The notes beneath the pieces were generated by a model that did no database searches, was not told where the DNA came from, and saw only the letters and a list, made by a program, of their open reading frames with translations. A DNA stretch of 61,996 nt, counting the filler, from Limisphaerales bacterium (GTDB taxonomy: Bacteria > Verrucomicrobiota > Verrucomicrobiia > Limisphaerales > SIBE01), in assembly GCA_044225505.1 (NCBI GenBank). It is 4 parts of 4 records of this genome, joined end to end, with 100 filler letters (N's around TTAATTAATTAA, not from the genome) between each part and the next. Parts side by side here need not be neighbours in the genome. Positions count along the whole stretch, not along the records: positions 27,727 to 56,559 come from JBGAIN010000109.1; 3 more parts are not named here. One strand, 5' to 3'. Position numbers and translations under genes: made by a program. Positions 1 to 61,996 of the stretch are shown piece by piece. Position 1 is the stretch's first letter, and the number at the start of each line of letters is the position of its first letter.

Positions 1-1224
1 TTCGGCCTCCAGCGCTTCGTGGGTCATGTGCTCGGCGTCATTGACCAGTCCGAGTTCAAACAAGGTCTCGCTTTGAGCTCGGCATGAAGCTAGTCCCCCA
101 CGCATGCTTGGCATCAATCGCCATCGTGTTTGATTGCGAAAAGCAAATAGGTCCTCAGATAGACGGCCAGTTCGAAAAAGAGCTCGATGCAAACGAACCT
201 CGGAAGCGACATCGAGCTGTGTAACCTCGGGCTGAGCCGCTACACTCAGCACTTGCTCGAATTGTCCCCGGCTGGACGCGAAGTCGATCCGAGCTGACGC
301 CCAATCGGCCTCGTGATAGGATCCTATGACCAAACCCCAACCGCCCCCTAAGAATAGCACAAGCGCAGCCCAACGAACCGTCCGGGGCATCTGCGCATTC
401 CACACCTCCACAACGCCGAACCTCCGCGAAGCGGCGACGCCGAGAATTGTTATCGGAAGGAATCCATAAATCATCGCGGTAAGAATCAAGGGCCAACCGA
501 GAGCCCATGGCATGAGGACCGTTGCCGGCTTTGGGAGGTCCAACCAGAAAAAACAAATTGGGATAATGACACCTGACGCCAGGCATCCGACAGCAATCGG
601 CATGCGCCCGCGCAGGAACTCGAACATGGCCGTGAGAACCACAAGAAGAACCGCGGGCCAGACTCCCGCCAGATACAGCACCACCGTCGCCAATCCCCAA
701 GCGCCCGCAATTCGAAACGCGGTTGGCCGAGCTGGAAGCTGGAGATGTGCAATTGCCGCTACCAACGCGGCGACCAGCCCGAGCCCAACCCGCCACGCGC
801 TCCCATCGACACGTTCGACTAAACAGAGCCACAAGAACGACGGGGTCAACGCCAGCAAGAGCCAGTTTCCTCCGGCGAACCGACGCACGACGGTGCGAGT
901 CGTTCCGTAGATCAGCACCGTCAAAACAGTCGTCGCGAACGCCCCGGCGAGGTCTGTCTGGATCCAATGTGGCACAAAAGCCGCACAATACTCCAATAAC
1001 CCGCCTGGTATTCCCAAGAACGGTTTGAAGAAGGAATAGCGACTCAAGAAAGTCGGCGCCGTATGATAGTAACCGGCGGCAAGCTGAACTCTCAGCCAAA
1101 CATACGCGAACCAAGCTCCATAGAATGCAACGACAATGCCGATCCCAAACGGTCCAGACTGAATGACTTGTGGGGCTCGGTCTTTCCCCGAATCAGAGAT
1201 AGTCTTCTTAGATCGTGAATTCAC
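1..1224 (-). CDS. DUF6057-like polytopic membrane protein, 3' end runs off the window (absent from the ORF track)
   Basis: Manual translation from GTG at 1224 (in-frame TAG two codons upstream) gives hydrophobic helices and motifs 'FFKPFLGIPGGLLEYCAAF' and, at the window edge in the same frame, 'FELGLVNDAEHMTHEALEAE', resembling DUF6057 proteins. Confidence 0.7.
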   Translation of the reverse strand, partial: MNSRSKKTISDSGKDRAPQVIQSGPFGIGIVVAFYGAWFAYVWLRVQLAAGYYHTAPTFLSRYSFFKPFLGIPGGLLEYCAAFVPHWIQTDLAGAFATTVLTVLIYGTTRTVVRRFAGGNWLLLALTPSFLWLCLVERVDGSAWRVGLGLVAALVAAIAHLQLPARPTAFRIAGAWGLATVVLYLAGVWPAVLLVVLTAMFEFLRGRMPIAVGCLASGVIIPICFFWLDLPKPATVLMPWALGWPLILTAMIYGFLPITILGVAASRRFGVVEVWNAQMPRTVRWAALVLFLGGGWGLVIGSYHEADWASARIDFASSRGQFEQVLSVAAQPEVTQLDVASEVRLHRALFRTGRLSEDLFAFRNQTRWRLMPSMRGGLASCRAQSETLFELGLVNDAEHMTHEALEAE

Positions 1225-1438
1225 TTTCTACTAGTCGACGATCGTTTTGAGAATCATCGGACTGACACTGTCCTGCGCGCGCAGAACTGGAGAAGCAATC
1301 GACGTCGAACGCATCTTTGCTAGAGGTGGCCAGCGGTCCGGTCAGAGCTTACTCCCGCCAAGTTTCCCCTGGCCAGCTCGATTTTCTGAAAATCTTCCGC
1401 CTTGCCCAGGAGCAAGCGGCACTCTAATCAGGGTAAGT

Positions 1439-2845
1439 GTGAAAGCCGAACCTAGACTTTGCCGTCGTCGGTTTCTCCAAATGGCCGGCGCGCTCTCCAC
1501 ATTTCGCGTCGTTCATCGGGCAGTCTTAGGCGGCATGGGAAAGACCGTCCCCAGCGAGCGTCTGCAAGTAGCGATCATCGGGACGGGCGGACAAGGGATT
1601 ACCAATCTCAAGGAACTGCTCAAACACACGGATGTCAGCGTTAGTGCCATCTGTGACGTCGCAGAATTCTGGGACAATAGCCATCTCTACTACCGACATC
1701 ATGGGGGTCGAGGACCTGCCAGGCAGGTCATCGAAGAATACGCCCGCCAGCACACGGATCGAGCCATTCCGAAGTTTAGGGTTTTTAGTGACTATCGCGT
1801 CATGCTGGAACAGGCGGGTCGCGACATTGACGCGGTTCTGGTGGCCACGCCAAATCATGTACATGCCGTCGCTTCGATGGCGGCCATACAAGCGGGAAAA
1901 GGAGTCTATTGCGAAAAGCCGTTGACGCATTCGATTTATGAGGCGCGCCGATTGGATCGCGCTGCGCGCGAAGCGGGCGTGGCCACTCAAATGGGCAATC
2001 AAGGCCATTCTACCGACGACATCCGACGCGCTGTGGAATGGGTCCGCGACGGCGTCATCGGCAAGGTACGTCAGGTCCACGCTTGGCACGGCGGGCCGAA
2101 TCGACCGATGCCTGCACAACGTTCCACGGATAGACCGGCAGAACCGAACGGCCTCTTCTGGGATCTTTGGCTCGGCCCTGCCCCTGCCCGACCGTATCAC
2201 CCAGACTACACCCCGCTCGCATTCCATTACTGGTGGGATTTCGGGAGCGGAACTCTTGGGAACTACGGATGTCACACGCTGGACACCGCCGTTTGGGCTC
2301 TGGACCTAAAACATCCCACTTTGGTCGAGGCCAGCTCAACCCCGCTAAGCAACGAAACCACGCCCCTCGCCATGACCTGTCATTACGTGTTCCCGGCGCA
2401 GGGAGATCGTCCGTCGGTTGACCTATTCTGGTACGAAGGCGGATTGCGACCGCCGCGTCCGGCCTGCTTGCCCGTCGACGAAGAGCTGCCGGAGGCCGGC
2501 GGATCTTTGATGATCGGTGAAACAGGCGCGATCCTCTCCGGCGTCTGGAGCGGTTCACCCCGCGTCATTCCAGAAGAAAAAATGCACGTTGTACAGAATT
2601 CGCCGATTCGTCTCCCGCGATCTCAAGGACACCATCGAGACTGGATCAACGCCTGCAAAGGAGGGCCAGCAGCGAGCTCAAATTTCGAATACGCCGCTCG
2701 CCTGACAGAAATTGTGCTGCTCGGCTCGGTGGCTTTGCGGACTGGAAAAACGCTTCACTGGGACGGCCCATCGATGAGCGCGACCAATGCTCTCGAAGCC
2801 GAACGTTATATTCGCGGTTCGTTTCGGAAAGGCTGGGAAATCTGA
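1439..2845 (+). CDS. Gfo/Idh/MocA family oxidoreductase with Tat signal
   Basis: 'RRRFLQ' Tat motif, Rossmann 'IIGTGGQG', 'ATPNHVH', 'YCEKP', 'WDLWLGPAP'; start moved from 1247 to GTG 1439. Confidence 0.92.
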   Translation: MKAEPRLCRRRFLQMAGALSTFRVVHRAVLGGMGKTVPSERLQVAIIGTGGQGITNLKELLKHTDVSVSAICDVAEFWDNSHLYYRHHGGRGPARQVIEEYARQHTDRAIPKFRVFSDYRVMLEQAGRDIDAVLVATPNHVHAVASMAAIQAGKGVYCEKPLTHSIYEARRLDRAAREAGVATQMGNQGHSTDDIRRAVEWVRDGVIGKVRQVHAWHGGPNRPMPAQRSTDRPAEPNGLFWDLWLGPAPARPYHPDYTPLAFHYWWDFGSGTLGNYGCHTLDTAVWALDLKHPTLVEASSTPLSNETTPLAMTCHYVFPAQGDRPSVDLFWYEGGLRPPRPACLPVDEELPEAGGSLMIGETGAILSGVWSGSPRVIPEEKMHVVQNSPIRLPRSQGHHRDWINACKGGPAASSNFEYAARLTEIVLLGSVALRTGKTLHWDGPSMSATNALEAERYIRGSFRKGWEI

Positions 2846-2878
2846 GGCACCAGCCTTTGCTGGCGCGCCGACGATGGG

Positions 2879-5800
2879 TCACTTTTGCTTTAATGTCCCC
2901 AGATAAGCTATCAAATCCCGAATCTCAAATAGGGTCAGCACGTCCCCCATCGGCGGCATGGCCGAGACTGAACTCGTCGATTCTCGCCCAATCTCCTTGC
3001 GAGGAACGGTTCGGATTTCTCCGGATGAAAGGCGGAGCACAATGGCATCGGGAGTATCGCGTAGTTTCGTGCCGTCTAGAACTTCCCCGTCACGGGTTTC
3101 CAGTGAGATCGTTGCAAATCCTTCGGCGATCTTCTTACTCGGTTCAACCAGAGATTCGAGTATGTCCTCGGGCGTCGCCCGGGACGCGATATCCGCAAGG
3201 ACCGGCCCAGCTTGAAACCCCTCCCCCCCCGCTTCGTGACAACGCACACATTGTGCGGTCGCCGAAGATCGAAAAACGTCGCGGCCAGCTCCAGGATCTC
3301 CCCCCGCAAGCGCGATACGAAACTTAGCAAGCGTATCCGTAGCAGAGGCCCGCGCCGAGTATTGCGCGAGCTGTCCTTGGAACGTTCCCGAGGCATCTGC
3401 ACGGCACGCCTCGAGCACGTCCAGGACTAGGCTCGCGTCTAATTGGCCTCGCAGCAGCGAATCGAGCTGGCTTCCTAACCAAGCACCCTTCGCCACATGG
3501 GAGGCAAGAGCAGCGCTGCGTAAAGCGGTCTGCTTCTCACGCAGGGTTAGCTGGTCGTAACTCCGTTTGACGAACGCGAAGAACGCGTCAGGATCATGTT
3601 TAGCGGACAGCGGGATGGCCGCCAGGCGCAGTTCCGGCACTTCGGCCGCAAGGGAAATCTGCAAAGCACTCTCAAGCTCACCTGCTTGTCGTTCGGCAAG
3701 TAATTCGAGAGCTTGAACGCGAACGCCAGGCGGCTGTTGCGCCGACGCAACCCATCCCGCAAACACGGCCGCATCGGCCGCAATACGATTCTCCATGACA
3801 AGACGGGTCACCGTTCGCGCCAGGGCTCGATTCGTTGTCGACAGCAAAGTCGTAAGGTTCTCGCTAATGAGGGTATTCGCAAACCCGTACCGGCGTGTTG
3901 CCAGCGAGCGCATCATTCCCTCGACCCGATCCAGGCTCGGGGTCCGATCCCAAGATCCCAAACACTCCATTGCCTCCGCCCGCCACTGATCAGATTGGGC
4001 AGGATTTAATGCGAAGCGCAGAAGGCGTTGAGCAGCGACTTCGGTTCCGATTCGCAGATTCGCATTGAGCACCCGCCGAACGATCGGTTCGTCACTTATG
4101 AACTCCTGCGCATCTAACATGGCGGCGAGGGACGGGAGTGCTTCTGGGATGGAGTGATCATCGTGAATCGCCCGAACGGCCTCACGACGCACAGCAGCGT
4201 CATTGTCCTGCAGGAAACGCTGCGCTTGCGGAGCTCGCAGGCGGCGAAGTGCCAGCACAGCACCAAGGCGAGCGGCCGGTGCCGGATGATCCGCCAATCG
4301 TTCCATAGCCGCGGGACTGCCGATCCCAGCCAACCCCATCACCACGGCATGCCGCAGAAATGGATCATCGTCTGCATTGGCCACGAGTAACTTCACCAAA
4401 CTGTCGATTGCGTTGGTAGTACCGGCCTTACCCAGCGCCAGCGCCGCATGAAATTGGACCCGCGCACTGGAATCGGAGAGCAATCGGATCAATTCTGATA
4501 CAGCGCCGCGCAATCGCAAATCGCCTGCTGTTTTGGCTGCCTGCGCGCGAATCTCCACGTCGGTGTCGTTGAACGGAAGTTCTTTAGGTTCCAGCGCGAG
4601 TTTCATCTGTCCCAGACCCCATAGAGCGTGCACGCGAGCCAAGCGGGCTGACAGTGGTGAATTTGCCACTAATAGCAAGGTGGAGCGGGCCTTACGGCGG
4701 ACCAATTCCATTTGGGCGCGCTGTCGAATACGCATGTCCTCATGGCCGAGAAACAAAGCGAGCGCATCGAGGCTACGACTTCGCATGCCGCTAGCCAGCA
4801 CCTCTTTCACTTCAATTCGGACGGGGGCGTTCGAAGCTTTCGGGTCATCCAAACGCCAAATCGCCCCTTTGCCACTGGGCTCCCACATTCCATCCCAGTC
4901 GGCGACAACCATGGCGCCATCCGGGCCGAAATTAAGCGCGCTAGCCATCATTCCGGACAGAAAGAGGTGCTCGTGGACCATTTCAAAGTACGCACCTTTA
5001 GGTTGTGCTTGAAATGCCGTGATCTTCTGAACCGGGAATTGCACGAGAAAGAAGTAGTCTCGGTAAGAGTCATTCAAAGCCGTTCCCGGATTGAACTTAA
5101 AACCGCCCGGTCCGACAGAGTAGTTCGATAACGGCGGAGTTAAGTGGGCTGGCTGTCCAGGGAAGTGAGGAACCCACATCCGGTCGGCAATCCAGGGATT
5201 ATACTCAGGCTGATGAGTGAACTTGGTCCAGGCCGAATCTCGAAATTGCCAGTGCAACCGCCAGCCCGAGTCACTTCCTTCGGTAATGTAAACGAAGCGC
5301 TCTCGTTCATCCGCTAAATCACCGTCATTATCGACGGCAAACAGATTTCCCCATTGGTCGAAGGCAATCTCCTGAGGATTGCGCAGACCGGTGGCAAACA
5401 TTTCTAGGTCTGATCCATCCGGATTCATGCGCAAGACGCCGCCGGTGTTGGGAAACGACAAAATCCGTCCCTCCTTGTTCGTGAGAGAAAGTCCATTATC
5501 GCCAATCGAGAAATAAATCTTTCCTTCTGGGCCGAGGCAAAGGCCGTGCAAATCATGTCCATCAAATGCCGCGTGTACGCCAAAACCGCGAAACACGGAC
5601 TCTTGGATATCAGCGATGCCATCGTCGTTCGTGTCGCGCAATCGCCAGAGATCAGGATAAACTGTCACCCAGACGTCATTCTCCCAAGGCATAACGCCCG
5701 CGACGACCCCGCTGATCTCTTCGTTGAAGCCCTCAGCAAAAATGCTAGCTCGATCCGCTTTGCCAGAACCTCCCACATCCTCCAACTGATGGATGCGCTC

Positions 5801-6187
5801 CTTGAGTCCCATCAGGTCGCGCCAGTCGTGACTGCCATCGCCATTGTAGTCACGAAGCCAACTCGCATTCTCGATGCTTTTTTCCGGCGCCATCTTGCTT
5901 CGAAAGAAGCCCCGCAAATCTTCTACCGACTGATTGGCCAGATCGTCGACGACCCAAACAGGATGCCCGCGAATATCAATATCCACGCGGCTGCGGCGCG
6001 CCGTTTCCACCACGTAAAGCCGCCCATGATCGTCGAAGCTGAGCGCAACCGGGCTTCTTAACATCGGCTCGCGCGCCCAAAGCGACAGTGAAAAGCCTTT
6101 TCGTGGCACCGGAGCAGTTGACCGCTGCGCTTGGGTCGAGACTGCTTGTGCGGCAAACCAAATGACGATGAGGACGGACCACACCAT
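2879..6187 (-). CDS. PVC-type heme-binding CxxCH protein (putative membrane-bound dehydrogenase: beta-propeller + HEAT repeats + cytochrome c)
   Basis: N-terminal 'WAREPML.SPVALSFDDHGRLYV', 'GLRNPQEIAFD', HEAT-like repeats, 'CVRCH' and 'SAMPP' at the C-terminus; signal peptide from ATG 6187. Confidence 0.88.
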   Translation of the reverse strand: MVWSVLIVIWFAAQAVSTQAQRSTAPVPRKGFSLSLWAREPMLRSPVALSFDDHGRLYVVETARRSRVDIDIRGHPVWVVDDLANQSVEDLRGFFRSKMAPEKSIENASWLRDYNGDGSHDWRDLMGLKERIHQLEDVGGSGKADRASIFAEGFNEEISGVVAGVMPWENDVWVTVYPDLWRLRDTNDDGIADIQESVFRGFGVHAAFDGHDLHGLCLGPEGKIYFSIGDNGLSLTNKEGRILSFPNTGGVLRMNPDGSDLEMFATGLRNPQEIAFDQWGNLFAVDNDGDLADERERFVYITEGSDSGWRLHWQFRDSAWTKFTHQPEYNPWIADRMWVPHFPGQPAHLTPPLSNYSVGPGGFKFNPGTALNDSYRDYFFLVQFPVQKITAFQAQPKGAYFEMVHEHLFLSGMMASALNFGPDGAMVVADWDGMWEPSGKGAIWRLDDPKASNAPVRIEVKEVLASGMRSRSLDALALFLGHEDMRIRQRAQMELVRRKARSTLLLVANSPLSARLARVHALWGLGQMKLALEPKELPFNDTDVEIRAQAAKTAGDLRLRGAVSELIRLLSDSSARVQFHAALALGKAGTTNAIDSLVKLLVANADDDPFLRHAVVMGLAGIGSPAAMERLADHPAPAARLGAVLALRRLRAPQAQRFLQDNDAAVRREAVRAIHDDHSIPEALPSLAAMLDAQEFISDEPIVRRVLNANLRIGTEVAAQRLLRFALNPAQSDQWRAEAMECLGSWDRTPSLDRVEGMMRSLATRRYGFANTLISENLTTLLSTTNRALARTVTRLVMENRIAADAAVFAGWVASAQQPPGVRVQALELLAERQAGELESALQISLAAEVPELRLAAIPLSAKHDPDAFFAFVKRSYDQLTLREKQTALRSAALASHVAKGAWLGSQLDSLLRGQLDASLVLDVLEACRADASGTFQGQLAQYSARASATDTLAKFRIALAGGDPGAGRDVFRSSATAQCVRCHEAGGEGFQAGPVLADIASRATPEDILESLVEPSKKIAEGFATISLETRDGEVLDGTKLRDTPDAIVLRLSSGEIRTVPRKEIGRESTSSVSAMPPMGDVLTLFEIRDLIAYLGTLKQK

Positions 6188-6255
6188 GTCCCGGGGCGTG
6201 CATAAATTTCGGAGTCCGTCGCGCCGGCGCTGTCGGAGATTCGTCAATTCCAGGT

Positions 6256-7377
6256 TCATGGCAATTGCGCAACCAAAGCGCCAGCGTCGATCGTCCATGT
6301 GCGGGGCTCGGATTCGGTTCTCTCATGCAGTACCAAACGGCCTTCCTTTACTTGGACGTCCTTGACACCTTTGAAATCCGCGGGAATCGAAAGCAGGAAT
6401 GCCATATACCCCTTCGCGGCTGTCTCGCTTGCATCAAGGTATTCAAAAAGTGGGCGATCCCAAATTCGACCTTTCTTGACCAGGATTGGAAAAGGCTGGT
6501 GAAGTCCGGTTGTCCCAAACTCAAGACCTCGTGCTGCCGGGCGTCCCTTCCGCACGTCCCGCCACAGGCTCACCCAAGGGTAATCCGCGGTCTTCCACAG
6601 ATACCCTATCAATAATCGCTGTGCAGGCGTCGCTGCCGTGACCCAGCCGTACTGGCCATCGAGTGTGTAGGAAACAACATTGGGAGCCGAGTTGTCCGTC
6701 AAATGGCGGAGATTCACCAATTCACCATCGGGACCCGCAGCCTGTGGCCAATAGGCCGAAGGTTCCTCTGGATCGGGCAATACGCCCCCTTGAGCGAAAC
6801 CCTTCCGTCCGTTACAGTCCACAAGTGTCGTTTCGTCAAGGAATGGCGTTCCGATGGTAGGGTGCTGCACCATGTTATAAACACGCCCGAGAGGATTTTG
6901 ATTGGTGACCTCCTCGCGCACCACAAATACCGGCGCCGTCTGGGACATTCGAAGCGATCGTCGGACGGTTAACCCCGCTTTAGCTAAGGTGGCACCCATT
7001 TCGGCCGTCAGTATGCCATCGGCAACCCGAACATCCTGGAGAATCGTCCAACTCGTATTCGCAGCTTCGCCATGGTATGGCATCCCGTTCTTGCCCTCCA
7101 CGTCCGATGGAGGTCCCCAACGATCCAGACAGAGGAAATGTCCGAATCCATGTTTGGAACGATCGCCTGGACTTGGAGTCGCCCAGGCTAATGGATTCAG
7201 CCCGGTCGACTTTAGATGGAAATCCCCGATAGATCCACCGTCTAAATCAACAAACAAACGTGCCACTTCGGTGTCGAACACCAGTGCCTTGCGACCTGGA
7301 ATCCATTCAGCCGCCACCGCGCCCGAGGTAAGGATGGCAAAGCCCGCGAAGAAAAGACAAAGCAATAGGTTCGTCAT
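6256..7377 (-). CDS. Secreted protein with probable galactose-mutarotase/aldose-epimerase-like beta-sandwich fold
   Basis: Signal peptide 'MTNLLLCLFFAGFAIL'; motifs 'GMPYHGEA', 'YNMVQHPTIG', 'GLEFGT'; the ORF-track extension to 7803 overlaps the next gene. Confidence 0.55.
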   Translation of the reverse strand: MTNLLLCLFFAGFAILTSGAVAAEWIPGRKALVFDTEVARLFVDLDGGSIGDFHLKSTGLNPLAWATPSPGDRSKHGFGHFLCLDRWGPPSDVEGKNGMPYHGEAANTSWTILQDVRVADGILTAEMGATLAKAGLTVRRSLRMSQTAPVFVVREEVTNQNPLGRVYNMVQHPTIGTPFLDETTLVDCNGRKGFAQGGVLPDPEEPSAYWPQAAGPDGELVNLRHLTDNSAPNVVSYTLDGQYGWVTAATPAQRLLIGYLWKTADYPWVSLWRDVRKGRPAARGLEFGTTGLHQPFPILVKKGRIWDRPLFEYLDASETAAKGYMAFLLSIPADFKGVKDVQVKEGRLVLHERTESEPRTWTIDAGALVAQLP

Positions 7378-7570
7378 GACTCTGAGTGTAGGGATTTCGT
7401 CGGCGTTGTGTTTTACCCCCAGCCAACGGGAGCCCCCGCAGTGTGCCGAGGTTGGTCCGATTGGACAACACAGAACGGCAGAAAAGCGCGGCGCGGTTGA
7501 GAAAGTGGAGATCAGGCGACTGGCCTCGCCACCGTCAAGACAGGGAAACGCAACCGCATGCCGCAACTCA

Positions 7571-10500
7571 TTACCGCACCACGGTAACTTGCCCAAGTCC
7601 GTTGAGACGAACTTCTTTAGCCTCTGGAATGGAGACGGCCACTTGCCGCCCGCGCGGCCAGCGCACCCACAGTTGGCGGACCGGTGCTTCCGCAGGCAGA
7701 AGGACAGTCGAGCTATCTTGAGACCAGTACCCAGATCCAGAGCGCACTTCGCGTAAAAGCCCGCGCGCCTGCTCGGATCCCTTGGGAGCCAACTGAGTCC
7801 CAATCACGTCTGGATTGCCCCCGCCACCCGTGAGATGCACGCGTAGGGCAGGCCGGGCTCCGCGATTTCGAAACAGGCGCGTCTGGCCTCGGTTCTGTCC
7901 CACAGCAAGATCCAAACGGCCATCTCCATCAAAGTCGGCCACCGCGCATCCACGTCCCTCGCCATAAATACGAATACCCGATTCCATAGGGGAAAGCGCA
8001 CGAAAGTCACCCTGTCCGTTCCCTAGCAGCAATAGCCCCACACCCGCGTCCTGCCGGGATCGGTCGGAAGCCACCGGAAAGAAGTTTTGCGCAAGGAATA
8101 GGTCTTCACGGCCATCCCCGTCAAAGTCACCGGCGACCACACCAAAGGCAGGAGAGAACTGTGCCTGGATCGGCAGCGAATGTCTTTCGAATCGGCCCCC
8201 TTTGGCGATGAATACAGACGAGTCCGCGGTCGTCACCGTGTAGCGAAGGGTATTAGTCATTCGTCCGCCAAAGATTTCCGACAGCGTCGCGCGACCGAAT
8301 GCCTCGCAGGAGGCGAAGGTGCCACGCAACCATGGCATTGCCGCTGCCATTGTGTCCAGGTTCCGCCGCGGAGCCCAATCTCCACGTGCTTCATCCCACT
8401 CAGTTTCAAGAATCTCGATCGTGCCGTTCCCATCGAGATCGCCAGCCCATAAAGTCACGGGACGCCCGGGAAGCGGGACGCACTCGCTGTTCCTTCCCCA
8501 ATTAGATGCGATGAGGTCTAATTGACCATCATTGTTTAGATCGGCAGTGGTCACTCCTTGCCACCATCCCGTCTCTTCGCCAAGCCCCAACTCCCGGGTC
8601 CGTTCAACGAAGCGGCCTCTCACGTTTCCGAAAACTCGGACCGGTCCCCACTCGCAAGCCAACACCAAATCGGGATAACCGTCGCCATTGAGGTCGCTAA
8701 ATGTCGCTCCGTTGATCAGACCAATGCCAGCGAAGATCGGAGTCGCAGCCAGATCCTCGGTGAACGTTCCTTGGTCGTTGCGATAAAGTCGCGAGGACGC
8801 CGCTTGCGGGTATCGACCGGGAATAAGTCGTCCGCCGACAAACAGGTCTAAGTCCCCGTCGCCATCGTAATCTCCCAGGACCATCGCTCCTGGTTCATCC
8901 GGAAAATTGGGAACGATTGTTCCTGCACCGCCACCAGTCGGTTCATAGAAACGTACGGGAGGTAGTTTTTCTTTTATACCGGGCGTTTGATCTTGAGAGT
9001 AGGCCGCAAGTAACATTGGCCGCTGCGGCTGGGACATCCATCCCAGCACATCGCCTTGAGCGCAATCCAACGTCCCCGCCGACACGCTAGTGAACTTACG
9101 ACCATTCTGATTTACTAACACCGTAAAGGCGCCACCGCGCCCCGCTCCTACTACCAAATCCTCCCATCCGTCGGCGTTTAGATCGAACCAGGCAACACTT
9201 GGACCGGGTTGGCTAAGCTTTCGAGGTAACAACGGCTGGCGTTCAAAATCACGAGTCCCGGTGTCACTGTGTCTATGGCCTTCCAACCAACTGGTCAGAT
9301 CTTCGAACAAGCTCTGCTCGGGCAAAGTCTCGACCTTGGTGCGTGGAAGGGGACGAGCCTCAGTTCCTGACTTGGGCTCAGTCACTTCATAGAGCGTGTT
9401 CGCCGCGGCGTGAGCGACAAGACTGGTAAGACCGCTTCGCCAGGTAACTTCAAGTTGCAGGTTAGCCGCATTCATTCCTGCCGCGAACGTCCGCGTCGCA
9501 CCATCTCCCGCTAGGTATCGCCCTCCCGCAACGACTTCGACGGATTGCGGCACAGGCCCGCCGCGTAGCACCACGCGGGAGCCAATTCCGTAGGTGTTTG
9601 GCGGTTGGCCGCGCAGTTGGACAGCGATCCTTGGAGCTGCAGAGTCATTTCGGTATACGCCAGCGGCATCCCGGTACTGGTTAACGACCACATCCAGATC
9701 GCCGTCGTTGTCGAGATCGCCTAGAGCCATGCCATGCGAGACTCCCATCGTATCAAAACCCCAGGCGGAACCTGTCTCCGAAAACGTCAGATCTCCACGA
9801 TTGCGATATGCCAAATTAGCCAAGGGCATGCCCGGATATTTCTGGGAAAAACGCAGACGACTTTGCACGTTCACCCCCGCAGGAACCGGTCCAGTTGCCC
9901 GCACGACGTCGCTATGGAGCATGTCCCTCCCGTTCCCTGTCGTCACCAGCACGTCCTCATACCCATCAAGATCCACGTCAAGGAACAATGCTGACCATGA
10001 CCAACCGGAAGCCTCGATCCCCGCCAAACGCGCAATCTCTGTCCAAGTTCCATCCCCTCGATTTACAAAGAGCATATTTCGAGGGTATTCCGGGGAAAAC
10101 AAGGGATCTTCAAAAGGGGCCGGAACGACTTGCTTCCAGACATTTTCCCATCGAGTTTGCCGAGTCAGGTGGCTGCGAGGCATCATATCCATGACGAGCA
10201 GGTCATCGAGTCCGTCCCGATTGATATCCCCGACGTCTGCGGACATAGACGTTTCGCACATGCTACGCAGCCGTTGTGGCGCGATGGCACGAAACTGACC
10301 TTGCCCATCGTTGATCCACAAACGGTCGCGGGAGTAATAAAAATCATTGCAGACGTAGAGATCGGGAAACCCGTCGCAAGTCAGATCTCGGAACAAGACG
10401 GTTAATCCCCAATCTCGCGGTGGCCCAGTCAACGCTCGACCATCGGCGTCCTGGAATGTTCCATCAGTCCATTCGATGGCAGTGAAATGTCCCGTTCCAT

Positions 10501-11269
10501 CATTACGGTAAAAAACATCTACCTCCCCTAACTCAACGAGTGTGACCCCGGCAGGAGGTTGGGTGATCAGAGCCAACCATCGGTCCGCCGGTTTGACTAC
10601 AGGCTTCCCTCCGATGACCTTTACTTCTCGGGTTTCGCCAACTGGGTGATCGTGCCACGTCGTCGTTCGGTAATTCGTGACATAAAGATCAAGGTCTCCG
10701 TCGCCATCGGCATCCGCTAGAGCTAAGGAATGGCTGCCTCCAATTCGCGATAAGCCCGAGTTAAGGCGTTCGCTAAATGCTCCCCACCCCTGGTTAATGA
10801 ACAGACGGGTTCCAACCCCCAGTCCGTTAACGAGCAGATCCAAATCTCCATCCCCGTCGACGTCTGCAAATGCGACTCCTGTCGACAGTTGTCCGGCGCA
10901 AGCAACGCCCGCCTGAATAGTGATGTCTTCAAATTTCCAGTCGCCTAGGTTCCGATAAAGGTGGTTTGCCTCTTCCAAGCCCGCGAGGTAGATATCACAC
11001 TGACCATCACCGTCGACATCTCCCAAAGCGACGCCGGAACCGTTCTCCACAATACGGTTAAGGGCAACGGTGGCTTCGGAGACGCGATTGGTGAAGTAGA
11101 CTCCTGTCAGTTCCGGTCCCAGGCGCGTGAAGCCGGTGTGCCCGGAGCCGACGGGCGTCAGATCGATTGATCGGTTTCCCGCGCCGGAACTCCACGTTTT
11201 TTCGGCTCCGCGCAGGCACACTCCGACCAAGCAGACGCCTATCAAAGCCGTCGTGAAACCAACTCGCAT
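7571..11269 (-). CDS. FG-GAP/VCBS repeat protein with ASPIC/UnbV domains (CRTAC1-like)
   Basis: Many 'DxDGDGDLDL' Ca-binding propeller repeats; ASPIC-like segments ('GIGSRV...GGRYLAG', 'EVRSGSGYWSQDS'); signal peptide. Confidence 0.92.
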   Translation of the reverse strand: MRVGFTTALIGVCLVGVCLRGAEKTWSSGAGNRSIDLTPVGSGHTGFTRLGPELTGVYFTNRVSEATVALNRIVENGSGVALGDVDGDGQCDIYLAGLEEANHLYRNLGDWKFEDITIQAGVACAGQLSTGVAFADVDGDGDLDLLVNGLGVGTRLFINQGWGAFSERLNSGLSRIGGSHSLALADADGDGDLDLYVTNYRTTTWHDHPVGETREVKVIGGKPVVKPADRWLALITQPPAGVTLVELGEVDVFYRNDGTGHFTAIEWTDGTFQDADGRALTGPPRDWGLTVLFRDLTCDGFPDLYVCNDFYYSRDRLWINDGQGQFRAIAPQRLRSMCETSMSADVGDINRDGLDDLLVMDMMPRSHLTRQTRWENVWKQVVPAPFEDPLFSPEYPRNMLFVNRGDGTWTEIARLAGIEASGWSWSALFLDVDLDGYEDVLVTTGNGRDMLHSDVVRATGPVPAGVNVQSRLRFSQKYPGMPLANLAYRNRGDLTFSETGSAWGFDTMGVSHGMALGDLDNDGDLDVVVNQYRDAAGVYRNDSAAPRIAVQLRGQPPNTYGIGSRVVLRGGPVPQSVEVVAGGRYLAGDGATRTFAAGMNAANLQLEVTWRSGLTSLVAHAAANTLYEVTEPKSGTEARPLPRTKVETLPEQSLFEDLTSWLEGHRHSDTGTRDFERQPLLPRKLSQPGPSVAWFDLNADGWEDLVVGAGRGGAFTVLVNQNGRKFTSVSAGTLDCAQGDVLGWMSQPQRPMLLAAYSQDQTPGIKEKLPPVRFYEPTGGGAGTIVPNFPDEPGAMVLGDYDGDGDLDLFVGGRLIPGRYPQAASSRLYRNDQGTFTEDLAATPIFAGIGLINGATFSDLNGDGYPDLVLACEWGPVRVFGNVRGRFVERTRELGLGEETGWWQGVTTADLNNDGQLDLIASNWGRNSECVPLPGRPVTLWAGDLDGNGTIEILETEWDEARGDWAPRRNLDTMAAAMPWLRGTFASCEAFGRATLSEIFGGRMTNTLRYTVTTADSSVFIAKGGRFERHSLPIQAQFSPAFGVVAGDFDGDGREDLFLAQNFFPVASDRSRQDAGVGLLLLGNGQGDFRALSPMESGIRIYGEGRGCAVADFDGDGRLDLAVGQNRGQTRLFRNRGARPALRVHLTGGGGNPDVIGTQLAPKGSEQARGLLREVRSGSGYWSQDSSTVLLPAEAPVRQLWVRWPRGRQVAVSIPEAKEVRLNGLGQVTVVR

Positions 11270-11310
11270 GCGGGCCCGGTGCGTGATCGCCCCTGTCGCG
11301 CCAAACTTAC

Positions 11311-13167
11311 TTAGTTTGTCAACCGGATGCGATAGTAGCCCAGGGCCGCTCGAATCCGTGTCGAATCGGTATCCGTGAATCGAGTCGTGGTGCCTTGACT
11401 ATCCGTCGTTGTGATCGCCTGCCACGAGTTCTTGGCCAAAGAGGGCGAGTATTCGACGATGTATTTCTTGCCAGCGACACTCGACCAACTCACTTCCACG
11501 CCAGACGCGCTGGTGCGCACGCCTAGAGCGCGCAGACTCGAGCTGGGATCGTTCGGGTTTGTGCCGGCCAAAGCTTCGTTTGCATCCGACTGGCCATCGC
11601 CGTCGGAGTCCTGGTTTGGATTGGCCGTGGTCTCTCGATAGTCCGCTTCGATATAGTCAAACTGAATCCAGGAAGAGCCCGTGCCGCCCGTTCGCTCCAA
11701 CTCGATAATATTTTCTCCAGCCACCGCATGATAGGTGGTTGCTTTGACAACTTCTTCCACCTTCTTCGCGTTGCCCAGCTGCGTTTCTTTGTGGAATTCC
11801 GTGCCGTTAAACCGGAATGCGATGTCGTGCAGACTGGCTCCTCCGGCGCTGCCCAACCCGATCAAATTAAAAGTAAGGAGAAACTCGGAGTTAGTTTTCA
11901 GCTGATCCGCACTCAGATTAAAATGGATGCGGGTAAACGGATTGGAAGGTGTTAGCGCTCTTTCGAAGTAAGTCAAATCTTCGGCGTTGGATACAGCGCC
12001 GATTGGATCCGGATACACTCCCGCGAAATAGTAGTCGTCATCCAACGCTTCTGGGCTGCCTGGAGCTTCCGGAGAGCCGCTGACTTCCTGGGTAAACTCA
12101 GCTTGGTTGTTGTCGATCAACCCCAGCAACCAGAGTTGGGTATACGGCACAGGCTTGTCTGCCGCGTTGTTGGGATTCGATCCCAGCTTCACTTCCAGAG
12201 CGTCTGAACTCCCATCACCGTCGGTGTCCGCGACATTGGGATCCGTCTTTGTGACTTTCAATTCATCGCTGTCCGAAAGTCCGTCGCCGTCAGAGTCAGG
12301 ATTGGTTGGCCGGGTAAGGTACTGATTGATTTCTTCGGAGTCGGTCAGCCCATCGCCATCTGTATCTTTAAGGAGCGGATTGGTCAACGTGGTCTTGATC
12401 TCGTCGCCGTCTGGTAAGCCGTCCCCGTCCGTGTCCGCCTTTGACGGGTCGGTCTTGGCCGCATACTCCTCCAAGTTGGTTAATCCATCTCCGTCTTGAT
12501 CCTTTGCGGCATCGTCGCGTTTGTTAGGAAGAAGAAAAGAGGGGTAGAGCTTTTTGGAGGCGTTGGGCAAGCCAGCGCTGTCCGAGTAAGTCGCCGGAAT
12601 TTCCAATCGAACGTAGTCGAATTGGATCCAGCTCGAATCACTTCCGCCCGTCCGTTCAATCTCGACAAGGTTCTCGCCGGCTTTCGCCTCCACCGCGGAG
12701 GCTTTCATGGTTTGCTCAATCAAGAGGTTCGCCGTGATTTCGGTTTGACTAAACAACTCGTGACCATTGAACCGAACTACCACATCATGGGAACTGACAT
12801 CGACGGCGCCCAAACAGCACAGTTGGACGGTCAACTTATAGTCGTTGGTCGCATTGGCCGTCTTGGCATCCAAATTGAAGTGGATTCGGTTCACGAAATC
12901 ACCTGGCGTCAAAGCCCGATCATAATTGGTGAAGGGCTCAGTCGTGGTGACGACTCCAATTTCGGCGTAAGTCCCGGCAAAGTAGAAGTCGTCATCCTGT
13001 TCTTCCGGACTGCCCGGAGGATCATTACTGCCACGTTCTTGGCTGAACTCGCCTTGCCCGCCGTCTTGAATTCCGAGCTCCCAGATGACTTGAGCAGAGG
13101 CGGATCTCGTCCCGAACCAGGTCATAAGCGCAGCCACAAGGATAATCGTTCGAAGCAAAGTTTTCAT
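11311..13167 (-). CDS. Secreted protein: two CBM-like (PL4 domain III-like) modules separated by TSP3-like DxDGDG repeats, plus C-terminal beta-domain
   Basis: Signal peptide; duplicated module 'W.LG..D..Q.EF...WIQFDY'; about 5 'D(T/S)DGDGL.D..E' repeats; C-terminus 'SW...Y...W...YYRIRL'. Confidence 0.75.
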   Translation of the reverse strand: MKTLLRTIILVAALMTWFGTRSASAQVIWELGIQDGGQGEFSQERGSNDPPGSPEEQDDDFYFAGTYAEIGVVTTTEPFTNYDRALTPGDFVNRIHFNLDAKTANATNDYKLTVQLCCLGAVDVSSHDVVVRFNGHELFSQTEITANLLIEQTMKASAVEAKAGENLVEIERTGGSDSSWIQFDYVRLEIPATYSDSAGLPNASKKLYPSFLLPNKRDDAAKDQDGDGLTNLEEYAAKTDPSKADTDGDGLPDGDEIKTTLTNPLLKDTDGDGLTDSEEINQYLTRPTNPDSDGDGLSDSDELKVTKTDPNVADTDGDGSSDALEVKLGSNPNNAADKPVPYTQLWLLGLIDNNQAEFTQEVSGSPEAPGSPEALDDDYYFAGVYPDPIGAVSNAEDLTYFERALTPSNPFTRIHFNLSADQLKTNSEFLLTFNLIGLGSAGGASLHDIAFRFNGTEFHKETQLGNAKKVEEVVKATTYHAVAGENIIELERTGGTGSSWIQFDYIEADYRETTANPNQDSDGDGQSDANEALAGTNPNDPSSSLRALGVRTSASGVEVSWSSVAGKKYIVEYSPSLAKNSWQAITTTDSQGTTTRFTDTDSTRIRAALGYYRIRLTN

Positions 13168-13338
13168 AATGCTTAAGACATCTACAACCGGAGTATCGAT
13201 TCTTTCTAATCCCGTTCGGACACCAATGGCAAGCGATTCTTTTCCGGGCAGCGTTCGTCAACCGAGTGGACGACCTGGACTCGAATGGACTCGATGCCTG
13301 GTTTCCACAAACTATTGGTAGAAAACAGTTTTACCAGT

Positions 13339-13355
13339 GTCCGCAAATTGCGGAC
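13339..13355. promoter_or_regulatory. Palindromic candidate operator GTCCGCAA-A-TTGCGGAC
   Basis: Perfect 8-bp inverted repeat with 1-bp spacer about 170 bp upstream of the 13167 start. Confidence 0.35.
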
Positions 13356-13488
13356 GGCCTGCATGGATGCCGCCACATGGCAATCCAGGGTATGCTACGT
13401 CGCCAGCCTTCGTCGCCCTGCGTTGAGACCTTCTCCACGTGGAGCAGCGTGATCTCTCATTGCTTGAACGACAATCGTTGATGAGCCG

Positions 13489-15804
13489 TCATTTCAGCGT
13501 GGGCGTCGTATGTGGCAGGATGCTTTTCAGGAACTGCCTGGCCTGCTCGTTTTCTGGATCCAACTTCAGAGTCTCTTGAAACTGACCAGCAGCCGCATCA
13601 AATCGTTCCAATTTGGCGAGTGCAAATCCCAGGTTGAGATGCGCCAGCGCGTATTCCGGGCGTTGTGCCACAACTGTTTCGAACTCAGTTCGAGCCTCCT
13701 CAAATTGATGTTCAAGAATTAATTGTAAGCCGAGAAGGTAGCGTGCTTCCCACGAGGTCGGACGCAAACCGATCGCGCTGCGCAAGCTTGTGATCGCATC
13801 GGCGCGGCGCCCAAGCTGGACCAAAATTCGCGCCCGCACCAGATGCGTAGCGTCATCCTTTGGATGAAGCTTTTCGAGATGCGCCAGGTGATCAAAAGCC
13901 TCTGCGAATCTTTCTTGCGCAGCACACACCCGGGCAAGCTCCAAGCGGGCGTCCGTAAGATCAGGCCTGCGTTCCGAGGCCTGCTCCAAGGCTGCACGAG
14001 CCTCATCGTAACGTTTTTGTCTGACCAGTAGTCGTCCCAACTGCAGATAGGCGCTATGGTGGTAAGGAAGCAACTCTATCGTTGTGCGCATTTGAACGGT
14101 TGCTGACGCCCAATCGCCGCTCGAACTGAGAAACTCGGCGTAAGATTGCCGAAGCCACGGATCGTCCGGTCGCCGCCGAAGCGCATCATCCAATTGGGGT
14201 CGCGCTTGCCCATGGCCTTCTGAGGTCAGTCCGAGTCTCAGATCCGCCAACTCTTGAGATAAACGACGGCGGTGAACGACATGATTTGCTTGATGCACGA
14301 ACGGTGGTTCGGAGATGCGCTGAATCATTTCTTCCAATGCCGCGATTCGGTTCCATGCCGTGAGACCAAGCCGTTGTGCACACAGCTCTGAGGACGCCCA
14401 CTCGGCAGTGTTGTTCCCCGTCCACTCGGGCGTCAGTGCGCGCGTGATCTTCTCGGCAAAGGCTCGCGCCAACCAATAGTTCGCTTCAAACTTGAGATGC
14501 ACATGCTCGTAGAAAAACTCAGCGCCCGGCACATTGTCAGCCACCATGGCCGCGAGGATTTGCTCTCCATCGATGCACAGGACCTCTTTTTGCGCCCAGC
14601 GCTGCCCTGCATTCTGAATCAGACGATTGATCGTTGAGTCGGCACGGAACGGGAGTGAATCGAAGTCTCGTGCTATAACATACCCGCTCTTTCCCTCGGT
14701 GGAATGCCCGCTCTGCATATTACATCGAGCGAGTCGAAAGTGCGCTTCGGCAAAACGAGGGCTCTGTCCGATCAACTCGGCGAAACGTGCCGATGCCTCA
14801 GTCCCATGGCCACTCTGTTCCAGCTCTGTTGCCGCTTGAAATTGGTGTTGCCACGCCTCCGCTCGTTCGGGAGTTAACACAGGGTTGTGGAGCGATCCGA
14901 AAGGGGCGCAATCCCGAAGATTGCTAGCCACCGTGCTTAGGAAAACATGGACCTTGGCTCGTTGAGCGGCTTGAAGAATAGCGTCCAGATTCTGTTGAAA
15001 ATTGGCATAAACCCGTTGCTTACGGGGATCTTCTGGTGGCAGTTGATTGGACTCGAACATCTTTAAGCCCTCCCAAGCGGAAGGGGCGGCTGCAGGGGAC
15101 ACAGTCCGTAAGATCGAGGCCATCAGCTGACCGGTCCGCGTTTCCTGGAGCCTTAAATAGGCTCGCACTGCAGCGACCGGCGGAGCCTGGGCGCCAAAGA
15201 TTGTGTTCGCTCCAAACGGTCCGGCCATTTCGTTGTTGCCCATGTATACCACCCACGCCTGGGCTGGATACTGTGTGCACTCCTCGGCGATTTTCCGCAC
15301 GGCATGCGAGTTGATTGCGGTCATCGCCGTACTCACAACTTCGAACTTCTTCCCTGGAAAACGCTCGTTCAGTAGGGTCTCGATCAGACGTCCCATGCCG
15401 AACGCCGGACGGGGATCCCCCATCGCCGCTGACTCGCCGAACAAGATGATACGAAAGACATTCGATGCGGGTTTGACAGTAGTGATAAGAGGCAGCGGGC
15501 TCCTGGCTAGACCGGGCGGAAAATAGCTCAGTCCGAAGGAAGGGTTGGAAATCAGAACGTTCGTCCCCTTAATTTCCTGGCGCAGGAAGAACGCGGTTGG
15601 ATGACCAAATCGAGCAGTGCGCAGACCTATTTCTAATACTAAGAGCACCACGCATGGGGCGGCGAAGAGTGCGGTGAGCCGGTAAATCCATAGCCTGCGC
15701 CCACTGGCTCCAGAGAGAACAGCTTCCATCGCCCTGGGTCCGATCCCGTTCGTTTCGCTTGATTGTTTGCGCAAAGCGCTTTTTTGGATTGAGCGTCGTC
15801 GCAC
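13489..15804 (-). CDS. Membrane-anchored TPR protein with SGNH/GDSL-like domain
   Basis: N-terminal TM helix, 'ILFGESAAMG', 'YMGNNE', 'FYEHVH' SGNH-like blocks, multiple C-terminal TPRs; start may be ATG 15729. Confidence 0.82.
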   Translation of the reverse strand: MRRRSIQKSALRKQSSETNGIGPRAMEAVLSGASGRRLWIYRLTALFAAPCVVLLVLEIGLRTARFGHPTAFFLRQEIKGTNVLISNPSFGLSYFPPGLARSPLPLITTVKPASNVFRIILFGESAAMGDPRPAFGMGRLIETLLNERFPGKKFEVVSTAMTAINSHAVRKIAEECTQYPAQAWVVYMGNNEMAGPFGANTIFGAQAPPVAAVRAYLRLQETRTGQLMASILRTVSPAAAPSAWEGLKMFESNQLPPEDPRKQRVYANFQQNLDAILQAAQRAKVHVFLSTVASNLRDCAPFGSLHNPVLTPERAEAWQHQFQAATELEQSGHGTEASARFAELIGQSPRFAEAHFRLARCNMQSGHSTEGKSGYVIARDFDSLPFRADSTINRLIQNAGQRWAQKEVLCIDGEQILAAMVADNVPGAEFFYEHVHLKFEANYWLARAFAEKITRALTPEWTGNNTAEWASSELCAQRLGLTAWNRIAALEEMIQRISEPPFVHQANHVVHRRRLSQELADLRLGLTSEGHGQARPQLDDALRRRPDDPWLRQSYAEFLSSSGDWASATVQMRTTIELLPYHHSAYLQLGRLLVRQKRYDEARAALEQASERRPDLTDARLELARVCAAQERFAEAFDHLAHLEKLHPKDDATHLVRARILVQLGRRADAITSLRSAIGLRPTSWEARYLLGLQLILEHQFEEARTEFETVVAQRPEYALAHLNLGFALAKLERFDAAAGQFQETLKLDPENEQARQFLKSILPHTTPTLK

Positions 15805-15830
15805 AATGCGAATCCAGCGAAGGCTAGGAC

Positions 15831-15863
15831 AAAAAGCGAGGCCGAACTTCCGTCCGGCCTCGC
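15831..15863 (-). terminator. Rho-independent terminator
   Basis: GCGAGGCCG/CGGCCTCGC 9-bp stem followed by T5 on the minus strand, about 40 bp after the stop at 15904. Confidence 0.8.
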
Positions 15864-15903
15864 AGGTTTGAGTTGGGAAACTCCGCTTCTGGGTAGTCTA
15901 TTA

Positions 15904-18348
15904 CTACTTCTTACTCTTGTAGAAGAGTGCTCCAGGAGCAGCCGTAACAGAATAGGGACTCGTCGCCCCGGCCACGTCGGCCCACGGCCCGGTCACCGCC
16001 GGTGCGGACTGCAATGTCCCTGTATAGGTGATTTGCAGTCCCGAGCTCGTTCGGGCTGCCGCCACGGTTGGCACTGTGGGCGTCACTGGGAACGTATCGC
16101 CATAGTCACGCATTTTCGCCAGCCAAACACCGCGTTGGGTTTCGTCGGATATGTTGCCGTTTTCCGGAGAGTACTCCGGGCCAACGAAGACCGTATTCGG
16201 CATCGTCTTCTTGTCTGGGTCCGCGGAGTCGGGCCAAGTGGTGGAGCCGAGCTCTATCCATTTGCTGCCGTCGTCGCTGCGATAGATCGTGAAGGTCTGC
16301 CCGGATCGTTTCAGTCGGCACCACGCGTTGGGATATTGGGGTGTGCCACCGCCACCAGCAGAGGAACTGGGTCCGCCAGTATAAATGCGGCGATTGCCTT
16401 CCCAACTGTTGTTGCCAGCACCGCCAGTAACCGTGAGCACCGGGTTGACATGGATCTTTTGGTACCGACCCGCTTTCCCGTCAAAAGGTGCGGTTCCTGT
16501 GTTTCCTTCGCTTCCACTCCCGAATTGTTCGGTATCGGTAACGCCAAAGTTGGTGACGTCTCGCGCAATGAGACCCGCGCGAGCCCACTGGCTGGAGGCG
16601 TCTTGATATTCGACGCGGACTTTCTTGTCGAAGTCTCCAGTAATTTCCTCATAAACGAAGGTCGCTTCGTCATAGTTATTCCATTCCGTGGCGCCGTCCG
16701 AATAAATGTCGAAGCTGCCATCAGCTCCAGCCACCACGGCGTTTCCGAGGTTATACCGGTCACCGCCCACAACGCCCCATTTCATCTTTGATACCGTGAA
16801 GGGGACAGTAACGGTCGGAAGGGTGCTCCCGCCCTTGTCTTTCACGTTCGAGACTGTGACGGTGTAGCTTTCGCCAACCGTCAGTCCACTGACTTTGAGG
16901 AGCACCGCTGGCGACCCGGGATAAGCCGTCACGCTCGAAATCGTTCCAGCGGAGAGCTTGTAATTGCTAGCAGCGGCGGCCGAAGTTTGATCGTAGGGGA
17001 GACTGAAACTGACACCGACATCGTAAGTTGAGCCGGTCGACGACGGTATGGCCCCCACGCTGCTGACTTTGAATGATTCGCTCCGGAAGGTCGCTTTGGT
17101 ATTGGCGACGATCGTATTTCCCGCTGCTGACGTGTCTTTCACGCCGCTAATCAAGAGCGTGTATTCTGTTCCGGACGTCTGAGTGGAGGTCGTGAGCAAC
17201 ACCGTGAGGAAGTCGTTCGTGCTTAACACAGCACTCGTCACGGTCAGCCCCTGAATCTTATAATTATTTGCATCCTCCGCAGTAGCGGTTGAGACTTCTT
17301 CAGAGAAGGTCGCTTGGACATGGACGAAGTCCGTCGAACCCACCACGGACACGAGTGTAGGCGCAGTCGTATCCGCCTTCACCGTAAGGGTCGCTTCTTG
17401 TGAAGTCACCGTGCTGGTATTTGATACATCACATTTGAATTTCGCGCCGGTGTCTACTGGAGAAACGTTACTCAGAGCCAGGACATTCGCGGTGGCGTCA
17501 GGGATAGCCGTCCCATTCTTGTACCATTGGAAGGTGAAGGGAGGAGTGCCATCAAATCCAACTTGAAAGCTGGCCGAACCGTGCTCGTTTACCGACTGGC
17601 TTTGAGGTTGGCTCGTGATCTTTGCCGCGGTCGCTGCCCCGGCCACCGTCGTGGTGATCGTCAAGCCAGAGATCGCCTGGTCTGCGGAGGCGCCGCCGGT
17701 GCGCGCGCCAAATCCGAACTGACCAGCAACTGGAGTATAGCCAGGCAGGAAAAGATTCGTGTAAATCGTTTCTCCACCCCAGATCAAATTAAGGGTGCCG
17801 TTTTTGTTCAATTGGATCGTTGTTTCTTTAAACTCGGTGCTTGAGAGTGGCAACGGCGTCAATCCGATCTCAACTCCGTTCAAGATGACACTTAGGCCAA
17901 TCACATCCTGCACGTCATTCACCACGCCGTTGTTGTAGAGGTCAAACGAGACCGCCAAACCGCCGCCTCCCATTCCCGGCCCTGTTTCACCGAAAGTTAT
18001 TCCGGTGGTGATATCCGGTCCGAAACAAAAAGCCATGCCGTCCGCACTGCCGCTCAGCAGTAGTTTGAACTTGGCCGTGAAGCTTTCGATCGCTTGTCCG
18101 CTATCCAAATCATCGAGCACCACCGTGCCATTGAGGCCCCCTTGATTTACGGTCAAACTCAAGTGCCCATCCTGAACGACTGGCATCCACGAACTCCCAT
18201 CTGCCAGAGTGCCGGAACCATTAACTGAGTATCCCGTCGTATTGTTAGGGTCCGTCAAAGTGTTGGAAAAGGACCCTGCCATGGCGGTGGCTCCAGAAAG
18301 GAGCGCGATTCCGCCTAAGACCGACCACCTTCGTGATAAGTTTCGCAT
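15904..18348 (-). CDS. Secreted Ser/Thr-rich multidomain protein (lectin-like, Ig-like, SbsA/Big-like and ConA-like domains)
   Basis: Signal peptide from ATG 18348; 'ADGMAFCF...FGFGARTGG' lectin-like; 'ITSQPQS...FQWYKNG...C' Ig; 'ARAGLIAR...RLKRSGQTFT' ConA-like; short C-terminal domain ending 'LFYKSKK'. Confidence 0.75.
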   Translation of the reverse strand: MRNLSRRWSVLGGIALLSGATAMAGSFSNTLTDPNNTTGYSVNGSGTLADGSSWMPVVQDGHLSLTVNQGGLNGTVVLDDLDSGQAIESFTAKFKLLLSGSADGMAFCFGPDITTGITFGETGPGMGGGGLAVSFDLYNNGVVNDVQDVIGLSVILNGVEIGLTPLPLSSTEFKETTIQLNKNGTLNLIWGGETIYTNLFLPGYTPVAGQFGFGARTGGASADQAISGLTITTTVAGAATAAKITSQPQSQSVNEHGSASFQVGFDGTPPFTFQWYKNGTAIPDATANVLALSNVSPVDTGAKFKCDVSNTSTVTSQEATLTVKADTTAPTLVSVVGSTDFVHVQATFSEEVSTATAEDANNYKIQGLTVTSAVLSTNDFLTVLLTTSTQTSGTEYTLLISGVKDTSAAGNTIVANTKATFRSESFKVSSVGAIPSSTGSTYDVGVSFSLPYDQTSAAAASNYKLSAGTISSVTAYPGSPAVLLKVSGLTVGESYTVTVSNVKDKGGSTLPTVTVPFTVSKMKWGVVGGDRYNLGNAVVAGADGSFDIYSDGATEWNNYDEATFVYEEITGDFDKKVRVEYQDASSQWARAGLIARDVTNFGVTDTEQFGSGSEGNTGTAPFDGKAGRYQKIHVNPVLTVTGGAGNNSWEGNRRIYTGGPSSSAGGGGTPQYPNAWCRLKRSGQTFTIYRSDDGSKWIELGSTTWPDSADPDKKTMPNTVFVGPEYSPENGNISDETQRGVWLAKMRDYGDTFPVTPTVPTVAAARTSSGLQITYTGTLQSAPAVTGPWADVAGATSPYSVTAAPGALFYKSKK

Positions 18349-18581
18349 AACGTTCTTTACACCCAATCTGCGACAGGCTTTGCGTGCCGCCCGCAACGCG
18401 TTCACAAGAGATTTTCTTACTCTCCCTGGTCGACGCGTTAGATTTTCTTAATTACTAAGAACAATGAAGTCGAGGAAATAATAACAGCCATGCACCCGCG
18501 TCCGTCACTTAACGCAGCATGACTCGGCCGGCTGCGCCGCTTGATGAGCAAATGGCATGGACCCGGCCGTCGCGTTTCCGA

Positions 18582-21500
18582 TCAGAGCTCAGCGCGGATT
18601 CGATAGAAATGCGGGCTTGAATCAGTTCCAAGTTCCACCGCGGCTTGTATTTCCCCGACTCCTGCCGACGAGGAAAGGTCCTGGAGCTTCTCCCAAGTTC
18701 CGGCGACGACACTCGCCCGATGCCAAAGTGAATAGCGATGTCCAGGCTCCGCAGGAAACATGATCATGAGCTTTCCGCCCACTGCGAGCGCTCGAACGAG
18801 CAAGCCGGGAGCTAGATTCTCGCCAGGGCTGCCTCCGTCCCGAGCACTCGGTTGCCAGGCACTGGCTACATCCTGGAGACGCACGGGGTCCAGTGGTTCG
18901 AGCGAACGACCTTGGCCATCGGTGGACGCGTACCAGTCTGGCGAATAGGACACGTCGAAGACGACTTCGCCCACGCCATCCTCTAGTCGCAGTTCTTCTC
19001 CAGCGTTGTCCAGCGTCCCGGAATAAGCACCCGCCAGGGGTTTTTCCGAGCCGTAGCGCGCCGTAAAGGCGGCTGGATTCTTGGCCACCAACACGTAGGC
19101 GCCGGGCCCCAGGTTCGTCACGGCCCCACTGGCAAAGGCGAAGGCAACACCTCGAGTGAAGCGAAGCCCAGCCAGATTGACGGAAACCGGGCCAGCATTC
19201 CACAACTCAATGAACTCAAAGTCTTCGTCGCTGAACAGGCTGCCTGGAGGAGGAGGCGCGGGATGATACATCAATTCCGTCAATCGGAGCCACTGTTGCG
19301 CCAGCGTCGGAGCACCAGGGTAATTCGTGGAGACGACAAGCCGTTCGCGATCGTCCACCACTTGCAACAACCCTCCCCGCGCCGAAAGTTGCCCGTGGTA
19401 ATCTCCTTGCACAAACAACCCTTGATTTCCATGCGGCGCATTCGTTCGTGCTCGAAAGGCCACCACGTTTGGCGATAGATAAAGGCGAGACCCCGCTGGA
19501 ATCACCGTCCCAGGCTTGAACCTAAAATTGACCTCACCCAAAACCTGCCAGTCGGTCACATCCAGGGCGAAGTCATTCGGATTGATCAGTTCCACATATT
19601 CCTCGTCCTGGCGGCCGGACGCTGGATTGAACTCGATCGCACCCATGGTCAACGTCACATCGCTAGGCTGGGCCGCGGGAATGCGCTCCGAATTGATGGT
19701 CGCTTTGTCGCTCTCAAAAAGAAAGTTACGCCTCCCAGGCAGGTGAATATCAATAATACGCTGAGCCTCCACTCTCGTGGGATTGCGATTGCCCCAAGAT
19801 CCCCATTTGGCGTAATCCAAGTCCGCGTCCGACTGCGCGATGTCGGGTGGGTCCAACCGGTCCACCCATTCTCGGATGCGCTTTTCGATTCTCAACTGGT
19901 CTGCTGGAGTGCCCGGGGCTTGCAGAATCGTATCCATGACCGTGCGCAATCGGCGGAGATACATGCGCCGAAAGTCTGGATGGCTAAAGATCAGAGTGTA
20001 AAGCCGGTTCCCTGGTTTTCCTTGCTGGCCGGAGTTGTAGAAGTTCAGAACATTATTCGTGTAAAGCGTGTCGGTGAAGTAACCGCCAGAATCTGTCCAA
20101 TTCCGGCCCCAGCTCAAGTCCACATCCCAGGGAAAGATAGTCCACTCACCAGACCGATCACTATCCCGGTAGAGGAAGAAGTTCTTGTGCCCGTGATCCT
20201 GGCTGCTGATCAACGACAAGGCTGTGAAGTAGCTAATCGTTTGGGGAAGATCGAGATTGTCGTAGGCGTAGGTCACACGGTCAGCCAGGGCTCGGGATGG
20301 GTTTAGGTTGGTGATGAGCTGCTGCAGATCCGCCGAGTCCTCTTCTCGCCGGGTTTTCTTTTCCGCCCCCCCCACGCTGTCCATCGCGTTGTACATTTTG
20401 TAAAGCGCGCCATTGGGGTTTCGTCCGAGGCGTCCTAGCCATCGATCGTCCGCATCTTCAAGCATATCGAGGATGGCGTGAAACTGACCATTCCGCTGCA
20501 CGCGCACGGGGAAAGCAAAGTGACCCACCGAGCCAGCCTGTTGAATCATCTCGTAGGCGAGCGTGTTGCGCGTCCTGGATTTGTCCGCGTAATTCGTCAG
20601 GAGTTTGATGTCCTTCACGCGCGCTTGGTTGGTGGCGTAGCGGAATCGATGATCGCGGGAGAAGTCGACGTTGTAGCCGTGCTTAGCGAATCCGCTGGTT
20701 GACTGGCCGTGAACGCTGAACAGGACATTGTCGTAGAATTCGCCCCCGAAAGCCACGGAACACCGGGCGCTTCCACCGGAGTCTGCCTGAGCGGGGTTTT
20801 CAATGAACCAGGAGAGAACGGGCAGTTTCGACTGAATGCTTGGATCGGCCCAAACCGCTCCAAGGTACTGCGACGATTCCTGCGGATCCAAATACAATGG
20901 CAGTCGCGATAAGTTCTGCGCAGCGTCGGACGCCGTAATGAAGTAGCGCACCATCTCTCCCGGTTTGGCCAACCCCAGCGGGAGCACCGCACCGAAAACG
21001 CCGTCATTCGCTTTCCCGTCCCCGTGGCTCCCGTCGTCCATCATTGGAACGGTGATTTCGGCGCCATACATGACGCGATAATGCAGGACCACTCCCGCAA
21101 CCGGCTGGAAGGTCCGCGTCACTTTGGCCGTCACTCGCACTTCATCGGTCGCGTTCGGCACGGCAGGGGCCTGCGCTACCTCCTCGATGAGCGGCCCCAG
21201 GACGGCGACGCCTCCGACGTTGGCCTCTCCGGGAGTCGGACGGACAAAATACGCTGGAGCCGCGTTGCTCGACGCCAACGGCTGGGCTTCGATCGTCGCC
21301 AGGAACAGTAAATCGCTGCTGCTCGCGCTGGTATTCAAGCCTCGGATTGCCAGCACATTTGTTCCGCGAATCACCAGATCCTGAAACGGAGTTAAGCTAA
21401 ACTCTTCCGGAATGACGGCTTCCGCGTCTGGATGGTTCGCCGTCGCCACCGAATTCCACGCAAGGGTCTCCGGAGCGTTGCGACTGGCGATCGGCTGGCC

Positions 21501-22283
21501 ATTGAGGTATGCCACAAACCCGTCATCATACTGCATCCAGAGACGCCAATGAGTCCACGCGCTCGGATTGTCCACAACGAAGGGAAGTCGAACATAACAC
21601 GACGTGTTCTGGGCGATAGCCGTGCGAATGTCCGTCCGGATCAAAGTCGCGTATTCGGCCGGCGACGTTTCAAACCCAACCCCGTTCAATCCCGCCGTCC
21701 ACGCCGAATCGTTGAACTCCGGCATCATCCAGACGGCCCCAATCGAATCATCCTTTGGCACAAATACTCGCGCCGCGGCCGTAGCTGTCAAAATCACAGC
21801 TGCCCCTGCCCGATCGCTAACTCCATAGGAGATATTCGGCAACTGCGCGGGATAGACAGGCGCGTAGGACGACACGACGCGCACTCCGTCCGGCGCCACC
21901 AGCGCCAGGTATTCGCCGTCCGTATCGAGCCGAAAGTTCGTATGGAGCGGTGCGCCTGGCGCGCGCCGATCTTTGCCTGACGCAAACACGACCAGGAAAC
22001 CGCCTGCCACCAAGTTGGTTTCTGGAAACCGCCACTTCACCAGATTCGTGCTGGTATCGGTAAGACACCAATTGCCTAGCGGAAGCGTCGCGGAAGTGTT
22101 GTTTTGAATCTCTATCCAATCGGGAGACTCGCCATCTTCGTCTTGGAGGAGACCATCGTTCTGAGCCAAGAACTCGCTGATGACCTGGCCTTGGACGGAA
22201 AAGCCCGTTGCCAGAGCCAGCCATGCCACGATGCAAAACAAGGCAGCGCTAGGACGACCACAGAACAGAGGTGAACTCATCAC
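18582..22283 (-). CDS. Lamin-tail domain / CotH kinase family secreted protein
   Basis: Three lamin-tail domains ('ISEFLAQN..DWIEI', 'EYVELIN', 'TELMYHP..EFIEL'), 'DDG.HGDG.ANDGVF' motif, CotH core 'DHGHKNFFLY...PWDVDLSWG'. Confidence 0.88.
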   Translation of the reverse strand: MMSSPLFCGRPSAALFCIVAWLALATGFSVQGQVISEFLAQNDGLLQDEDGESPDWIEIQNNTSATLPLGNWCLTDTSTNLVKWRFPETNLVAGGFLVVFASGKDRRAPGAPLHTNFRLDTDGEYLALVAPDGVRVVSSYAPVYPAQLPNISYGVSDRAGAAVILTATAAARVFVPKDDSIGAVWMMPEFNDSAWTAGLNGVGFETSPAEYATLIRTDIRTAIAQNTSCYVRLPFVVDNPSAWTHWRLWMQYDDGFVAYLNGQPIASRNAPETLAWNSVATANHPDAEAVIPEEFSLTPFQDLVIRGTNVLAIRGLNTSASSSDLLFLATIEAQPLASSNAAPAYFVRPTPGEANVGGVAVLGPLIEEVAQAPAVPNATDEVRVTAKVTRTFQPVAGVVLHYRVMYGAEITVPMMDDGSHGDGKANDGVFGAVLPLGLAKPGEMVRYFITASDAAQNLSRLPLYLDPQESSQYLGAVWADPSIQSKLPVLSWFIENPAQADSGGSARCSVAFGGEFYDNVLFSVHGQSTSGFAKHGYNVDFSRDHRFRYATNQARVKDIKLLTNYADKSRTRNTLAYEMIQQAGSVGHFAFPVRVQRNGQFHAILDMLEDADDRWLGRLGRNPNGALYKMYNAMDSVGGAEKKTRREEDSADLQQLITNLNPSRALADRVTYAYDNLDLPQTISYFTALSLISSQDHGHKNFFLYRDSDRSGEWTIFPWDVDLSWGRNWTDSGGYFTDTLYTNNVLNFYNSGQQGKPGNRLYTLIFSHPDFRRMYLRRLRTVMDTILQAPGTPADQLRIEKRIREWVDRLDPPDIAQSDADLDYAKWGSWGNRNPTRVEAQRIIDIHLPGRRNFLFESDKATINSERIPAAQPSDVTLTMGAIEFNPASGRQDEEYVELINPNDFALDVTDWQVLGEVNFRFKPGTVIPAGSRLYLSPNVVAFRARTNAPHGNQGLFVQGDYHGQLSARGGLLQVVDDRERLVVSTNYPGAPTLAQQWLRLTELMYHPAPPPPGSLFSDEDFEFIELWNAGPVSVNLAGLRFTRGVAFAFASGAVTNLGPGAYVLVAKNPAAFTARYGSEKPLAGAYSGTLDNAGEELRLEDGVGEVVFDVSYSPDWYASTDGQGRSLEPLDPVRLQDVASAWQPSARDGGSPGENLAPGLLVRALAVGGKLMIMFPAEPGHRYSLWHRASVVAGTWEKLQDLSSSAGVGEIQAAVELGTDSSPHFYRIRAEL

Positions 22284-22447
22284 CTAATCGATATAGCCAC
22301 TCCCGTGCCAATGTCGACAGAGCACCGCAGCTTTCGACGATTTGGCCCCTTTTCTCATTGCGCCTCGCGCATGACGGATGGACTTGGGAGAATTCCCCCG
22401 CCCGCCAGCTGGCTTTGGCAGTGGTTAGGCACAAGGACCTTCCCCGG

Positions 22448-23605
22448 CTATTTCCCGGGCCGCCGCTCCTCCAGGCTCGGTAACTTGGGAAATGGCGCGT
22501 GCGGCTCTGTTTGATACCAGTAGGCCACAGATGCAATATTGTCGGAGAGTTTCTTGTATTTTCCGTCGGTGCCCCAGCCCAGCGCCTGAATGGTGACTTT
22601 GAGATCCTGGTCAAACGCAATGGGGTCTAGAATATGCCATCGGTACAGGCTCCAGTAGCTGGGAGGCTCGCCATCGGCATTGCTGGCCAGCGTTGTACCG
22701 CTGTAAGCGCTCGTAAACGACTCGGGAAAGCCGTAACTTCCCTCGAAATAATCCTCCGTCCCAGTGCCGCAGATCGTTGGAAAGTCGCGGTCGCCGTCCA
22801 GGAAAAACTTAATCTCGCCCTCGCCAAACCAGCCTTTGGAACGTTGGGTCCAGGCGAGAAATGTTCCGGCGTACCGTCCTTTTCCTCGAACGTTGTCGAG
22901 AATCACGTAGGGATTCACGGTCCCGGTGTCCGCTCGCCGCCATTGCGCGTGAAAATAGCCCGCATTAGCCGGGACCGAATCCAAGGCATACGTGATCTGG
23001 AAGGCGAGCAACTCCAGGTCCTTGGCGCTTTCGTTGCTGAACGTGACCCGCGCGTGCTTGCGGAACGGCATGGGCCAATAGCAGTTCAGGGCATTCGCCG
23101 GATTCACCACCACCGCTTGCGAATTCACGCGAGCGAACTTTTCGTGGCCGACCGCGAAGAAGTCGGGTGCTGGGACCTCGACAGACGGGCTGTTCTCGTC
23201 ATCCCAGTAGAAGCGGAGGACGTGCGCTCGGCTCAAGCCCTCCACCATCCAGATATGTTGAATGATTCCGGGGCCAGCCACATCCATCAACGTCACGGTC
23301 TCTCCGGCATTCACCCGCAAGAATGGCCGCACCTTCCAACCTTTCCCTAAGTCATCCGCCGCCCGCGCGCTCGCCGCAGGTTTGGCTTCCCGCGGGTTGG
23401 GGATCGCTTTGCCGCCTTCACCACGCGCCCCGGTGGGATTTTCCGCGGAGATAGATCGAGTCCGAGCCGAGGTGAGCATCGGCAGATGGCTCAAACCGCC
23501 TTGTAGCGGGGACACGGGATTCTGCGGATGGGCGCAGCCGAGCAGGCAGACCGCCAGCAGACTAAGGGAGGAAGCGAAGCCTGTGGGATAACATCGGTGG
23601 TTCAC
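22448..23605 (-). CDS. Glycoside hydrolase family 172 (DUF2961) lipoprotein
   Basis: Lipobox 'LLGC'; 'SISAENPTG', 'GPGIIQHIW', 'WFGEGE', 'GTGTEDYF', 'SVAYWYQ'. Confidence 0.92.
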   Translation of the reverse strand: MNHRCYPTGFASSLSLLAVCLLGCAHPQNPVSPLQGGLSHLPMLTSARTRSISAENPTGARGEGGKAIPNPREAKPAASARAADDLGKGWKVRPFLRVNAGETVTLMDVAGPGIIQHIWMVEGLSRAHVLRFYWDDENSPSVEVPAPDFFAVGHEKFARVNSQAVVVNPANALNCYWPMPFRKHARVTFSNESAKDLELLAFQITYALDSVPANAGYFHAQWRRADTGTVNPYVILDNVRGKGRYAGTFLAWTQRSKGWFGEGEIKFFLDGDRDFPTICGTGTEDYFEGSYGFPESFTSAYSGTTLASNADGEPPSYWSLYRWHILDPIAFDQDLKVTIQALGWGTDGKYKKLSDNIASVAYWYQTEPHAPFPKLPSLEERRPGK

Positions 23606-23740
23606 GAACGCACTCTAGAACAAGTCTGCCGCCGACTGCAATCACCGCCGCTGACACCCACTCCCGTTCGCCTTGATAAGCCGTGCATTTGTCTTGGCGC
23701 AATTGCGTGGGACATCGTAACTTGACTCATCACCAGACCC

Positions 23741-24808
23741 ATGATGACGAATCCCAGCCTTAGAAGTTATTCGAAATACGGCGTTGCTCTGCTCCTCTAC
23801 ACTTTGCTCGCCGCGCCCGCCCGATCAGCCGACGGAAACACCGCCCGCAACGGTGACGAAGGGAACGGCCACTTTACGATTGGGCCCGAATACCAGATCG
23901 ACCCGGACCTCAAAGACGTGGGCAATCCGAAGGGGAAATCGTTTGAGTTCACTCTGCGCCTCGCGGAGAGCAAGACTTTCCCTGGCAATGACGCCACACT
24001 TGAACCGCAAAAGCATCCGGTGCGGGTGGAGCGCAAAATTTACGTCTACGTTCCGGCAGTATACGTCGATGGCACGAAAGCTCCTCTCCTCATTATTCAT
24101 GACGGTCCCGGCCAGCTGAATCTCGTCCGCAACGCGTTGGATAACCTCACAGTCGCGAAAGATCCAGAACGGCGACTTCCTGGCTTCATTGCTGTGGCTG
24201 TGCAGAATGGAGGAGACGACGGCAAGAACAGTGAGCGCGGATTGGAGTACGATACCATGTCCGATCGACTCGCCCGCTTCATCAACGACGAAGTCCTGCC
24301 CGCCGTGCTCGGCAACGCTGAGGTGAAATCGGCCTACCCGCATTTGGCGTTCACGGACGATCCCTGGGGGCGCGCGGTGATGGGCTGCAGTTCGGGTGGC
24401 GCCGCCGCGCTGACGATGGGTTGGTTCCGACCGGACCTGTTCCGGCGCCTGATCGCGTACTCCGGCACCTTTGTCGACCAGCAAGACGACGACGCGCCGG
24501 AAGAAGCGAAATACCCTCTGGGAGCTTGGGAATACCACTCGAGCATGAAGCTAATCGAAACCGGAGAAAAGAAGCCGCTCCGCATTTTCACGCATGTGTC
24601 CGAAAACGACAATCGTCCTAAAGATCCAGAAGAGACCCACCACAACTGGGTCATGGCGGGACAGCGCACGGCCGCCGCTCTCCAAGCAAAAGGTTATCCG
24701 CACCGGTTTGTCTTTAGCTTGGCTTCCAGACACTGCGACCGGCGTGTTTTTGAACAGACGTTGGCGGACACCCTCGTCTGGATCTGGCGCGACTATCGGC
24801 CAGAGTGA
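23741..24808 (+). CDS. Secreted alpha/beta-hydrolase (enterochelin esterase-like)
   Basis: Nucleophile elbow 'GCSSGG', 'ERGLEYD', 'VYVPAVY'; signal peptide. Confidence 0.85.
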   Translation: MMTNPSLRSYSKYGVALLLYTLLAAPARSADGNTARNGDEGNGHFTIGPEYQIDPDLKDVGNPKGKSFEFTLRLAESKTFPGNDATLEPQKHPVRVERKIYVYVPAVYVDGTKAPLLIIHDGPGQLNLVRNALDNLTVAKDPERRLPGFIAVAVQNGGDDGKNSERGLEYDTMSDRLARFINDEVLPAVLGNAEVKSAYPHLAFTDDPWGRAVMGCSSGGAAALTMGWFRPDLFRRLIAYSGTFVDQQDDDAPEEAKYPLGAWEYHSSMKLIETGEKKPLRIFTHVSENDNRPKDPEETHHNWVMAGQRTAAALQAKGYPHRFVFSLASRHCDRRVFEQTLADTLVWIWRDYRPE

Positions 24809-24949
24809 ACGGAACCCAAATTTCGAAGCGTCGGTGCCCACACCACAGCGAGGAGCGCCTCATCGCCCAACGAAGCGTTGCGCCCCTGAGGAGACTCACT
24901 CCTCGGAATCCGTCTTGTCGGCCGGGGCCAGTTCGGCAAACTTGATGTC

Positions 24950-26401
24950 ATGGACGGTTACCGATTTACGAACGGGACTGCTTCCCGCCGGCACGGCCCT
25001 TGGGTCGTCTCGGCTTCCAAAACGTGGTTCCTCTTCGTGGGGATCGCGACGCTGGCCTTTCCTTGCGGTCACGCCGCCGGCCCACTGCGGCGCAGCGAAC
25101 AGAACCCGCGCTATTTTACCGATGACAGCGGCCAAGCCATTTATCTGACCGGGTCTCATACCTGGGCGAGCTTGCAGGATTTTGGAACGCGCTACCCGGC
25201 TACCCCATTTGATTTTCCAGCCTACCTCTCGCTCCTGGAACGGCATCATCATAACTTCATTCGCCTTTGGCGCTGGGAATTCCCTCACTGGATCGAGAGC
25301 CAAGGCGCCCAAGTCTTTTACTGTTCACCTCAACCTTGGGCCCGATCTGGACCAGGCCAGGCATTAGACGGTCAACTGAAGTTCAACCTGGAGCGCTTTG
25401 ATTCGTCCTACTTTAAACGTCTCCGGACTCGCACTCAGGCCGCGGCGCAACGCGGGATCTACGTGTCCATCATGCTTTTTGAAGGTTGGGGCCTGCGGTT
25501 TGTGCCAGGCGGAGCGAGGGCTCATCCGTTCTATCGAGAGAACAACGTGAATGGTACCGGTGAGTTTCTTAAAGACGATTTCAAGGGAATCGACCTGTTC
25601 ACTCTGGCGCGTCCGCAAGTCCTCGCATTGCAGGAAGCTTACGTTCGCAAAGTCATCGATACCGTCAACGACCTGGATAATGTGCTCTACGAAGTCGCCA
25701 ACGAAAGCGACTTCACCACGACCGAGTGGCAATACCACATGATCCGATTTGTGAAAGCGTATGAAGCCAAGCTTCCCAAGCAGCATCCCGTAGGCATGAC
25801 TTCCATCGGTTACGGCGTCGATGATCTCGATCGCTTGCTCAAAAGCCCTGCCGATTGGATCTCTCCGAACCCGGACCATTTCGACTACAAAACGAATCCG
25901 CCAGCCGCCGACGGAACCAAAGTTATCCTCCTCGATACCGATCATCTCTGGGGCGTCGGCGGCGGTGTGCCTTGGGTCTGGAAGAGCTTCCTGCGCGGTC
26001 TCAACCCAATCTGGATGGACCCACTGGACGAAGCGTCGCCTTGGGAACCGACTCCCAAAGACGCGAAGGCGGTACGCTCGAACCTTGGCGAGGCCCGTCG
26101 CTTTGCCGAACGAATCCATTTGGCCGCGATGTACCCCGCGCCTGAACTCAGTTCCACGAGCTACTGCCAGGCGAACGAAGGGGTCGAATACATGGTTTAC
26201 CAACCCGAGCCGGGCAAAGAGTTCACCGTGAAGCTCACGTCGGGAAAGTACCACGTCGAATGGTATAGTCCCAACCAGGGCGCGACTGTCGCCGGTTTAA
26301 CGATCCAAGCGACGGACAGCCCCACTTCCTTCAAGGCTCCCTTCGCGAGCGACGTTGTCCTGCTTCTGACCGCAGAGCCTCCAATTCGTCTCCCCCGTTA
26401 A
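24950..26401 (+). CDS. DUF6298-like putative glycoside hydrolase (clan GH-A-like TIM barrel) with C-terminal collagen-binding-like domain
   Basis: 'NPRYF', 'LTGSHTW', 'YEVANE', 'DTDHLWG', C-terminal 'Y.VEWYSP..G...APF..D.VL'. Confidence 0.7.
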   Translation: MDGYRFTNGTASRRHGPWVVSASKTWFLFVGIATLAFPCGHAAGPLRRSEQNPRYFTDDSGQAIYLTGSHTWASLQDFGTRYPATPFDFPAYLSLLERHHHNFIRLWRWEFPHWIESQGAQVFYCSPQPWARSGPGQALDGQLKFNLERFDSSYFKRLRTRTQAAAQRGIYVSIMLFEGWGLRFVPGGARAHPFYRENNVNGTGEFLKDDFKGIDLFTLARPQVLALQEAYVRKVIDTVNDLDNVLYEVANESDFTTTEWQYHMIRFVKAYEAKLPKQHPVGMTSIGYGVDDLDRLLKSPADWISPNPDHFDYKTNPPAADGTKVILLDTDHLWGVGGGVPWVWKSFLRGLNPIWMDPLDEASPWEPTPKDAKAVRSNLGEARRFAERIHLAAMYPAPELSSTSYCQANEGVEYMVYQPEPGKEFTVKLTSGKYHVEWYSPNQGATVAGLTIQATDSPTSFKAPFASDVVLLLTAEPPIRLPR

Positions 26402-26575
26402 CCCACGATGGACTCCGGTCCACTCGTGCCGTTTCCTCACCCGCGAAACCTCAGTTTCCTTTAGGTCTTCTTTTGGCGTTCGACTCTTGATATCCAGACT
26501 GTCGCTCCCAGGATCAAATCTCGGGATTTATCCCCCAAGAACCCTCGCCTGGCAGACGGCGCCTGCACCGAATTG

Positions 26576-26815
26576 CTACGTGATTTCTGCAAGACGATTA
26601 GCTAAATCGCGTCCGGACGTAGGTGGCGGTAGCGGCTTGCCGTCTTGGTGATACAAGTTGATCATTTCCTCAACCATCTCGCATAACTCGTCGAAGACCT
26701 GTTTCTCGTCGGAGCCGTGACAGCCACCATAGAATAGGCCCGGACACGATCCAACAAAGCACTGATCCTCGTTCGACCATTCCACAATTTTCGGATAACG
26801 CGCGCTCTCTTTCAT
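26576..26815 (-). CDS. HicB-family antitoxin-like small protein
   Basis: 'VEWSNEDQCFVGSCPGL...GCHG...DGKPLPPP' HicB RNase H-like pattern; ATG 26815; no hicA nearby. Confidence 0.75.
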   Translation of the reverse strand: MKESARYPKIVEWSNEDQCFVGSCPGLFYGGCHGSDEKQVFDELCEMVEEMINLYHQDGKPLPPPTSGRDLANRLAEIT

Positions 26816-26827
26816 CGGTTCGCCTCT

Positions 26828-26907
26828 TTGTTTCATTGGTTCCTGTGTCGCCAAGCCAAGTGGTTTGTTGTTTCATTGGTTCCTGTGTCGCCAAGCCAAG
26901 TGGTTTG
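26828..26907. repeat. Perfect 2 x 40-bp tandem repeat (left end of the degenerate element)
   Basis: TTGTTTCATTGGTTCCTGTGTCGCCAAGCCAAGTGGTTTG at 26828-26867 and 26868-26907. Confidence 0.95.
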
Positions 26908-26935
26908 AGCAAAACAGGATGCAATTTCGTTAACG

Positions 26936-27266
26936 TTACAAAATGACTTTGCGGCCGCTTTTCGGGCCTGTTTCTTGCCCGTAAACTGACGCCATTTCCC
27001 GCAAAACGCTCAACAATCCCTCCCCAAGGTCGGCCACTTCAGTTTCTCGGCGCGTTAGAACCATGGGCTTAGCCTTTTTCACTAATCCAGGTAAGGGCCC
27101 TCCTCCACCTGCGTCGCATGAAAGTTATCGCCCCAAAACGCGCTCATCCGCCCTGGCGCCGGTTGTAGGCGTCTCGGGCAAACTTCAACACAAACGCTCG
27201 ATTGTTACACCGATGGGTCACGTGCTAGATCCCGCCGCTGGAATCGAATGGGTTGGCCCGTCCCAC
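26936..27266 (-). pseudogene. Internally deleted REP-associated / IS200-like tyrosine (Y1) transposase remnant
   Basis: From GTG 27266: MGRANPFDSSGGI*HVTHRCNNRAFVLKFARD (RAYT N-terminal 'YHVT.RC' with the Tyr codon as TAG), followed shortly by a C-terminal-like piece 'GLVKKAKPMVLTRRETEV...VLREMASVYGQ' ending TAA 26936; HUH core absent. Confidence 0.65.
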
Positions 27267-27387
27267 AAGCCGCAGCTTACCAAGACGCCTCATCTCCTTA
27301 CAGCCCTGAAACGGTCTCGAGAATCGAGCGCAAGCTCCAATCTTAACGTTAACGAAATTCCAAGCTACTCAGCCACAGCCGCTTGTT

Positions 27388-27448
27388 TCGGCGACACTGG
27401 GCTCTAAGACTCTCGGCGACACTGGGCTCTAACTGGGCTCTAAGACTC
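27388..27448. repeat. Tandemly reiterated 25-bp unit (right end of the degenerate element)
   Basis: TCGGCGACACTGGGCTCTAAGACTC, then a 20-bp partial and a 16-bp partial copy; GGCGACAC is the inverse of GTGTCGCC in the left repeat. Confidence 0.9.
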
Positions 27449-27626
27449 TACCAATGATTTGTGTGCTCCAGTGATGCTCGTCGCCGTTTGCTGAATGCGA
27501 TGCGAACGCTGGTCGCGATCTGTCGCACATACCGGGAGCAATTAGCTCCTGGATTCCGGCGCGACGCCACGGCGCGCTCGACCGCATACCTTTATTGCGG
27601 GCCAACGCTGGACGTGATGGTTCGCG

Positions 27627-27726
27627 NNNNNNNNNNNNNNNNNNNNNNNNNNNNNNNNNNNNNNNNNNNNTTAATTAATTAANNNNNNNNNNNNNNNNNN
27701 NNNNNNNNNNNNNNNNNNNNNNNNNN
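27627..27726. other. Assembly gap / artificial contig linker
   Basis: N44-TTAATTAATTAA-N44, stops in all six frames. Confidence 0.98.
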
Positions 27727-28067
27727 GATGTGTTGTCACCAGTTCTGGTGACTGGTGAGGATCCGGTCTTTTGCTACTGTGTAGGCATTGGTGAGGCGCA
27801 CAAACGCGGTTGTCCGTGTGTGTAGTAAAATGCGTGGTCCGCGGCGCAGCGTCTCGGGAGAAATGAATTTGTTCTCGGAACGGGCCGGATGCAAATCCGG
27901 CCCGCCTTCTTTTCAGGACCCCCTTCGACACGGAAACGCTTTGGATTTCCCCCGTTTGCCCTGAACAACCTTGTGCCGTTTCGCGGGGAACCTTGCCAGG
28001 ACGCCAGCGATTCGATATTGGGAAGGCATCGCATTCAAGCCACCCCAGTATTCTCACGCACTCCCTT

Positions 28068-29012
28068 ATGATCTCCAACCAATTGGACAAGCGGGAAAAC
28101 CTTTGCGGGCTTGGTTTGGATATCGGTGGCACGAAGATCGCCGCGGGTTTGGTCCGCCAAGATGGGACGGTCTTGGAAACGCATACCATCCCAACTGGAG
28201 CGTCGCGCGGCGGTGACGTCGTCATGGGAGACGCGCTGCAACTGGCGCGTGGATTGATCGATCGAGCCCAAACGTTGGGGCGGCAGGTGGCTGCGATTGG
28301 ACTCGGAGTCTGCGAGTTGGTCGACCCGGACGGGCAGGTGATCAGTCAAGCAACCTTGCCTTGGCGTGGGTTCGGGCTGCAGCGCGAGTTCGAGGCGCTC
28401 GCGCCGTCCAGGGTCCTGGCCGACTCGCGGGCCGCAGCGTTTGGAGAAGCCGCTTGTGGCGCTGGAGTTTCGTTTGGCTCCTTCCTTTACGTGACGGTGG
28501 GAACCGGCATCGGCAGTAGTTGGGTCTGGCAGGGCGTGCCGTTTGTCGGAAGGACAGGGTGTACCGGGACTTTGGCGAGCAGCCCGACCACCGTGCTTTG
28601 TTCGGAGTGCGGCGAGCTGCGCCGGGCGGTTCTAGAGGAAATCTCTTCCGGCAGCGGGTTGGTGCGTCGATATAATGAAAAGACCGGAGCTCAGGTAGCA
28701 TCGGCCGAAGCGGTCTTGGCTGCGGCCGAATCCGGGGATGCGGCGGCGCAGAGCGTGATCGATACGGCGGTCGAGTGTCTGGGATCCACTTTAGGTCTGC
28801 TGGTCAATGTCCTGGATCCCGAGGCGATCGTGGTTGGTGGGGGATTAGGTTCGGCTCCGGGCCGTTACTGGAACAGGCTGGCACCGTCGATCCGCAGTGC
28901 GATTTGGTCGGAGGTGCACCGGGACTTGCCGATCGTGCAGGCCAAGCTCGGCCGCGACAGTGGCGTTATCGGTGCCGCTCTGCTGGCGTGGCACTCCCTG
29001 TCGAGAATCTAG
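28068..29012 (+). CDS. ROK family sugar kinase (glucokinase-like)
   Basis: 'GLDIGGTKI', 'TVGTGIGS', 'CSECG', 'LDPEAIVVGGG', 'GVIGAA'. Confidence 0.92.
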   Translation: MISNQLDKRENLCGLGLDIGGTKIAAGLVRQDGTVLETHTIPTGASRGGDVVMGDALQLARGLIDRAQTLGRQVAAIGLGVCELVDPDGQVISQATLPWRGFGLQREFEALAPSRVLADSRAAAFGEAACGAGVSFGSFLYVTVGTGIGSSWVWQGVPFVGRTGCTGTLASSPTTVLCSECGELRRAVLEEISSGSGLVRRYNEKTGAQVASAEAVLAAAESGDAAAQSVIDTAVECLGSTLGLLVNVLDPEAIVVGGGLGSAPGRYWNRLAPSIRSAIWSEVHRDLPIVQAKLGRDSGVIGAALLAWHSLSRI

Positions 29013-29291
29013 TGTGGTGACCGCTAAGTCCTTATACTTTCGTTGCGCTCAAAACGGGTTCCTGGCGAGGCGCGACGACGAAGGATAGCCGCCGCGCTCT
29101 CTGACCGAGGAGCAACGAAGCCAGGACCCATTTTCAGCGCAACCCTTTGGGCGGCGGTTCTTTCGCGCGCTCGCGGCGTTGCTCGGTCGTTCTCCCGACC
29201 TGTCGGGACGGGTATGCGCCTCGCTCGCGCCTTGCAAGCGCGCAAAAACCCTCGTCGCGAAAGTGCAAGGACTTAGCCGTCACCACACTAG
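29009..29291. mobile_element. 283-bp MITE-like element with about 34-bp terminal inverted repeats bounded by CTAG
   Basis: Left CTAGTGTGGTGACCGCTAAGTCCTTATACTTTCG; right CGAAAGTGCAAGGACTTAGCCGTCACCACACTAG; no credible coding capacity; second copy at 56660-56850. Confidence 0.88.
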
Positions 29292-29367
29292 TCCATGCGG
29301 CCATTGCTCCCGCCTCGGGGTTGGGATTGGGATTGCCTGCCGCACCCAGACCCAGTACCAAGAGCCG

Positions 29368-29808
29368 ATGGCAACGAGTTATTGGTTGGTGAAGCAGGAA
29401 CCGAGCACCTACTCGTGGGCTGCTTTTGTGAAGGATGGCACCACCGCTTGGACTGGGATCCGAAATTTTCAAGCACGCAACCATCTACGCGGCATGAGTC
29501 TGGGGGATAAAGTGTATTTTTACCATAGCGGCGAGGAACGGCAGATTGTCGGTCTTGCCCAGGTCGTTCGAGCTCCGTATTCCGACCCGACAGCGACCGA
29601 GGGCGATTGGACGGCCGTGGATCTGAAGGTCCTGACGCCGCTCGCTCGGCCTGTGACACTCTCAGAGATCAAAGCGGATGAGATCTTAAAGCAGATGCCT
29701 CTGGTCAAATTCTCGCGATTATCGGTGACACCGGTCTCCGCGCCTCAATTCGAGCGCGTCTTGGAGAAAAGCGGCACCCGAATCCCGCGCCGCGCGCCTC
29801 GTTCCTGA
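29368..29808 (+). CDS. EVE domain-containing protein
   Basis: 'YWLVKQEP', 'WTGIRNFQARN', 'FYHS', 'SRLSV'. Confidence 0.95.
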   Translation: MATSYWLVKQEPSTYSWAAFVKDGTTAWTGIRNFQARNHLRGMSLGDKVYFYHSGEERQIVGLAQVVRAPYSDPTATEGDWTAVDLKVLTPLARPVTLSEIKADEILKQMPLVKFSRLSVTPVSAPQFERVLEKSGTRIPRRAPRS

Positions 29809-29828
29809 TTGACCTGTTCCAAATCCAT

Positions 29829-30251
29829 ATGTTTGAAACCTATTCCGTGGAGCATCTTGGGCTGGCGGCTGCTGATCCCGCGATGCTTTCTGCCTGGTTG
29901 CAGCGTGTCCTGGATGCCGAGGTGTTATACGCCGATGGGAAACAACCGCCCGCATTCTTTTTACGATTGCCTGGCGGCTTGTTAATCGAAGTGTATGCGA
30001 GTCATCGGCGATTGGAGGAAACGAGTGATAATAGCCTGGCGGGCTGGCGGCATCTGGCGTTGCGTGTTTCGTCGATCGAGGCGATACGCGACCGACTGAC
30101 CGAAAAAGGGGTTAAGTTCGACGCTGCGATCAAGCCGGCGGGCGGGAGCGGGCGTGTGTTGTTCTTCAAAGACCCGGAGGGAAATCTCTGGCACCTGGTC
30201 GAGCGCCCCGCGAATTTCAGCTGGGCAAAGCTCAACCGTGCCACGCCTTAG
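29829..30251 (+). CDS. VOC/glyoxalase family protein
   Basis: 'VEHLGL', 'WRHLALRV', 'FFKDPEGN'. Confidence 0.9.
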   Translation: MFETYSVEHLGLAAADPAMLSAWLQRVLDAEVLYADGKQPPAFFLRLPGGLLIEVYASHRRLEETSDNSLAGWRHLALRVSSIEAIRDRLTEKGVKFDAAIKPAGGSGRVLFFKDPEGNLWHLVERPANFSWAKLNRATP

Positions 30252-30286
30252 CCTGCGTCCTTCGCTTACCTCCCAGGTTCAATCTC

Positions 30287-30940
30287 ATGGCAGCTATGGA
30301 CCGATTTGCAGCAATCATCTTTGACATGGACGGCGTGATCGTCGATAGCGAGCCCCGTCACGAACGAGCTTTCCGCGAGATTTTCGAGGAAATGGGGTAT
30401 GGCGACAATCACGGGATGGACTTTGCCCATTATTATGGAAGGTCTGACCGTGCGCTTTGGATCGATTTCATCGAGAAGCACAAACCGAAATGGTCGCTGG
30501 AAGAGTTGGCCGCCTGGAAACAACGCCGCTTCTTGGATATTATCCAGAAGGAACAGCCTATTTTTGAGGGTTTGCCAGAACTGCTGGATAAGCTCGCGTT
30601 GCGTTACAAACTCGCGGTCGCATCCGGCTCGTTTCATCCAGTCATCGACGAAGTGCTCGCCATCAAGAACCTGCGGCGGTTCTTTCCGGTTGTCGTCAGC
30701 GTTCAGGACGTTCCCCGAGGTAAGCCAGCGCCGGACGTGTTTCTCCGCGCCGCCAAGCTGCTGGGCGTGCTGCCCTCCAGCTGCTGTGTCATTGAGGATG
30801 CGGCGGCGGGAGTCGATGGCGCCCTCTCTGCCGAGATGGCCGTCATCGCCATTACGAATTCGCTCTCTGCCGAACGCTTGAGCCGCGCGACGCGAATCGT
30901 TCGCACCTACGCGGAAATCGAGCGGCTTCTGCTGGATTGA
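30287..30940 (+). CDS. HAD-IA family phosphatase (beta-phosphoglucomutase-like)
   Basis: 'IFDMDGVIVDSE', 'GKPAPDVF', 'VIEDA'. Confidence 0.93.
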   Translation: MAAMDRFAAIIFDMDGVIVDSEPRHERAFREIFEEMGYGDNHGMDFAHYYGRSDRALWIDFIEKHKPKWSLEELAAWKQRRFLDIIQKEQPIFEGLPELLDKLALRYKLAVASGSFHPVIDEVLAIKNLRRFFPVVVSVQDVPRGKPAPDVFLRAAKLLGVLPSSCCVIEDAAAGVDGALSAEMAVIAITNSLSAERLSRATRIVRTYAEIERLLLD

Positions 30941-30972
30941 ACGGCGGGGGCGGTGCCGGCGAGAGGCGTCGT

Positions 30973-32022
30973 CTATTGCGCTAAAAGGCGCTTCAGATCC
31001 GCAGCAAAGGCCTGAACATCCTCTTCGCTCGTATCCCAAGAACACATCAGGCGGCATCCGCCTTTGCCGATAAAGGTATAGAAACGCCACCCGAGCTCGC
31101 GGAGACCCGCGATCGCATGCTCGGGAAGTTGCACGAAGACGGAGTTTGCCTGGCGTGGAAACATGAAGCTCACGCCGGGAAGATTGGTCAGTTGCTGCTG
31201 CAACAAACTCGCCATGGCGTTGGCGTGCCCAGCCCGGTGCAGCCAAGCATTATCCTGCAATAACCCGACCCAGGGCGCCGCGAGAAACCGCATTTTTGAG
31301 GCTAACTGTCCGGATTGTTTGCAGCGGTAGTCGAATTCGTGCGCCAATTCCCGGTTGAAAAACACAACCGCGTCGCCCACGGGCGTGCCGTTCTTCGTTC
31401 CTCCGAAACAAAGCACATCGACTCCAGCTTCCCACGTGATTTTGCGCGGAGCCACACCCAGGCTCGCCACCGCATTGGCAAACCGCGCGCCGTCCATGTG
31501 GACTTTCAGTCCGAGACGTCGGGCGATATCTCCAATCGCCTTGATCTCTTCGGGGGCGTAGATGGTGCCTACCTCAGTCGCCTGTGTGACACTGACCACA
31601 CGAGGTTTTGGGTAGTGGATGTCCGTCCGACGGAGCACCATTCGCTCGATGGACGTCGGGTCGATTCGCCCGTGTTCTCCCGAAAGCAGAAGCACCTTCG
31701 TGCCGTTCGAAAAAAACTCTGGGGCGCCGCATTCATCCGTTTCGACATGGGCGATCTCGTGGCAGAGGATGCTGTGGTATGACTGGCAAAGCGACGCGAG
31801 AGCGAGCGAATTCGCCGCTGTGCCGTTGAAAACGAAAAAGACCTCGCAATCGGTTTCGAACACTTCGCGGATCATGTCTGCGGCCAGTTTTGTCCAAGGA
31901 TCATCGCCATACCCAACGGCATGACCCGCATTAGCTTCGGCCAGGGCCGCCCATGCTTCCGGACAGACTCCCGCATTGTTATCACTGGCAAACTGCCGCC
32001 GCGACTCAATCGACTTCTTCAT
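30973..32022 (-). CDS. ltaE: Low-specificity L-threonine aldolase
   Basis: 'FASDN', 'FNGTAAN', 'HMDGARFAN', 'FGGTKNG' PLP lysine motif; ATG 32022. Confidence 0.9.
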   Translation of the reverse strand: MKKSIESRRQFASDNNAGVCPEAWAALAEANAGHAVGYGDDPWTKLAADMIREVFETDCEVFFVFNGTAANSLALASLCQSYHSILCHEIAHVETDECGAPEFFSNGTKVLLLSGEHGRIDPTSIERMVLRRTDIHYPKPRVVSVTQATEVGTIYAPEEIKAIGDIARRLGLKVHMDGARFANAVASLGVAPRKITWEAGVDVLCFGGTKNGTPVGDAVVFFNRELAHEFDYRCKQSGQLASKMRFLAAPWVGLLQDNAWLHRAGHANAMASLLQQQLTNLPGVSFMFPRQANSVFVQLPEHAIAGLRELGWRFYTFIGKGGCRLMCSWDTSEEDVQAFAADLKRLLAQ

Positions 32023-32057
32023 ACTTCTGCCTACCGTTGACAGTAAAAGCCGCGAGG

Positions 32058-32861
32058 TCAAGTCTGCGCCGGACGCCCGGCGTTACGTCGCCTGGCTCGC
32101 GCGATCAGAAAAAGGCCGGCTCCAATAAACGGAATACTCAGCCATTGCCCGACATGCAAGGGCGACGATTGGCCGTAGGCAGCTTGTTCTTCTTTGAAAA
32201 ACTCTAATAAAAATCGGGCCGAGAAAACCAGCACCAAGAACCATCCCACCAGCCAGCCGACCGGCGTCTGGGCCCGCCATCGGCGATACATCAGGAGTAA
32301 TACCACAAACGTCGCCGCATACGCTGTCGCTTCGTAGAGTTGGACGGGATGACGCGCGACCGCATCGACCCGAACAAAGACGAATCCCCACGGCATCTGC
32401 GTTGGGTTTCCAAGAATCTCAGAATTGAAGAGATTTCCCAGGCGGATGAGGCATCCGGCCAGCGCTGTCGGCACGCAGATCCGGTCTAACAACCATAGGT
32501 ACGGTTGATCAGGCCGCTTTCGACAGTACAGCCAAAGAGCGAATAAGACTCCGAGCGCTCCTCCATGGCTGGCTAACCCACCTTCCCATACTTTGGGAAT
32601 GTCCCAGGGATGGGATAGGTAATACCCAGGTTCGTAGAAAAGGCAGTGGCCTAGCCGGGCACCAATGATTGTGCCCAGCACGAGGTGCGTCAGTAACTGG
32701 CTCAGATCCTCTTCATTCTTCCCCTCACTTCGAAACTGCCAACGAACAATGAGAAATCCAGCCCAGAACAAGATGGCAAACAGCACGCCATACCAGCGGA
32801 CAGTGAGCGGTCCGACACTGACGAGTTCCGGGCGGACATTCCAGACGATGTAAGCAATCAC
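32058..32861 (-). CDS. lgt: Prolipoprotein diacylglyceryl transferase
   Basis: 'VRWYG', 'GARLGH', 'GGLASHGG', 'RLGNLFNSE', 'RHPVQLYE', 'GQWLS'. Confidence 0.97.
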   Translation of the reverse strand: MIAYIVWNVRPELVSVGPLTVRWYGVLFAILFWAGFLIVRWQFRSEGKNEEDLSQLLTHLVLGTIIGARLGHCLFYEPGYYLSHPWDIPKVWEGGLASHGGALGVLFALWLYCRKRPDQPYLWLLDRICVPTALAGCLIRLGNLFNSEILGNPTQMPWGFVFVRVDAVARHPVQLYEATAYAATFVVLLLMYRRWRAQTPVGWLVGWFLVLVFSARFLLEFFKEEQAAYGQSSPLHVGQWLSIPFIGAGLFLIARARRRNAGRPAQT

Positions 32862-33092
32862 GCGATGAGCGGCATCACCGCCAGTTTCGGGATAAAGACA
32901 TATAAGCCTCCTCGTCCGATCTTAACGCTTCCATTGTCGGGGCCCAGGAAAACTTTGTCCTGTGGCCCGCGTCGCGTTCACTGGATAGGGGAGTTCTTGG
33001 ACTCTACGGCGAGCTTTCAGCGACCGTCGGGAGCCCAGCTTGAGGATTTCTGCCACAGATTGCCGCAAGTTCAAGACGTTTGCCGCGGCTCA

Positions 33093-33608
33093 TTAGGGAC
33101 CAATAAGTTCGACGAAATTGCCATCCGGGTCACGGACTGTGATCAACCGGGAATTGTTACCCAAAGAGACCGGCGTTTCACCCAGCGGTTTCACGCCCGC
33201 TTTCTTGAGCCGTTCCATCGCGCGGTCGGCGCTCGTCACATAGAGCGTCAAATACCGAATTCCGTAAGTGGAGTGAATGAAGCTCTGGTCGGCTTCTTTG
33301 CCCGGAGCGGAAGGAAACGACATGAGCTTGATTCGAGTTCCGCCATTGCCGTCTCCCAAAGCGAACATTCGCACTTGAGTCGGATGGCCATCCGTGAGGC
33401 CGATCTTGCGGCCCAATTCCGACGTGACCGGGAAGCCTGGCACTTCCGTGCAACCCAAGGCGTTGGTGTAGAACTGGGCGGACTTGTTGACATCACGCGC
33501 CACGATCCCGAAGTCGATGATAGGTTTTGAGAATACCGGGGCGTTATCCTGAGCCGTGGCGATCGCCAGCGTGCCCCACAAGCAGAGAAGAATAGAGAGT
33601 GGTTTCAT
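33093..33608 (-). CDS. Secreted VOC family protein
   Basis: Signal peptide; 'FYTNALG', 'VRDPDGNFVEL'. Confidence 0.85.
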   Translation of the reverse strand: MKPLSILLCLWGTLAIATAQDNAPVFSKPIIDFGIVARDVNKSAQFYTNALGCTEVPGFPVTSELGRKIGLTDGHPTQVRMFALGDGNGGTRIKLMSFPSAPGKEADQSFIHSTYGIRYLTLYVTSADRAMERLKKAGVKPLGETPVSLGNNSRLITVRDPDGNFVELIGP

Positions 33609-33777
33609 ACGGGAAAAGACCCTATCGCTTCTCGATCAACCAGCCAAGCGACATTCCAAGGAGAGATCCAGTGCCGCGAGGAACAAGCCGTGAAGACAAC
33701 GGGAGGTGCTCGAATCTGTCCGCAATCAATGGACCTCTTGCGGATTGCTACTGAACCTTGCCGCCCTGCAGGCGGGT

Positions 33778-34899
33778 TTAAGCAAATTGGAAGCCTGTCG
33801 GCCGCAAGGCGGGCAGCAACCGGGAACTGCCCTCGCGAGATCCTCCCGGGCGAGCGCCAGGCGAACTTCTCAGGAGCGACTCGGCTGAAGCTTCGGCATG
33901 CTGCGCGACCAGACTTTCACACGCAGATGCTTCTGTCTGACGACGCTCCATATTGAGACGCGCGAGTTCGGAAAGCTGGTCGATGTTATAAAGATAGACA
34001 GAGTTGATCTGCAGTGCGGCTGGGTCGATGTCTCGCGGCACAGCCAAGTCGATGAGAAGCAATGGACGGTCCGGACGTTGCGCCCGCGCGGCGGCCACGT
34101 CGGCACGCTCCAGAACATAGTGCGGAGCGCTCGTAGAGCTGACCACGATGTCCGCTTGAACAAGCGCGCGCGACAATTCGCTGAATGGGACTGCTTCCCC
34201 TTGAAACTGGCTAACCAACTCTTGAGCCCGTTCAAACGAACGATTGGTGACGAGAATCGATTTCGTCCCGTGCTTGCTCAAGTGCTTCAAAGTCGTCTCG
34301 CCCATCTTCCCAGCTCCGATGATCAGAATGGTCCGCTTGGACAAGTCTTCCCCAAAAATCTGCATGGCCAGATCCAGGGCCACAGACCCGACTGAAGTGG
34401 AGCAGCGGCCGATGCCAGAACGTGTCCGCACTTCTTTGGAAATCGACAAGGCCTTCTGAAAAAGCCGGTTTAAGACTTTGCCTGTAGTCCCGCTCGTTTG
34501 CGCGAGTTGATACGCTTTCTTGACCTGCCCTACGATTTCGGTTTCGCCCACCACCAGAGAATCCAAGCTGCTGGCCACACGGTAGAGGTGGCGGATGCAA
34601 GCTTCGTTCCGGTGCACGTACAAATGGGGTTGCACTTCCGCATAGTGCGCTTCCGGCGAAGCCACCCCATGGGCCTGAGCTAATACTTCCATCACGCGCG
34701 CTGGCGAAATGGTGCTTTGAGCGCTCACTCCGTAGATCTCCAGGCGATTGCACGTGCTGAGCACTAAGACCTCGTCTAAACCCGCGTCGCTGCGAAGCGC
34801 CGCTAGAAACCGTGGCAGCTGATCCGCGGTGACCGAGAATCGCTCCCGGAACTCCAACGGAGTGGTGCGGTGGCTAAGGCCGATGATGCAAAGTTCCAT
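33778..34899 (-). CDS. hemA: Glutamyl-tRNA reductase
   Basis: 'GLSHRTTP', 'STCNRLE', 'SLVVGETEI.GQVK', 'GAGKMG', 'DLAVPRDI'; C-terminal dimerisation helices short or absent. Confidence 0.96.
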   Translation of the reverse strand: MELCIIGLSHRTTPLEFRERFSVTADQLPRFLAALRSDAGLDEVLVLSTCNRLEIYGVSAQSTISPARVMEVLAQAHGVASPEAHYAEVQPHLYVHRNEACIRHLYRVASSLDSLVVGETEIVGQVKKAYQLAQTSGTTGKVLNRLFQKALSISKEVRTRSGIGRCSTSVGSVALDLAMQIFGEDLSKRTILIIGAGKMGETTLKHLSKHGTKSILVTNRSFERAQELVSQFQGEAVPFSELSRALVQADIVVSSTSAPHYVLERADVAAARAQRPDRPLLLIDLAVPRDIDPAALQINSVYLYNIDQLSELARLNMERRQTEASACESLVAQHAEASAESLLRSSPGARPGGSREGSSRLLPALRPTGFQFA

Positions 34900-35176
34900 A
34901 AAATCCGACCGGAGCATGAAGTTTCAGCAGTTGGAGAACTACACGTCCCTTGCTTTTGCTCTTCCCTATTTTGGCATGGACCGGCACCGGATAGTGCCAA
35001 GGCTGGCGACCGCCTGCCTTCGCTCCAGCACTGGCCAGCGCGGATCCGAGGCCCTTGATTGCGAAAAGTCCGGGCGCGCGAGCCGACGCGAGGAAGGCTG
35101 TTAGTTGAGAGGGAAAGGCTCCATTTCCGTTGGCTTGACAGTGTGGCCGCTTTGGATCACAAGACTTTTCTACGCG

Positions 35177-35755
35177 ATGAAAGCATTCAAACTCTTCGCC
35201 ATTCTGGTCGGCAGTGTAGTTCTTCTTGGTTCAAAGGCCGCGGACGAGCCTGGCGCCCCTTGGCAAACACTCTTCAACGGAAAAGACATGACTGGCTGGG
35301 TGCCAGTGCACGAAGTCACTTTCGACGTTGCCGACGAACACTTGCGGCTTGTCAAGGGGATGGGGTGGCTCCGGACGGAGAAGGAATACGGCGACTTCAT
35401 TCTGGAGTTTGAATGGCGCGCCTTGGACGAGCAATACGACAGCGGATTCTTCTTGCGAGCCGGCCTGGACGGCAAACCGTGGCCGAAGGATGGCTGGCAG
35501 CTCAACCTTCGCTATAACCAGGTGGGCGCTTTGGTGAAAGGGTTTCGCACGGTCGTTCCCGCAGAAACGCCGAAAGTGCCGATCGGTCGTTGGTGTAAGT
35601 TCCGCATCGAAGCGCGGGGCGCGAAAGTCAAACTCGTCGTCGATGGCGAGGATGCTTGGGAGACCGACAAATTAGACAGTCCGAGGGGCTACTTGGGCAT
35701 CCAGGCTGAGAACAAAGCTTTCGAGTTCCGCAATCTGCGTCTTCAAGCGCTCTAA
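35177..35755 (+). CDS. DUF1080 / 3-keto-disaccharide hydrolase family protein
   Basis: 'LFNGKDMTGW', 'YGDFILEFEW', 'DSG', 'GYLGIQ', 'FRNL'; signal peptide. Confidence 0.9.
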   Translation: MKAFKLFAILVGSVVLLGSKAADEPGAPWQTLFNGKDMTGWVPVHEVTFDVADEHLRLVKGMGWLRTEKEYGDFILEFEWRALDEQYDSGFFLRAGLDGKPWPKDGWQLNLRYNQVGALVKGFRTVVPAETPKVPIGRWCKFRIEARGAKVKLVVDGEDAWETDKLDSPRGYLGIQAENKAFEFRNLRLQAL

Positions 35756-36144
35756 ACCGGCCGCATCCATCGTGGATGTTGGAGGGCTTAACCCGTAGAG
35801 TTTGCTGGGAAATGCCCCAGGGAAGGCTTTCCGGACGTCTTGTCGTTTGAGATCGGTGGCAGTTTGCCAGGCCCGCCGGCGCGCCTGCAAGAGCTGGCTC
35901 GCAGCGTATCGAACGATGAACTCGTTCCGGACTTCGAGAGACCGAAGCCGAGTGTGATTTCCGATTCTTTCCCCCGACAACGGCAATATACGGTCATCCT
36001 TGAGCAAATTTGGGAATGCGAGAGGGCATTGGTCTTAGCGACATTAGCGGCGTAAATGACGGTCGGCTTTTCCATGGGCCGCGATGATGGCGGCACCGAT
36101 CGAGAGAAGCAGCCGTCCCTTCAGGAATGAAGAGTCGCAATGTT

Positions 36145-36474
36145 ATGAAAAGAATACTGACGATCTGTTTCGCTATCCTCGCAGCTTCGGCTGTCTCGGC
36201 GTGGGCCGCGGATGGAAAGGCCTTTTACGACAAGGATTGCGCCAAATGCCACGGCGCCGATGGCAAGGGCGAGACCAAGATGGGCAAGAAGCTTGGGGCA
36301 AAGGATTACACCGATGCCAAAGTCCAAGCTGAGCTCACGGACGACCAAGCCATCAAGGCGGTGAAAGAAGGTTTAAAAGACAAAGCTGGCAAAACATTGA
36401 TGAAGCCGGCTGAAGGAGCCTCGGACGCGGACATCAAAGCGGTCGTGGCATTCATGCGAACCTTTAAGAAATAA
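36145..36474 (+). CDS. Periplasmic monoheme class I cytochrome c
   Basis: Signal peptide, 'CAKCH', distal Met in 'LMKP'. Confidence 0.93.
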   Translation: MKRILTICFAILAASAVSAWAADGKAFYDKDCAKCHGADGKGETKMGKKLGAKDYTDAKVQAELTDDQAIKAVKEGLKDKAGKTLMKPAEGASDADIKAVVAFMRTFKK

Positions 36475-36666
36475 GGTCTGGCCCAGCGTTGCAGCACCGA
36501 CAAGCGGCCGCCTCGGAGCGGCTGAAGACTGACGCCCGAGGCTGTTTTTCAGGGCAACTGGACCGGTTGGTAGTGCTGCGACGTTCGGGGAAGGCAGAGC
36601 ACAGTCGTCCTGCGTTGGTTTAGGATGAACAACAAAAACTCCGCGCGGATCGTCTGACTTCAACTC

Positions 36667-38143
36667 ATGAGCACCGATAACACTCCGCAAAACCCATCGC
36701 GCCTGTCGATTTTTCAATTGGATGAGTCTGAGCGGATTGGTCGTTGTTTTAGGAAGTCTGTTCGCGTTCGTGCTGCTCTTCACGATCGATAGCCTCGCGC
36801 ACGTTTCGAATCCCTACATCGGAATCTTGACCTATTTCATTACTCCTGGATTTACCGTCCTGGGAATGGTTTTGATGGCGTTGAGGGTCGTCTTGCGACG
36901 CCGCCGCGGGATGAAAGGGATTCCGTTTGTCGCCCGTCGTCACGATTGACCTATCCCGTCGCGCGACCGCAAGTTGCTCATGTATTTCTTGGGGTGCAGC
37001 ACGGCGTTTTTGCTGATCACAGCGATCGGCACGTATCACAGTTATCATTTTACCGAGTCAGTGACCTTTTGCGGTCAAGCCTGCCACACGGTGATGGAGC
37101 CGGAAATGGTCGCTTACCAGAACGGGTCCCATGCGCGAGTTGCTTGCGCGGAATGCCATATCGGTCCGGGAGCGACGTGGTACGTTCGATCCAAACTCTC
37201 GGGCGCCTATCAGGTCTACGCGACTTTCGCAAACAAATATCCCCGGCCGATTCCAACTCCGATTTCGAATTTGCGCCCGGCACAAGAGACCTGCGAGCAA
37301 TGCCATTGGCCGAAGAAGTTCGTCGGCAATCTGGAGCGCACCTATACTCACTTCCTGAGCGAGGAGACAAATCCCGTCCACCAGGTTCGAATGTTACTGA
37401 AGGTCGGTGGAGCTGATCCCACCCATGGACCTCTGGAAGGCATTCACTGGCACATGAACGTCGGCAACAAGATTGAATACATCGCCGCAGATGAAAGCCG
37501 TCAGAAGATCCCCTGGGTGCGGATGACCGATGCCCAAGGCGCGGTCACTGAGTTTCGCACGGACAAGTTTACTAACCAGGTGAATGAAGCGTCGGTGCGC
37601 CGCATGGACTGCATGGACTGCCATAATCGTCCCGCGCACGTTCTGCAATCGCCGAATGACGCCATCGATCTCGCCATGCATGTCGGGCAGATTTCCACGA
37701 AGATTCCCTACATCAAAACCAATGCGGTTTACGCCTTGATGCAAACGTTTACCAATCGAACGGACGCGATGCAGGGCATCGCCACGTTTTTGACGGGCAA
37801 GTATCCCAGCGAACCGACGATTCGAACGGTCATTGAGTCCGTGCAACAGATTTACGAGCACAACTTCTTCCCGGAAATGAAGGCGAGTTGGCGAGCATAT
37901 CCCAATAACATCGGACACAAAGATTGGCCAGGTTGCTTTCGGTGCCATGATGGGAAGCATCAGTCTGCCGACGGCAAACACACCATCAAAGGCGACAACT
38001 GCAACGCGTGCCACGTCATCCTTGCTCAAGGCAGCGGCAATGATCTTCAGCAATTAACTCCGCAAGGCCAGGAATTCAAACACCCTGGCGAGGAGTTAGA
38101 GAAAGGGTTCCTCTGTAATGATTGTCACACTGGCGGTCCATAG
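36667..38143 (+). CDS. ImcH-like inner-membrane NapC/NirT-family heptaheme cytochrome c (reading frame disrupted near 36712 and 36925-36960)
   Basis: Three N-terminal TM helices (ORF pieces 36722-36949 and 36974-38143); motifs CGQACH, CAECH, CEQCH, CMDCH, CFRCH, CNACH, CNDCH; 'FTES.TFCG..CH.VMEPE', 'NLRPA.ETCEQCHWP' recalled from Geobacter ImcH. Confidence 0.85.
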
Positions 38144-40406
38144 CATTCACGGAGACAAATCCCTGGTCGCGGCAGCATCCGCCCCGACAAGCGCGGGCAG
38201 TGAAGTGTCCGCTGGGGACTCCTCGACCGAATCAGGTCTGGCTCCCGAGCCGGACAGCAGCCGTGGGAGCGCCCGCAAGTTCGAGCGGTGGAGCGGGAGG
38301 TTGGCCAGTACCTTCCGCATTTGGATCCTCCTCGCGTTTGGCTTCGGCCTAAGCTTGAGTGCGGCCGAGACCGCTGCGCCCGCACCTGCACCGACGGCCG
38401 CTGTTCCAGAGCGCTTCGCGAATGCGGACTGTTTGGACTGTCATACCGACCCGAAACTGACCCGCAAGCTCCAAGGCAAAGACGTTCTGCTAGCGGTGGT
38501 GCAAACGAATCTCTTCGAGAAATCGGTGCACGCCAAGCTTGCGTGCGTCGATTGCCACACGGGAGTCAAGGAATTGGTCCACGAAGGGAATCTGCCGCCG
38601 GCCACATGCACGGGCTGTCATGAAGCCCAACCCAGCCACGAAAAAGCCGTGAAAGACTACGCGGTGAGCATTCACGGAATGAGCCGATCGATGGGATCTT
38701 CCGCGGCGGCCACTTGCTCCGATTGTCATGGCACGCACGGAATCGTCGCGGCGAAGAATGTCGAGTCGGCTGTCTTCAAACTCAATTTGCCCCAGACGTG
38801 CGCCAAATGCCACAGCAATGCTGGCCTGACCAAAGAGTACCAGATGAAGTATCCGGAGGTCGGATCGCAATACCAGGATAGCATTCATGGGCGCGCGTTG
38901 TTGAAAATGGGACTGATCGTAGCGCCGTCGTGCAACGATTGCCATGGGGTTCACGATATCAAGCGCCGGGTGGATCGCAGCTCTCCCATCAATCAAGCCT
39001 CCGTAGCCAAGACTTGCGGTAAGTGTCATTTGAAGATCGAAGAGGTCTACAATAAGAGCGTGCACGGACAACTCATGGCCAAGGGCGATCCGCGCGCGCC
39101 GGTGTGTTCGGATTGCCACACGCCCCATCAGATCGAAAGTCCAACCGGGGCGCATTTCAAAGCGATCAGTGACCAGCGCTGCGGCGGTTGCCATCAAGAT
39201 CGACTGGCTCATTATCGCGATACCTACCATGGCAAAGCCATGGCCCTGGGCAAACCGAACGTCGCTCCAGACGTGGCGGCATGCTACGACTGTCATGGAC
39301 ATCACGACGTCTTGCCGGCGTCCGATCCCGCTTCCCATCTTTCGCCCGCGAACATCACGGAGACGTGCAAGCGCTGTCATTCGGGAGCAACGCCCAGTTT
39401 CGCGAAGTACCAGCCGCATGCCAACCCGCTGGACGGGCAGAATTACCCCGCGCTGCATGGAGTCTTTCTCTTCATGACCGCGCTCCTTATCGGTGTGTTC
39501 ACGTTTTTCGGGGCGCACACGTTGCTCTGGCTGTTCCGTTCGGTCTATCTCTACGTGCACGATTCCAAGAAGTTCCGGGAAGCAAAGGTGCACGCGCAAG
39601 CTGACGACGAGATGTTCACTCGCTTTGTGCCGTTTGAACGTTTCCTGCACTTCCTGGTCGTCACGAGCTTCCTTTTGCTGGTGGTGACAGGCATGCCTCT
39701 CAAATTCTACTATTCGGATTGGGCGAAAGCCTTGTTCGGTCTGCTCGGCGGCGCGGAAGTGGCCCGGGGTAACACCTGGGCGAATCGGAACAAACTGCGC
39801 GATCCCAAGTCCGGGCGCTTTCAACTGAAACGCGTCATGGCGGGATTGTTCGGTCCGGACTCGATGATTCCGACCTTGCAGGATTGGCGCGATTTTGTGG
39901 CGCATCAGAAATGGTTTTTCGGTAAAGGCGAAAAGCCGCAATTTGACCGCTGGACGTACTGGGAGAAGTTCGACTATTTCGCAGTTTTCTGGGGTGTGTT
40001 CGCCATCGGCCTTTCCGGCTTGATCATGTGGTTTCCGCAGTTTTTCTCCCGGTTCATGCCTGGATGGATCATCAATATCGCGTTGATCGTGCATTCGGAC
40101 GAAGCCCTTCTGGCAGCCGGATTCATCTTCACGATCCACTTTTTCAACACGCACTTCCGATTGGAGAAGTTCCCCATGGACACCGTGATCTTCTCCGGAC
40201 GTGTCTCGAAGACCGAAATGCTGCACGAACGCAAGCGGTGGTACGATCGCCTGGTGGCGGAGGGGCGACTGGACCAGCACCGTGTCAAAGACGAGTGGGA
40301 ACGCTGGAAGAGCATTGCCCGTTCCTTCGGCTACATCTTCTTCGGTCTCGGAGTGATACTCTTAGTGCTGATTGTGTATGCCATGGCCTCGCGCTTGACA
40401 CACTGA
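38118..40406 (+). CDS. CbcL-like multiheme cytochrome c (11 CxxCH) fused to FdnI-type cytochrome b domain
   Basis: 11 CxxCH counted; 'RWTYWEKFDYFAVFWG', 'HSDEALLA.GFIFTIHFFNTH', 'KFPMD'; true start uncertain (may be downstream). Confidence 0.88.
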   Translation: MIVTLAVHSIHGDKSLVAAASAPTSAGSEVSAGDSSTESGLAPEPDSSRGSARKFERWSGRLASTFRIWILLAFGFGLSLSAAETAAPAPAPTAAVPERFANADCLDCHTDPKLTRKLQGKDVLLAVVQTNLFEKSVHAKLACVDCHTGVKELVHEGNLPPATCTGCHEAQPSHEKAVKDYAVSIHGMSRSMGSSAAATCSDCHGTHGIVAAKNVESAVFKLNLPQTCAKCHSNAGLTKEYQMKYPEVGSQYQDSIHGRALLKMGLIVAPSCNDCHGVHDIKRRVDRSSPINQASVAKTCGKCHLKIEEVYNKSVHGQLMAKGDPRAPVCSDCHTPHQIESPTGAHFKAISDQRCGGCHQDRLAHYRDTYHGKAMALGKPNVAPDVAACYDCHGHHDVLPASDPASHLSPANITETCKRCHSGATPSFAKYQPHANPLDGQNYPALHGVFLFMTALLIGVFTFFGAHTLLWLFRSVYLYVHDSKKFREAKVHAQADDEMFTRFVPFERFLHFLVVTSFLLLVVTGMPLKFYYSDWAKALFGLLGGAEVARGNTWANRNKLRDPKSGRFQLKRVMAGLFGPDSMIPTLQDWRDFVAHQKWFFGKGEKPQFDRWTYWEKFDYFAVFWGVFAIGLSGLIMWFPQFFSRFMPGWIINIALIVHSDEALLAAGFIFTIHFFNTHFRLEKFPMDTVIFSGRVSKTEMLHERKRWYDRLVAEGRLDQHRVKDEWERWKSIARSFGYIFFGLGVILLVLIVYAMASRLTH

Positions 40407-40449
40407 CGGGCAGGCTCGTCGCGGGTCATCCGCAATCGGACGTTGACGT

Positions 40450-42246
40450 ATGGATAAAACCAAGCTTCGTTGGGCTGCCGCGACTGCGGTAGCGATTGGT
40501 CTCATGTTCTTGACCGCGGGAGCGCAGGAGATGAGCAACAAGCAGTGCTTGGATTGCCACGCGGACAAGGAGCTCACCAAGACCAACGACACGGGCAAAG
40601 CGATCTCCTTGTTTGTTGACGAAGCCAAGTTGCTCGCTTCGAGTCACAAGACAAACAGTTGCGCCAGTTGTCACGTCGACCTCAAAGCCACTCACCCGGA
40701 CGACAATGTCGCGGCCAAGCCGGTCGATTGCTCCCGCTGCCACGATAAGCCGTCTCAGACCTACCGCGAGAGCGTTCATGGGCTCGCGGTGCTCGCTGGA
40801 AAGGCGGATGCCGCAACTTGTAAGGACTGCCACGGCTCGCACGAAGTACTGCCTCCGAACTCTCCCTTATCCCCGTTGCATTATTCCAAACTCGCCACGA
40901 CCTGTGGCGAATGTCATCCGGAGCAGGCCCAGGACGTGCAAGCTAGTGTGCATGGGAAAGCCTCCGCCAAAGGCATGCGCGAGGCCCCCACCTGCACGGA
41001 CTGTCACTCGGAGCACAAGATCGAAGGACTTAAGGCGAGTTCGACGAAAGTGACCGAACAGATGTGCAGCAAATGCCACGCGTCCGAAAGGCTGAATACC
41101 AAATACCGGCTGCCCGCAGACCGCGTCCAAACCTTTTTCGAAAGTTATCACGGCTTGGCAGTGCAGTTCGGGTCCACGCGGGTGGCCAACTGCGGCAGTT
41201 GTCACGGTGTGCACAAAATCCTGCCTTCGTCCGATCCGGAATCCACAATTCATCCCAAGCATTTGGTGGAAACCTGCGGCAAGTGCCATCCGGGCGCTAA
41301 CGAAACGTTTGCCCTGGCCAAAATGCATGTCAGCCCGGACGGCACCGAATTCGGTACGGTGGTGAATCGTTATGTCCGGCGTGGCTACATCGGAATGATT
41401 GTCGCCGTGATCGGATTTATGCTCTTGCACAATGGGCTCATCTGGGCACGCAAGATCTTCGCATCGTATCGAGCCAAGAGCAGGACTGTCCAACGCATGA
41501 CCCGAGCTCAGCGAATGCAGCACTTGGTTCTTTTGCTAAGTTTTACGTTCCTGGCGTTGACCGGCTTTGCACTCAAATACCCGGACTCATGGCTGGCTTG
41601 GGCTCTTGGTGCGAATGAGGCGATCCGTCGCTGGAGCCACCGTATCGCGGGAGTTGTGCTGCTGTTTGCAGGCCTGTTTCATATTGGTTACCTCTTCGCC
41701 ACGCGGGAAGGGCGGCAGTTGCTCTTCGATCTGTTTCCCCGAGTCCAGGATGTGCGCGATTTCTTCACCAACTGTCGGTTTCTGACCAGTCGCGGTCGGC
41801 CGAAACCCAAATTTGGGCGGTTCGGTTATGTGGAGAAGGCGGAGTATTGGGCGGTCGTCTGGGGAACGATTATCATGGGGGTTACCGGCCTCATGATCTG
41901 GCTAAAGATCGATGTGACCCGATACTTGCCCCGCTGGGCGGTGGATGTTGCCACCACGATTCACTATTACGAAGCGATCCTCGCCTGCCTCGCAATTGTG
42001 GTTTGGCACTTTTACCACGTTATCTTCGATCCGGATGTTTATCCGATCAATTGGGCGTGGTGGGATGGGAACGTGGATGCTCATTGGTATGAAGAAGAGC
42101 ATCCGCTGGATACCGCGGCGCTCGCAGGGAAATCACATCCGGCGGCTTCAACTCAGTCTTTTGTTGCCGCGGGCGACCGCAAATCAGCTTCGCGACTCTC
42201 TCCGTCGGATCCTTCGAACCCAGGGCACAATGGAGGCCGTGGATAG
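40450..42246 (+). CDS. Second multiheme cytochrome c (9 CxxCH) / cytochrome b fusion
   Basis: Signal peptide, 9 CxxCH, cytochrome b His ligands 'RMQH', 'WSHR...LFH', 'IHYYE...WHFYH', 'RFGYVEKAEYWA'. Confidence 0.9.
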   Translation: MDKTKLRWAAATAVAIGLMFLTAGAQEMSNKQCLDCHADKELTKTNDTGKAISLFVDEAKLLASSHKTNSCASCHVDLKATHPDDNVAAKPVDCSRCHDKPSQTYRESVHGLAVLAGKADAATCKDCHGSHEVLPPNSPLSPLHYSKLATTCGECHPEQAQDVQASVHGKASAKGMREAPTCTDCHSEHKIEGLKASSTKVTEQMCSKCHASERLNTKYRLPADRVQTFFESYHGLAVQFGSTRVANCGSCHGVHKILPSSDPESTIHPKHLVETCGKCHPGANETFALAKMHVSPDGTEFGTVVNRYVRRGYIGMIVAVIGFMLLHNGLIWARKIFASYRAKSRTVQRMTRAQRMQHLVLLLSFTFLALTGFALKYPDSWLAWALGANEAIRRWSHRIAGVVLLFAGLFHIGYLFATREGRQLLFDLFPRVQDVRDFFTNCRFLTSRGRPKPKFGRFGYVEKAEYWAVVWGTIIMGVTGLMIWLKIDVTRYLPRWAVDVATTIHYYEAILACLAIVVWHFYHVIFDPDVYPINWAWWDGNVDAHWYEEEHPLDTAALAGKSHPAASTQSFVAAGDRKSASRLSPSDPSNPGHNGGRG

Positions 42247-42568
42247 TTCCCCGGCATTGGCCCTGTGAAGACCTAAACCCTGGCGTAGCCACCACGTTGC
42301 ACGGACGCGGCCCGCTTCCCATTTCTCAATCACGATCGGAGTCTCCAGCTCGGCCGACGTGTTCATGTCGGGTCATGGTTTTCTAAACCAAAATAGGTAA
42401 AGCAAAGAGCAACCCGAGTGTAGAGCTCCTAGTAGAGAGGTTTACTGTCGGTCGCGGAAACCTATGAGAGTCTAATTGCACAACGGTGGAAGAGCGGCTT
42501 TTCGTATGCACCCGCCTTTTTGCCCCGAGCGTGCCACGAGACCTCGTCAGCGATCGCAGGACAAACAA

Positions 42569-44248
42569 ATGAACAGACTAAACCAGCAGCTCAAGGGAGG
42601 CTCCCGGGGTAGGACGAGCCATCATGAAAGGAGAGTGGCCTTGGCCATACTCCTTGTCGCTGCTTCTGTGGGAGCAAGCCGTGCCGCAGAAAGCAGTTTA
42701 CCAAAAATCGTGCGGGCGGAAGGCGGCATTAGCCCGAAGCCAGTCGTCACGGCGGTCTCACGCTCGGCGGGGACTCCGAACAGTGTTCAAGTCGACTGGC
42801 AGGGCTTCGGTGGCCCGTACCAGATTGTCAAGTGTCCCGCACTTAAAGGTACGAATAGCACATGGTCCACCGTGGCGACAGTCACCAATGCCACCAGCGC
42901 GACCGTGGCGATTGACGGGGACGCCGGATTCGTGAGCGTCCAAGGGCCAGATCCAGCCTACATTGGGGCAGAGCGTTGCAGCCTTTGCCATATTGATACA
43001 CACGCGACTTGGACCAACACCGTCCATGCCGGGGCGTTTCAGACCTTGAAGAACATCAAGATGGAGAAGAATGCCTCCTGCCTTCCGTGTCACGTGGTGG
43101 CCTACGGGACAACCACTGGGTTCATTAACGAGGAGACCACTCCTCACCTAGCGGGTGTGCAATGTGAGAATTGCCACGGTCCAGCCGCGGCGCACGCGCG
43201 AAATCCGTTGCGCACCAAGCCGCCCATCGTGACGCTCTCCGCGGAGATGTGCGGCGGTTGCCATACCGATGTGCATCATCCCACCTATGATGAGTGGGCC
43301 AGCTCCGGTCACGGCAGTCTCGTGATTCCCGAAGAAGAGTTCTCGGACCCAACGACTGGTCCTGGGCGCATGCTGACCTGCGGCGCGTGCCATTCCGGGG
43401 CAGCCCGAATGGCCCTGCTCAACGGAGTTATCTATGGACAGGAGCCAGAACTGCCCAGCACAGAAGAGGCATCCACCACCGCGATCACGTGCGCTGTTTG
43501 TCATAGTGCGCATGTGAAGACCGAAAACCCGGCACAACTGCGTTTTCCGCTGCATTCCGAGATGCCCTACAGTTACAGCACCGCGACGAACTTTGTCGCC
43601 AATTACAATCCGCAAGTGCAGACCTGCGCGCAATGTCACAATATGCGCGGCGCCAGTTGGAAAGGCACCAGCCGTCCGCCTCATCACTCGCCACAGTACA
43701 ACATCCTGATTGGCAACGGCGGCTTTGAAGCTGGAATCACAAACGTGCCGCAATCCGCGCATATGAAGATCGAGAATCAGTGCGCCCAATGCCACACGCA
43801 TCTAAACGAGCCCGACGAGATCACGGAGCAGACTCCGGTTTACACGGGCCACAACTTCACTCCGACCATGAAAGCGTGCGCTCCGTGCCATGACGAACTG
43901 GGCGGCGAGTTGCTGATGGAGGCCGTGCAAGGCAACGTCAAGAAGCAGATTGCTGAAATCAAAGCATTGCTCGATCAATGGGCTCTCACCAAGGCTCCGG
44001 AAGCGTTGCGAACGAAATACGGAAGCTTAGCCTGGGAATTCCAGAACATCGGCCAATTGTCCAAGGCGACGCCAACCGTCAAAACTGGCCCTACGGCTGC
44101 CGAACAAGCAGGCGTTCCGGACAACATCAAGCAAGCTCGTCATAATATCTACATGATCGAACATGACGGCAGCTACGGTGTACACAACGGCAATTACGCC
44201 CGTTTTCTTTTGAAAGTCGCTCGCGACAAGGTTAAAGCCGAACTTTAA
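42569..44248 (+). CDS. Secreted nonaheme cytochrome c (c554-like N-terminal part, c552/OmcB-like C-terminal part) with extra N-terminal beta-domain
   Basis: SPI-type signal '...ASRA', 9 CxxCH, 'PHHSPQ', 'TGHNF', 'DGSYGVHN'; no CxxCK, no lipobox. Confidence 0.87.
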   Translation: MNRLNQQLKGGSRGRTSHHERRVALAILLVAASVGASRAAESSLPKIVRAEGGISPKPVVTAVSRSAGTPNSVQVDWQGFGGPYQIVKCPALKGTNSTWSTVATVTNATSATVAIDGDAGFVSVQGPDPAYIGAERCSLCHIDTHATWTNTVHAGAFQTLKNIKMEKNASCLPCHVVAYGTTTGFINEETTPHLAGVQCENCHGPAAAHARNPLRTKPPIVTLSAEMCGGCHTDVHHPTYDEWASSGHGSLVIPEEEFSDPTTGPGRMLTCGACHSGAARMALLNGVIYGQEPELPSTEEASTTAITCAVCHSAHVKTENPAQLRFPLHSEMPYSYSTATNFVANYNPQVQTCAQCHNMRGASWKGTSRPPHHSPQYNILIGNGGFEAGITNVPQSAHMKIENQCAQCHTHLNEPDEITEQTPVYTGHNFTPTMKACAPCHDELGGELLMEAVQGNVKKQIAEIKALLDQWALTKAPEALRTKYGSLAWEFQNIGQLSKATPTVKTGPTAAEQAGVPDNIKQARHNIYMIEHDGSYGVHNGNYARFLLKVARDKVKAEL

Positions 44249-44262
44249 TCCTGAGTCCGTTC

Positions 44263-44304
44263 ACGCGGGTTGGTCGCTCTCGGGCCAGCCCGCGTTTTCG
44301 TTTT
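44263..44304 (+). terminator. Rho-independent terminator closing the cytochrome locus
   Basis: ACGCGGGTTGG...CCAGCCCGCGT stem followed by TTTCGTTTT just after stop 44248. Confidence 0.75.
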
Positions 44305-44436
44305 CTCCCACGAGAGCTTCCATGTGTCGTCGAGCCTTGCTTCTCAGCCGTAACGAGGCTGCAACGCGCTCTGGCGAGCAGGCCGATGAACCTGGGCAAT
44401 ATCTTGGCATCAATCACCGGCCGAAACGCACCTCGG

Positions 44437-45717
44437 CTACCTTCGGACCTGACGAGTGACCAGGAAGTTGGCGATCCAGCTGGAAAGGAAGATTCCCACT
44501 GCAAAAAGACCGATCAACCCGCCGAAGGTGGGATGAGTCGAGCCGCGTGTCGTTTCTATCTCAGCCATGGCCATCAACGAGGCGAAAGCCCCGAGCCCAG
44601 CTCCAACCACCGCCACGGTGTAGCCAAGCATCACGCGGCGCGGCCAACCTTTTGGACATTTGAACACCGCCGCGACGGGCAGAACGGAGAACGCGAAGAC
44701 GGCTGTTCCAGCCAACAATCGCGGATCCGCGAGCGCCCCTGCCAAACAGAGCACAGAAAGCCCGACGAACGCCCCGACACAGGTGGACGCCAAGCGTTCT
44801 TCCTCGCTCAGCACCAGTCTGCCAAACCGGTTCAAGCGCAAGAGCAAATTGAACAATGGCTCAGCCGTCCAGGTGAGAAAGACAAAGATCAAGTAGAGGA
44901 TTTGGACCGGGAAGAGGTAAGGCTGAAGTTCGGGGCGCGCCGAGGAGAGCCCGCGCAATAGCCGCATCCCAAAGTATCCGCCCATGATCACCCCCCATTG
45001 CATTTGGCTGCTCAAACGCGACATCCAGAGAAAATACTTCAGCAACAGGGAATAGGTGAAATAACGGGCCTTCAGGGCCTCGACCGTGCCTTGCCTGGCC
45101 CATTCGTTTTCCGGATCGAGTCGCAGCGATTCGCAAAAGTGTTCCAACGCTTTCTTGTGTTCGCCGGAATGCAGCAAGGTCCAGCCTTGGTTCGCATGGG
45201 TCACCGAATTCTCCGGGTTCCTGGCCAGCGCCGCTTCGATCGTTTGACCAGCCTCCTCTTTCCTCCCAAGCTTAACGAGGGCGATCGCACGCAAGTTGGT
45301 ACATCCCACATGTTCCGGATCATGCTCTAACCCGCATTCCGCCGCGGTGAGGGCTTCTGCCCATTTGCGTTGGTTGACCAGCACTTGGGCGTGGAGCGCG
45401 CGATAGCTCGACTCTCCAGGCTCTAGCGCGATCGCTTCCGCAACGGCCGTTTCCGCGCCGGCGTAATCGTCACGCTCATTGAGAATCAACGCGCGCGCAT
45501 AATGGACGAACGACATCCCCGGATCGGCGCGCAGAGCCTCTTTCACTTCGTTTTCCGCTTCGTCAAACCGCTCTTGATGGGAAAGGCTCAGCGCTAGCAT
45601 AGCGCGGACGTACGCATCGTCAGGATCAGCGGCAGCGGCTTGCCTGAACTCAGGTTCAGCCTGTTGAAACCGCGACTGCTCGTAGAGCAGCAATCCCCTT
45701 TGAAGGTTCGGATTCAT
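44437..45717 (-). CDS. TPR-repeat protein with C-terminal transmembrane helices
   Basis: About 6 TPRs then about 6 hydrophobic helices; starts 8 bp after the AAA gene stop. Confidence 0.85.
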   Translation of the reverse strand: MNPNLQRGLLLYEQSRFQQAEPEFRQAAAADPDDAYVRAMLALSLSHQERFDEAENEVKEALRADPGMSFVHYARALILNERDDYAGAETAVAEAIALEPGESSYRALHAQVLVNQRKWAEALTAAECGLEHDPEHVGCTNLRAIALVKLGRKEEAGQTIEAALARNPENSVTHANQGWTLLHSGEHKKALEHFCESLRLDPENEWARQGTVEALKARYFTYSLLLKYFLWMSRLSSQMQWGVIMGGYFGMRLLRGLSSARPELQPYLFPVQILYLIFVFLTWTAEPLFNLLLRLNRFGRLVLSEEERLASTCVGAFVGLSVLCLAGALADPRLLAGTAVFAFSVLPVAAVFKCPKGWPRRVMLGYTVAVVGAGLGAFASLMAMAEIETTRGSTHPTFGGLIGLFAVGIFLSSWIANFLVTRQVRR

Positions 45718-45724
45718 GGGACCG

Positions 45725-47080
45725 CTACTTGAGCTTGAGATAAGTGAGGATATCGTCGTAAACCCCGCCTTGGTTCGAGTAAAGCGCGTAATTCTTAGCG
45801 GTCGAAAACCATTCGCGCGTCGTCGGCTTGAGCGTGGCGCCAGCCGCCACCAAATCTTTAGTGGTAATTGGCTTGGTCACTCCCGCGCGCAGCGCTTCCC
45901 GCAACTTGTTCTCCACGGCAACGTCCACTAGCCCTTTCAGGTCGGCGCCCGAAAAACCCTCCGTCTTTTTGGCCACGTGGTCGCAGTCGACGTCTAATGT
46001 CGGACGGTCGCGCAGATGGATCTGCACGATGGCAGCGCGTGCGGCCAGATCTGGCGGCGGTACGAACAGGATGCGATCGAATCGGCCCGGGCGTCGGAAC
46101 GCTGAGTCCAAGTGCCAGGGCGCATTCGTGGCTGCCAAAATGAGCACCCCTTCATTGGAGGCTTTCACTCCATCCAACTCCGCGAGGAATTGATTGATCA
46201 ACTGCCGTGCCGCGCTTTGCCGCATATCACTGCGGCTCGCGCCTAGCGCATCCACTTCATCGAAGAACAGAACACAGGGCGAATGCTCGCGCGCATTCTC
46301 GAAAATCTGGTGCAAATTTCGTTCGCTTGAGCCGATCCACATCTCGAGCACCTCGTTGATCCCCACGGAAATAAAGGACGCCTTGATCTCTCCCGCAGTG
46401 GCTCGCGCCAAATGCGTCTTTCCACAGCCTGGCGGACCGTAAAGCAGAATCCCGCCGCCTGCCTTTTTGCCGTAAGCCTTGTACAAATCCGGATGCGTGA
46501 GCGGCAGGATAATTTTGAGCTGGATCTCTTCCTTGACCTTCTCCATGCCGCCGACATCTTTGAACGCCACGTCCGGTCGCTCTGGTTCTGGCATGGTTGC
46601 CCCTTCTGGGCCATCCGAAGCAGCCCGCACTCGGCCTTCGACCAGCTCACTCTCTTCAGGATCCGCATTGATCCCTAGCCGCTCCGCCAAGGTCGGGTCT
46701 GCCGCTGCGCAGTCCAATTCCACCCCGCGCCGATATTGATCCACCGCCAGACGGATCTCGCCGATTCCCACCAGCAAGCGAGCGTGAAGAATGAAAGCTT
46801 TCGCGGGCGCTTTCGGATCTTTGACAATGGCTTCGATCAGCGCCAGGGCGTGGCTGCTTTTGTTTTGCGCCATAAACGCGCGGGCCAATCCCATTTTTAG
46901 TCCGAGAAGCTGCGGTGCCAGACTTAGGGCTTCGCGAAACTCTTTTTCCGCCTCGGCGGCGTGTCCATGAGAAAGGAGCGATTCCGCGTAATGTTGCCGG
47001 AGCGGAATATTCGTTGGCGTGACCCGGACTGCCTCACGCAGTGGCGCTAATGGATCGCCATCCGAGAATTCGTCGACCAT
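45725..47080 (-). CDS. AAA+ ATPase (classical clade) with N-terminal TPRs
   Basis: Walker A 'GPPGCGKT', pore loop 'MWIG', Walker B 'FFDE', SRH 'ATNAPWHLDSAFRRPGRFD'. Confidence 0.93.
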   Translation of the reverse strand: MVDEFSDGDPLAPLREAVRVTPTNIPLRQHYAESLLSHGHAAEAEKEFREALSLAPQLLGLKMGLARAFMAQNKSSHALALIEAIVKDPKAPAKAFILHARLLVGIGEIRLAVDQYRRGVELDCAAADPTLAERLGINADPEESELVEGRVRAASDGPEGATMPEPERPDVAFKDVGGMEKVKEEIQLKIILPLTHPDLYKAYGKKAGGGILLYGPPGCGKTHLARATAGEIKASFISVGINEVLEMWIGSSERNLHQIFENAREHSPCVLFFDEVDALGASRSDMRQSAARQLINQFLAELDGVKASNEGVLILAATNAPWHLDSAFRRPGRFDRILFVPPPDLAARAAIVQIHLRDRPTLDVDCDHVAKKTEGFSGADLKGLVDVAVENKLREALRAGVTKPITTKDLVAAGATLKPTTREWFSTAKNYALYSNQGGVYDDILTYLKLK

Positions 47081-47201
47081 GCGCCAGCGAATGGAATTCT
47101 TGAGTCGAAGTCAATGCTTATGCGACGCTTCCGCTCCGAGTAAAACGCTACCGTTCACGAACGGAAAGCTGGGTCGACTGTCTATAGAATGGTTCGCACG
47201 A

Positions 47202-48434
47202 ATGAAAACACGAATCGCCGCCTTGACTCTCGGCCTGCTGGCAATCGTTCTTTGGACCCTGTTTGCACCCACTGGGCGTATGGGCCAACCGGTGCATCCA
47301 TCTCGGATCCCGCCCCCGGTGACCGTCTTGCTCAAGGGGACAAACTTGACGGTCCGGGTGATCCCTGGAGTAGGCGGTGCTCTGATCGTGCTGTCGGATG
47401 GAACCCTTTGGAGATGGGGAGGCCAGAGCAGCTCTTTGCCCCGAGTCGTGGCGCCACAACAGGTGGGCACCGATGTCGGCTGGACGGACGGCTTTGTCGC
47501 AAACAATCACTGTGTTGGCGTGCGCGCCGATGGAACCCTTTGGGAATGGGGTTACTGCGGTGATCAAAAAGCGACGCGGTTGCCCGTGCAGGTGGGAGAG
47601 GATCGCGACTGGGCGGCCGTCGCGGCCGGAGACGTGCATGCCGTTGCACTTAAGCGGGACGGAACACTTTGGGGCTGGGGCGACAATTCCATGCAGCAAC
47701 TGGGTCACGGATGTGCCAGACGCGAGCCTGCTCCAGTCCAGTTAGACACCAGCACGAACTGGAAAGCGATCGCCTGCGGTCAAGGCTGGCACACACTCGG
47801 TCTGCGCGCCGATGGCACGTTGTGGGTCTGGGGCAAAATCTTCGGATTCGAAAACGGCGCGCCTGGAGCGTCCTTTCCCGTGCCGACCCAAATCTGTCGC
47901 GACACAAACTGGATAGGCCTGGTGGCTGGGCCGGTCGCCCATGCGCTCACTCTCACACCGTCCGGGGTATGGTCGCCCTTAAACAGCCCACCCAACGCAG
48001 CGCTAGATGCCGCGTCGGTCTGCCGGCTCATCAGTTCCAACTCAGTGCCAGGCCGTTCCGCCTCCGCCTTTTGTGGCCGGCCGGAAATCTACGAAGTCCG
48101 CCCGGAAGGCACACTCTGGGGCAGTATCTATCCGTTCGGACCGTGGGCGAAAGCCAGCCCCCGCTGGTTCCAAGTCGGTCAAAGATCGGATTGGATCAAC
48201 ATTTGGGGGTTCGGCTCAGCCATCGGGCAAACGGCGGACGGCACTCTCTGGCTGTGGGGTCAAGACGACGGACAGGAACCGGTTCTGGACTTCCAATCAA
48301 AATACAAGCTGCTGAAAGCTCGTGTTTGGGGATGGTTTGGCATTCCCACCGGCAATACCACGACAAGTGCGATCAGCCCTTACCAGAAAGAGCCGCGTCC
48401 TTTGATGCATCTCGTGCCAGAGAACCAGCGCTAG
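47202..48434 (+). CDS. RCC1/BLIP-II repeat beta-propeller protein
   Basis: Repeats 'H.(V/L)(A/G)L..DGTLW.WG'; N-terminal hydrophobic anchor from ATG 47202. Confidence 0.88.
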   Translation: MKTRIAALTLGLLAIVLWTLFAPTGRMGQPVHPSRIPPPVTVLLKGTNLTVRVIPGVGGALIVLSDGTLWRWGGQSSSLPRVVAPQQVGTDVGWTDGFVANNHCVGVRADGTLWEWGYCGDQKATRLPVQVGEDRDWAAVAAGDVHAVALKRDGTLWGWGDNSMQQLGHGCARREPAPVQLDTSTNWKAIACGQGWHTLGLRADGTLWVWGKIFGFENGAPGASFPVPTQICRDTNWIGLVAGPVAHALTLTPSGVWSPLNSPPNAALDAASVCRLISSNSVPGRSASAFCGRPEIYEVRPEGTLWGSIYPFGPWAKASPRWFQVGQRSDWINIWGFGSAIGQTADGTLWLWGQDDGQEPVLDFQSKYKLLKARVWGWFGIPTGNTTTSAISPYQKEPRPLMHLVPENQR

Positions 48435-48680
48435 AGCCTGCACCTTGCTCCATCCACATCGCGGTCGGACGAAAACGGTAGTGACTTCTGTTTCGGCACT
48501 ATGGTCTCCAGGCGGATACCGGATTCTCATTGCTGCGTCGACACAGGAGTTACGGCCGGTTTTGACTTGTCGGATGCATGGTCAGGAACTACGGTTCGCC
48601 TGACAATCGCGTTCAGACGCGTCACCAATGGGCTACTTGTGGACTCCGCGCACAGGTCATTTATTTCGGTCAAGTGGAAC

Positions 48681-51056
48681 GTGACTGCAACTCTGGGTTG
48701 GCTCGTAACACTATTTGCCTGGGGGGGATGCCTCGTGCGTGCGGCCGGAGCCCTTCCGAGTTTAGAGGTGATGCATGACGGCCGGAATATGGTGGTTCTG
48801 ACATGGTCACCAGGTGACACCTCGGAGACGGTGAATGATACGGTCGTTTGGTCCACACGGTCTCTAAAGTCTCCCATCGAGTGGAACGTTTTGCCATCGG
48901 ATATCCAACGCCAGGCTGGCCTCGCTTGGATAGAATTAATCGCTGACGAGGCCGGGCGGTTCTTTCGCCTTGGACCGACCGGTCCAACGACCGTCCAGAC
49001 ATCCCCAATAGCCAACGCGCGGGGTGTTTCTCCTCTCCGGGAAGCGGTGGTAAGTTTTTCCAGGCCACTGCAGGAAAATGCCCAACTCCTCCCGGGCCAG
49101 TTTACAGCCACAGTGGCCGGACGGCAGCTTTTGACACGGGCTGATTTGGCGATTCATCGGCAGAAAGTAACGCTCTTTTTCCTCGAGCCGATGCCTCCAA
49201 ACAGCCGTGTCCAAGTCCGATTGGATGGAGCTGGATTACGCGATGTTTGGGGACAAGAAATCGATGGGGATGGAGATGGGCAGCCCGGAGGAACCCTGTT
49301 GTTGGAATTCGAAACGGCGAATAGAGTAGCTGTCGACCAAACGGGGGTTACCGGGCGGGTCTTGGCGGCCGAGCTAATCCCTGACCCAACGGGCGCTGGC
49401 CAAGCGGTCAATCGGCCACTCCAGGGCGTCACGATCACTGTGGATGGCGGGGAAGAAACCTTGCGCACCACCACGGATGCGAATGGATACTTCACGCTGA
49501 TTCCAGCGCCTGCGGGTAGGATCTTCGTTCATATCGATGGTCGGACAGCGACGTCTAGCGTCTGGCCCAATGGCGCTTATTATCCTTTCGTGGGGAAGGC
49601 TTGGGAAGTTGTGGCCGGACGCACCAATAACCTGGCCGGTGGCACGGGCGAGATTTTTCTTCCGCAGATTGCCGCGGACGCGCTGCGGCCTGTCAGCACT
49701 AGCATACACACCCGCGTCGAACTGCCGGACGCAGTGCTTGCGGACCACCCGGACTTTGCCGGCACGGGCTTGACGTTTCCACCAAACTCAGTCTTTTCAG
49801 ATGACGGGACTCGCGGTGGCAGGGTGGGCTTAGCGCCAGTGCCGCCAGACCGCTTGCCAGGGCCGCTTCCCGAGGGGCTGTCCATGCCGTTGGTTATCAC
49901 CGTCCAGACCGATGGACCGGCGAATTTCGATCAGCCGATCCCAGTTTGTCTTCCCAATGTCGCAGACACTCTGGGCAATCCGTTGCCTCCCGGCGCGCAG
50001 GCGGCACTGATGTCGTTCAACCACGACGTCGGTGAATGGGAACGAGTCGGAAGTATGACCGTCTCCGAGGATGGCCGTCTGATCTGCAGTGATCCAGGCT
50101 CTGGGATCATTCAGCCTGGCTGGCATGGACGCCAGTTCCCTGACCCCGATCTCAACCCGGGCCGGCCTCCGCCTCCCGCTCCGAAGCTCCCAACCTCAGG
50201 GCCGCAATGCGGGCCGGGTGCGCCTGGAGCAGGCGGTGCGCCAAGCACTCTCGGGACGGTTCACGGGCCCGCCACGCTGCTTGCGGGCGACAGTCCTTGT
50301 CCTCCCTGTGGCGACTGTGGCAAACCAAAAACATTGTGTGATTGCCTCGACCGTTGTCGGCGCAACCAGGAGTTGGACGAGGCGCTGTGCCAACTTCGTT
50401 ACAACACTAGTCTGCTCGAGTGCCAGCGTCGGGCCCGGGATGAGGCGTTCGAGTGCCGTCGCCGAATTCCGCCCGCTCTCGCTGTCACCGATCCTGAGCT
50501 TTACGCGAGGATGGAAGAAGTCTGTGATGCCCTCGAACAGTCCCGGCTTAGGGAATGCGAAGGACAAGCTCTGTGGGACTATTCACACTGTTTGGAGGCG
50601 GCCCAAGAACGGGAGCGATTCTGCGAGTCTGACTACGCTGGGTGCGGAGGCCTGCCGCCCCTCTGTAACCCGGCAGCGGCTCCAGAGCAACTTGGCGCGC
50701 CGGCGTCTGCCGCATCGCTGGCCCGCTTGCAGCTCGCGACGCTGCCACCCGCAAGCGTTGCTGACCGCGTCCGTGAGGCGTTTGCGCAGATTGACGTGCT
50801 CATCGCTCCTTTCCTCCAGCGTGACGACCCCTTGCCCGACGTTGTGCTCGAAGAGGTCAGGGCATTACGGCAAAACGCCGCAGCTGAGGCTGGGGGAGAC
50901 CTAAGCACGTTCTTACTCAATCAGCGCCACGCTTTAGAACGTGACACCGTGGCGACGCATGGCACGTCCGGAGAATTCTTTGGTGATCAGCCTCCTATCC
51001 AATCCACATCGCCTATCGGTGGTGGAAACGGAAACGGTGTTCGCCTGCCCGATTGA
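48681..51056 (+). CDS. Giant surface protein, segment 1 (terminal beta-domain, Big/Ig-like, carboxypeptidase-regulatory-like domain, Cys-rich insert)
   Basis: Signal-like segment from GTG 48681 (ORF open from 48501); 'DGDGDGQPGG', 'TTTDANGYF', 'PGWHG'; frame appears lost near 50995. Confidence 0.7.
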   Translation: MTATLGWLVTLFAWGGCLVRAAGALPSLEVMHDGRNMVVLTWSPGDTSETVNDTVVWSTRSLKSPIEWNVLPSDIQRQAGLAWIELIADEAGRFFRLGPTGPTTVQTSPIANARGVSPLREAVVSFSRPLQENAQLLPGQFTATVAGRQLLTRADLAIHRQKVTLFFLEPMPPNSRVQVRLDGAGLRDVWGQEIDGDGDGQPGGTLLLEFETANRVAVDQTGVTGRVLAAELIPDPTGAGQAVNRPLQGVTITVDGGEETLRTTTDANGYFTLIPAPAGRIFVHIDGRTATSSVWPNGAYYPFVGKAWEVVAGRTNNLAGGTGEIFLPQIAADALRPVSTSIHTRVELPDAVLADHPDFAGTGLTFPPNSVFSDDGTRGGRVGLAPVPPDRLPGPLPEGLSMPLVITVQTDGPANFDQPIPVCLPNVADTLGNPLPPGAQAALMSFNHDVGEWERVGSMTVSEDGRLICSDPGSGIIQPGWHGRQFPDPDLNPGRPPPPAPKLPTSGPQCGPGAPGAGGAPSTLGTVHGPATLLAGDSPCPPCGDCGKPKTLCDCLDRCRRNQELDEALCQLRYNTSLLECQRRARDEAFECRRRIPPALAVTDPELYARMEEVCDALEQSRLRECEGQALWDYSHCLEAAQERERFCESDYAGCGGLPPLCNPAAAPEQLGAPASAASLARLQLATLPPASVADRVREAFAQIDVLIAPFLQRDDPLPDVVLEEVRALRQNAAAEAGGDLSTFLLNQRHALERDTVATHGTSGEFFGDQPPIQSTSPIGGGNGNGVRLPD

Positions 51057-51281
51057 CCGAACGACCACGCGAACCAACTGGGTGCGGGCTCTGACGGAGC
51101 CGTTGGCTCAGTACCGGCTGTTCCTGCCCCAGAGCCCCGCGCCGCCATTGACTCGCCCATTAGCCATGTCCGCAGGGCAGCATTTTAGCACAGTCCTCTG
51201 AATCCAGACTGGGTCGAATCTTGTTTCTCGACCCGCGGACGAAACGAATCGGCGAAGCATATCCGCGCCGGATCCCCGGGA

Positions 51282-52268
51282 GTGCCTTCAGGGATTTCGG
51301 GTGTCCGACTATACCCGTTCTCTGCGGTTGACCAGGACTCCGATCAGGATGGGCTGTCTGACCTGGCGGAGGAGATTCTGGGCACACACCCTTCCAATCC
51401 GGACAGTGACGGGGACGGGATTCGCGACGGAGCAGAGTTGGATCAGAATTCGAACCCATTGGATGCTCTGCCGGCGCGAGTCGGGATTATGTCGAGTACG
51501 CCGGTCACTGGAGTCGCGCAGGATGTCGCCGCCTTGAACGACCAGATTGTGGTAGCCACAGGCCAGGATGGTGTGGCCGTTTTTCGCGCGATCCCGGGAG
51601 AAACGCCCGTATTGATCGCGCAGGTGGACACGCCCGGAAGCGCTTCCGCCGTGGCGTGTGATCAACGTCTGGTGGCGGTAGCCGATGGCGACCGTGGAGT
51701 CGCGGTGATACAGGTGAAGGTTGATCCTCGAGATGGTCTGCCGGTGGGCGCAACGCAACTACATCAGGTGCCGCTCGTTGGAACGGTCACCTCGGTGACG
51801 GCCGCTGCAGGAGTCGCGTATGCGGGAACAGTCCAGGGCTCGCTCTATGTCATTGACCTGACGAGGGGCCAAGTCGAAGCGCGCCTGGTCTTGTCTCAGG
51901 CGATTCACGATTTAGCTGTAAGTCAGACCCGCCTGTTCTGTTTGTTGGCGAGGAGTTTGCAGGCCTATTCGTTACAAAATGGGGAGCTGCGTTTCTTAAC
52001 CGAAACGACCGCATCCACCTTTGATCCCGAGGGATTGACTCGCCGGAAGCGGCTGTTTGTCGGCGGTGGATACGCCTACGCGGCCGCCTATCCTGGCTAT
52101 GACACCGTGGATGTCCGTGAACCCACCCAGCTCCGATGGATCGGACGGGCCACGGATGGCGGGCCAAACTCGTTTAAGCAAATGGCCATCAACGGCACGG
52201 GGAATAGCGGCGGTAGGGATCAATCCTCGGGAACGATGGCACGCACGACCTTTGGGTCTACGACGTGA
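51282..52268 (+). CDS. Giant surface protein, segment 2 (TSP3-like repeats + LVIVD-type propeller)
   Basis: 'DSDQDGLSD..E..LGT.P...DSDGDG', 'VDTPGSA', 'VADGDRGVAVI'; no own signal peptide; frameshifts on both sides. Confidence 0.7.
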   Translation: MPSGISGVRLYPFSAVDQDSDQDGLSDLAEEILGTHPSNPDSDGDGIRDGAELDQNSNPLDALPARVGIMSSTPVTGVAQDVAALNDQIVVATGQDGVAVFRAIPGETPVLIAQVDTPGSASAVACDQRLVAVADGDRGVAVIQVKVDPRDGLPVGATQLHQVPLVGTVTSVTAAAGVAYAGTVQGSLYVIDLTRGQVEARLVLSQAIHDLAVSQTRLFCLLARSLQAYSLQNGELRFLTETTASTFDPEGLTRRKRLFVGGGYAYAAAYPGYDTVDVREPTQLRWIGRATDGGPNSFKQMAINGTGNSGGRDQSSGTMARTTFGSTT

Positions 52269-53716
52269 CCGAACCCTCATTGACCACGCGGGTTAAGAAC
52301 CAGATTGTCACGCCCGGCCTGGCCCGGGCGCTGGCCTTATATGGTGGACAGGCTTACGTGGCGGACAGCGAAGCGGGTTTGCACGTGGTGAACTACTTGC
52401 CGTTTGACACGGCGGGCGTTCCTCCTCGTGTCCAGCTCAGTGGCAGTTTCCCGCTGGAACCTGCCCAAGCGCAGAGTGGGTCGCTGGCGTCGGTTGAAGC
52501 GCAGGTCACCGATGACGTCCAGGTCCGTGAGGTCGAGTTCTACCTGGACGGCGCTTTAATCGTGCGGGATGGAAACTTTCCGTTTGAACACTCTTTCTAC
52601 GTTCCGACATTGAGCGAGAACCAGCGTGCCTTCAAGTTGCGGGCACGCGCCATCGACACGGGCGGCAATGCGGGCTGGTCCGATGAGATCACCGTTGCCC
52701 TCCTGCCGGATACGGTCCCACCTCGCCTCGTCCAGGTAACGCCGCCAGACCAGTCGCTGGCGTATTCCGTCACCGAACTGAGCGGACGATTTAGCGAACC
52801 CCTCGATCCCAATTCAATTGCCCAAGGACGGTTCATGGTGCTGGGGACGGGCCTCGACCAGGTTTTTGGCACGGACGACGATCACTCGTTCACGAACGGT
52901 CGTCTGGCCTATAATCCCACTCTGCAGACGGTTAGTTTGACCTTCGACCAGCCTTTGGGGCCAGGCTTGTATCAAGCGACGCTGGAAGGGGGGGTGACCG
53001 ATCTCAATCACAATCGCCTGGTGGCGGGGCAAACGTGGACCTTTCGTGTGCTCGAAGGGAAGGACTCCGACAACGACGGGCTTTCGGACGACGCCGAGTT
53101 GTCCTTAGGCCTGAATCCATCGGATCCTGACAGTGATCACAATGGAGTGCTGGACGGCGCGGAAGACCCAGACCGCGACGGCCTATCGAACGGCATTGAA
53201 ATGGCCTACGGCACGAATCCTAAATCAGCAGACTCCGATGCCAACGGCGTGTTGGATGGCGACGAAGATATCGATGGAGACCGTCTCCCGCTGCGATTGG
53301 AACACCGAGCGCTATCCAATCCCCAGCTTAGTGATACCGATGGCGACGGTTGGAATGATGAAGCTGAAGTGACGGCTGGTTCCCGGCCGATCGACCGGCG
53401 TTCTACGCCCCGTCCTTTTGTCTGCGAAAGTGTGATCGTCGACCTAATGCTTCCGTTGCCGTCGACCTGCTGCCCAGGCGCGATCCAGGGCAGCCCAATG
53501 CTGGATGTTTGGCTCGCGGCACCTGCATTTCACACGACCATTGTGGGCTCTCCGCTTTTGGACGTTGTCCTAAGAAATACCTCAGGTCCGAATGGGCAGA
53601 GAGTTTTTGTGATGGGAACTCCAGTGGTCGATGTCTTACCGGTTGGCCAAGCGTCAATTACGCTCCAGAGTGCAGATCAAAGCTCTGCGACCGGCTCGAG
53701 CTTACCTCAACCCTGA
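52265..53716 (+). CDS. Giant surface protein, segment 3 (LVIVD end, Big/Ig-like domains, TSP3-like repeats, C-terminal GSP..DV repeats)
   Basis: 'AYVADSEAGLHVVNY', 'VEFYLDG', 'DTVPPRL', several DxDxDG repeats; continues 'DGTHDLWVYDVTEP' from upstream in this frame. Confidence 0.72.
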   Translation: MTEPSLTTRVKNQIVTPGLARALALYGGQAYVADSEAGLHVVNYLPFDTAGVPPRVQLSGSFPLEPAQAQSGSLASVEAQVTDDVQVREVEFYLDGALIVRDGNFPFEHSFYVPTLSENQRAFKLRARAIDTGGNAGWSDEITVALLPDTVPPRLVQVTPPDQSLAYSVTELSGRFSEPLDPNSIAQGRFMVLGTGLDQVFGTDDDHSFTNGRLAYNPTLQTVSLTFDQPLGPGLYQATLEGGVTDLNHNRLVAGQTWTFRVLEGKDSDNDGLSDDAELSLGLNPSDPDSDHNGVLDGAEDPDRDGLSNGIEMAYGTNPKSADSDANGVLDGDEDIDGDRLPLRLEHRALSNPQLSDTDGDGWNDEAEVTAGSRPIDRRSTPRPFVCESVIVDLMLPLPSTCCPGAIQGSPMLDVWLAAPAFHTTIVGSPLLDVVLRNTSGPNGQRVFVMGTPVVDVLPVGQASITLQSADQSSATGSSLPQP

Positions 53717-53723
53717 AACATAT

Positions 53724-54866
53724 ATGCGCTCAAACTACGTGGCCCGTCTCGCTCTCTTACCCGTGTTGCTAGGGATCGGCCTGGCAAGCATCCGCGCGCA
53801 GGACCTGACTCCTTTTGTCTCTGGCAGCACAGGCGTGCTCGGCGATGTGGAGATCCTGGCTGACACGACCATTCCACTCCCGCCGGACGGAGTCCTCCAC
53901 TATCGGAAGTTAACCATCGGCACGAACATCACGGTTCGTTTCTTGCCAAATGCGGCGAATACACCCGTTTACCTCCTGGCAACGGGCGCCGTCCGTATCG
54001 ACGGCATCCTCCTGCTGAACGGTGAACCAGGCCAACCCAACGGCTTGGGTGGGGTTGCAGGTCCCGGCGGTTATGAAGGGGGCAACACGACTCCTAACCT
54101 CCAATCTGGGCGAGGTCCAGGCGCACCCAAAGCCGGGGTCCGAGGAGTGGCAAGCCACGCGACAGCGGGCGCGGCGGGCGCCGGCCCGATCTATGGCGAC
54201 CCTTTGCTGGTTAGCCTTGTGGGAGGATCTGGGGGAGCGGCAATTTCGGCTGACGGCGCGCTGCGGTCAGGCGGCGGTGGTGGTGGGGCTATTCTCATTG
54301 CATCCGATGTCTCGATCCGTTTGACCGGTCAGATTCAAGCCCGCGGCGCACGCGGTTGGGCTGGATTCGAGAATTCAGGGAGCGGCGGGGCCGTGCGCCT
54401 GGTCGCGCCATTAATCACCGGCACGGGGCGCATCTTGGCTGGCAATGAGGGGTCCGAGACCGCCGGTGCAGGGCGAGTCCGTGTGGACTGTCTCAATCGG
54501 TCCGGTTTTCTTTTCGACACGTCGGGCGGGGTTTACAGTGCCGGAGCGAACATGCTTTCCAGGCTGCCGATAACGCCGACGTTGCGCATTGTCCATGCCG
54601 CCGGCACAGATATTCCGGTGACAGCACAAGGAATTGTGCGCGTCGTCCTACCAAATGGCGCGTCCGCCAACCAGCCGATTCGCATTCAAGCACAAGGGTT
54701 TAATTCTCCCGTCCCGTTTCAAGTGACGCTCTATCCGGAATCTGGCAATCCCGTGCAGATCGATGACACCATTGACAACACGTCCGTTAATCCGGCGGTG
54801 AAGGAGATTCAGGCCGTGTTCTCGCCGAATGTTCCCACTCGCGTCATGGTCTGGACCAAACCTTGA
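53724..54866 (+). CDS. Secreted Gly-rich hypothetical protein, probably co-transcribed with the giant protein
   Basis: Signal peptide; 'GGSGGA', 'GGGGGGAILIAS', 'GSGGAVRLVAP'; starts 8 bp after the upstream stop. Confidence 0.75.
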   Translation: MRSNYVARLALLPVLLGIGLASIRAQDLTPFVSGSTGVLGDVEILADTTIPLPPDGVLHYRKLTIGTNITVRFLPNAANTPVYLLATGAVRIDGILLLNGEPGQPNGLGGVAGPGGYEGGNTTPNLQSGRGPGAPKAGVRGVASHATAGAAGAGPIYGDPLLVSLVGGSGGAAISADGALRSGGGGGGAILIASDVSIRLTGQIQARGARGWAGFENSGSGGAVRLVAPLITGTGRILAGNEGSETAGAGRVRVDCLNRSGFLFDTSGGVYSAGANMLSRLPITPTLRIVHAAGTDIPVTAQGIVRVVLPNGASANQPIRIQAQGFNSPVPFQVTLYPESGNPVQIDDTIDNTSVNPAVKEIQAVFSPNVPTRVMVWTKP

Positions 54867-54959
54867 GACCAGAGGCGGGGCTTCTCATCGCGAGGTAATT
54901 CTGTCATCGTTGGCCTCGATCGGACCGGTCGATACAAGTCACAACTTTCCTTTTTCGCT

Positions 54960-56522
54960 ATGCCGAGAGTCGTACAAAAGCCAGGGAGCAGCCACATCCC
55001 TCAAGATAGCGCGGTCAATCCATGGCCTCGTTGGTCCAGTATCAATCGGTCAACAACGAAGTCTTGTCGCTGCGTTGGCCTGCTTTGGCTCGGGCTACTT
55101 TTGATAGTAAATTGCGTCTCCGCCCAGGAAGAGAGTCGCATCACAGTTCAACCCCGGGACACGGGCGAGCCGTTGGTGAATCCCGGAATGGGTTGGACTC
55201 TCCATTTCTATTCCAACTATATCGAAAACTACGGCTCAAAGCTTGACCCTGCGGATACCCTGGACGATTGGCCTGGCCTCTCGACGATCTACTTGCGCGT
55301 GCCGTGGTCGTTTCTTGAACCGAACGAGGGCGAGTTCAACTGGGCGTTGCTCGACACACCCGCTCAACGTTGGATTCCCAAAGGGAAGAAGATTGCCATC
55401 CGGGTGAGTTGTTCTGAAAGCTGGTGGCGTTACGCCACGCCGAAATGGGTGCAGGACGCGGGCGCCAAAGGGATCGAGTTTGAATTTGGCAAGGGGCCCA
55501 AACCCGGTGGACCGCTCTGGGACCCGGATTACCTGGATCCAGTTTTCCTGGAAAAGCTCGACCACTTCCTGGCCGCGATGGCCCGTCGTTACGACGGTAA
55601 TCCCAATGTCGCCTTCATCGATGTCGGCACGTTCGGCATGTGGGGCGAGGGCCACACCGGCTTCAGCAGCCGGCTGAATGAGGAACAGACCCTGGCTGTG
55701 ACCAAGAAACACATCGACCTGCACGTGAAACATTTTAGCCGGTCCCTGCTTTGTATCAGCGACGACGTTGCTGGTCCCAGCAAACCCGGACGGCATTTCC
55801 CAGCCATGGACTATGCCCTCTCTAAAGGCGTCACGATGCGCGACGACAGTATCCTGGTCCAGGCGCCGCCGCATTCTTGGTATCACGCGGAAATGGCCCA
55901 GGAATTCTGGCCTAAGCTGCCCGTGATCCTCGAACACGAGCACTATGGCAGTTCCAAGGCTCGAAAGGCTTGGAGCGGCGAAAAGCTGCTCCAATCCGTG
56001 GAAGATTACCACGCGAGCTACATGTCCATCCACTGGTGGCCCCGCGAGGAACTTGAGGAAAACCGGGAAACGATCCGGCGCATCAACTTGCGCCTGGGCT
56101 ATCGAATCCAGCTCAAAGAGATCACTTGGCCGAAGGAAACGCCGTTGGGTGAGCCGTTCCTTGTGGAAACCGTCTGGGCCAATGCGGGCGTCGCACCCTG
56201 TCCTCAGGAAGCCTTTTGGGCTCTAACGCTGAAAGATGAAAAGGGCGGTGTTGTTTCGCTCCACACGGACGAGGCTTTCAATTTCCAGGAACTCAAAGTC
56301 GGACCTCCTGGGCAAGCTCCCGCGGAGAAGCGGCAGTCGCGGTTCACCGTGGCACTCCGGCATGTGGAGCCGATCGGAACTCATGCGCCTCCCACCAAGC
56401 CCGGTGTCTATGACCTATTTGTCTCCGTCGGCCAGCGCGATGGAACGCCGCGTTTGGCTTTGCCTTTGCCAGAATCAGACGGGCTCGCTCGCTACCGTGT
56501 TGGAAAGATGACACTGCGTTAG
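54960..56522 (+). CDS. DUF4832-containing putative glycoside hydrolase (GH42-like TIM barrel)
   Basis: 'LVNPGMGW', 'YLRVPWSFLEP.EGEFNW', 'FGMWGEGH', 'RLGYR', 'NAGVAP'. Confidence 0.8.
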   Translation: MPRVVQKPGSSHIPQDSAVNPWPRWSSINRSTTKSCRCVGLLWLGLLLIVNCVSAQEESRITVQPRDTGEPLVNPGMGWTLHFYSNYIENYGSKLDPADTLDDWPGLSTIYLRVPWSFLEPNEGEFNWALLDTPAQRWIPKGKKIAIRVSCSESWWRYATPKWVQDAGAKGIEFEFGKGPKPGGPLWDPDYLDPVFLEKLDHFLAAMARRYDGNPNVAFIDVGTFGMWGEGHTGFSSRLNEEQTLAVTKKHIDLHVKHFSRSLLCISDDVAGPSKPGRHFPAMDYALSKGVTMRDDSILVQAPPHSWYHAEMAQEFWPKLPVILEHEHYGSSKARKAWSGEKLLQSVEDYHASYMSIHWWPREELEENRETIRRINLRLGYRIQLKEITWPKETPLGEPFLVETVWANAGVAPCPQEAFWALTLKDEKGGVVSLHTDEAFNFQELKVGPPGQAPAEKRQSRFTVALRHVEPIGTHAPPTKPGVYDLFVSVGQRDGTPRLALPLPESDGLARYRVGKMTLR

Positions 56523-56559
56523 GCGTCGTCTGGCACCCACCGGGCTCGCTCTCGTCCCA

Positions 56560-56659
56560 NNNNNNNNNNNNNNNNNNNNNNNNNNNNNNNNNNNNNNNNN
56601 NNNTTAATTAATTAANNNNNNNNNNNNNNNNNNNNNNNNNNNNNNNNNNNNNNNNNNNN
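56560..56659. other. Assembly gap / artificial contig linker
   Basis: N44-TTAATTAATTAA-N44. Confidence 0.98.
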
Positions 56660-56850
56660 CTGACCGAGGAGCAACGAAGCCAGGACTCTTTTCCAGCGCA
56701 ACCCTTTGGGCGGCGGTTCTTTCGCGCGCCCGCCGCGTTCCTCGCTCGTTATCCCGACCTGTCAGGACGGGTCTGCGCCTCGCTCGCGCCTTGCGGGGGC
56801 GCAAAAACCCTCGCCGCGAAAGTGCAAGGACTTAGCGGTCACCACACTAG
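56660..56850. mobile_element. Second, gap-truncated copy of the MITE at 29009-29291
   Basis: Colinear with 29101-29291 with scattered substitutions; ends ...GGACTTAGCGGTCACCACACTAG. Confidence 0.92.
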
Positions 56851-56919
56851 GAACTTCCACTAAGTGCGTTTCCGAAGCGCCCTGATTGTATCGGGGCGCC
56901 AGATGAATAGTCTAGGGCT

Positions 56920-57396
56920 ATGTCTTGGGCTAATATTAAGGAGCTGATTTTTCAAGAACGTAAGTTGCTTGATACTTCGACAGTCCCAGATTTCCTGCCG
57001 GAAAACGCGTTTGAGACCCAGCATAGTGCGCTGCTGGCTTCCTATTTGCGAACAAAGCCCAACGTCGACGCGGTGATCATCAGCTTTGCGCAAACCCTGG
57101 AGTGGCCCGAGATGACGCCTCTCGAACGATTCTTCGTCAACGCACGGCTCGATTTCGCGTGGGAGATCGCCTCTGTGTTGAATACAACGCGCGAGGGTGA
57201 AATGCTGATTGCCTATCCCGCTTCCGAACGCTCGACGACCGCGCAATTGCTCGAATGGTTGCTCGTTGAGATTTGGCCGTATGGCTGCAGCCGATTTCTC
57301 CAGTCCCAGAGATGGCAGGTGGAGCAAACGCCGATACCCCGCAAGCAACCGACCCGGGGGATGCCAGAAGTCGCCAATGCGAGCTGCGTTGCCTAA
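56920..57396 (+). CDS. Hypothetical protein
   Basis: 158-aa ATG ORF filling the space between the MITE and uvrA; no recognised motif. Confidence 0.5.
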   Translation: MSWANIKELIFQERKLLDTSTVPDFLPENAFETQHSALLASYLRTKPNVDAVIISFAQTLEWPEMTPLERFFVNARLDFAWEIASVLNTTREGEMLIAYPASERSTTAQLLEWLLVEIWPYGCSRFLQSQRWQVEQTPIPRKQPTRGMPEVANASCVA

Positions 57397-57416
57397 GGCG
57401 ATTTGCGGTAGCCGCT

Positions 57417-59387
57417 CTAAGAGTTCTTCCGGCTGCCAACACCGATTGACCGTAGACTTTGCCCGGTGTGACTGAGGTCACATTCGGCGACCGTTTCAGG
57501 AGTTCCTTCAACGACGAGGTGCCCCCCCTCGTCCCCACTGTCCGGACCAAGATCGATCAACCAGTCCGCACATTTGAGCAGGTCCAGATTGTGTTCGACC
57601 GCGACCACGGAATGCCCCTGGGCAACCAGGCGCTGAAAAACGGAGACCAATACACGCACGTCTTCGAAGTGCAGTCCCGTGGTCGGTTCGTCAAAGAGGA
57701 ACAACGTCGGTTTGACGATCTTCGCTTGCGCGGCCGCGAACTCCGCAAGATGACTGACGAGCTTGAGTCTTTGACTCTCGCCCCCGGACAGCGTGTTGAT
57801 GGGCTGGCCCAAGCGGAGATAGCCCAAGCCGACATCCTGGAGCCAGCGCAACCGATCCGCGGCGCGCTGGGCCGCGCGCGATCCTGAATAGCCGCGCAAA
57901 AACTCGATGCTCTCATCGACTGTTCTCTCCAGTAAATCCGCAATGCTGAGCCCGCTCTCTCGCGGCGCGGTTTTCTTCTTTTGACCCAGACCGGGTGGAG
58001 GAACTGCCGCCTGAGGGCCCTCGCTATCCTGCAGGGGCAAGCGCACATTGAGGATGTGTTCTCGGTATCGCCGTCCCTGGCAAGCCGAACACTTCACGAA
58101 AATGTCGCTCAGGAATTGCATCTCGATCTTCTCAAACCCAGCTCCGCGACAGAGGTCGCATTGGCCCTGTGCTGAATTGAAACTGAATGCGCTGGCACCC
58201 AGGCCCTGCTTCCGGGCCGTATCCGATTCCGCGAAGAGCTCACGGATGTGGTCGAACGCGCCGATGTAAACCGCCGGGTTGGACCGGGGCGTTTTGCCGA
58301 GCGCAGATTGGTCGACTAGAATGACGCGGCCGAGAGCTTCGGCCCCCCGCACCGTCTGTGAGCTGGTACCGTCGCCTGCCTCTGCGTCGTCCTCATCCGA
58401 ATCCTCCAATTCCGCGCCACTTTCGGGTTCCCCGGCGACCGTATTCAAGAAGGACCGGTTTAACGCGGGCAAGACCACATCGCGCACAAGCGTCGTCTTC
58501 CCCGAACCACTGACGCCGGTAATGCAAACAAATCGCTCCAAGGGTATTTCCACGCTGAGGCCGCGCAAGTTATGGCAGGTCGCCCCGATCACTTTTAGAG
58601 TTGGACAGAGCCACTCCGACGTAGAATTTCTGTCCTGGACCGGTTTGCGAACGGGCCGACGCGCGGGAATCTCAATCCGACGCGTCCCGCTAAGATATTG
58701 GCCGGTGATCGATTGGGGACATTTCAGAATTTCGCGGTGAGTTCCCTGGAAGACCAAGGAACCGCCCGCTTCGCCGTGTCCAGGTCCGAGGTCGATGAGT
58801 TGGTCGGCGGCGTTCATGACACTGGATTCGTGTTCCACCACCACCACGGTGTTGCCAGAGTCGCGCAAACGCTCCAGGATGCGAATGAGCCGCCGAGTGT
58901 CTCGCGGGTGTAATCCCACAGTCGGTTCATCAAGGACGAACAGCGTGTTAACCAGGCGCGACCCCAGGCAAGTCGTAAGGTTAACGCGCTCCGTTTCACC
59001 GCCGGACAGAGAGCGTGTGGGCCGGTCCAGGGTCAAGTAGCCAAGTCCCGCTTCCTCCAAGTACTGCAATCGAGATCGCACTTCTTCGAGGGCCAGTCGG
59101 AGTGGATCGGAACCGCCGCGTTTCGTTTGCTGGGTAAACCACCCTTGGACAAATTCCAGGGCTTGGCGGATCGATAAACCGTAGAAATCGGCCAGCGTCA
59201 TGAAAGCACCGGCGACAGAGACCTTGAACAAAAGCGAGTCCGGCTGAAACCGGCGCCCCGAACAGTCTCGGCAGGGTTGGTAGGTCCGATAGCGGGAGAG
59301 CAACACGCGCACGTGCATTTTGTAAGCGCGCGATTCCAACCAGCGAAAATAACCCTTGATCCCGTACCAAGCGTGGGGAAACTCGTG
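57417..59387 (-). CDS. uvrA: Excinuclease ABC subunit UvrA, 3' part (5' end lost in the gap; probably the double-length type)
   Basis: 'LSGGE' signatures, 'GVSGSGKT', 'TPRSNP', Zn-finger Cys pairs, 'DEPTTGLH'; 'YKMHVRVLLSRYR' recalled from duplicated UvrA proteins. Confidence 0.93.
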   Translation of the reverse strand, partial: HEFPHAWYGIKGYFRWLESRAYKMHVRVLLSRYRTYQPCRDCSGRRFQPDSLLFKVSVAGAFMTLADFYGLSIRQALEFVQGWFTQQTKRGGSDPLRLALEEVRSRLQYLEEAGLGYLTLDRPTRSLSGGETERVNLTTCLGSRLVNTLFVLDEPTVGLHPRDTRRLIRILERLRDSGNTVVVVEHESSVMNAADQLIDLGPGHGEAGGSLVFQGTHREILKCPQSITGQYLSGTRRIEIPARRPVRKPVQDRNSTSEWLCPTLKVIGATCHNLRGLSVEIPLERFVCITGVSGSGKTTLVRDVVLPALNRSFLNTVAGEPESGAELEDSDEDDAEAGDGTSSQTVRGAEALGRVILVDQSALGKTPRSNPAVYIGAFDHIRELFAESDTARKQGLGASAFSFNSAQGQCDLCRGAGFEKIEMQFLSDIFVKCSACQGRRYREHILNVRLPLQDSEGPQAAVPPPGLGQKKKTAPRESGLSIADLLERTVDESIEFLRGYSGSRAAQRAADRLRWLQDVGLGYLRLGQPINTLSGGESQRLKLVSHLAEFAAAQAKIVKPTLFLFDEPTTGLHFEDVRVLVSVFQRLVAQGHSVVAVEHNLDLLKCADWLIDLGPDSGDEGGHLVVEGTPETVAECDLSHTGQSLRSIGVGSRKNS

Positions 59388-59487
59388 NNNNNNNNNNNNN
59401 NNNNNNNNNNNNNNNNNNNNNNNNNNNNNNNTTAATTAATTAANNNNNNNNNNNNNNNNNNNNNNNNNNNNNNNNNNNNNNNNNNNN
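59388..59487. other. Assembly gap / artificial contig linker
   Basis: N44-TTAATTAATTAA-N44. Confidence 0.98.
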
Positions 59488-59489
59488 CG

Positions 59490-59972
59490 ACGTTCCGAAC
59501 AATCACCGCCAACCTCACCATCCGCCGGAAATCATCCCGAATGATCGAAACCTCCGAAGAGGTTCCCATGAATACTGCCGACCAAATCGCAGTCAGCGGA
59601 ACGCTCGATAACGGGGCTTTCATTTCCACTCACTTCCGCGGCGGGCTCTCCAAGGGCACCAATTTCCATTGGGAGATCAACGGCACCAAGGGCGACCTGA
59701 TTGTCACCAGCCCCGTTGGATATATTGGGGTGGGAGGTTTTAGGATTCTGGGAGCGAGCGACTCCGCTTTACAGGAGCTCGTAGTGCCCGAAAAGTATGG
59801 TGCTGGGGTGAGCGAATTGGGTCTCGCCCACAATGTGGCGTTGAACTACGCCCGCTTCGCGAGAGACCTGAAGACAGATTCGCACGTAAGTCCCACCTTC
59901 GATGACGCCGTCAAACTCCATCGACTGATTCACCAGATCGAAATGAGCGCCGAGCAAAACCATGACGAATAG
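59490..59972 (+). CDS. Gfo/Idh/MocA oxidoreductase, C-terminal fragment (5' end in the gap)
   Basis: Frame open from the contig edge; 'ADQIAVSGTL..GA..S.HFRGG', 'WEINGTKGDL', 'PTFDDAV.LH'. Confidence 0.8.
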   Translation, partial: TFRTITANLTIRRKSSRMIETSEEVPMNTADQIAVSGTLDNGAFISTHFRGGLSKGTNFHWEINGTKGDLIVTSPVGYIGVGGFRILGASDSALQELVVPEKYGAGVSELGLAHNVALNYARFARDLKTDSHVSPTFDDAVKLHRLIHQIEMSAEQNHDE

Positions 59973-60830
59973 AATGAAACGTTTGGAGGTCGGCGAACCC
60001 GGGATCGATGCCATGCAGTTGGTCGATGACGCTCGCCCCGAGCCTTTGCCAGGCGAGGTACTGGTGAAAGTCCTGGCGGTCGCTCTCAATTATCGAGACA
60101 TGGCCATTCTGCAGGGTACGAGGGGAGCGTGGAGTTCGCATTGTCCCGGCTCGGACATGGCGGGAAAAGTCATCGCCGTTGGCGCGGACGTGACCCAAAT
60201 TTCGAGTGGAGACCGCGCCGTTAGCCTGGACATTTCCAATTCGATCGACGGGCCCGCCCCGCAGGAAGGCACGAACAACGCGCTCTTTTTTGGCCGGTTG
60301 GCCGACTAAGCCACGGTTTCCTCCGAGTTGCTCGTGCACGCGCAGACCTCGCTCGATTTCGCAGCAGCTAGCACCTTGGCGGTGGCCGGTCACACGGCCT
60401 GGTTCGCCGTCGTGGAACTCGGTCACGTTCGCGCCGGGGAAGCGGTCGTGACTCAAGCAACCGGCGGAGTTTCCTTGTTCGCCGTCCAGTCTGCCTGCGT
60501 GCATGGGGCACGAGTGATAGTTGTTTCGAGTTCCTCGGAGAAACTGGATCGCCTTCAGAAACTCCATCCGATTCAGGGCATCGGCCGAAGTCGCAACCTG
60601 AGTGGGATGCCCAGGCGCTCGACTGGACCGGCGGCCACAGCGTGGACCATAGTCTCGAAATGGCAGGCGATGATATCACCCGCATGCCGAATGCTTACGC
60701 ATCGGTGAGAGCATTGCCGTGGTCGGACTTCTTGCACATGAAGAATTGCCCGTCCCAATCCTGCCCATCCTCCTCAAACGAGCCCAACTCATCATCATTG
60801 GTGTCGGACATCGCCGCGCCATGGAGAATA
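59962..60830 (+). pseudogene. MDR-family (zinc-type alcohol dehydrogenase / quinone oxidoreductase) pseudogene
   Basis: 'GEVLVKV.AVALNYRD', 'PGSD.AG.V'; in-frame TAA at 60307; 'TQATGGVSLFAVQ'; frameshifts near 60590 ('PEWDAQALDWTGG') and 60700 ('IAVVGLL...GVGHRRAME'); C-terminus missing. Confidence 0.85.
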
Positions 60831-61006
60831 ACCGTCTCTCGATCCGTCTTTTCATCCCCAGGACTCCAAACACGGCCGCACTGATGGCCCAATCAGACGC
60901 GCTCCGCAAAATGCCGTTGCCTCGTAGAGCCCAAACTCACGCTGTTGGAATTAGCTTGCGGTCACCAGAGCAAACCGTCAGTGCTGAGGAAGCACATCCT
61001 GGGTCT

Positions 61007-61795
61007 ATGGCAAACGGAGATTCAACCTGGACGGTCACCAGAGTTCGGGCGAGCGGCCTGGCGCGAAACCGCGTGGCTGGAAGGCTCCACCCCTGCCGGA
61101 TCGCTTTTACCCTGATTGAACTGCTGGTCGTGATCGCGATCATTGCAATCCTGGCGGGGATGCTCCTGCCGGCATTGGCTCGGGCGAAAGCAAAGGCCAA
61201 AACCATTCGCTGCACCAGCAATCAAAGACAGATCGTTTTTGGCTACCTGCTCTATGCTGAGGACAATTCGGATTTCCTGCCCGTCGCTGGTTCACCTGAT
61301 TTATCCCAGGGCGCCGGTTGGGTGGCACCGAGCCGATGGTTTCAAGAGATCAGCCCTTACGTCTCGCGCGGTGGCGAAACGAACTACAAACAAATGGTCG
61401 CGGGGGACAAAGTGGTTGCTTGTCCGTCGGCCTTGATCGCCAAAGCCATTCCAACGAATGTCCCGGGATGGCAGGGCTACGGGGGTTACGGACATAACTT
61501 TGCTTATTTGGGCTATACACCGGAGGACAGGAAAAAGATGTCGATTGTCACCAAGCCAGTCGAAACGTGCATGAACGGGGACGGACTTGATCCAGGCAAA
61601 GGCATCAACTGGTGGGAATTAGGCTACTTGTATCCACCTAAGGTCGCTGCGATACCGCCAGAGCGAAAATACATCCGACATGGCAAAGGCGGCAATTACT
61701 CGTGGGTCGACGGCCATGTCTCTCTGACTGCATGGAAGGTGATGGTGGCGGGAGTGGGTGGAAAAGTAGATTGGTTCTATCAACCTGCCCCGTAA
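61007..61795 (+). CDS. Prepilin-type N-terminal cleavage/methylation domain protein with H-X9-DG motif (DUF1559-like)
   Basis: 'AFTLIELLVVIAIIAILAGMLLPAL', 'C.SN.RQ', 'RHGKGGNYSWVDGHV'; start ATG 61007 is tentative. Confidence 0.92.
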   Translation: MANGDSTWTVTRVRASGLARNRVAGRLHPCRIAFTLIELLVVIAIIAILAGMLLPALARAKAKAKTIRCTSNQRQIVFGYLLYAEDNSDFLPVAGSPDLSQGAGWVAPSRWFQEISPYVSRGGETNYKQMVAGDKVVACPSALIAKAIPTNVPGWQGYGGYGHNFAYLGYTPEDRKKMSIVTKPVETCMNGDGLDPGKGINWWELGYLYPPKVAAIPPERKYIRHGKGGNYSWVDGHVSLTAWKVMVAGVGGKVDWFYQPAP

Positions 61796-61996
61796 CGCTA
61801 CGAAAGCGCGAGGAATTGGCGGAGGCGAGTCTGAGATGCAATTGCCCGTTCAAACCGCATTTTCGGGACGGCTTTAGTCCGCCAGCTGCCATTGATCACT
61901 CTCAGGCCCTCGGTTGGCGACCCGAGTCCCGCCGCAGAAAGGCCGGGGTTGAACCCCGACCGCACTATCTAGGATGCCCCGGCATGGGAGCTTCCA

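Follow-up and report, generated by a model that had tools for sequence, protein, structure and literature searches.

We consider it fairly probable that the cytochrome cluster analysed here supplies a porin-cytochrome electron-export chain with its inner-membrane and terminal components, the MtrB-like pore being encoded on a different contig of this genome. This reading builds on gene identities established from motifs, from the spacing of key residues and from predicted folds, on the heptaheme, barrel and nonaheme genes of contig C231, and on the linkage of these genes in relatives. The system is likely a variant of an electron-export system that is already known, and not a pore-free one.

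Organisation and gene identities of the cluster

The window (the whole stretch of DNA analysed, 61,996 nucleotides with filler) contained the following features:

33778..34917, minus strand: hemA, glutamyl-tRNA reductase (PF05201, E 9e-52)
35177..35755, plus strand: DUF1080 / 3-keto-disaccharide hydrolase-like gene, lying between hemA and the cytochrome genes (PF06439, E 3e-30)
36145..36474, plus strand: exported class I monoheme cytochrome c, 109 aa, with CAKCH (PF00034, E 6e-15)
36667..38143, plus strand: ImcH-family quinol oxidase, 492 aa when intact, with 3 membrane helices, CxxxCH and 6 CxxCH
38118..40406, plus strand: CbcL-type bc cytochrome, subfamily A, with 11 c-hemes, FdnI-like b-heme domain and extra C-terminal helix
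40450..42246, plus strand: CbcL-type bc cytochrome, subfamily B, intact, with 9 c-hemes and b-heme domain (PF01292, E 1e-13)
42569..44248, plus strand: OcwA/OmhA-fold nonaheme cytochrome, 559 aa, with signal peptide, no lipobox and a C-terminal helix bundle
42728..42940, plus strand: N-terminal FN3-like domain of the nonaheme cytochrome, about 70 residues and six strands in the model
44263..44295, plus strand: intrinsic terminator closing the cluster (13 pairs, z -4.77, 0/200 shuffles)

A motif count confirmed the five plus-strand cytochrome genes and 37 heme motifs (1 + 7 + 11 + 9 + 9, the seven being 6 CxxCH and 1 CxxxCH) reported in an earlier, sequence-only reading of this DNA, and the strong hairpin at the end of the cluster was likewise recovered. 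That reading had also placed hemA 1.2 kb upstream on the opposite strand, which was correct, but the DUF1080-type gene lies in between. No match to this gene was found in any of 20 relative loci, and it is not part of the cytochrome module; hemA often accompanies the cluster (relative loci L031, L040, L052, L057, L059, L060, L062 and L066). A sigma-70 scan of the locus returned 4 sites against 3.7 expected by chance. A further terminator after the monoheme gene was considered, as three RNA contigs end at 36482-36486, but the hairpin lies past the points where they end, and its folding is no more stable than that of shuffled sequence (z 0.20), leaving this terminator unsupported. RNA-library contigs from 4/4 runs (4 studies) covered the monoheme gene and parts of the nonaheme gene, indicating presence only; cover was little or none over imcH and patchy over the cbcL genes, and a contig gap proves nothing. 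The assignment of the host to Verrucomicrobiota was borne out: the source organism is a wastewater verrucomicrobium, and the hosts are activated-sludge and bioreactor samples.

The monoheme cytochrome, with a Met near the C-terminus as the likely sixth ligand, is a candidate periplasmic shuttle. Its best PDB match was Kuenenia c-552 Ks_3358 (E 1e-10), its gene lay upstream of imcH in 19/20 relative loci, and a paralog with 68% identity is encoded on C231. This genome yielded no small ORF of the PpcA-like multiheme type. Since ImcH of Geobacter sulfurreducens did not bind the monoheme PccH, the shuttle step is uncertain.

The next protein is, on sequence grounds, a true ImcH, the Geobacter side of the comparison being known through published residue numbers. 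Three hydrophobic segments were found in the intact protein of a congener and, across frameshifts, in the same stretch here; the membrane-adjacent CxxxCH followed by six CxxCH fits the published definition (PMC6295460). In the 389-aa ORF, E28/H38/K74/Q80/Y89 match the spacing of E127/H137/K173/Q179/Y188 in G. sulfurreducens, with the quinol-site residues E28, K74, Q80 and Y89 at -10, +36, +42 and +51 from H38 (heme 1), and E, H, K and Q were invariant in 30/30 aligned rows. Scores for the partner subunits FdnI/HyaC and NrfH were below the NCBIfam cut-offs (TIGR01583, 39 and 59 bits against 115.85; TIGR02125, 22 against 121.5; TIGR03153, 49.5 against 134.2), so the proteins are not these. The tables of the 2018 survey (PMC6295460) already include an Opitutus ImcH and 11-heme verrucomicrobial CbcL homologs.

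Proteins A and B both fuse a multiheme c domain to an FdnI/HydC-like b-heme domain, and it is this family architecture that makes them CbcL-type, GSU0274 being known here through its published description. They are 29% identical and fell into separate clades, suggesting two deep subfamilies; the tree was a quick one with long branches and no outgroup, used solely for this split. The heme spacing of A equals that of the Verrucomicrobia rows in Table S2 of PMC6295460, whose homologs have six helices. Its membrane histidines H427, H471, H513, H641 and H656 were invariant in 30/30 relatives; a crude hydropathy scan gave 4 membrane segments, and the alignment revealed the extra C-terminal hydrophobic helix. 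The real start is probably near 38301. In B, histidines align with FdnI (1kqf_C) and equivalents of the five CbcL membrane histidines are present, but there are 5 hydrophobic segments and no C-terminal helix, one short of the six-helix definition. Because the 2018 survey admitted a few 4-5-helix homologs, B is, judged by its sequence, a CbcL-type but atypical member. The identities proposed in the sequence-only reading thus held for ImcH and for both CbcL-type proteins.

In the assembly imcH is interrupted: three frameshifts (after 36715, at 36926 and after 36959) put the N-terminal membrane part, which starts at 36667, out of frame with the heme part. The first cbcL gene (A) misses 66 bp at 39767/39768, equal to 22 residues that include two invariant histidines; H513 falls in this gap. 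These breaks are most likely errors of this assembly. Contigs from public runs carried +2 bases after 36715 in 4/4 runs (3 studies), -1 at 36926 and +1 after 36959 in 3/4 runs (2 studies; the fourth run did not cover the site), and the 66 extra bases in 3/4 runs (2 studies). With these indels corrected, imcH encodes 492 aa, the same length as the congener's gene. Read-through or selenocysteine at the TGA (36947-36949) preceding the 389-aa ORF was rejected, since the other runs have two compensating indels there. The breaks might instead be real, with imcH and cbcL-A decaying in the sequenced strain and CbcL-B and a lone second imcH on contig C222 left. Over 11.5 kb the shared indel events number four, and all sit within these two genes; and none of the four public runs was shown to be the same strain. 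This is nevertheless quite improbable: three indels and three single-base differences common to all covering runs crowd into 400 bp (36571-36959), as is typical of a stretch with poor support, while the 1.2 kb heme domain of imcH is free of stops and indels and every covering contig is intact (2-3 studies).

The probable outer-membrane conduit and the nonaheme cytochrome

As the sequence-only reading stated, no porin or lipoprotein cytochrome is encoded inside the locus. 'Porin-less' described the locus correctly and the genome wrongly. Contig C231 encodes a DmsE-like heptaheme cytochrome (161 bits) with a lipobox, a barrel, a nonaheme paralog (49% identical) and the monoheme paralog. The barrel (719 aa, predicted 26 strands, pLDDT 77.5) matched MtrB (6r2q_B) with Z 23.5 and rmsd 4.0 over 563 aligned residues, the next entry reaching Z 18.3. 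A second heptaheme and barrel pair occurs on C307; the fold comparison covers the C231 barrel. In a genome-wide porin search, PF11854 (MtrB_PioB) had no match, although the control matched in only 1/14 genomes, below cut-off, and a PDB sequence search with the C231 barrel profile returned no match either. Because the fold still matches MtrB, the PF11854 result is attributed to divergence of the barrel sequence, and Pfam-based porin screens miss these conduits.

Linkage was surveyed in 151 genomes of the order; counts are lower bounds, and since kin are not independent, co-occurrence overstates support. The C231-type barrel was found in 54/73 genomes with imcH against 12/78 without, some member of the barrel family occurring in 48/78 of the latter, and it lay within 3 kb of imcH in 24/73 imcH-bearing genomes. 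The nonaheme cytochrome occurred in 45 genomes, all with imcH (45/45) and nearly all with the C231-type barrel (42/45); of its 47 genes, 33 lay within 3 kb of that barrel type and only 5 directly behind CbcL-B. The sequence-only reading had concluded that an extracellular step needs another route, bypassing a porin. The locus without a porin, the genome without a PF11854 match, the nonaheme family without a lipobox (0/115 rows) and the 8/73 imcH genomes without a barrel match all agree with such a bypass. Given the two heptaheme and barrel pairs, the MtrB fold and the proximity of nonaheme genes to barrels, together with the presence of the C231-type barrel in 13 of the 15 genomes where imcH, A and B follow one another (in 7 at a distance of up to 16 kb), it is highly improbable, and the claim of another route was wrong.

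The nonaheme cytochrome resembled OcwA (6I5B) by phmmer (E 1e-14) and profile (E 1e-31), and its model (pLDDT 93.9, containing no hemes) matched OcwA/OmhA structures with Z 18.6-18.9 (at Z 18.6, rmsd 2.8 over 327 residues). In OcwA, His-His motifs lie over the open hemes 2 and 5 (PMC6703420). Those found here, at 43274-43279 and 43682-43687, recur in 103 and 94 of the 115 family rows; the second was aligned to that of OcwA by HMMER, and the first was placed by position after heme 4. Its role could also be that of a periplasmic nitrogen-oxide reductase, with an NrfH-like ImcH passing electrons to a nonaheme of NrfA fold for the reduction of nitrite or hydroxylamine. The model does match NrfA and octaheme nitrite reductases (Z 15-16.5), OcwA reduces both substrates (PMC6703420), and no full-length NrfA was found in the genome, only short weak matches. 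We regard this as decidedly unlikely, given the lack of a CxxCK motif, a nitrite kcat of only 1 per minute for OcwA (PMC6703420), gene neighbourhoods that favour the barrel over CbcL-B, and a separate tetraheme-FeS-NrfD-octaheme operon on C335.

In the export chain that we favour, the nonaheme cytochrome is probably surface-located; the Limisphaera paper calls its nonahemes periplasmic (PMC13608581). FN3 structures matched its N-terminal domain with Z about 7, and ESM Atlas matches (score 0.86) are leads only. The domain recurred in 71 ORFs of this genome after three HMM rounds, 52 of them carrying it at the C-terminus, with 0 matches in the reversed proteome used as control; many of the proteins that end in this domain are exported. 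No Pfam or NCBIfam family matched it, and no report of it on a nonaheme cytochrome was found in the mostly open-access literature searched. A T9SS C-terminal sorting domain was rejected on that absence of a family match and the lack of PorV in the genome (the control matched in Bacteroides); a search for SprA was uninformative, matching nothing at all.

Assortment of the quinol-oxidising modules

The cluster was conserved, and among the 151 genomes its modules assorted separately: imcH occurred without A or B in 27 genomes, A without B in 9, and B without A in 5. This assortment speaks more for alternative quinol oxidases than for an obligate complex, in line with the sequence-only reading. 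ImcH and CbcL-A might still form one membrane complex, for example splitting quinol electrons into c-heme and b-heme branches. A was always found with imcH (42/42) and directly behind it in 35/42 genomes, imcH adjoins a CbcL-type gene in 49/80 loci from several phyla, and triads of imcH, A and B recur in Acidobacteriota, Zixibacteria and Ignavibacteria/Bacteroidota. Such a complex nonetheless seems unlikely, because 27 of the 73 imcH genomes lack A and B, the imcH on C222 stands alone, the partner of imcH in most Acidobacteriota is subfamily B, and single-module mutants of G. sulfurreducens grow. A complex prediction for the congener's ImcH (12-492) and CbcL-A (248-744) scored 0.00, which is evidence neither way.

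Proposed electron route and relation to known systems

On the analogy of G. sulfurreducens, which uses ImcH for high-potential and CbcL for lower-potential acceptors, ImcH, CbcL-A and CbcL-B may each oxidise menaquinol as alternative exits. Electrons would cross the periplasm on the monoheme cytochrome or by direct contact between multiheme domains, and would pass the outer membrane through the lipoprotein heptaheme within the 26-strand barrel; the nonaheme cytochrome, probably at the surface, could then reduce Fe(III), humic quinones or an electrode. Both the direction of flow and the acceptor in this organism are our inference, and extracellular respiration, rightly anticipated in the sequence-only reading, stays at 'probable'. 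Electrons could also run inward, as proposed for mtoA-mtoB-mtoD-mtoC of iron oxidisers: the barrel and heptaheme would take them from Fe(II), reduced humics or other cells, the monoheme cytochrome would carry them, and the CbcL-type proteins would reduce quinone. The order heptaheme-barrel-monoheme-imcH-(cbcL) in L028, L030, L034, L038 and L039 parallels mtoABDC clusters, MtoC is a CbcL homolog (both PMC6295460), and the sludge and bioreactor origin of the hosts would suit this direction. It appears unlikely, however, as ImcH was restricted to Fe(III) reducers in the 2018 survey (PMC6295460), cultured Limisphaera reduce ferrihydrite (PMC13608581), and OcwA is described as a terminal reductase (PMC6703420).

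To call the system undescribed was an overstatement for its outer-membrane half and for Fe(III) reduction in the order; the naming of the inner-membrane half in Limisphaerales was not found in the mostly open-access literature searched, nor was a description of the cross-phylum triad of ImcH and two CbcL. Porin-cytochrome clusters of Verrucomicrobia have been published (He et al. 2017, PMC5615132; bioRxiv 10.64898/2026.05.27.727921, 'EET4' of Limisphaerales), as have, in 2026, Limisphaera that reduce Fe(III) and have components of matching architecture (PMC13608581). The ferrihydrite-grown strains of the latter carry a 3-helix 6-heme beside a 6-helix 10-11-heme protein, a 5-helix 9-heme beside a 9-heme protein, and a porin with 6-7-heme and 9-heme cytochromes, a likeness judged by architecture, not sequence. 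Strain 4302-co is an Fe(III) reducer for which no 5-helix 9-heme protein is listed, and L. ngatamarikiensis, described as strictly aerobic, has the same parts, which therefore do not prove metal respiration.

The locus thus supplies the inner-membrane entry point left unnamed by the published verrucomicrobial models, within the accessible parts of those sources; otherwise it is one of many. About half of the sampled genomes (73/151) in this order, which lives in soil, peat and sludge, encode ImcH. In the literature covered, potential-dependent choice between ImcH and CbcL was tested only in Geobacter, where the shut-off of CbcL involves V205 and F525. With so many carriers and cultured Fe(III)-reducing Limisphaera, the generality of redox switching is directly testable. 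We also advance a joint proposal, doubtful as a whole: that ImcH and two ancient CbcL subfamilies recur as a cluster in Verrucomicrobiota, Acidobacteriota, Ignavibacteria/Bacteroidota and Zixibacteria, giving abundant heterotrophs Geobacter-style redox-window switching, and that the OcwA-like reductase of Limisphaerales surfaces without a lipid anchor via an uncatalogued FN3-like address domain common to dozens of exported proteins.

Compared with ImcH of G. sulfurreducens (GSU3259), the protein here shares three N-terminal helices, CxxxCH plus six CxxCH, similar heme spacing and the exact spacing of the five residues, whereas its gene shares a cluster with cbcL-type and monoheme c genes, in a genome where no small PpcA-like multiheme was found. 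Like CbcL (GSU0274), MtrH and MtoC, A and B join a multiheme c domain to an FdnI-like b-heme domain with one His in each of helices 1-3 and two in a later helix (helix 5), and A agrees in heme spacing with the tabulated 11-heme, 6-helix Verrucomicrobia homologs (PMC6295460); here, however, two deep subfamilies stand side by side, A with 11 hemes and B with 9 and no sixth helix. The nonaheme cytochrome has the nine collinear CxxCH, both His-His motifs and the helix bundle of OcwA of Thermincola potens (6I5B) and OmhA of Carboxydothermus ferrireducens (6QVM), but in a diderm host, with the added FN3-like domain and a gene usually beside a porin-heptaheme pair. With MtrCAB of Shewanella and mtoABDC of iron oxidisers, the system has in common a 26-strand MtrB-fold barrel, an MtrA/DmsE-like insert, a monoheme carrier and a CbcL-family protein; it differs in a lipobox heptaheme instead of a soluble decaheme, in lacking a PF11854 match, and in an OcwA-fold outer cytochrome without lipobox in place of MtrC. 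It also resembles the verrucomicrobial clusters (PMC5615132; bioRxiv 10.64898/2026.05.27.727921, with EET4 compared by its verbal description alone; Limisphaera Table S5g, PMC13608581): these, from the same taxonomic order, combine a novel porin by a 7-8-heme cytochrome with an extracellular or OcwA-like cytochrome, and the Limisphaera membrane cytochromes are equal by helix and heme count. ImcH and CbcL are unnamed in the main text of the preprint and the Limisphaera supplement (0 occurrences), and here the barrel gene is on a different contig from those for the quinol oxidases.

Gene cluster and its assembly

The window joins four contigs. The locus lies on contig C198 of a 9.0-Mb genome (G000; 95% complete) and contains five cytochrome genes, all on the + strand, with 1, 7 (six CxxCH and one CxxxCH), 11, 9 and 9 heme motifs:

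36145..36474, +, monoheme class I cytochrome c
from ATG 36667, +, ImcH-like cytochrome, interrupted as assembled
38118..40406, +, CbcL-type protein A
40450..42246, +, CbcL-type protein B
42569..44248, +, nonaheme cytochrome
44263-44295, 13-pair terminator (z -4.77) at the cluster end

The sequence-only reading of this layout held: the cluster is real and conserved. A gap of 1.2 kb separates it from hemA, upstream on the opposite strand, and a DUF1080-type gene sits within that gap. Near-identical DNA was present in activated-sludge, bioreactor and wastewater runs, and RNA-library contigs from four studies covered the monoheme gene and parts of the nonaheme gene, indicating presence only. Dense single-base differences at 44014-44119, in the C-terminal part of the nonaheme, recur in three runs, one of DNA and two of RNA, and suggest two population alleles or recombination. 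A TPR membrane protein and an AAA+ ATPase (44437-47080, -) are convergent with the cluster and unlinked to it in relatives. In a genome of the same genus (G001, L040:7599-13780), the order is monoheme-imcH-cbcL-B-nonaheme-hemA, without cbcL-A; cbcL-B and imcH there carry many frameshifts, in what looks like an error-rich assembly.

As assembled, the ImcH ORF begins without membrane helices, since its N-terminus (ATG 36667) shifts frame and reaches a TGA at 36947, and A lacks 22 residues, including two invariant histidines. Such breaks might mean that both genes are decaying in this one strain. Contigs from public runs contained two additional bases after 36715 (4/4 runs, three studies), one base fewer at 36926 and one more after 36959, and 66 extra bases at 39767/39768 (each in 3/4 runs, two studies, the fourth run having no cover there). 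The corrected ImcH has 492 aa, equal to that of the congener G002. Three indels lie within 400 bp, together with three base differences that the runs share; a poorly supported assembly stretch is therefore the likeliest cause of the breaks, and decay is improbable.

Inner-membrane cytochromes

The ImcH-like identity, proposed earlier from sequence, was supported by three membrane helices (in the congener protein), a CxxxCH and six CxxCH motifs matching the definition in PMC6295460, and heme spacing close to that of GSU3259. The spacing of its E/H/K/Q/Y residues is exactly that of E127, H137, K173, Q179 and Y188 (bioRxiv 10.1101/2023.05.03.539133). The genome also holds an intact second imcH (C222, L043:9689-11188; 57% identical), alone and without cytochrome neighbours, and a fragment that looks like the last 110 residues of ImcH but is broken by an internal stop (C21, L044:7604-7936).

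A and B, 29% identical to each other, both scored under the FdnI and HyaC cut-offs and are thus not FdnI or HyaC partners. Both contain the five-histidine CbcL pattern (bioRxiv 10.1101/2021.04.15.440034) and appear to be CbcL-type. The heme spacing of A equals that of the 11-heme, six-helix Verrucomicrobia CbcL homologs tabulated in 2018 (PMC6295460); in B, nine hemes accompany five membrane segments. A and B fell into two deep clades in a quickly built tree of 96 membrane domains; each clade includes other phyla, so the pair does not stem from a recent duplication. Typical verrucomicrobial imcH-cbcL loci titled Bifidobacterium or Bifidobacteriaceae (L051, L053, L058) fell inside the Verrucomicrobiota clade and are probably mislabelled or mixed bins. 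In Acidobacteriota, Ignavibacteria, Zixibacteria and KSB1 (L092, L096, L113, L104, L108, L118, L074, L115), imcH is adjoined by 19-heme forms of subfamily A, encoded either as one fusion or as two separate genes for the heme part and the membrane part.

A tetraheme, 4Fe-4S and NrfD module on C335 (L045:6959-11332) is a further quinol-linked unit of this genome. Such modules also occur beside imcH (L023, L025, L027, L053, L054, L062-L064), and in many relatives one or two of them immediately precede monoheme-imcH. A cNMP-binding insert is present in some of the NrfD genes.

Nonaheme cytochrome and outer-membrane conduit

The nonaheme matched OcwA (6I5B) by sequence (E 1e-14) and by profile (E 1e-31). 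Its predicted model (pLDDT 93.9) matched the folds of OmhA (Z 18.9) and OcwA (Z 18.6, rmsd 2.8, 327 residues). NrfA-family entries reached Z 15-16.5, a likeness that would suit periplasmic reduction of nitrite or hydroxylamine. We regard that function as unlikely. ImcH scored far under the NrfH cut-off and is not an NrfH partner. Both OcwA His-His motifs (PMC6703420) are kept in the nonaheme. Across the family, the first motif was present in 103/115 rows and the second in 94/115; a lipobox was found in 0/115, the window's row beginning after its signal peptide.

ORF residues 85-155 of the nonaheme form six strands in the model, with FN3-type matches at Z ~7, a common level. An HMM of this putative FN3-like domain matched 36 of the genome's ORFs after one round; three rounds raised the total to 71, of which 52 have the domain at the very C-terminus. 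The reversed proteome gave no match. In searches with ten such stretches, neither Pfam nor NCBIfam offered a family covering the domain proper. Among 344 multiheme ORFs from the genome and fetched loci, 12 rows matched; leaving aside two duplicates, these are nine different nonahemes and a single 16-heme protein. The domain may act in surface display; the genome search gave six secretin matches and no PorV. A 618-aa protein of the window (11311-13167, -) also ends in an FN3-like domain, and an 851-aa protein (48501-51056, +) has a similar stretch near its N-terminus, by eye only. Large exported 16-heme and 9-heme cytochromes, in this genome (C201, L047:9120-12593; C158, L049:7912-11931) and elsewhere (L031:3627-5912; L037:4924-7122), are candidate further surface cytochromes; the HMM places the FN3-like domain close to the end of the 16-heme protein, and the others show a look-alike tail by eye only.

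The locus had been read as porin-less. In 6/20 fetched loci (L022, L028, L030, L034, L038, L039), a heptaheme gene and a ~700-aa gene lie just upstream of monoheme-imcH, and the present genome holds two pairs of a heptaheme and an outer-membrane barrel, on C231 and C307:

C231, L041:5167-5493, monoheme paralog, 3.4 kb from the set below, two-component genes in between
C231, L041:8874-13663, heptaheme lipoprotein, 719-aa barrel, nonaheme paralog (49%)
C307, L042:10013-13255, second heptaheme and barrel, the barrel from a subfamily at 27% identity that is often present where imcH is absent

The C231 heptaheme has a lipobox and is DmsE/MtrA-like, under the cut-off. The 719-aa protein had no Pfam MtrB match and no PDB sequence match. 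Its predicted model (26 strands, pLDDT 77.5, 8-row alignment) best matched MtrB (6r2q_B; Z 23.5, rmsd 4.0, 563 aligned), the next match reaching 18.3. Given these pairs and the MtrB fold match, the genome is not porin-less; the C231 gene set is the outer-membrane half of the system, and a porin-free route is very improbable.

Distribution, electron route and known systems

In 151 genomes sampled evenly from the order Limisphaerales (7-10 candidates scored per genome; counts are lower bounds), imcH occurred in at least 73. Kin are not independent, and co-occurrence counts are descriptions, not tests. Among the matches listed, A occurred in at least 42 genomes, all with imcH and 35 directly behind it, and B in at least 38, 37 with imcH; at least 33 had both. 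Also among these matches, 27 genomes had imcH with neither, nine had A without B and five B without A; G082 and G149 gave five weak A2 matches, all with E above 1e-90, to which no assignment was given. The row imcH-A-B occurred at least 15 times, and at least four times with the nonaheme directly behind, as in the window. The C231-type barrel (listed matches of at least 628 bits, excluding the C307 copy; 14 weaker matches lie outside the list) was found in at least 54/73 imcH genomes versus at least 12/78 others, and any barrel of the family in at least 65/73 versus at least 48/78. The imcH-barrel distance was ≤3 kb in at least 24 genomes and ≤16 kb in at least 29. Nonahemes occurred in at least 45 genomes, all with imcH and 42 with a C231-type barrel among the matches listed; of 47 listed nonaheme genes, 33 lay within 3 kb of a barrel, five directly behind B and nine by neither.

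Outside the order, of the best 80 of 600 loci, 49 had imcH next to a CbcL-type gene: Acidobacteriota 26/29, Verrucomicrobiota-like 13/26, Bacteroidota/Ignavibacteria 6/15 and others 4/10, grouped by record titles. imcH, A and B occurred together in Acidobacteriota (L092, L096, L113), Zixibacteria (L118) and two further loci (L104, L108).

On balance, we favour an electron export chain as the most probable reading, somewhat more likely than not. ImcH, A and B would be alternative exits, each oxidising menaquinol; electrons would cross the periplasm by way of the monoheme c or by direct contact between hemes, the heptaheme-barrel would carry electrons across the outer membrane, and the OcwA-like nonaheme would reduce extracellular Fe(III), humics or electrodes. 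Against this reading, A was never seen without imcH among the matches listed. Such pairing could reflect an ImcH-A complex, which is rather unlikely beside the 27 genomes with imcH alone of the three. G. sulfurreducens ImcH did not bind the monoheme PccH (bioRxiv 10.1101/2023.05.03.539133), and L. ngatamarikiensis, described as aerobic, owns the same parts (PMC13608581); both also weigh against export. Electrons might instead flow inward, as in mtoABDC, although with an OcwA-like protein at the outer end we give this little likelihood.

The value left in the finding lies in naming the probable inner-membrane half of the Limisphaerales conduit, in the cross-phylum ImcH, A and B triad and in the FN3-like domain that the putative terminal cytochrome carries. 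He et al. (2017; PMC5615132) had put forward a new kind of porin-multiheme complex for Verrucomicrobia, and a 2026 peat preprint (10.64898/2026.05.27.727921) reported porin-cytochrome clusters expressed in Limisphaerales (EET4), listing OcwA-like folds among its four systems; a word search of its main text found neither ImcH nor CbcL, which its supplements may name. Further background is available (bioRxiv 10.1101/2022.08.31.506072; PMC10504345). The 2026 Limisphaera paper (PMC13608581) described growth on ferrihydrite, and its Table S5g contains the same helix and heme counts and pairings, unnamed and matched here on architecture alone. Verrucomicrobial CbcL and ImcH homologs were listed by Zhong and Shi (2018), who stated that they found no mtrAB beside imcH; the imcH loci adjacent to a barrel found here differ from that.
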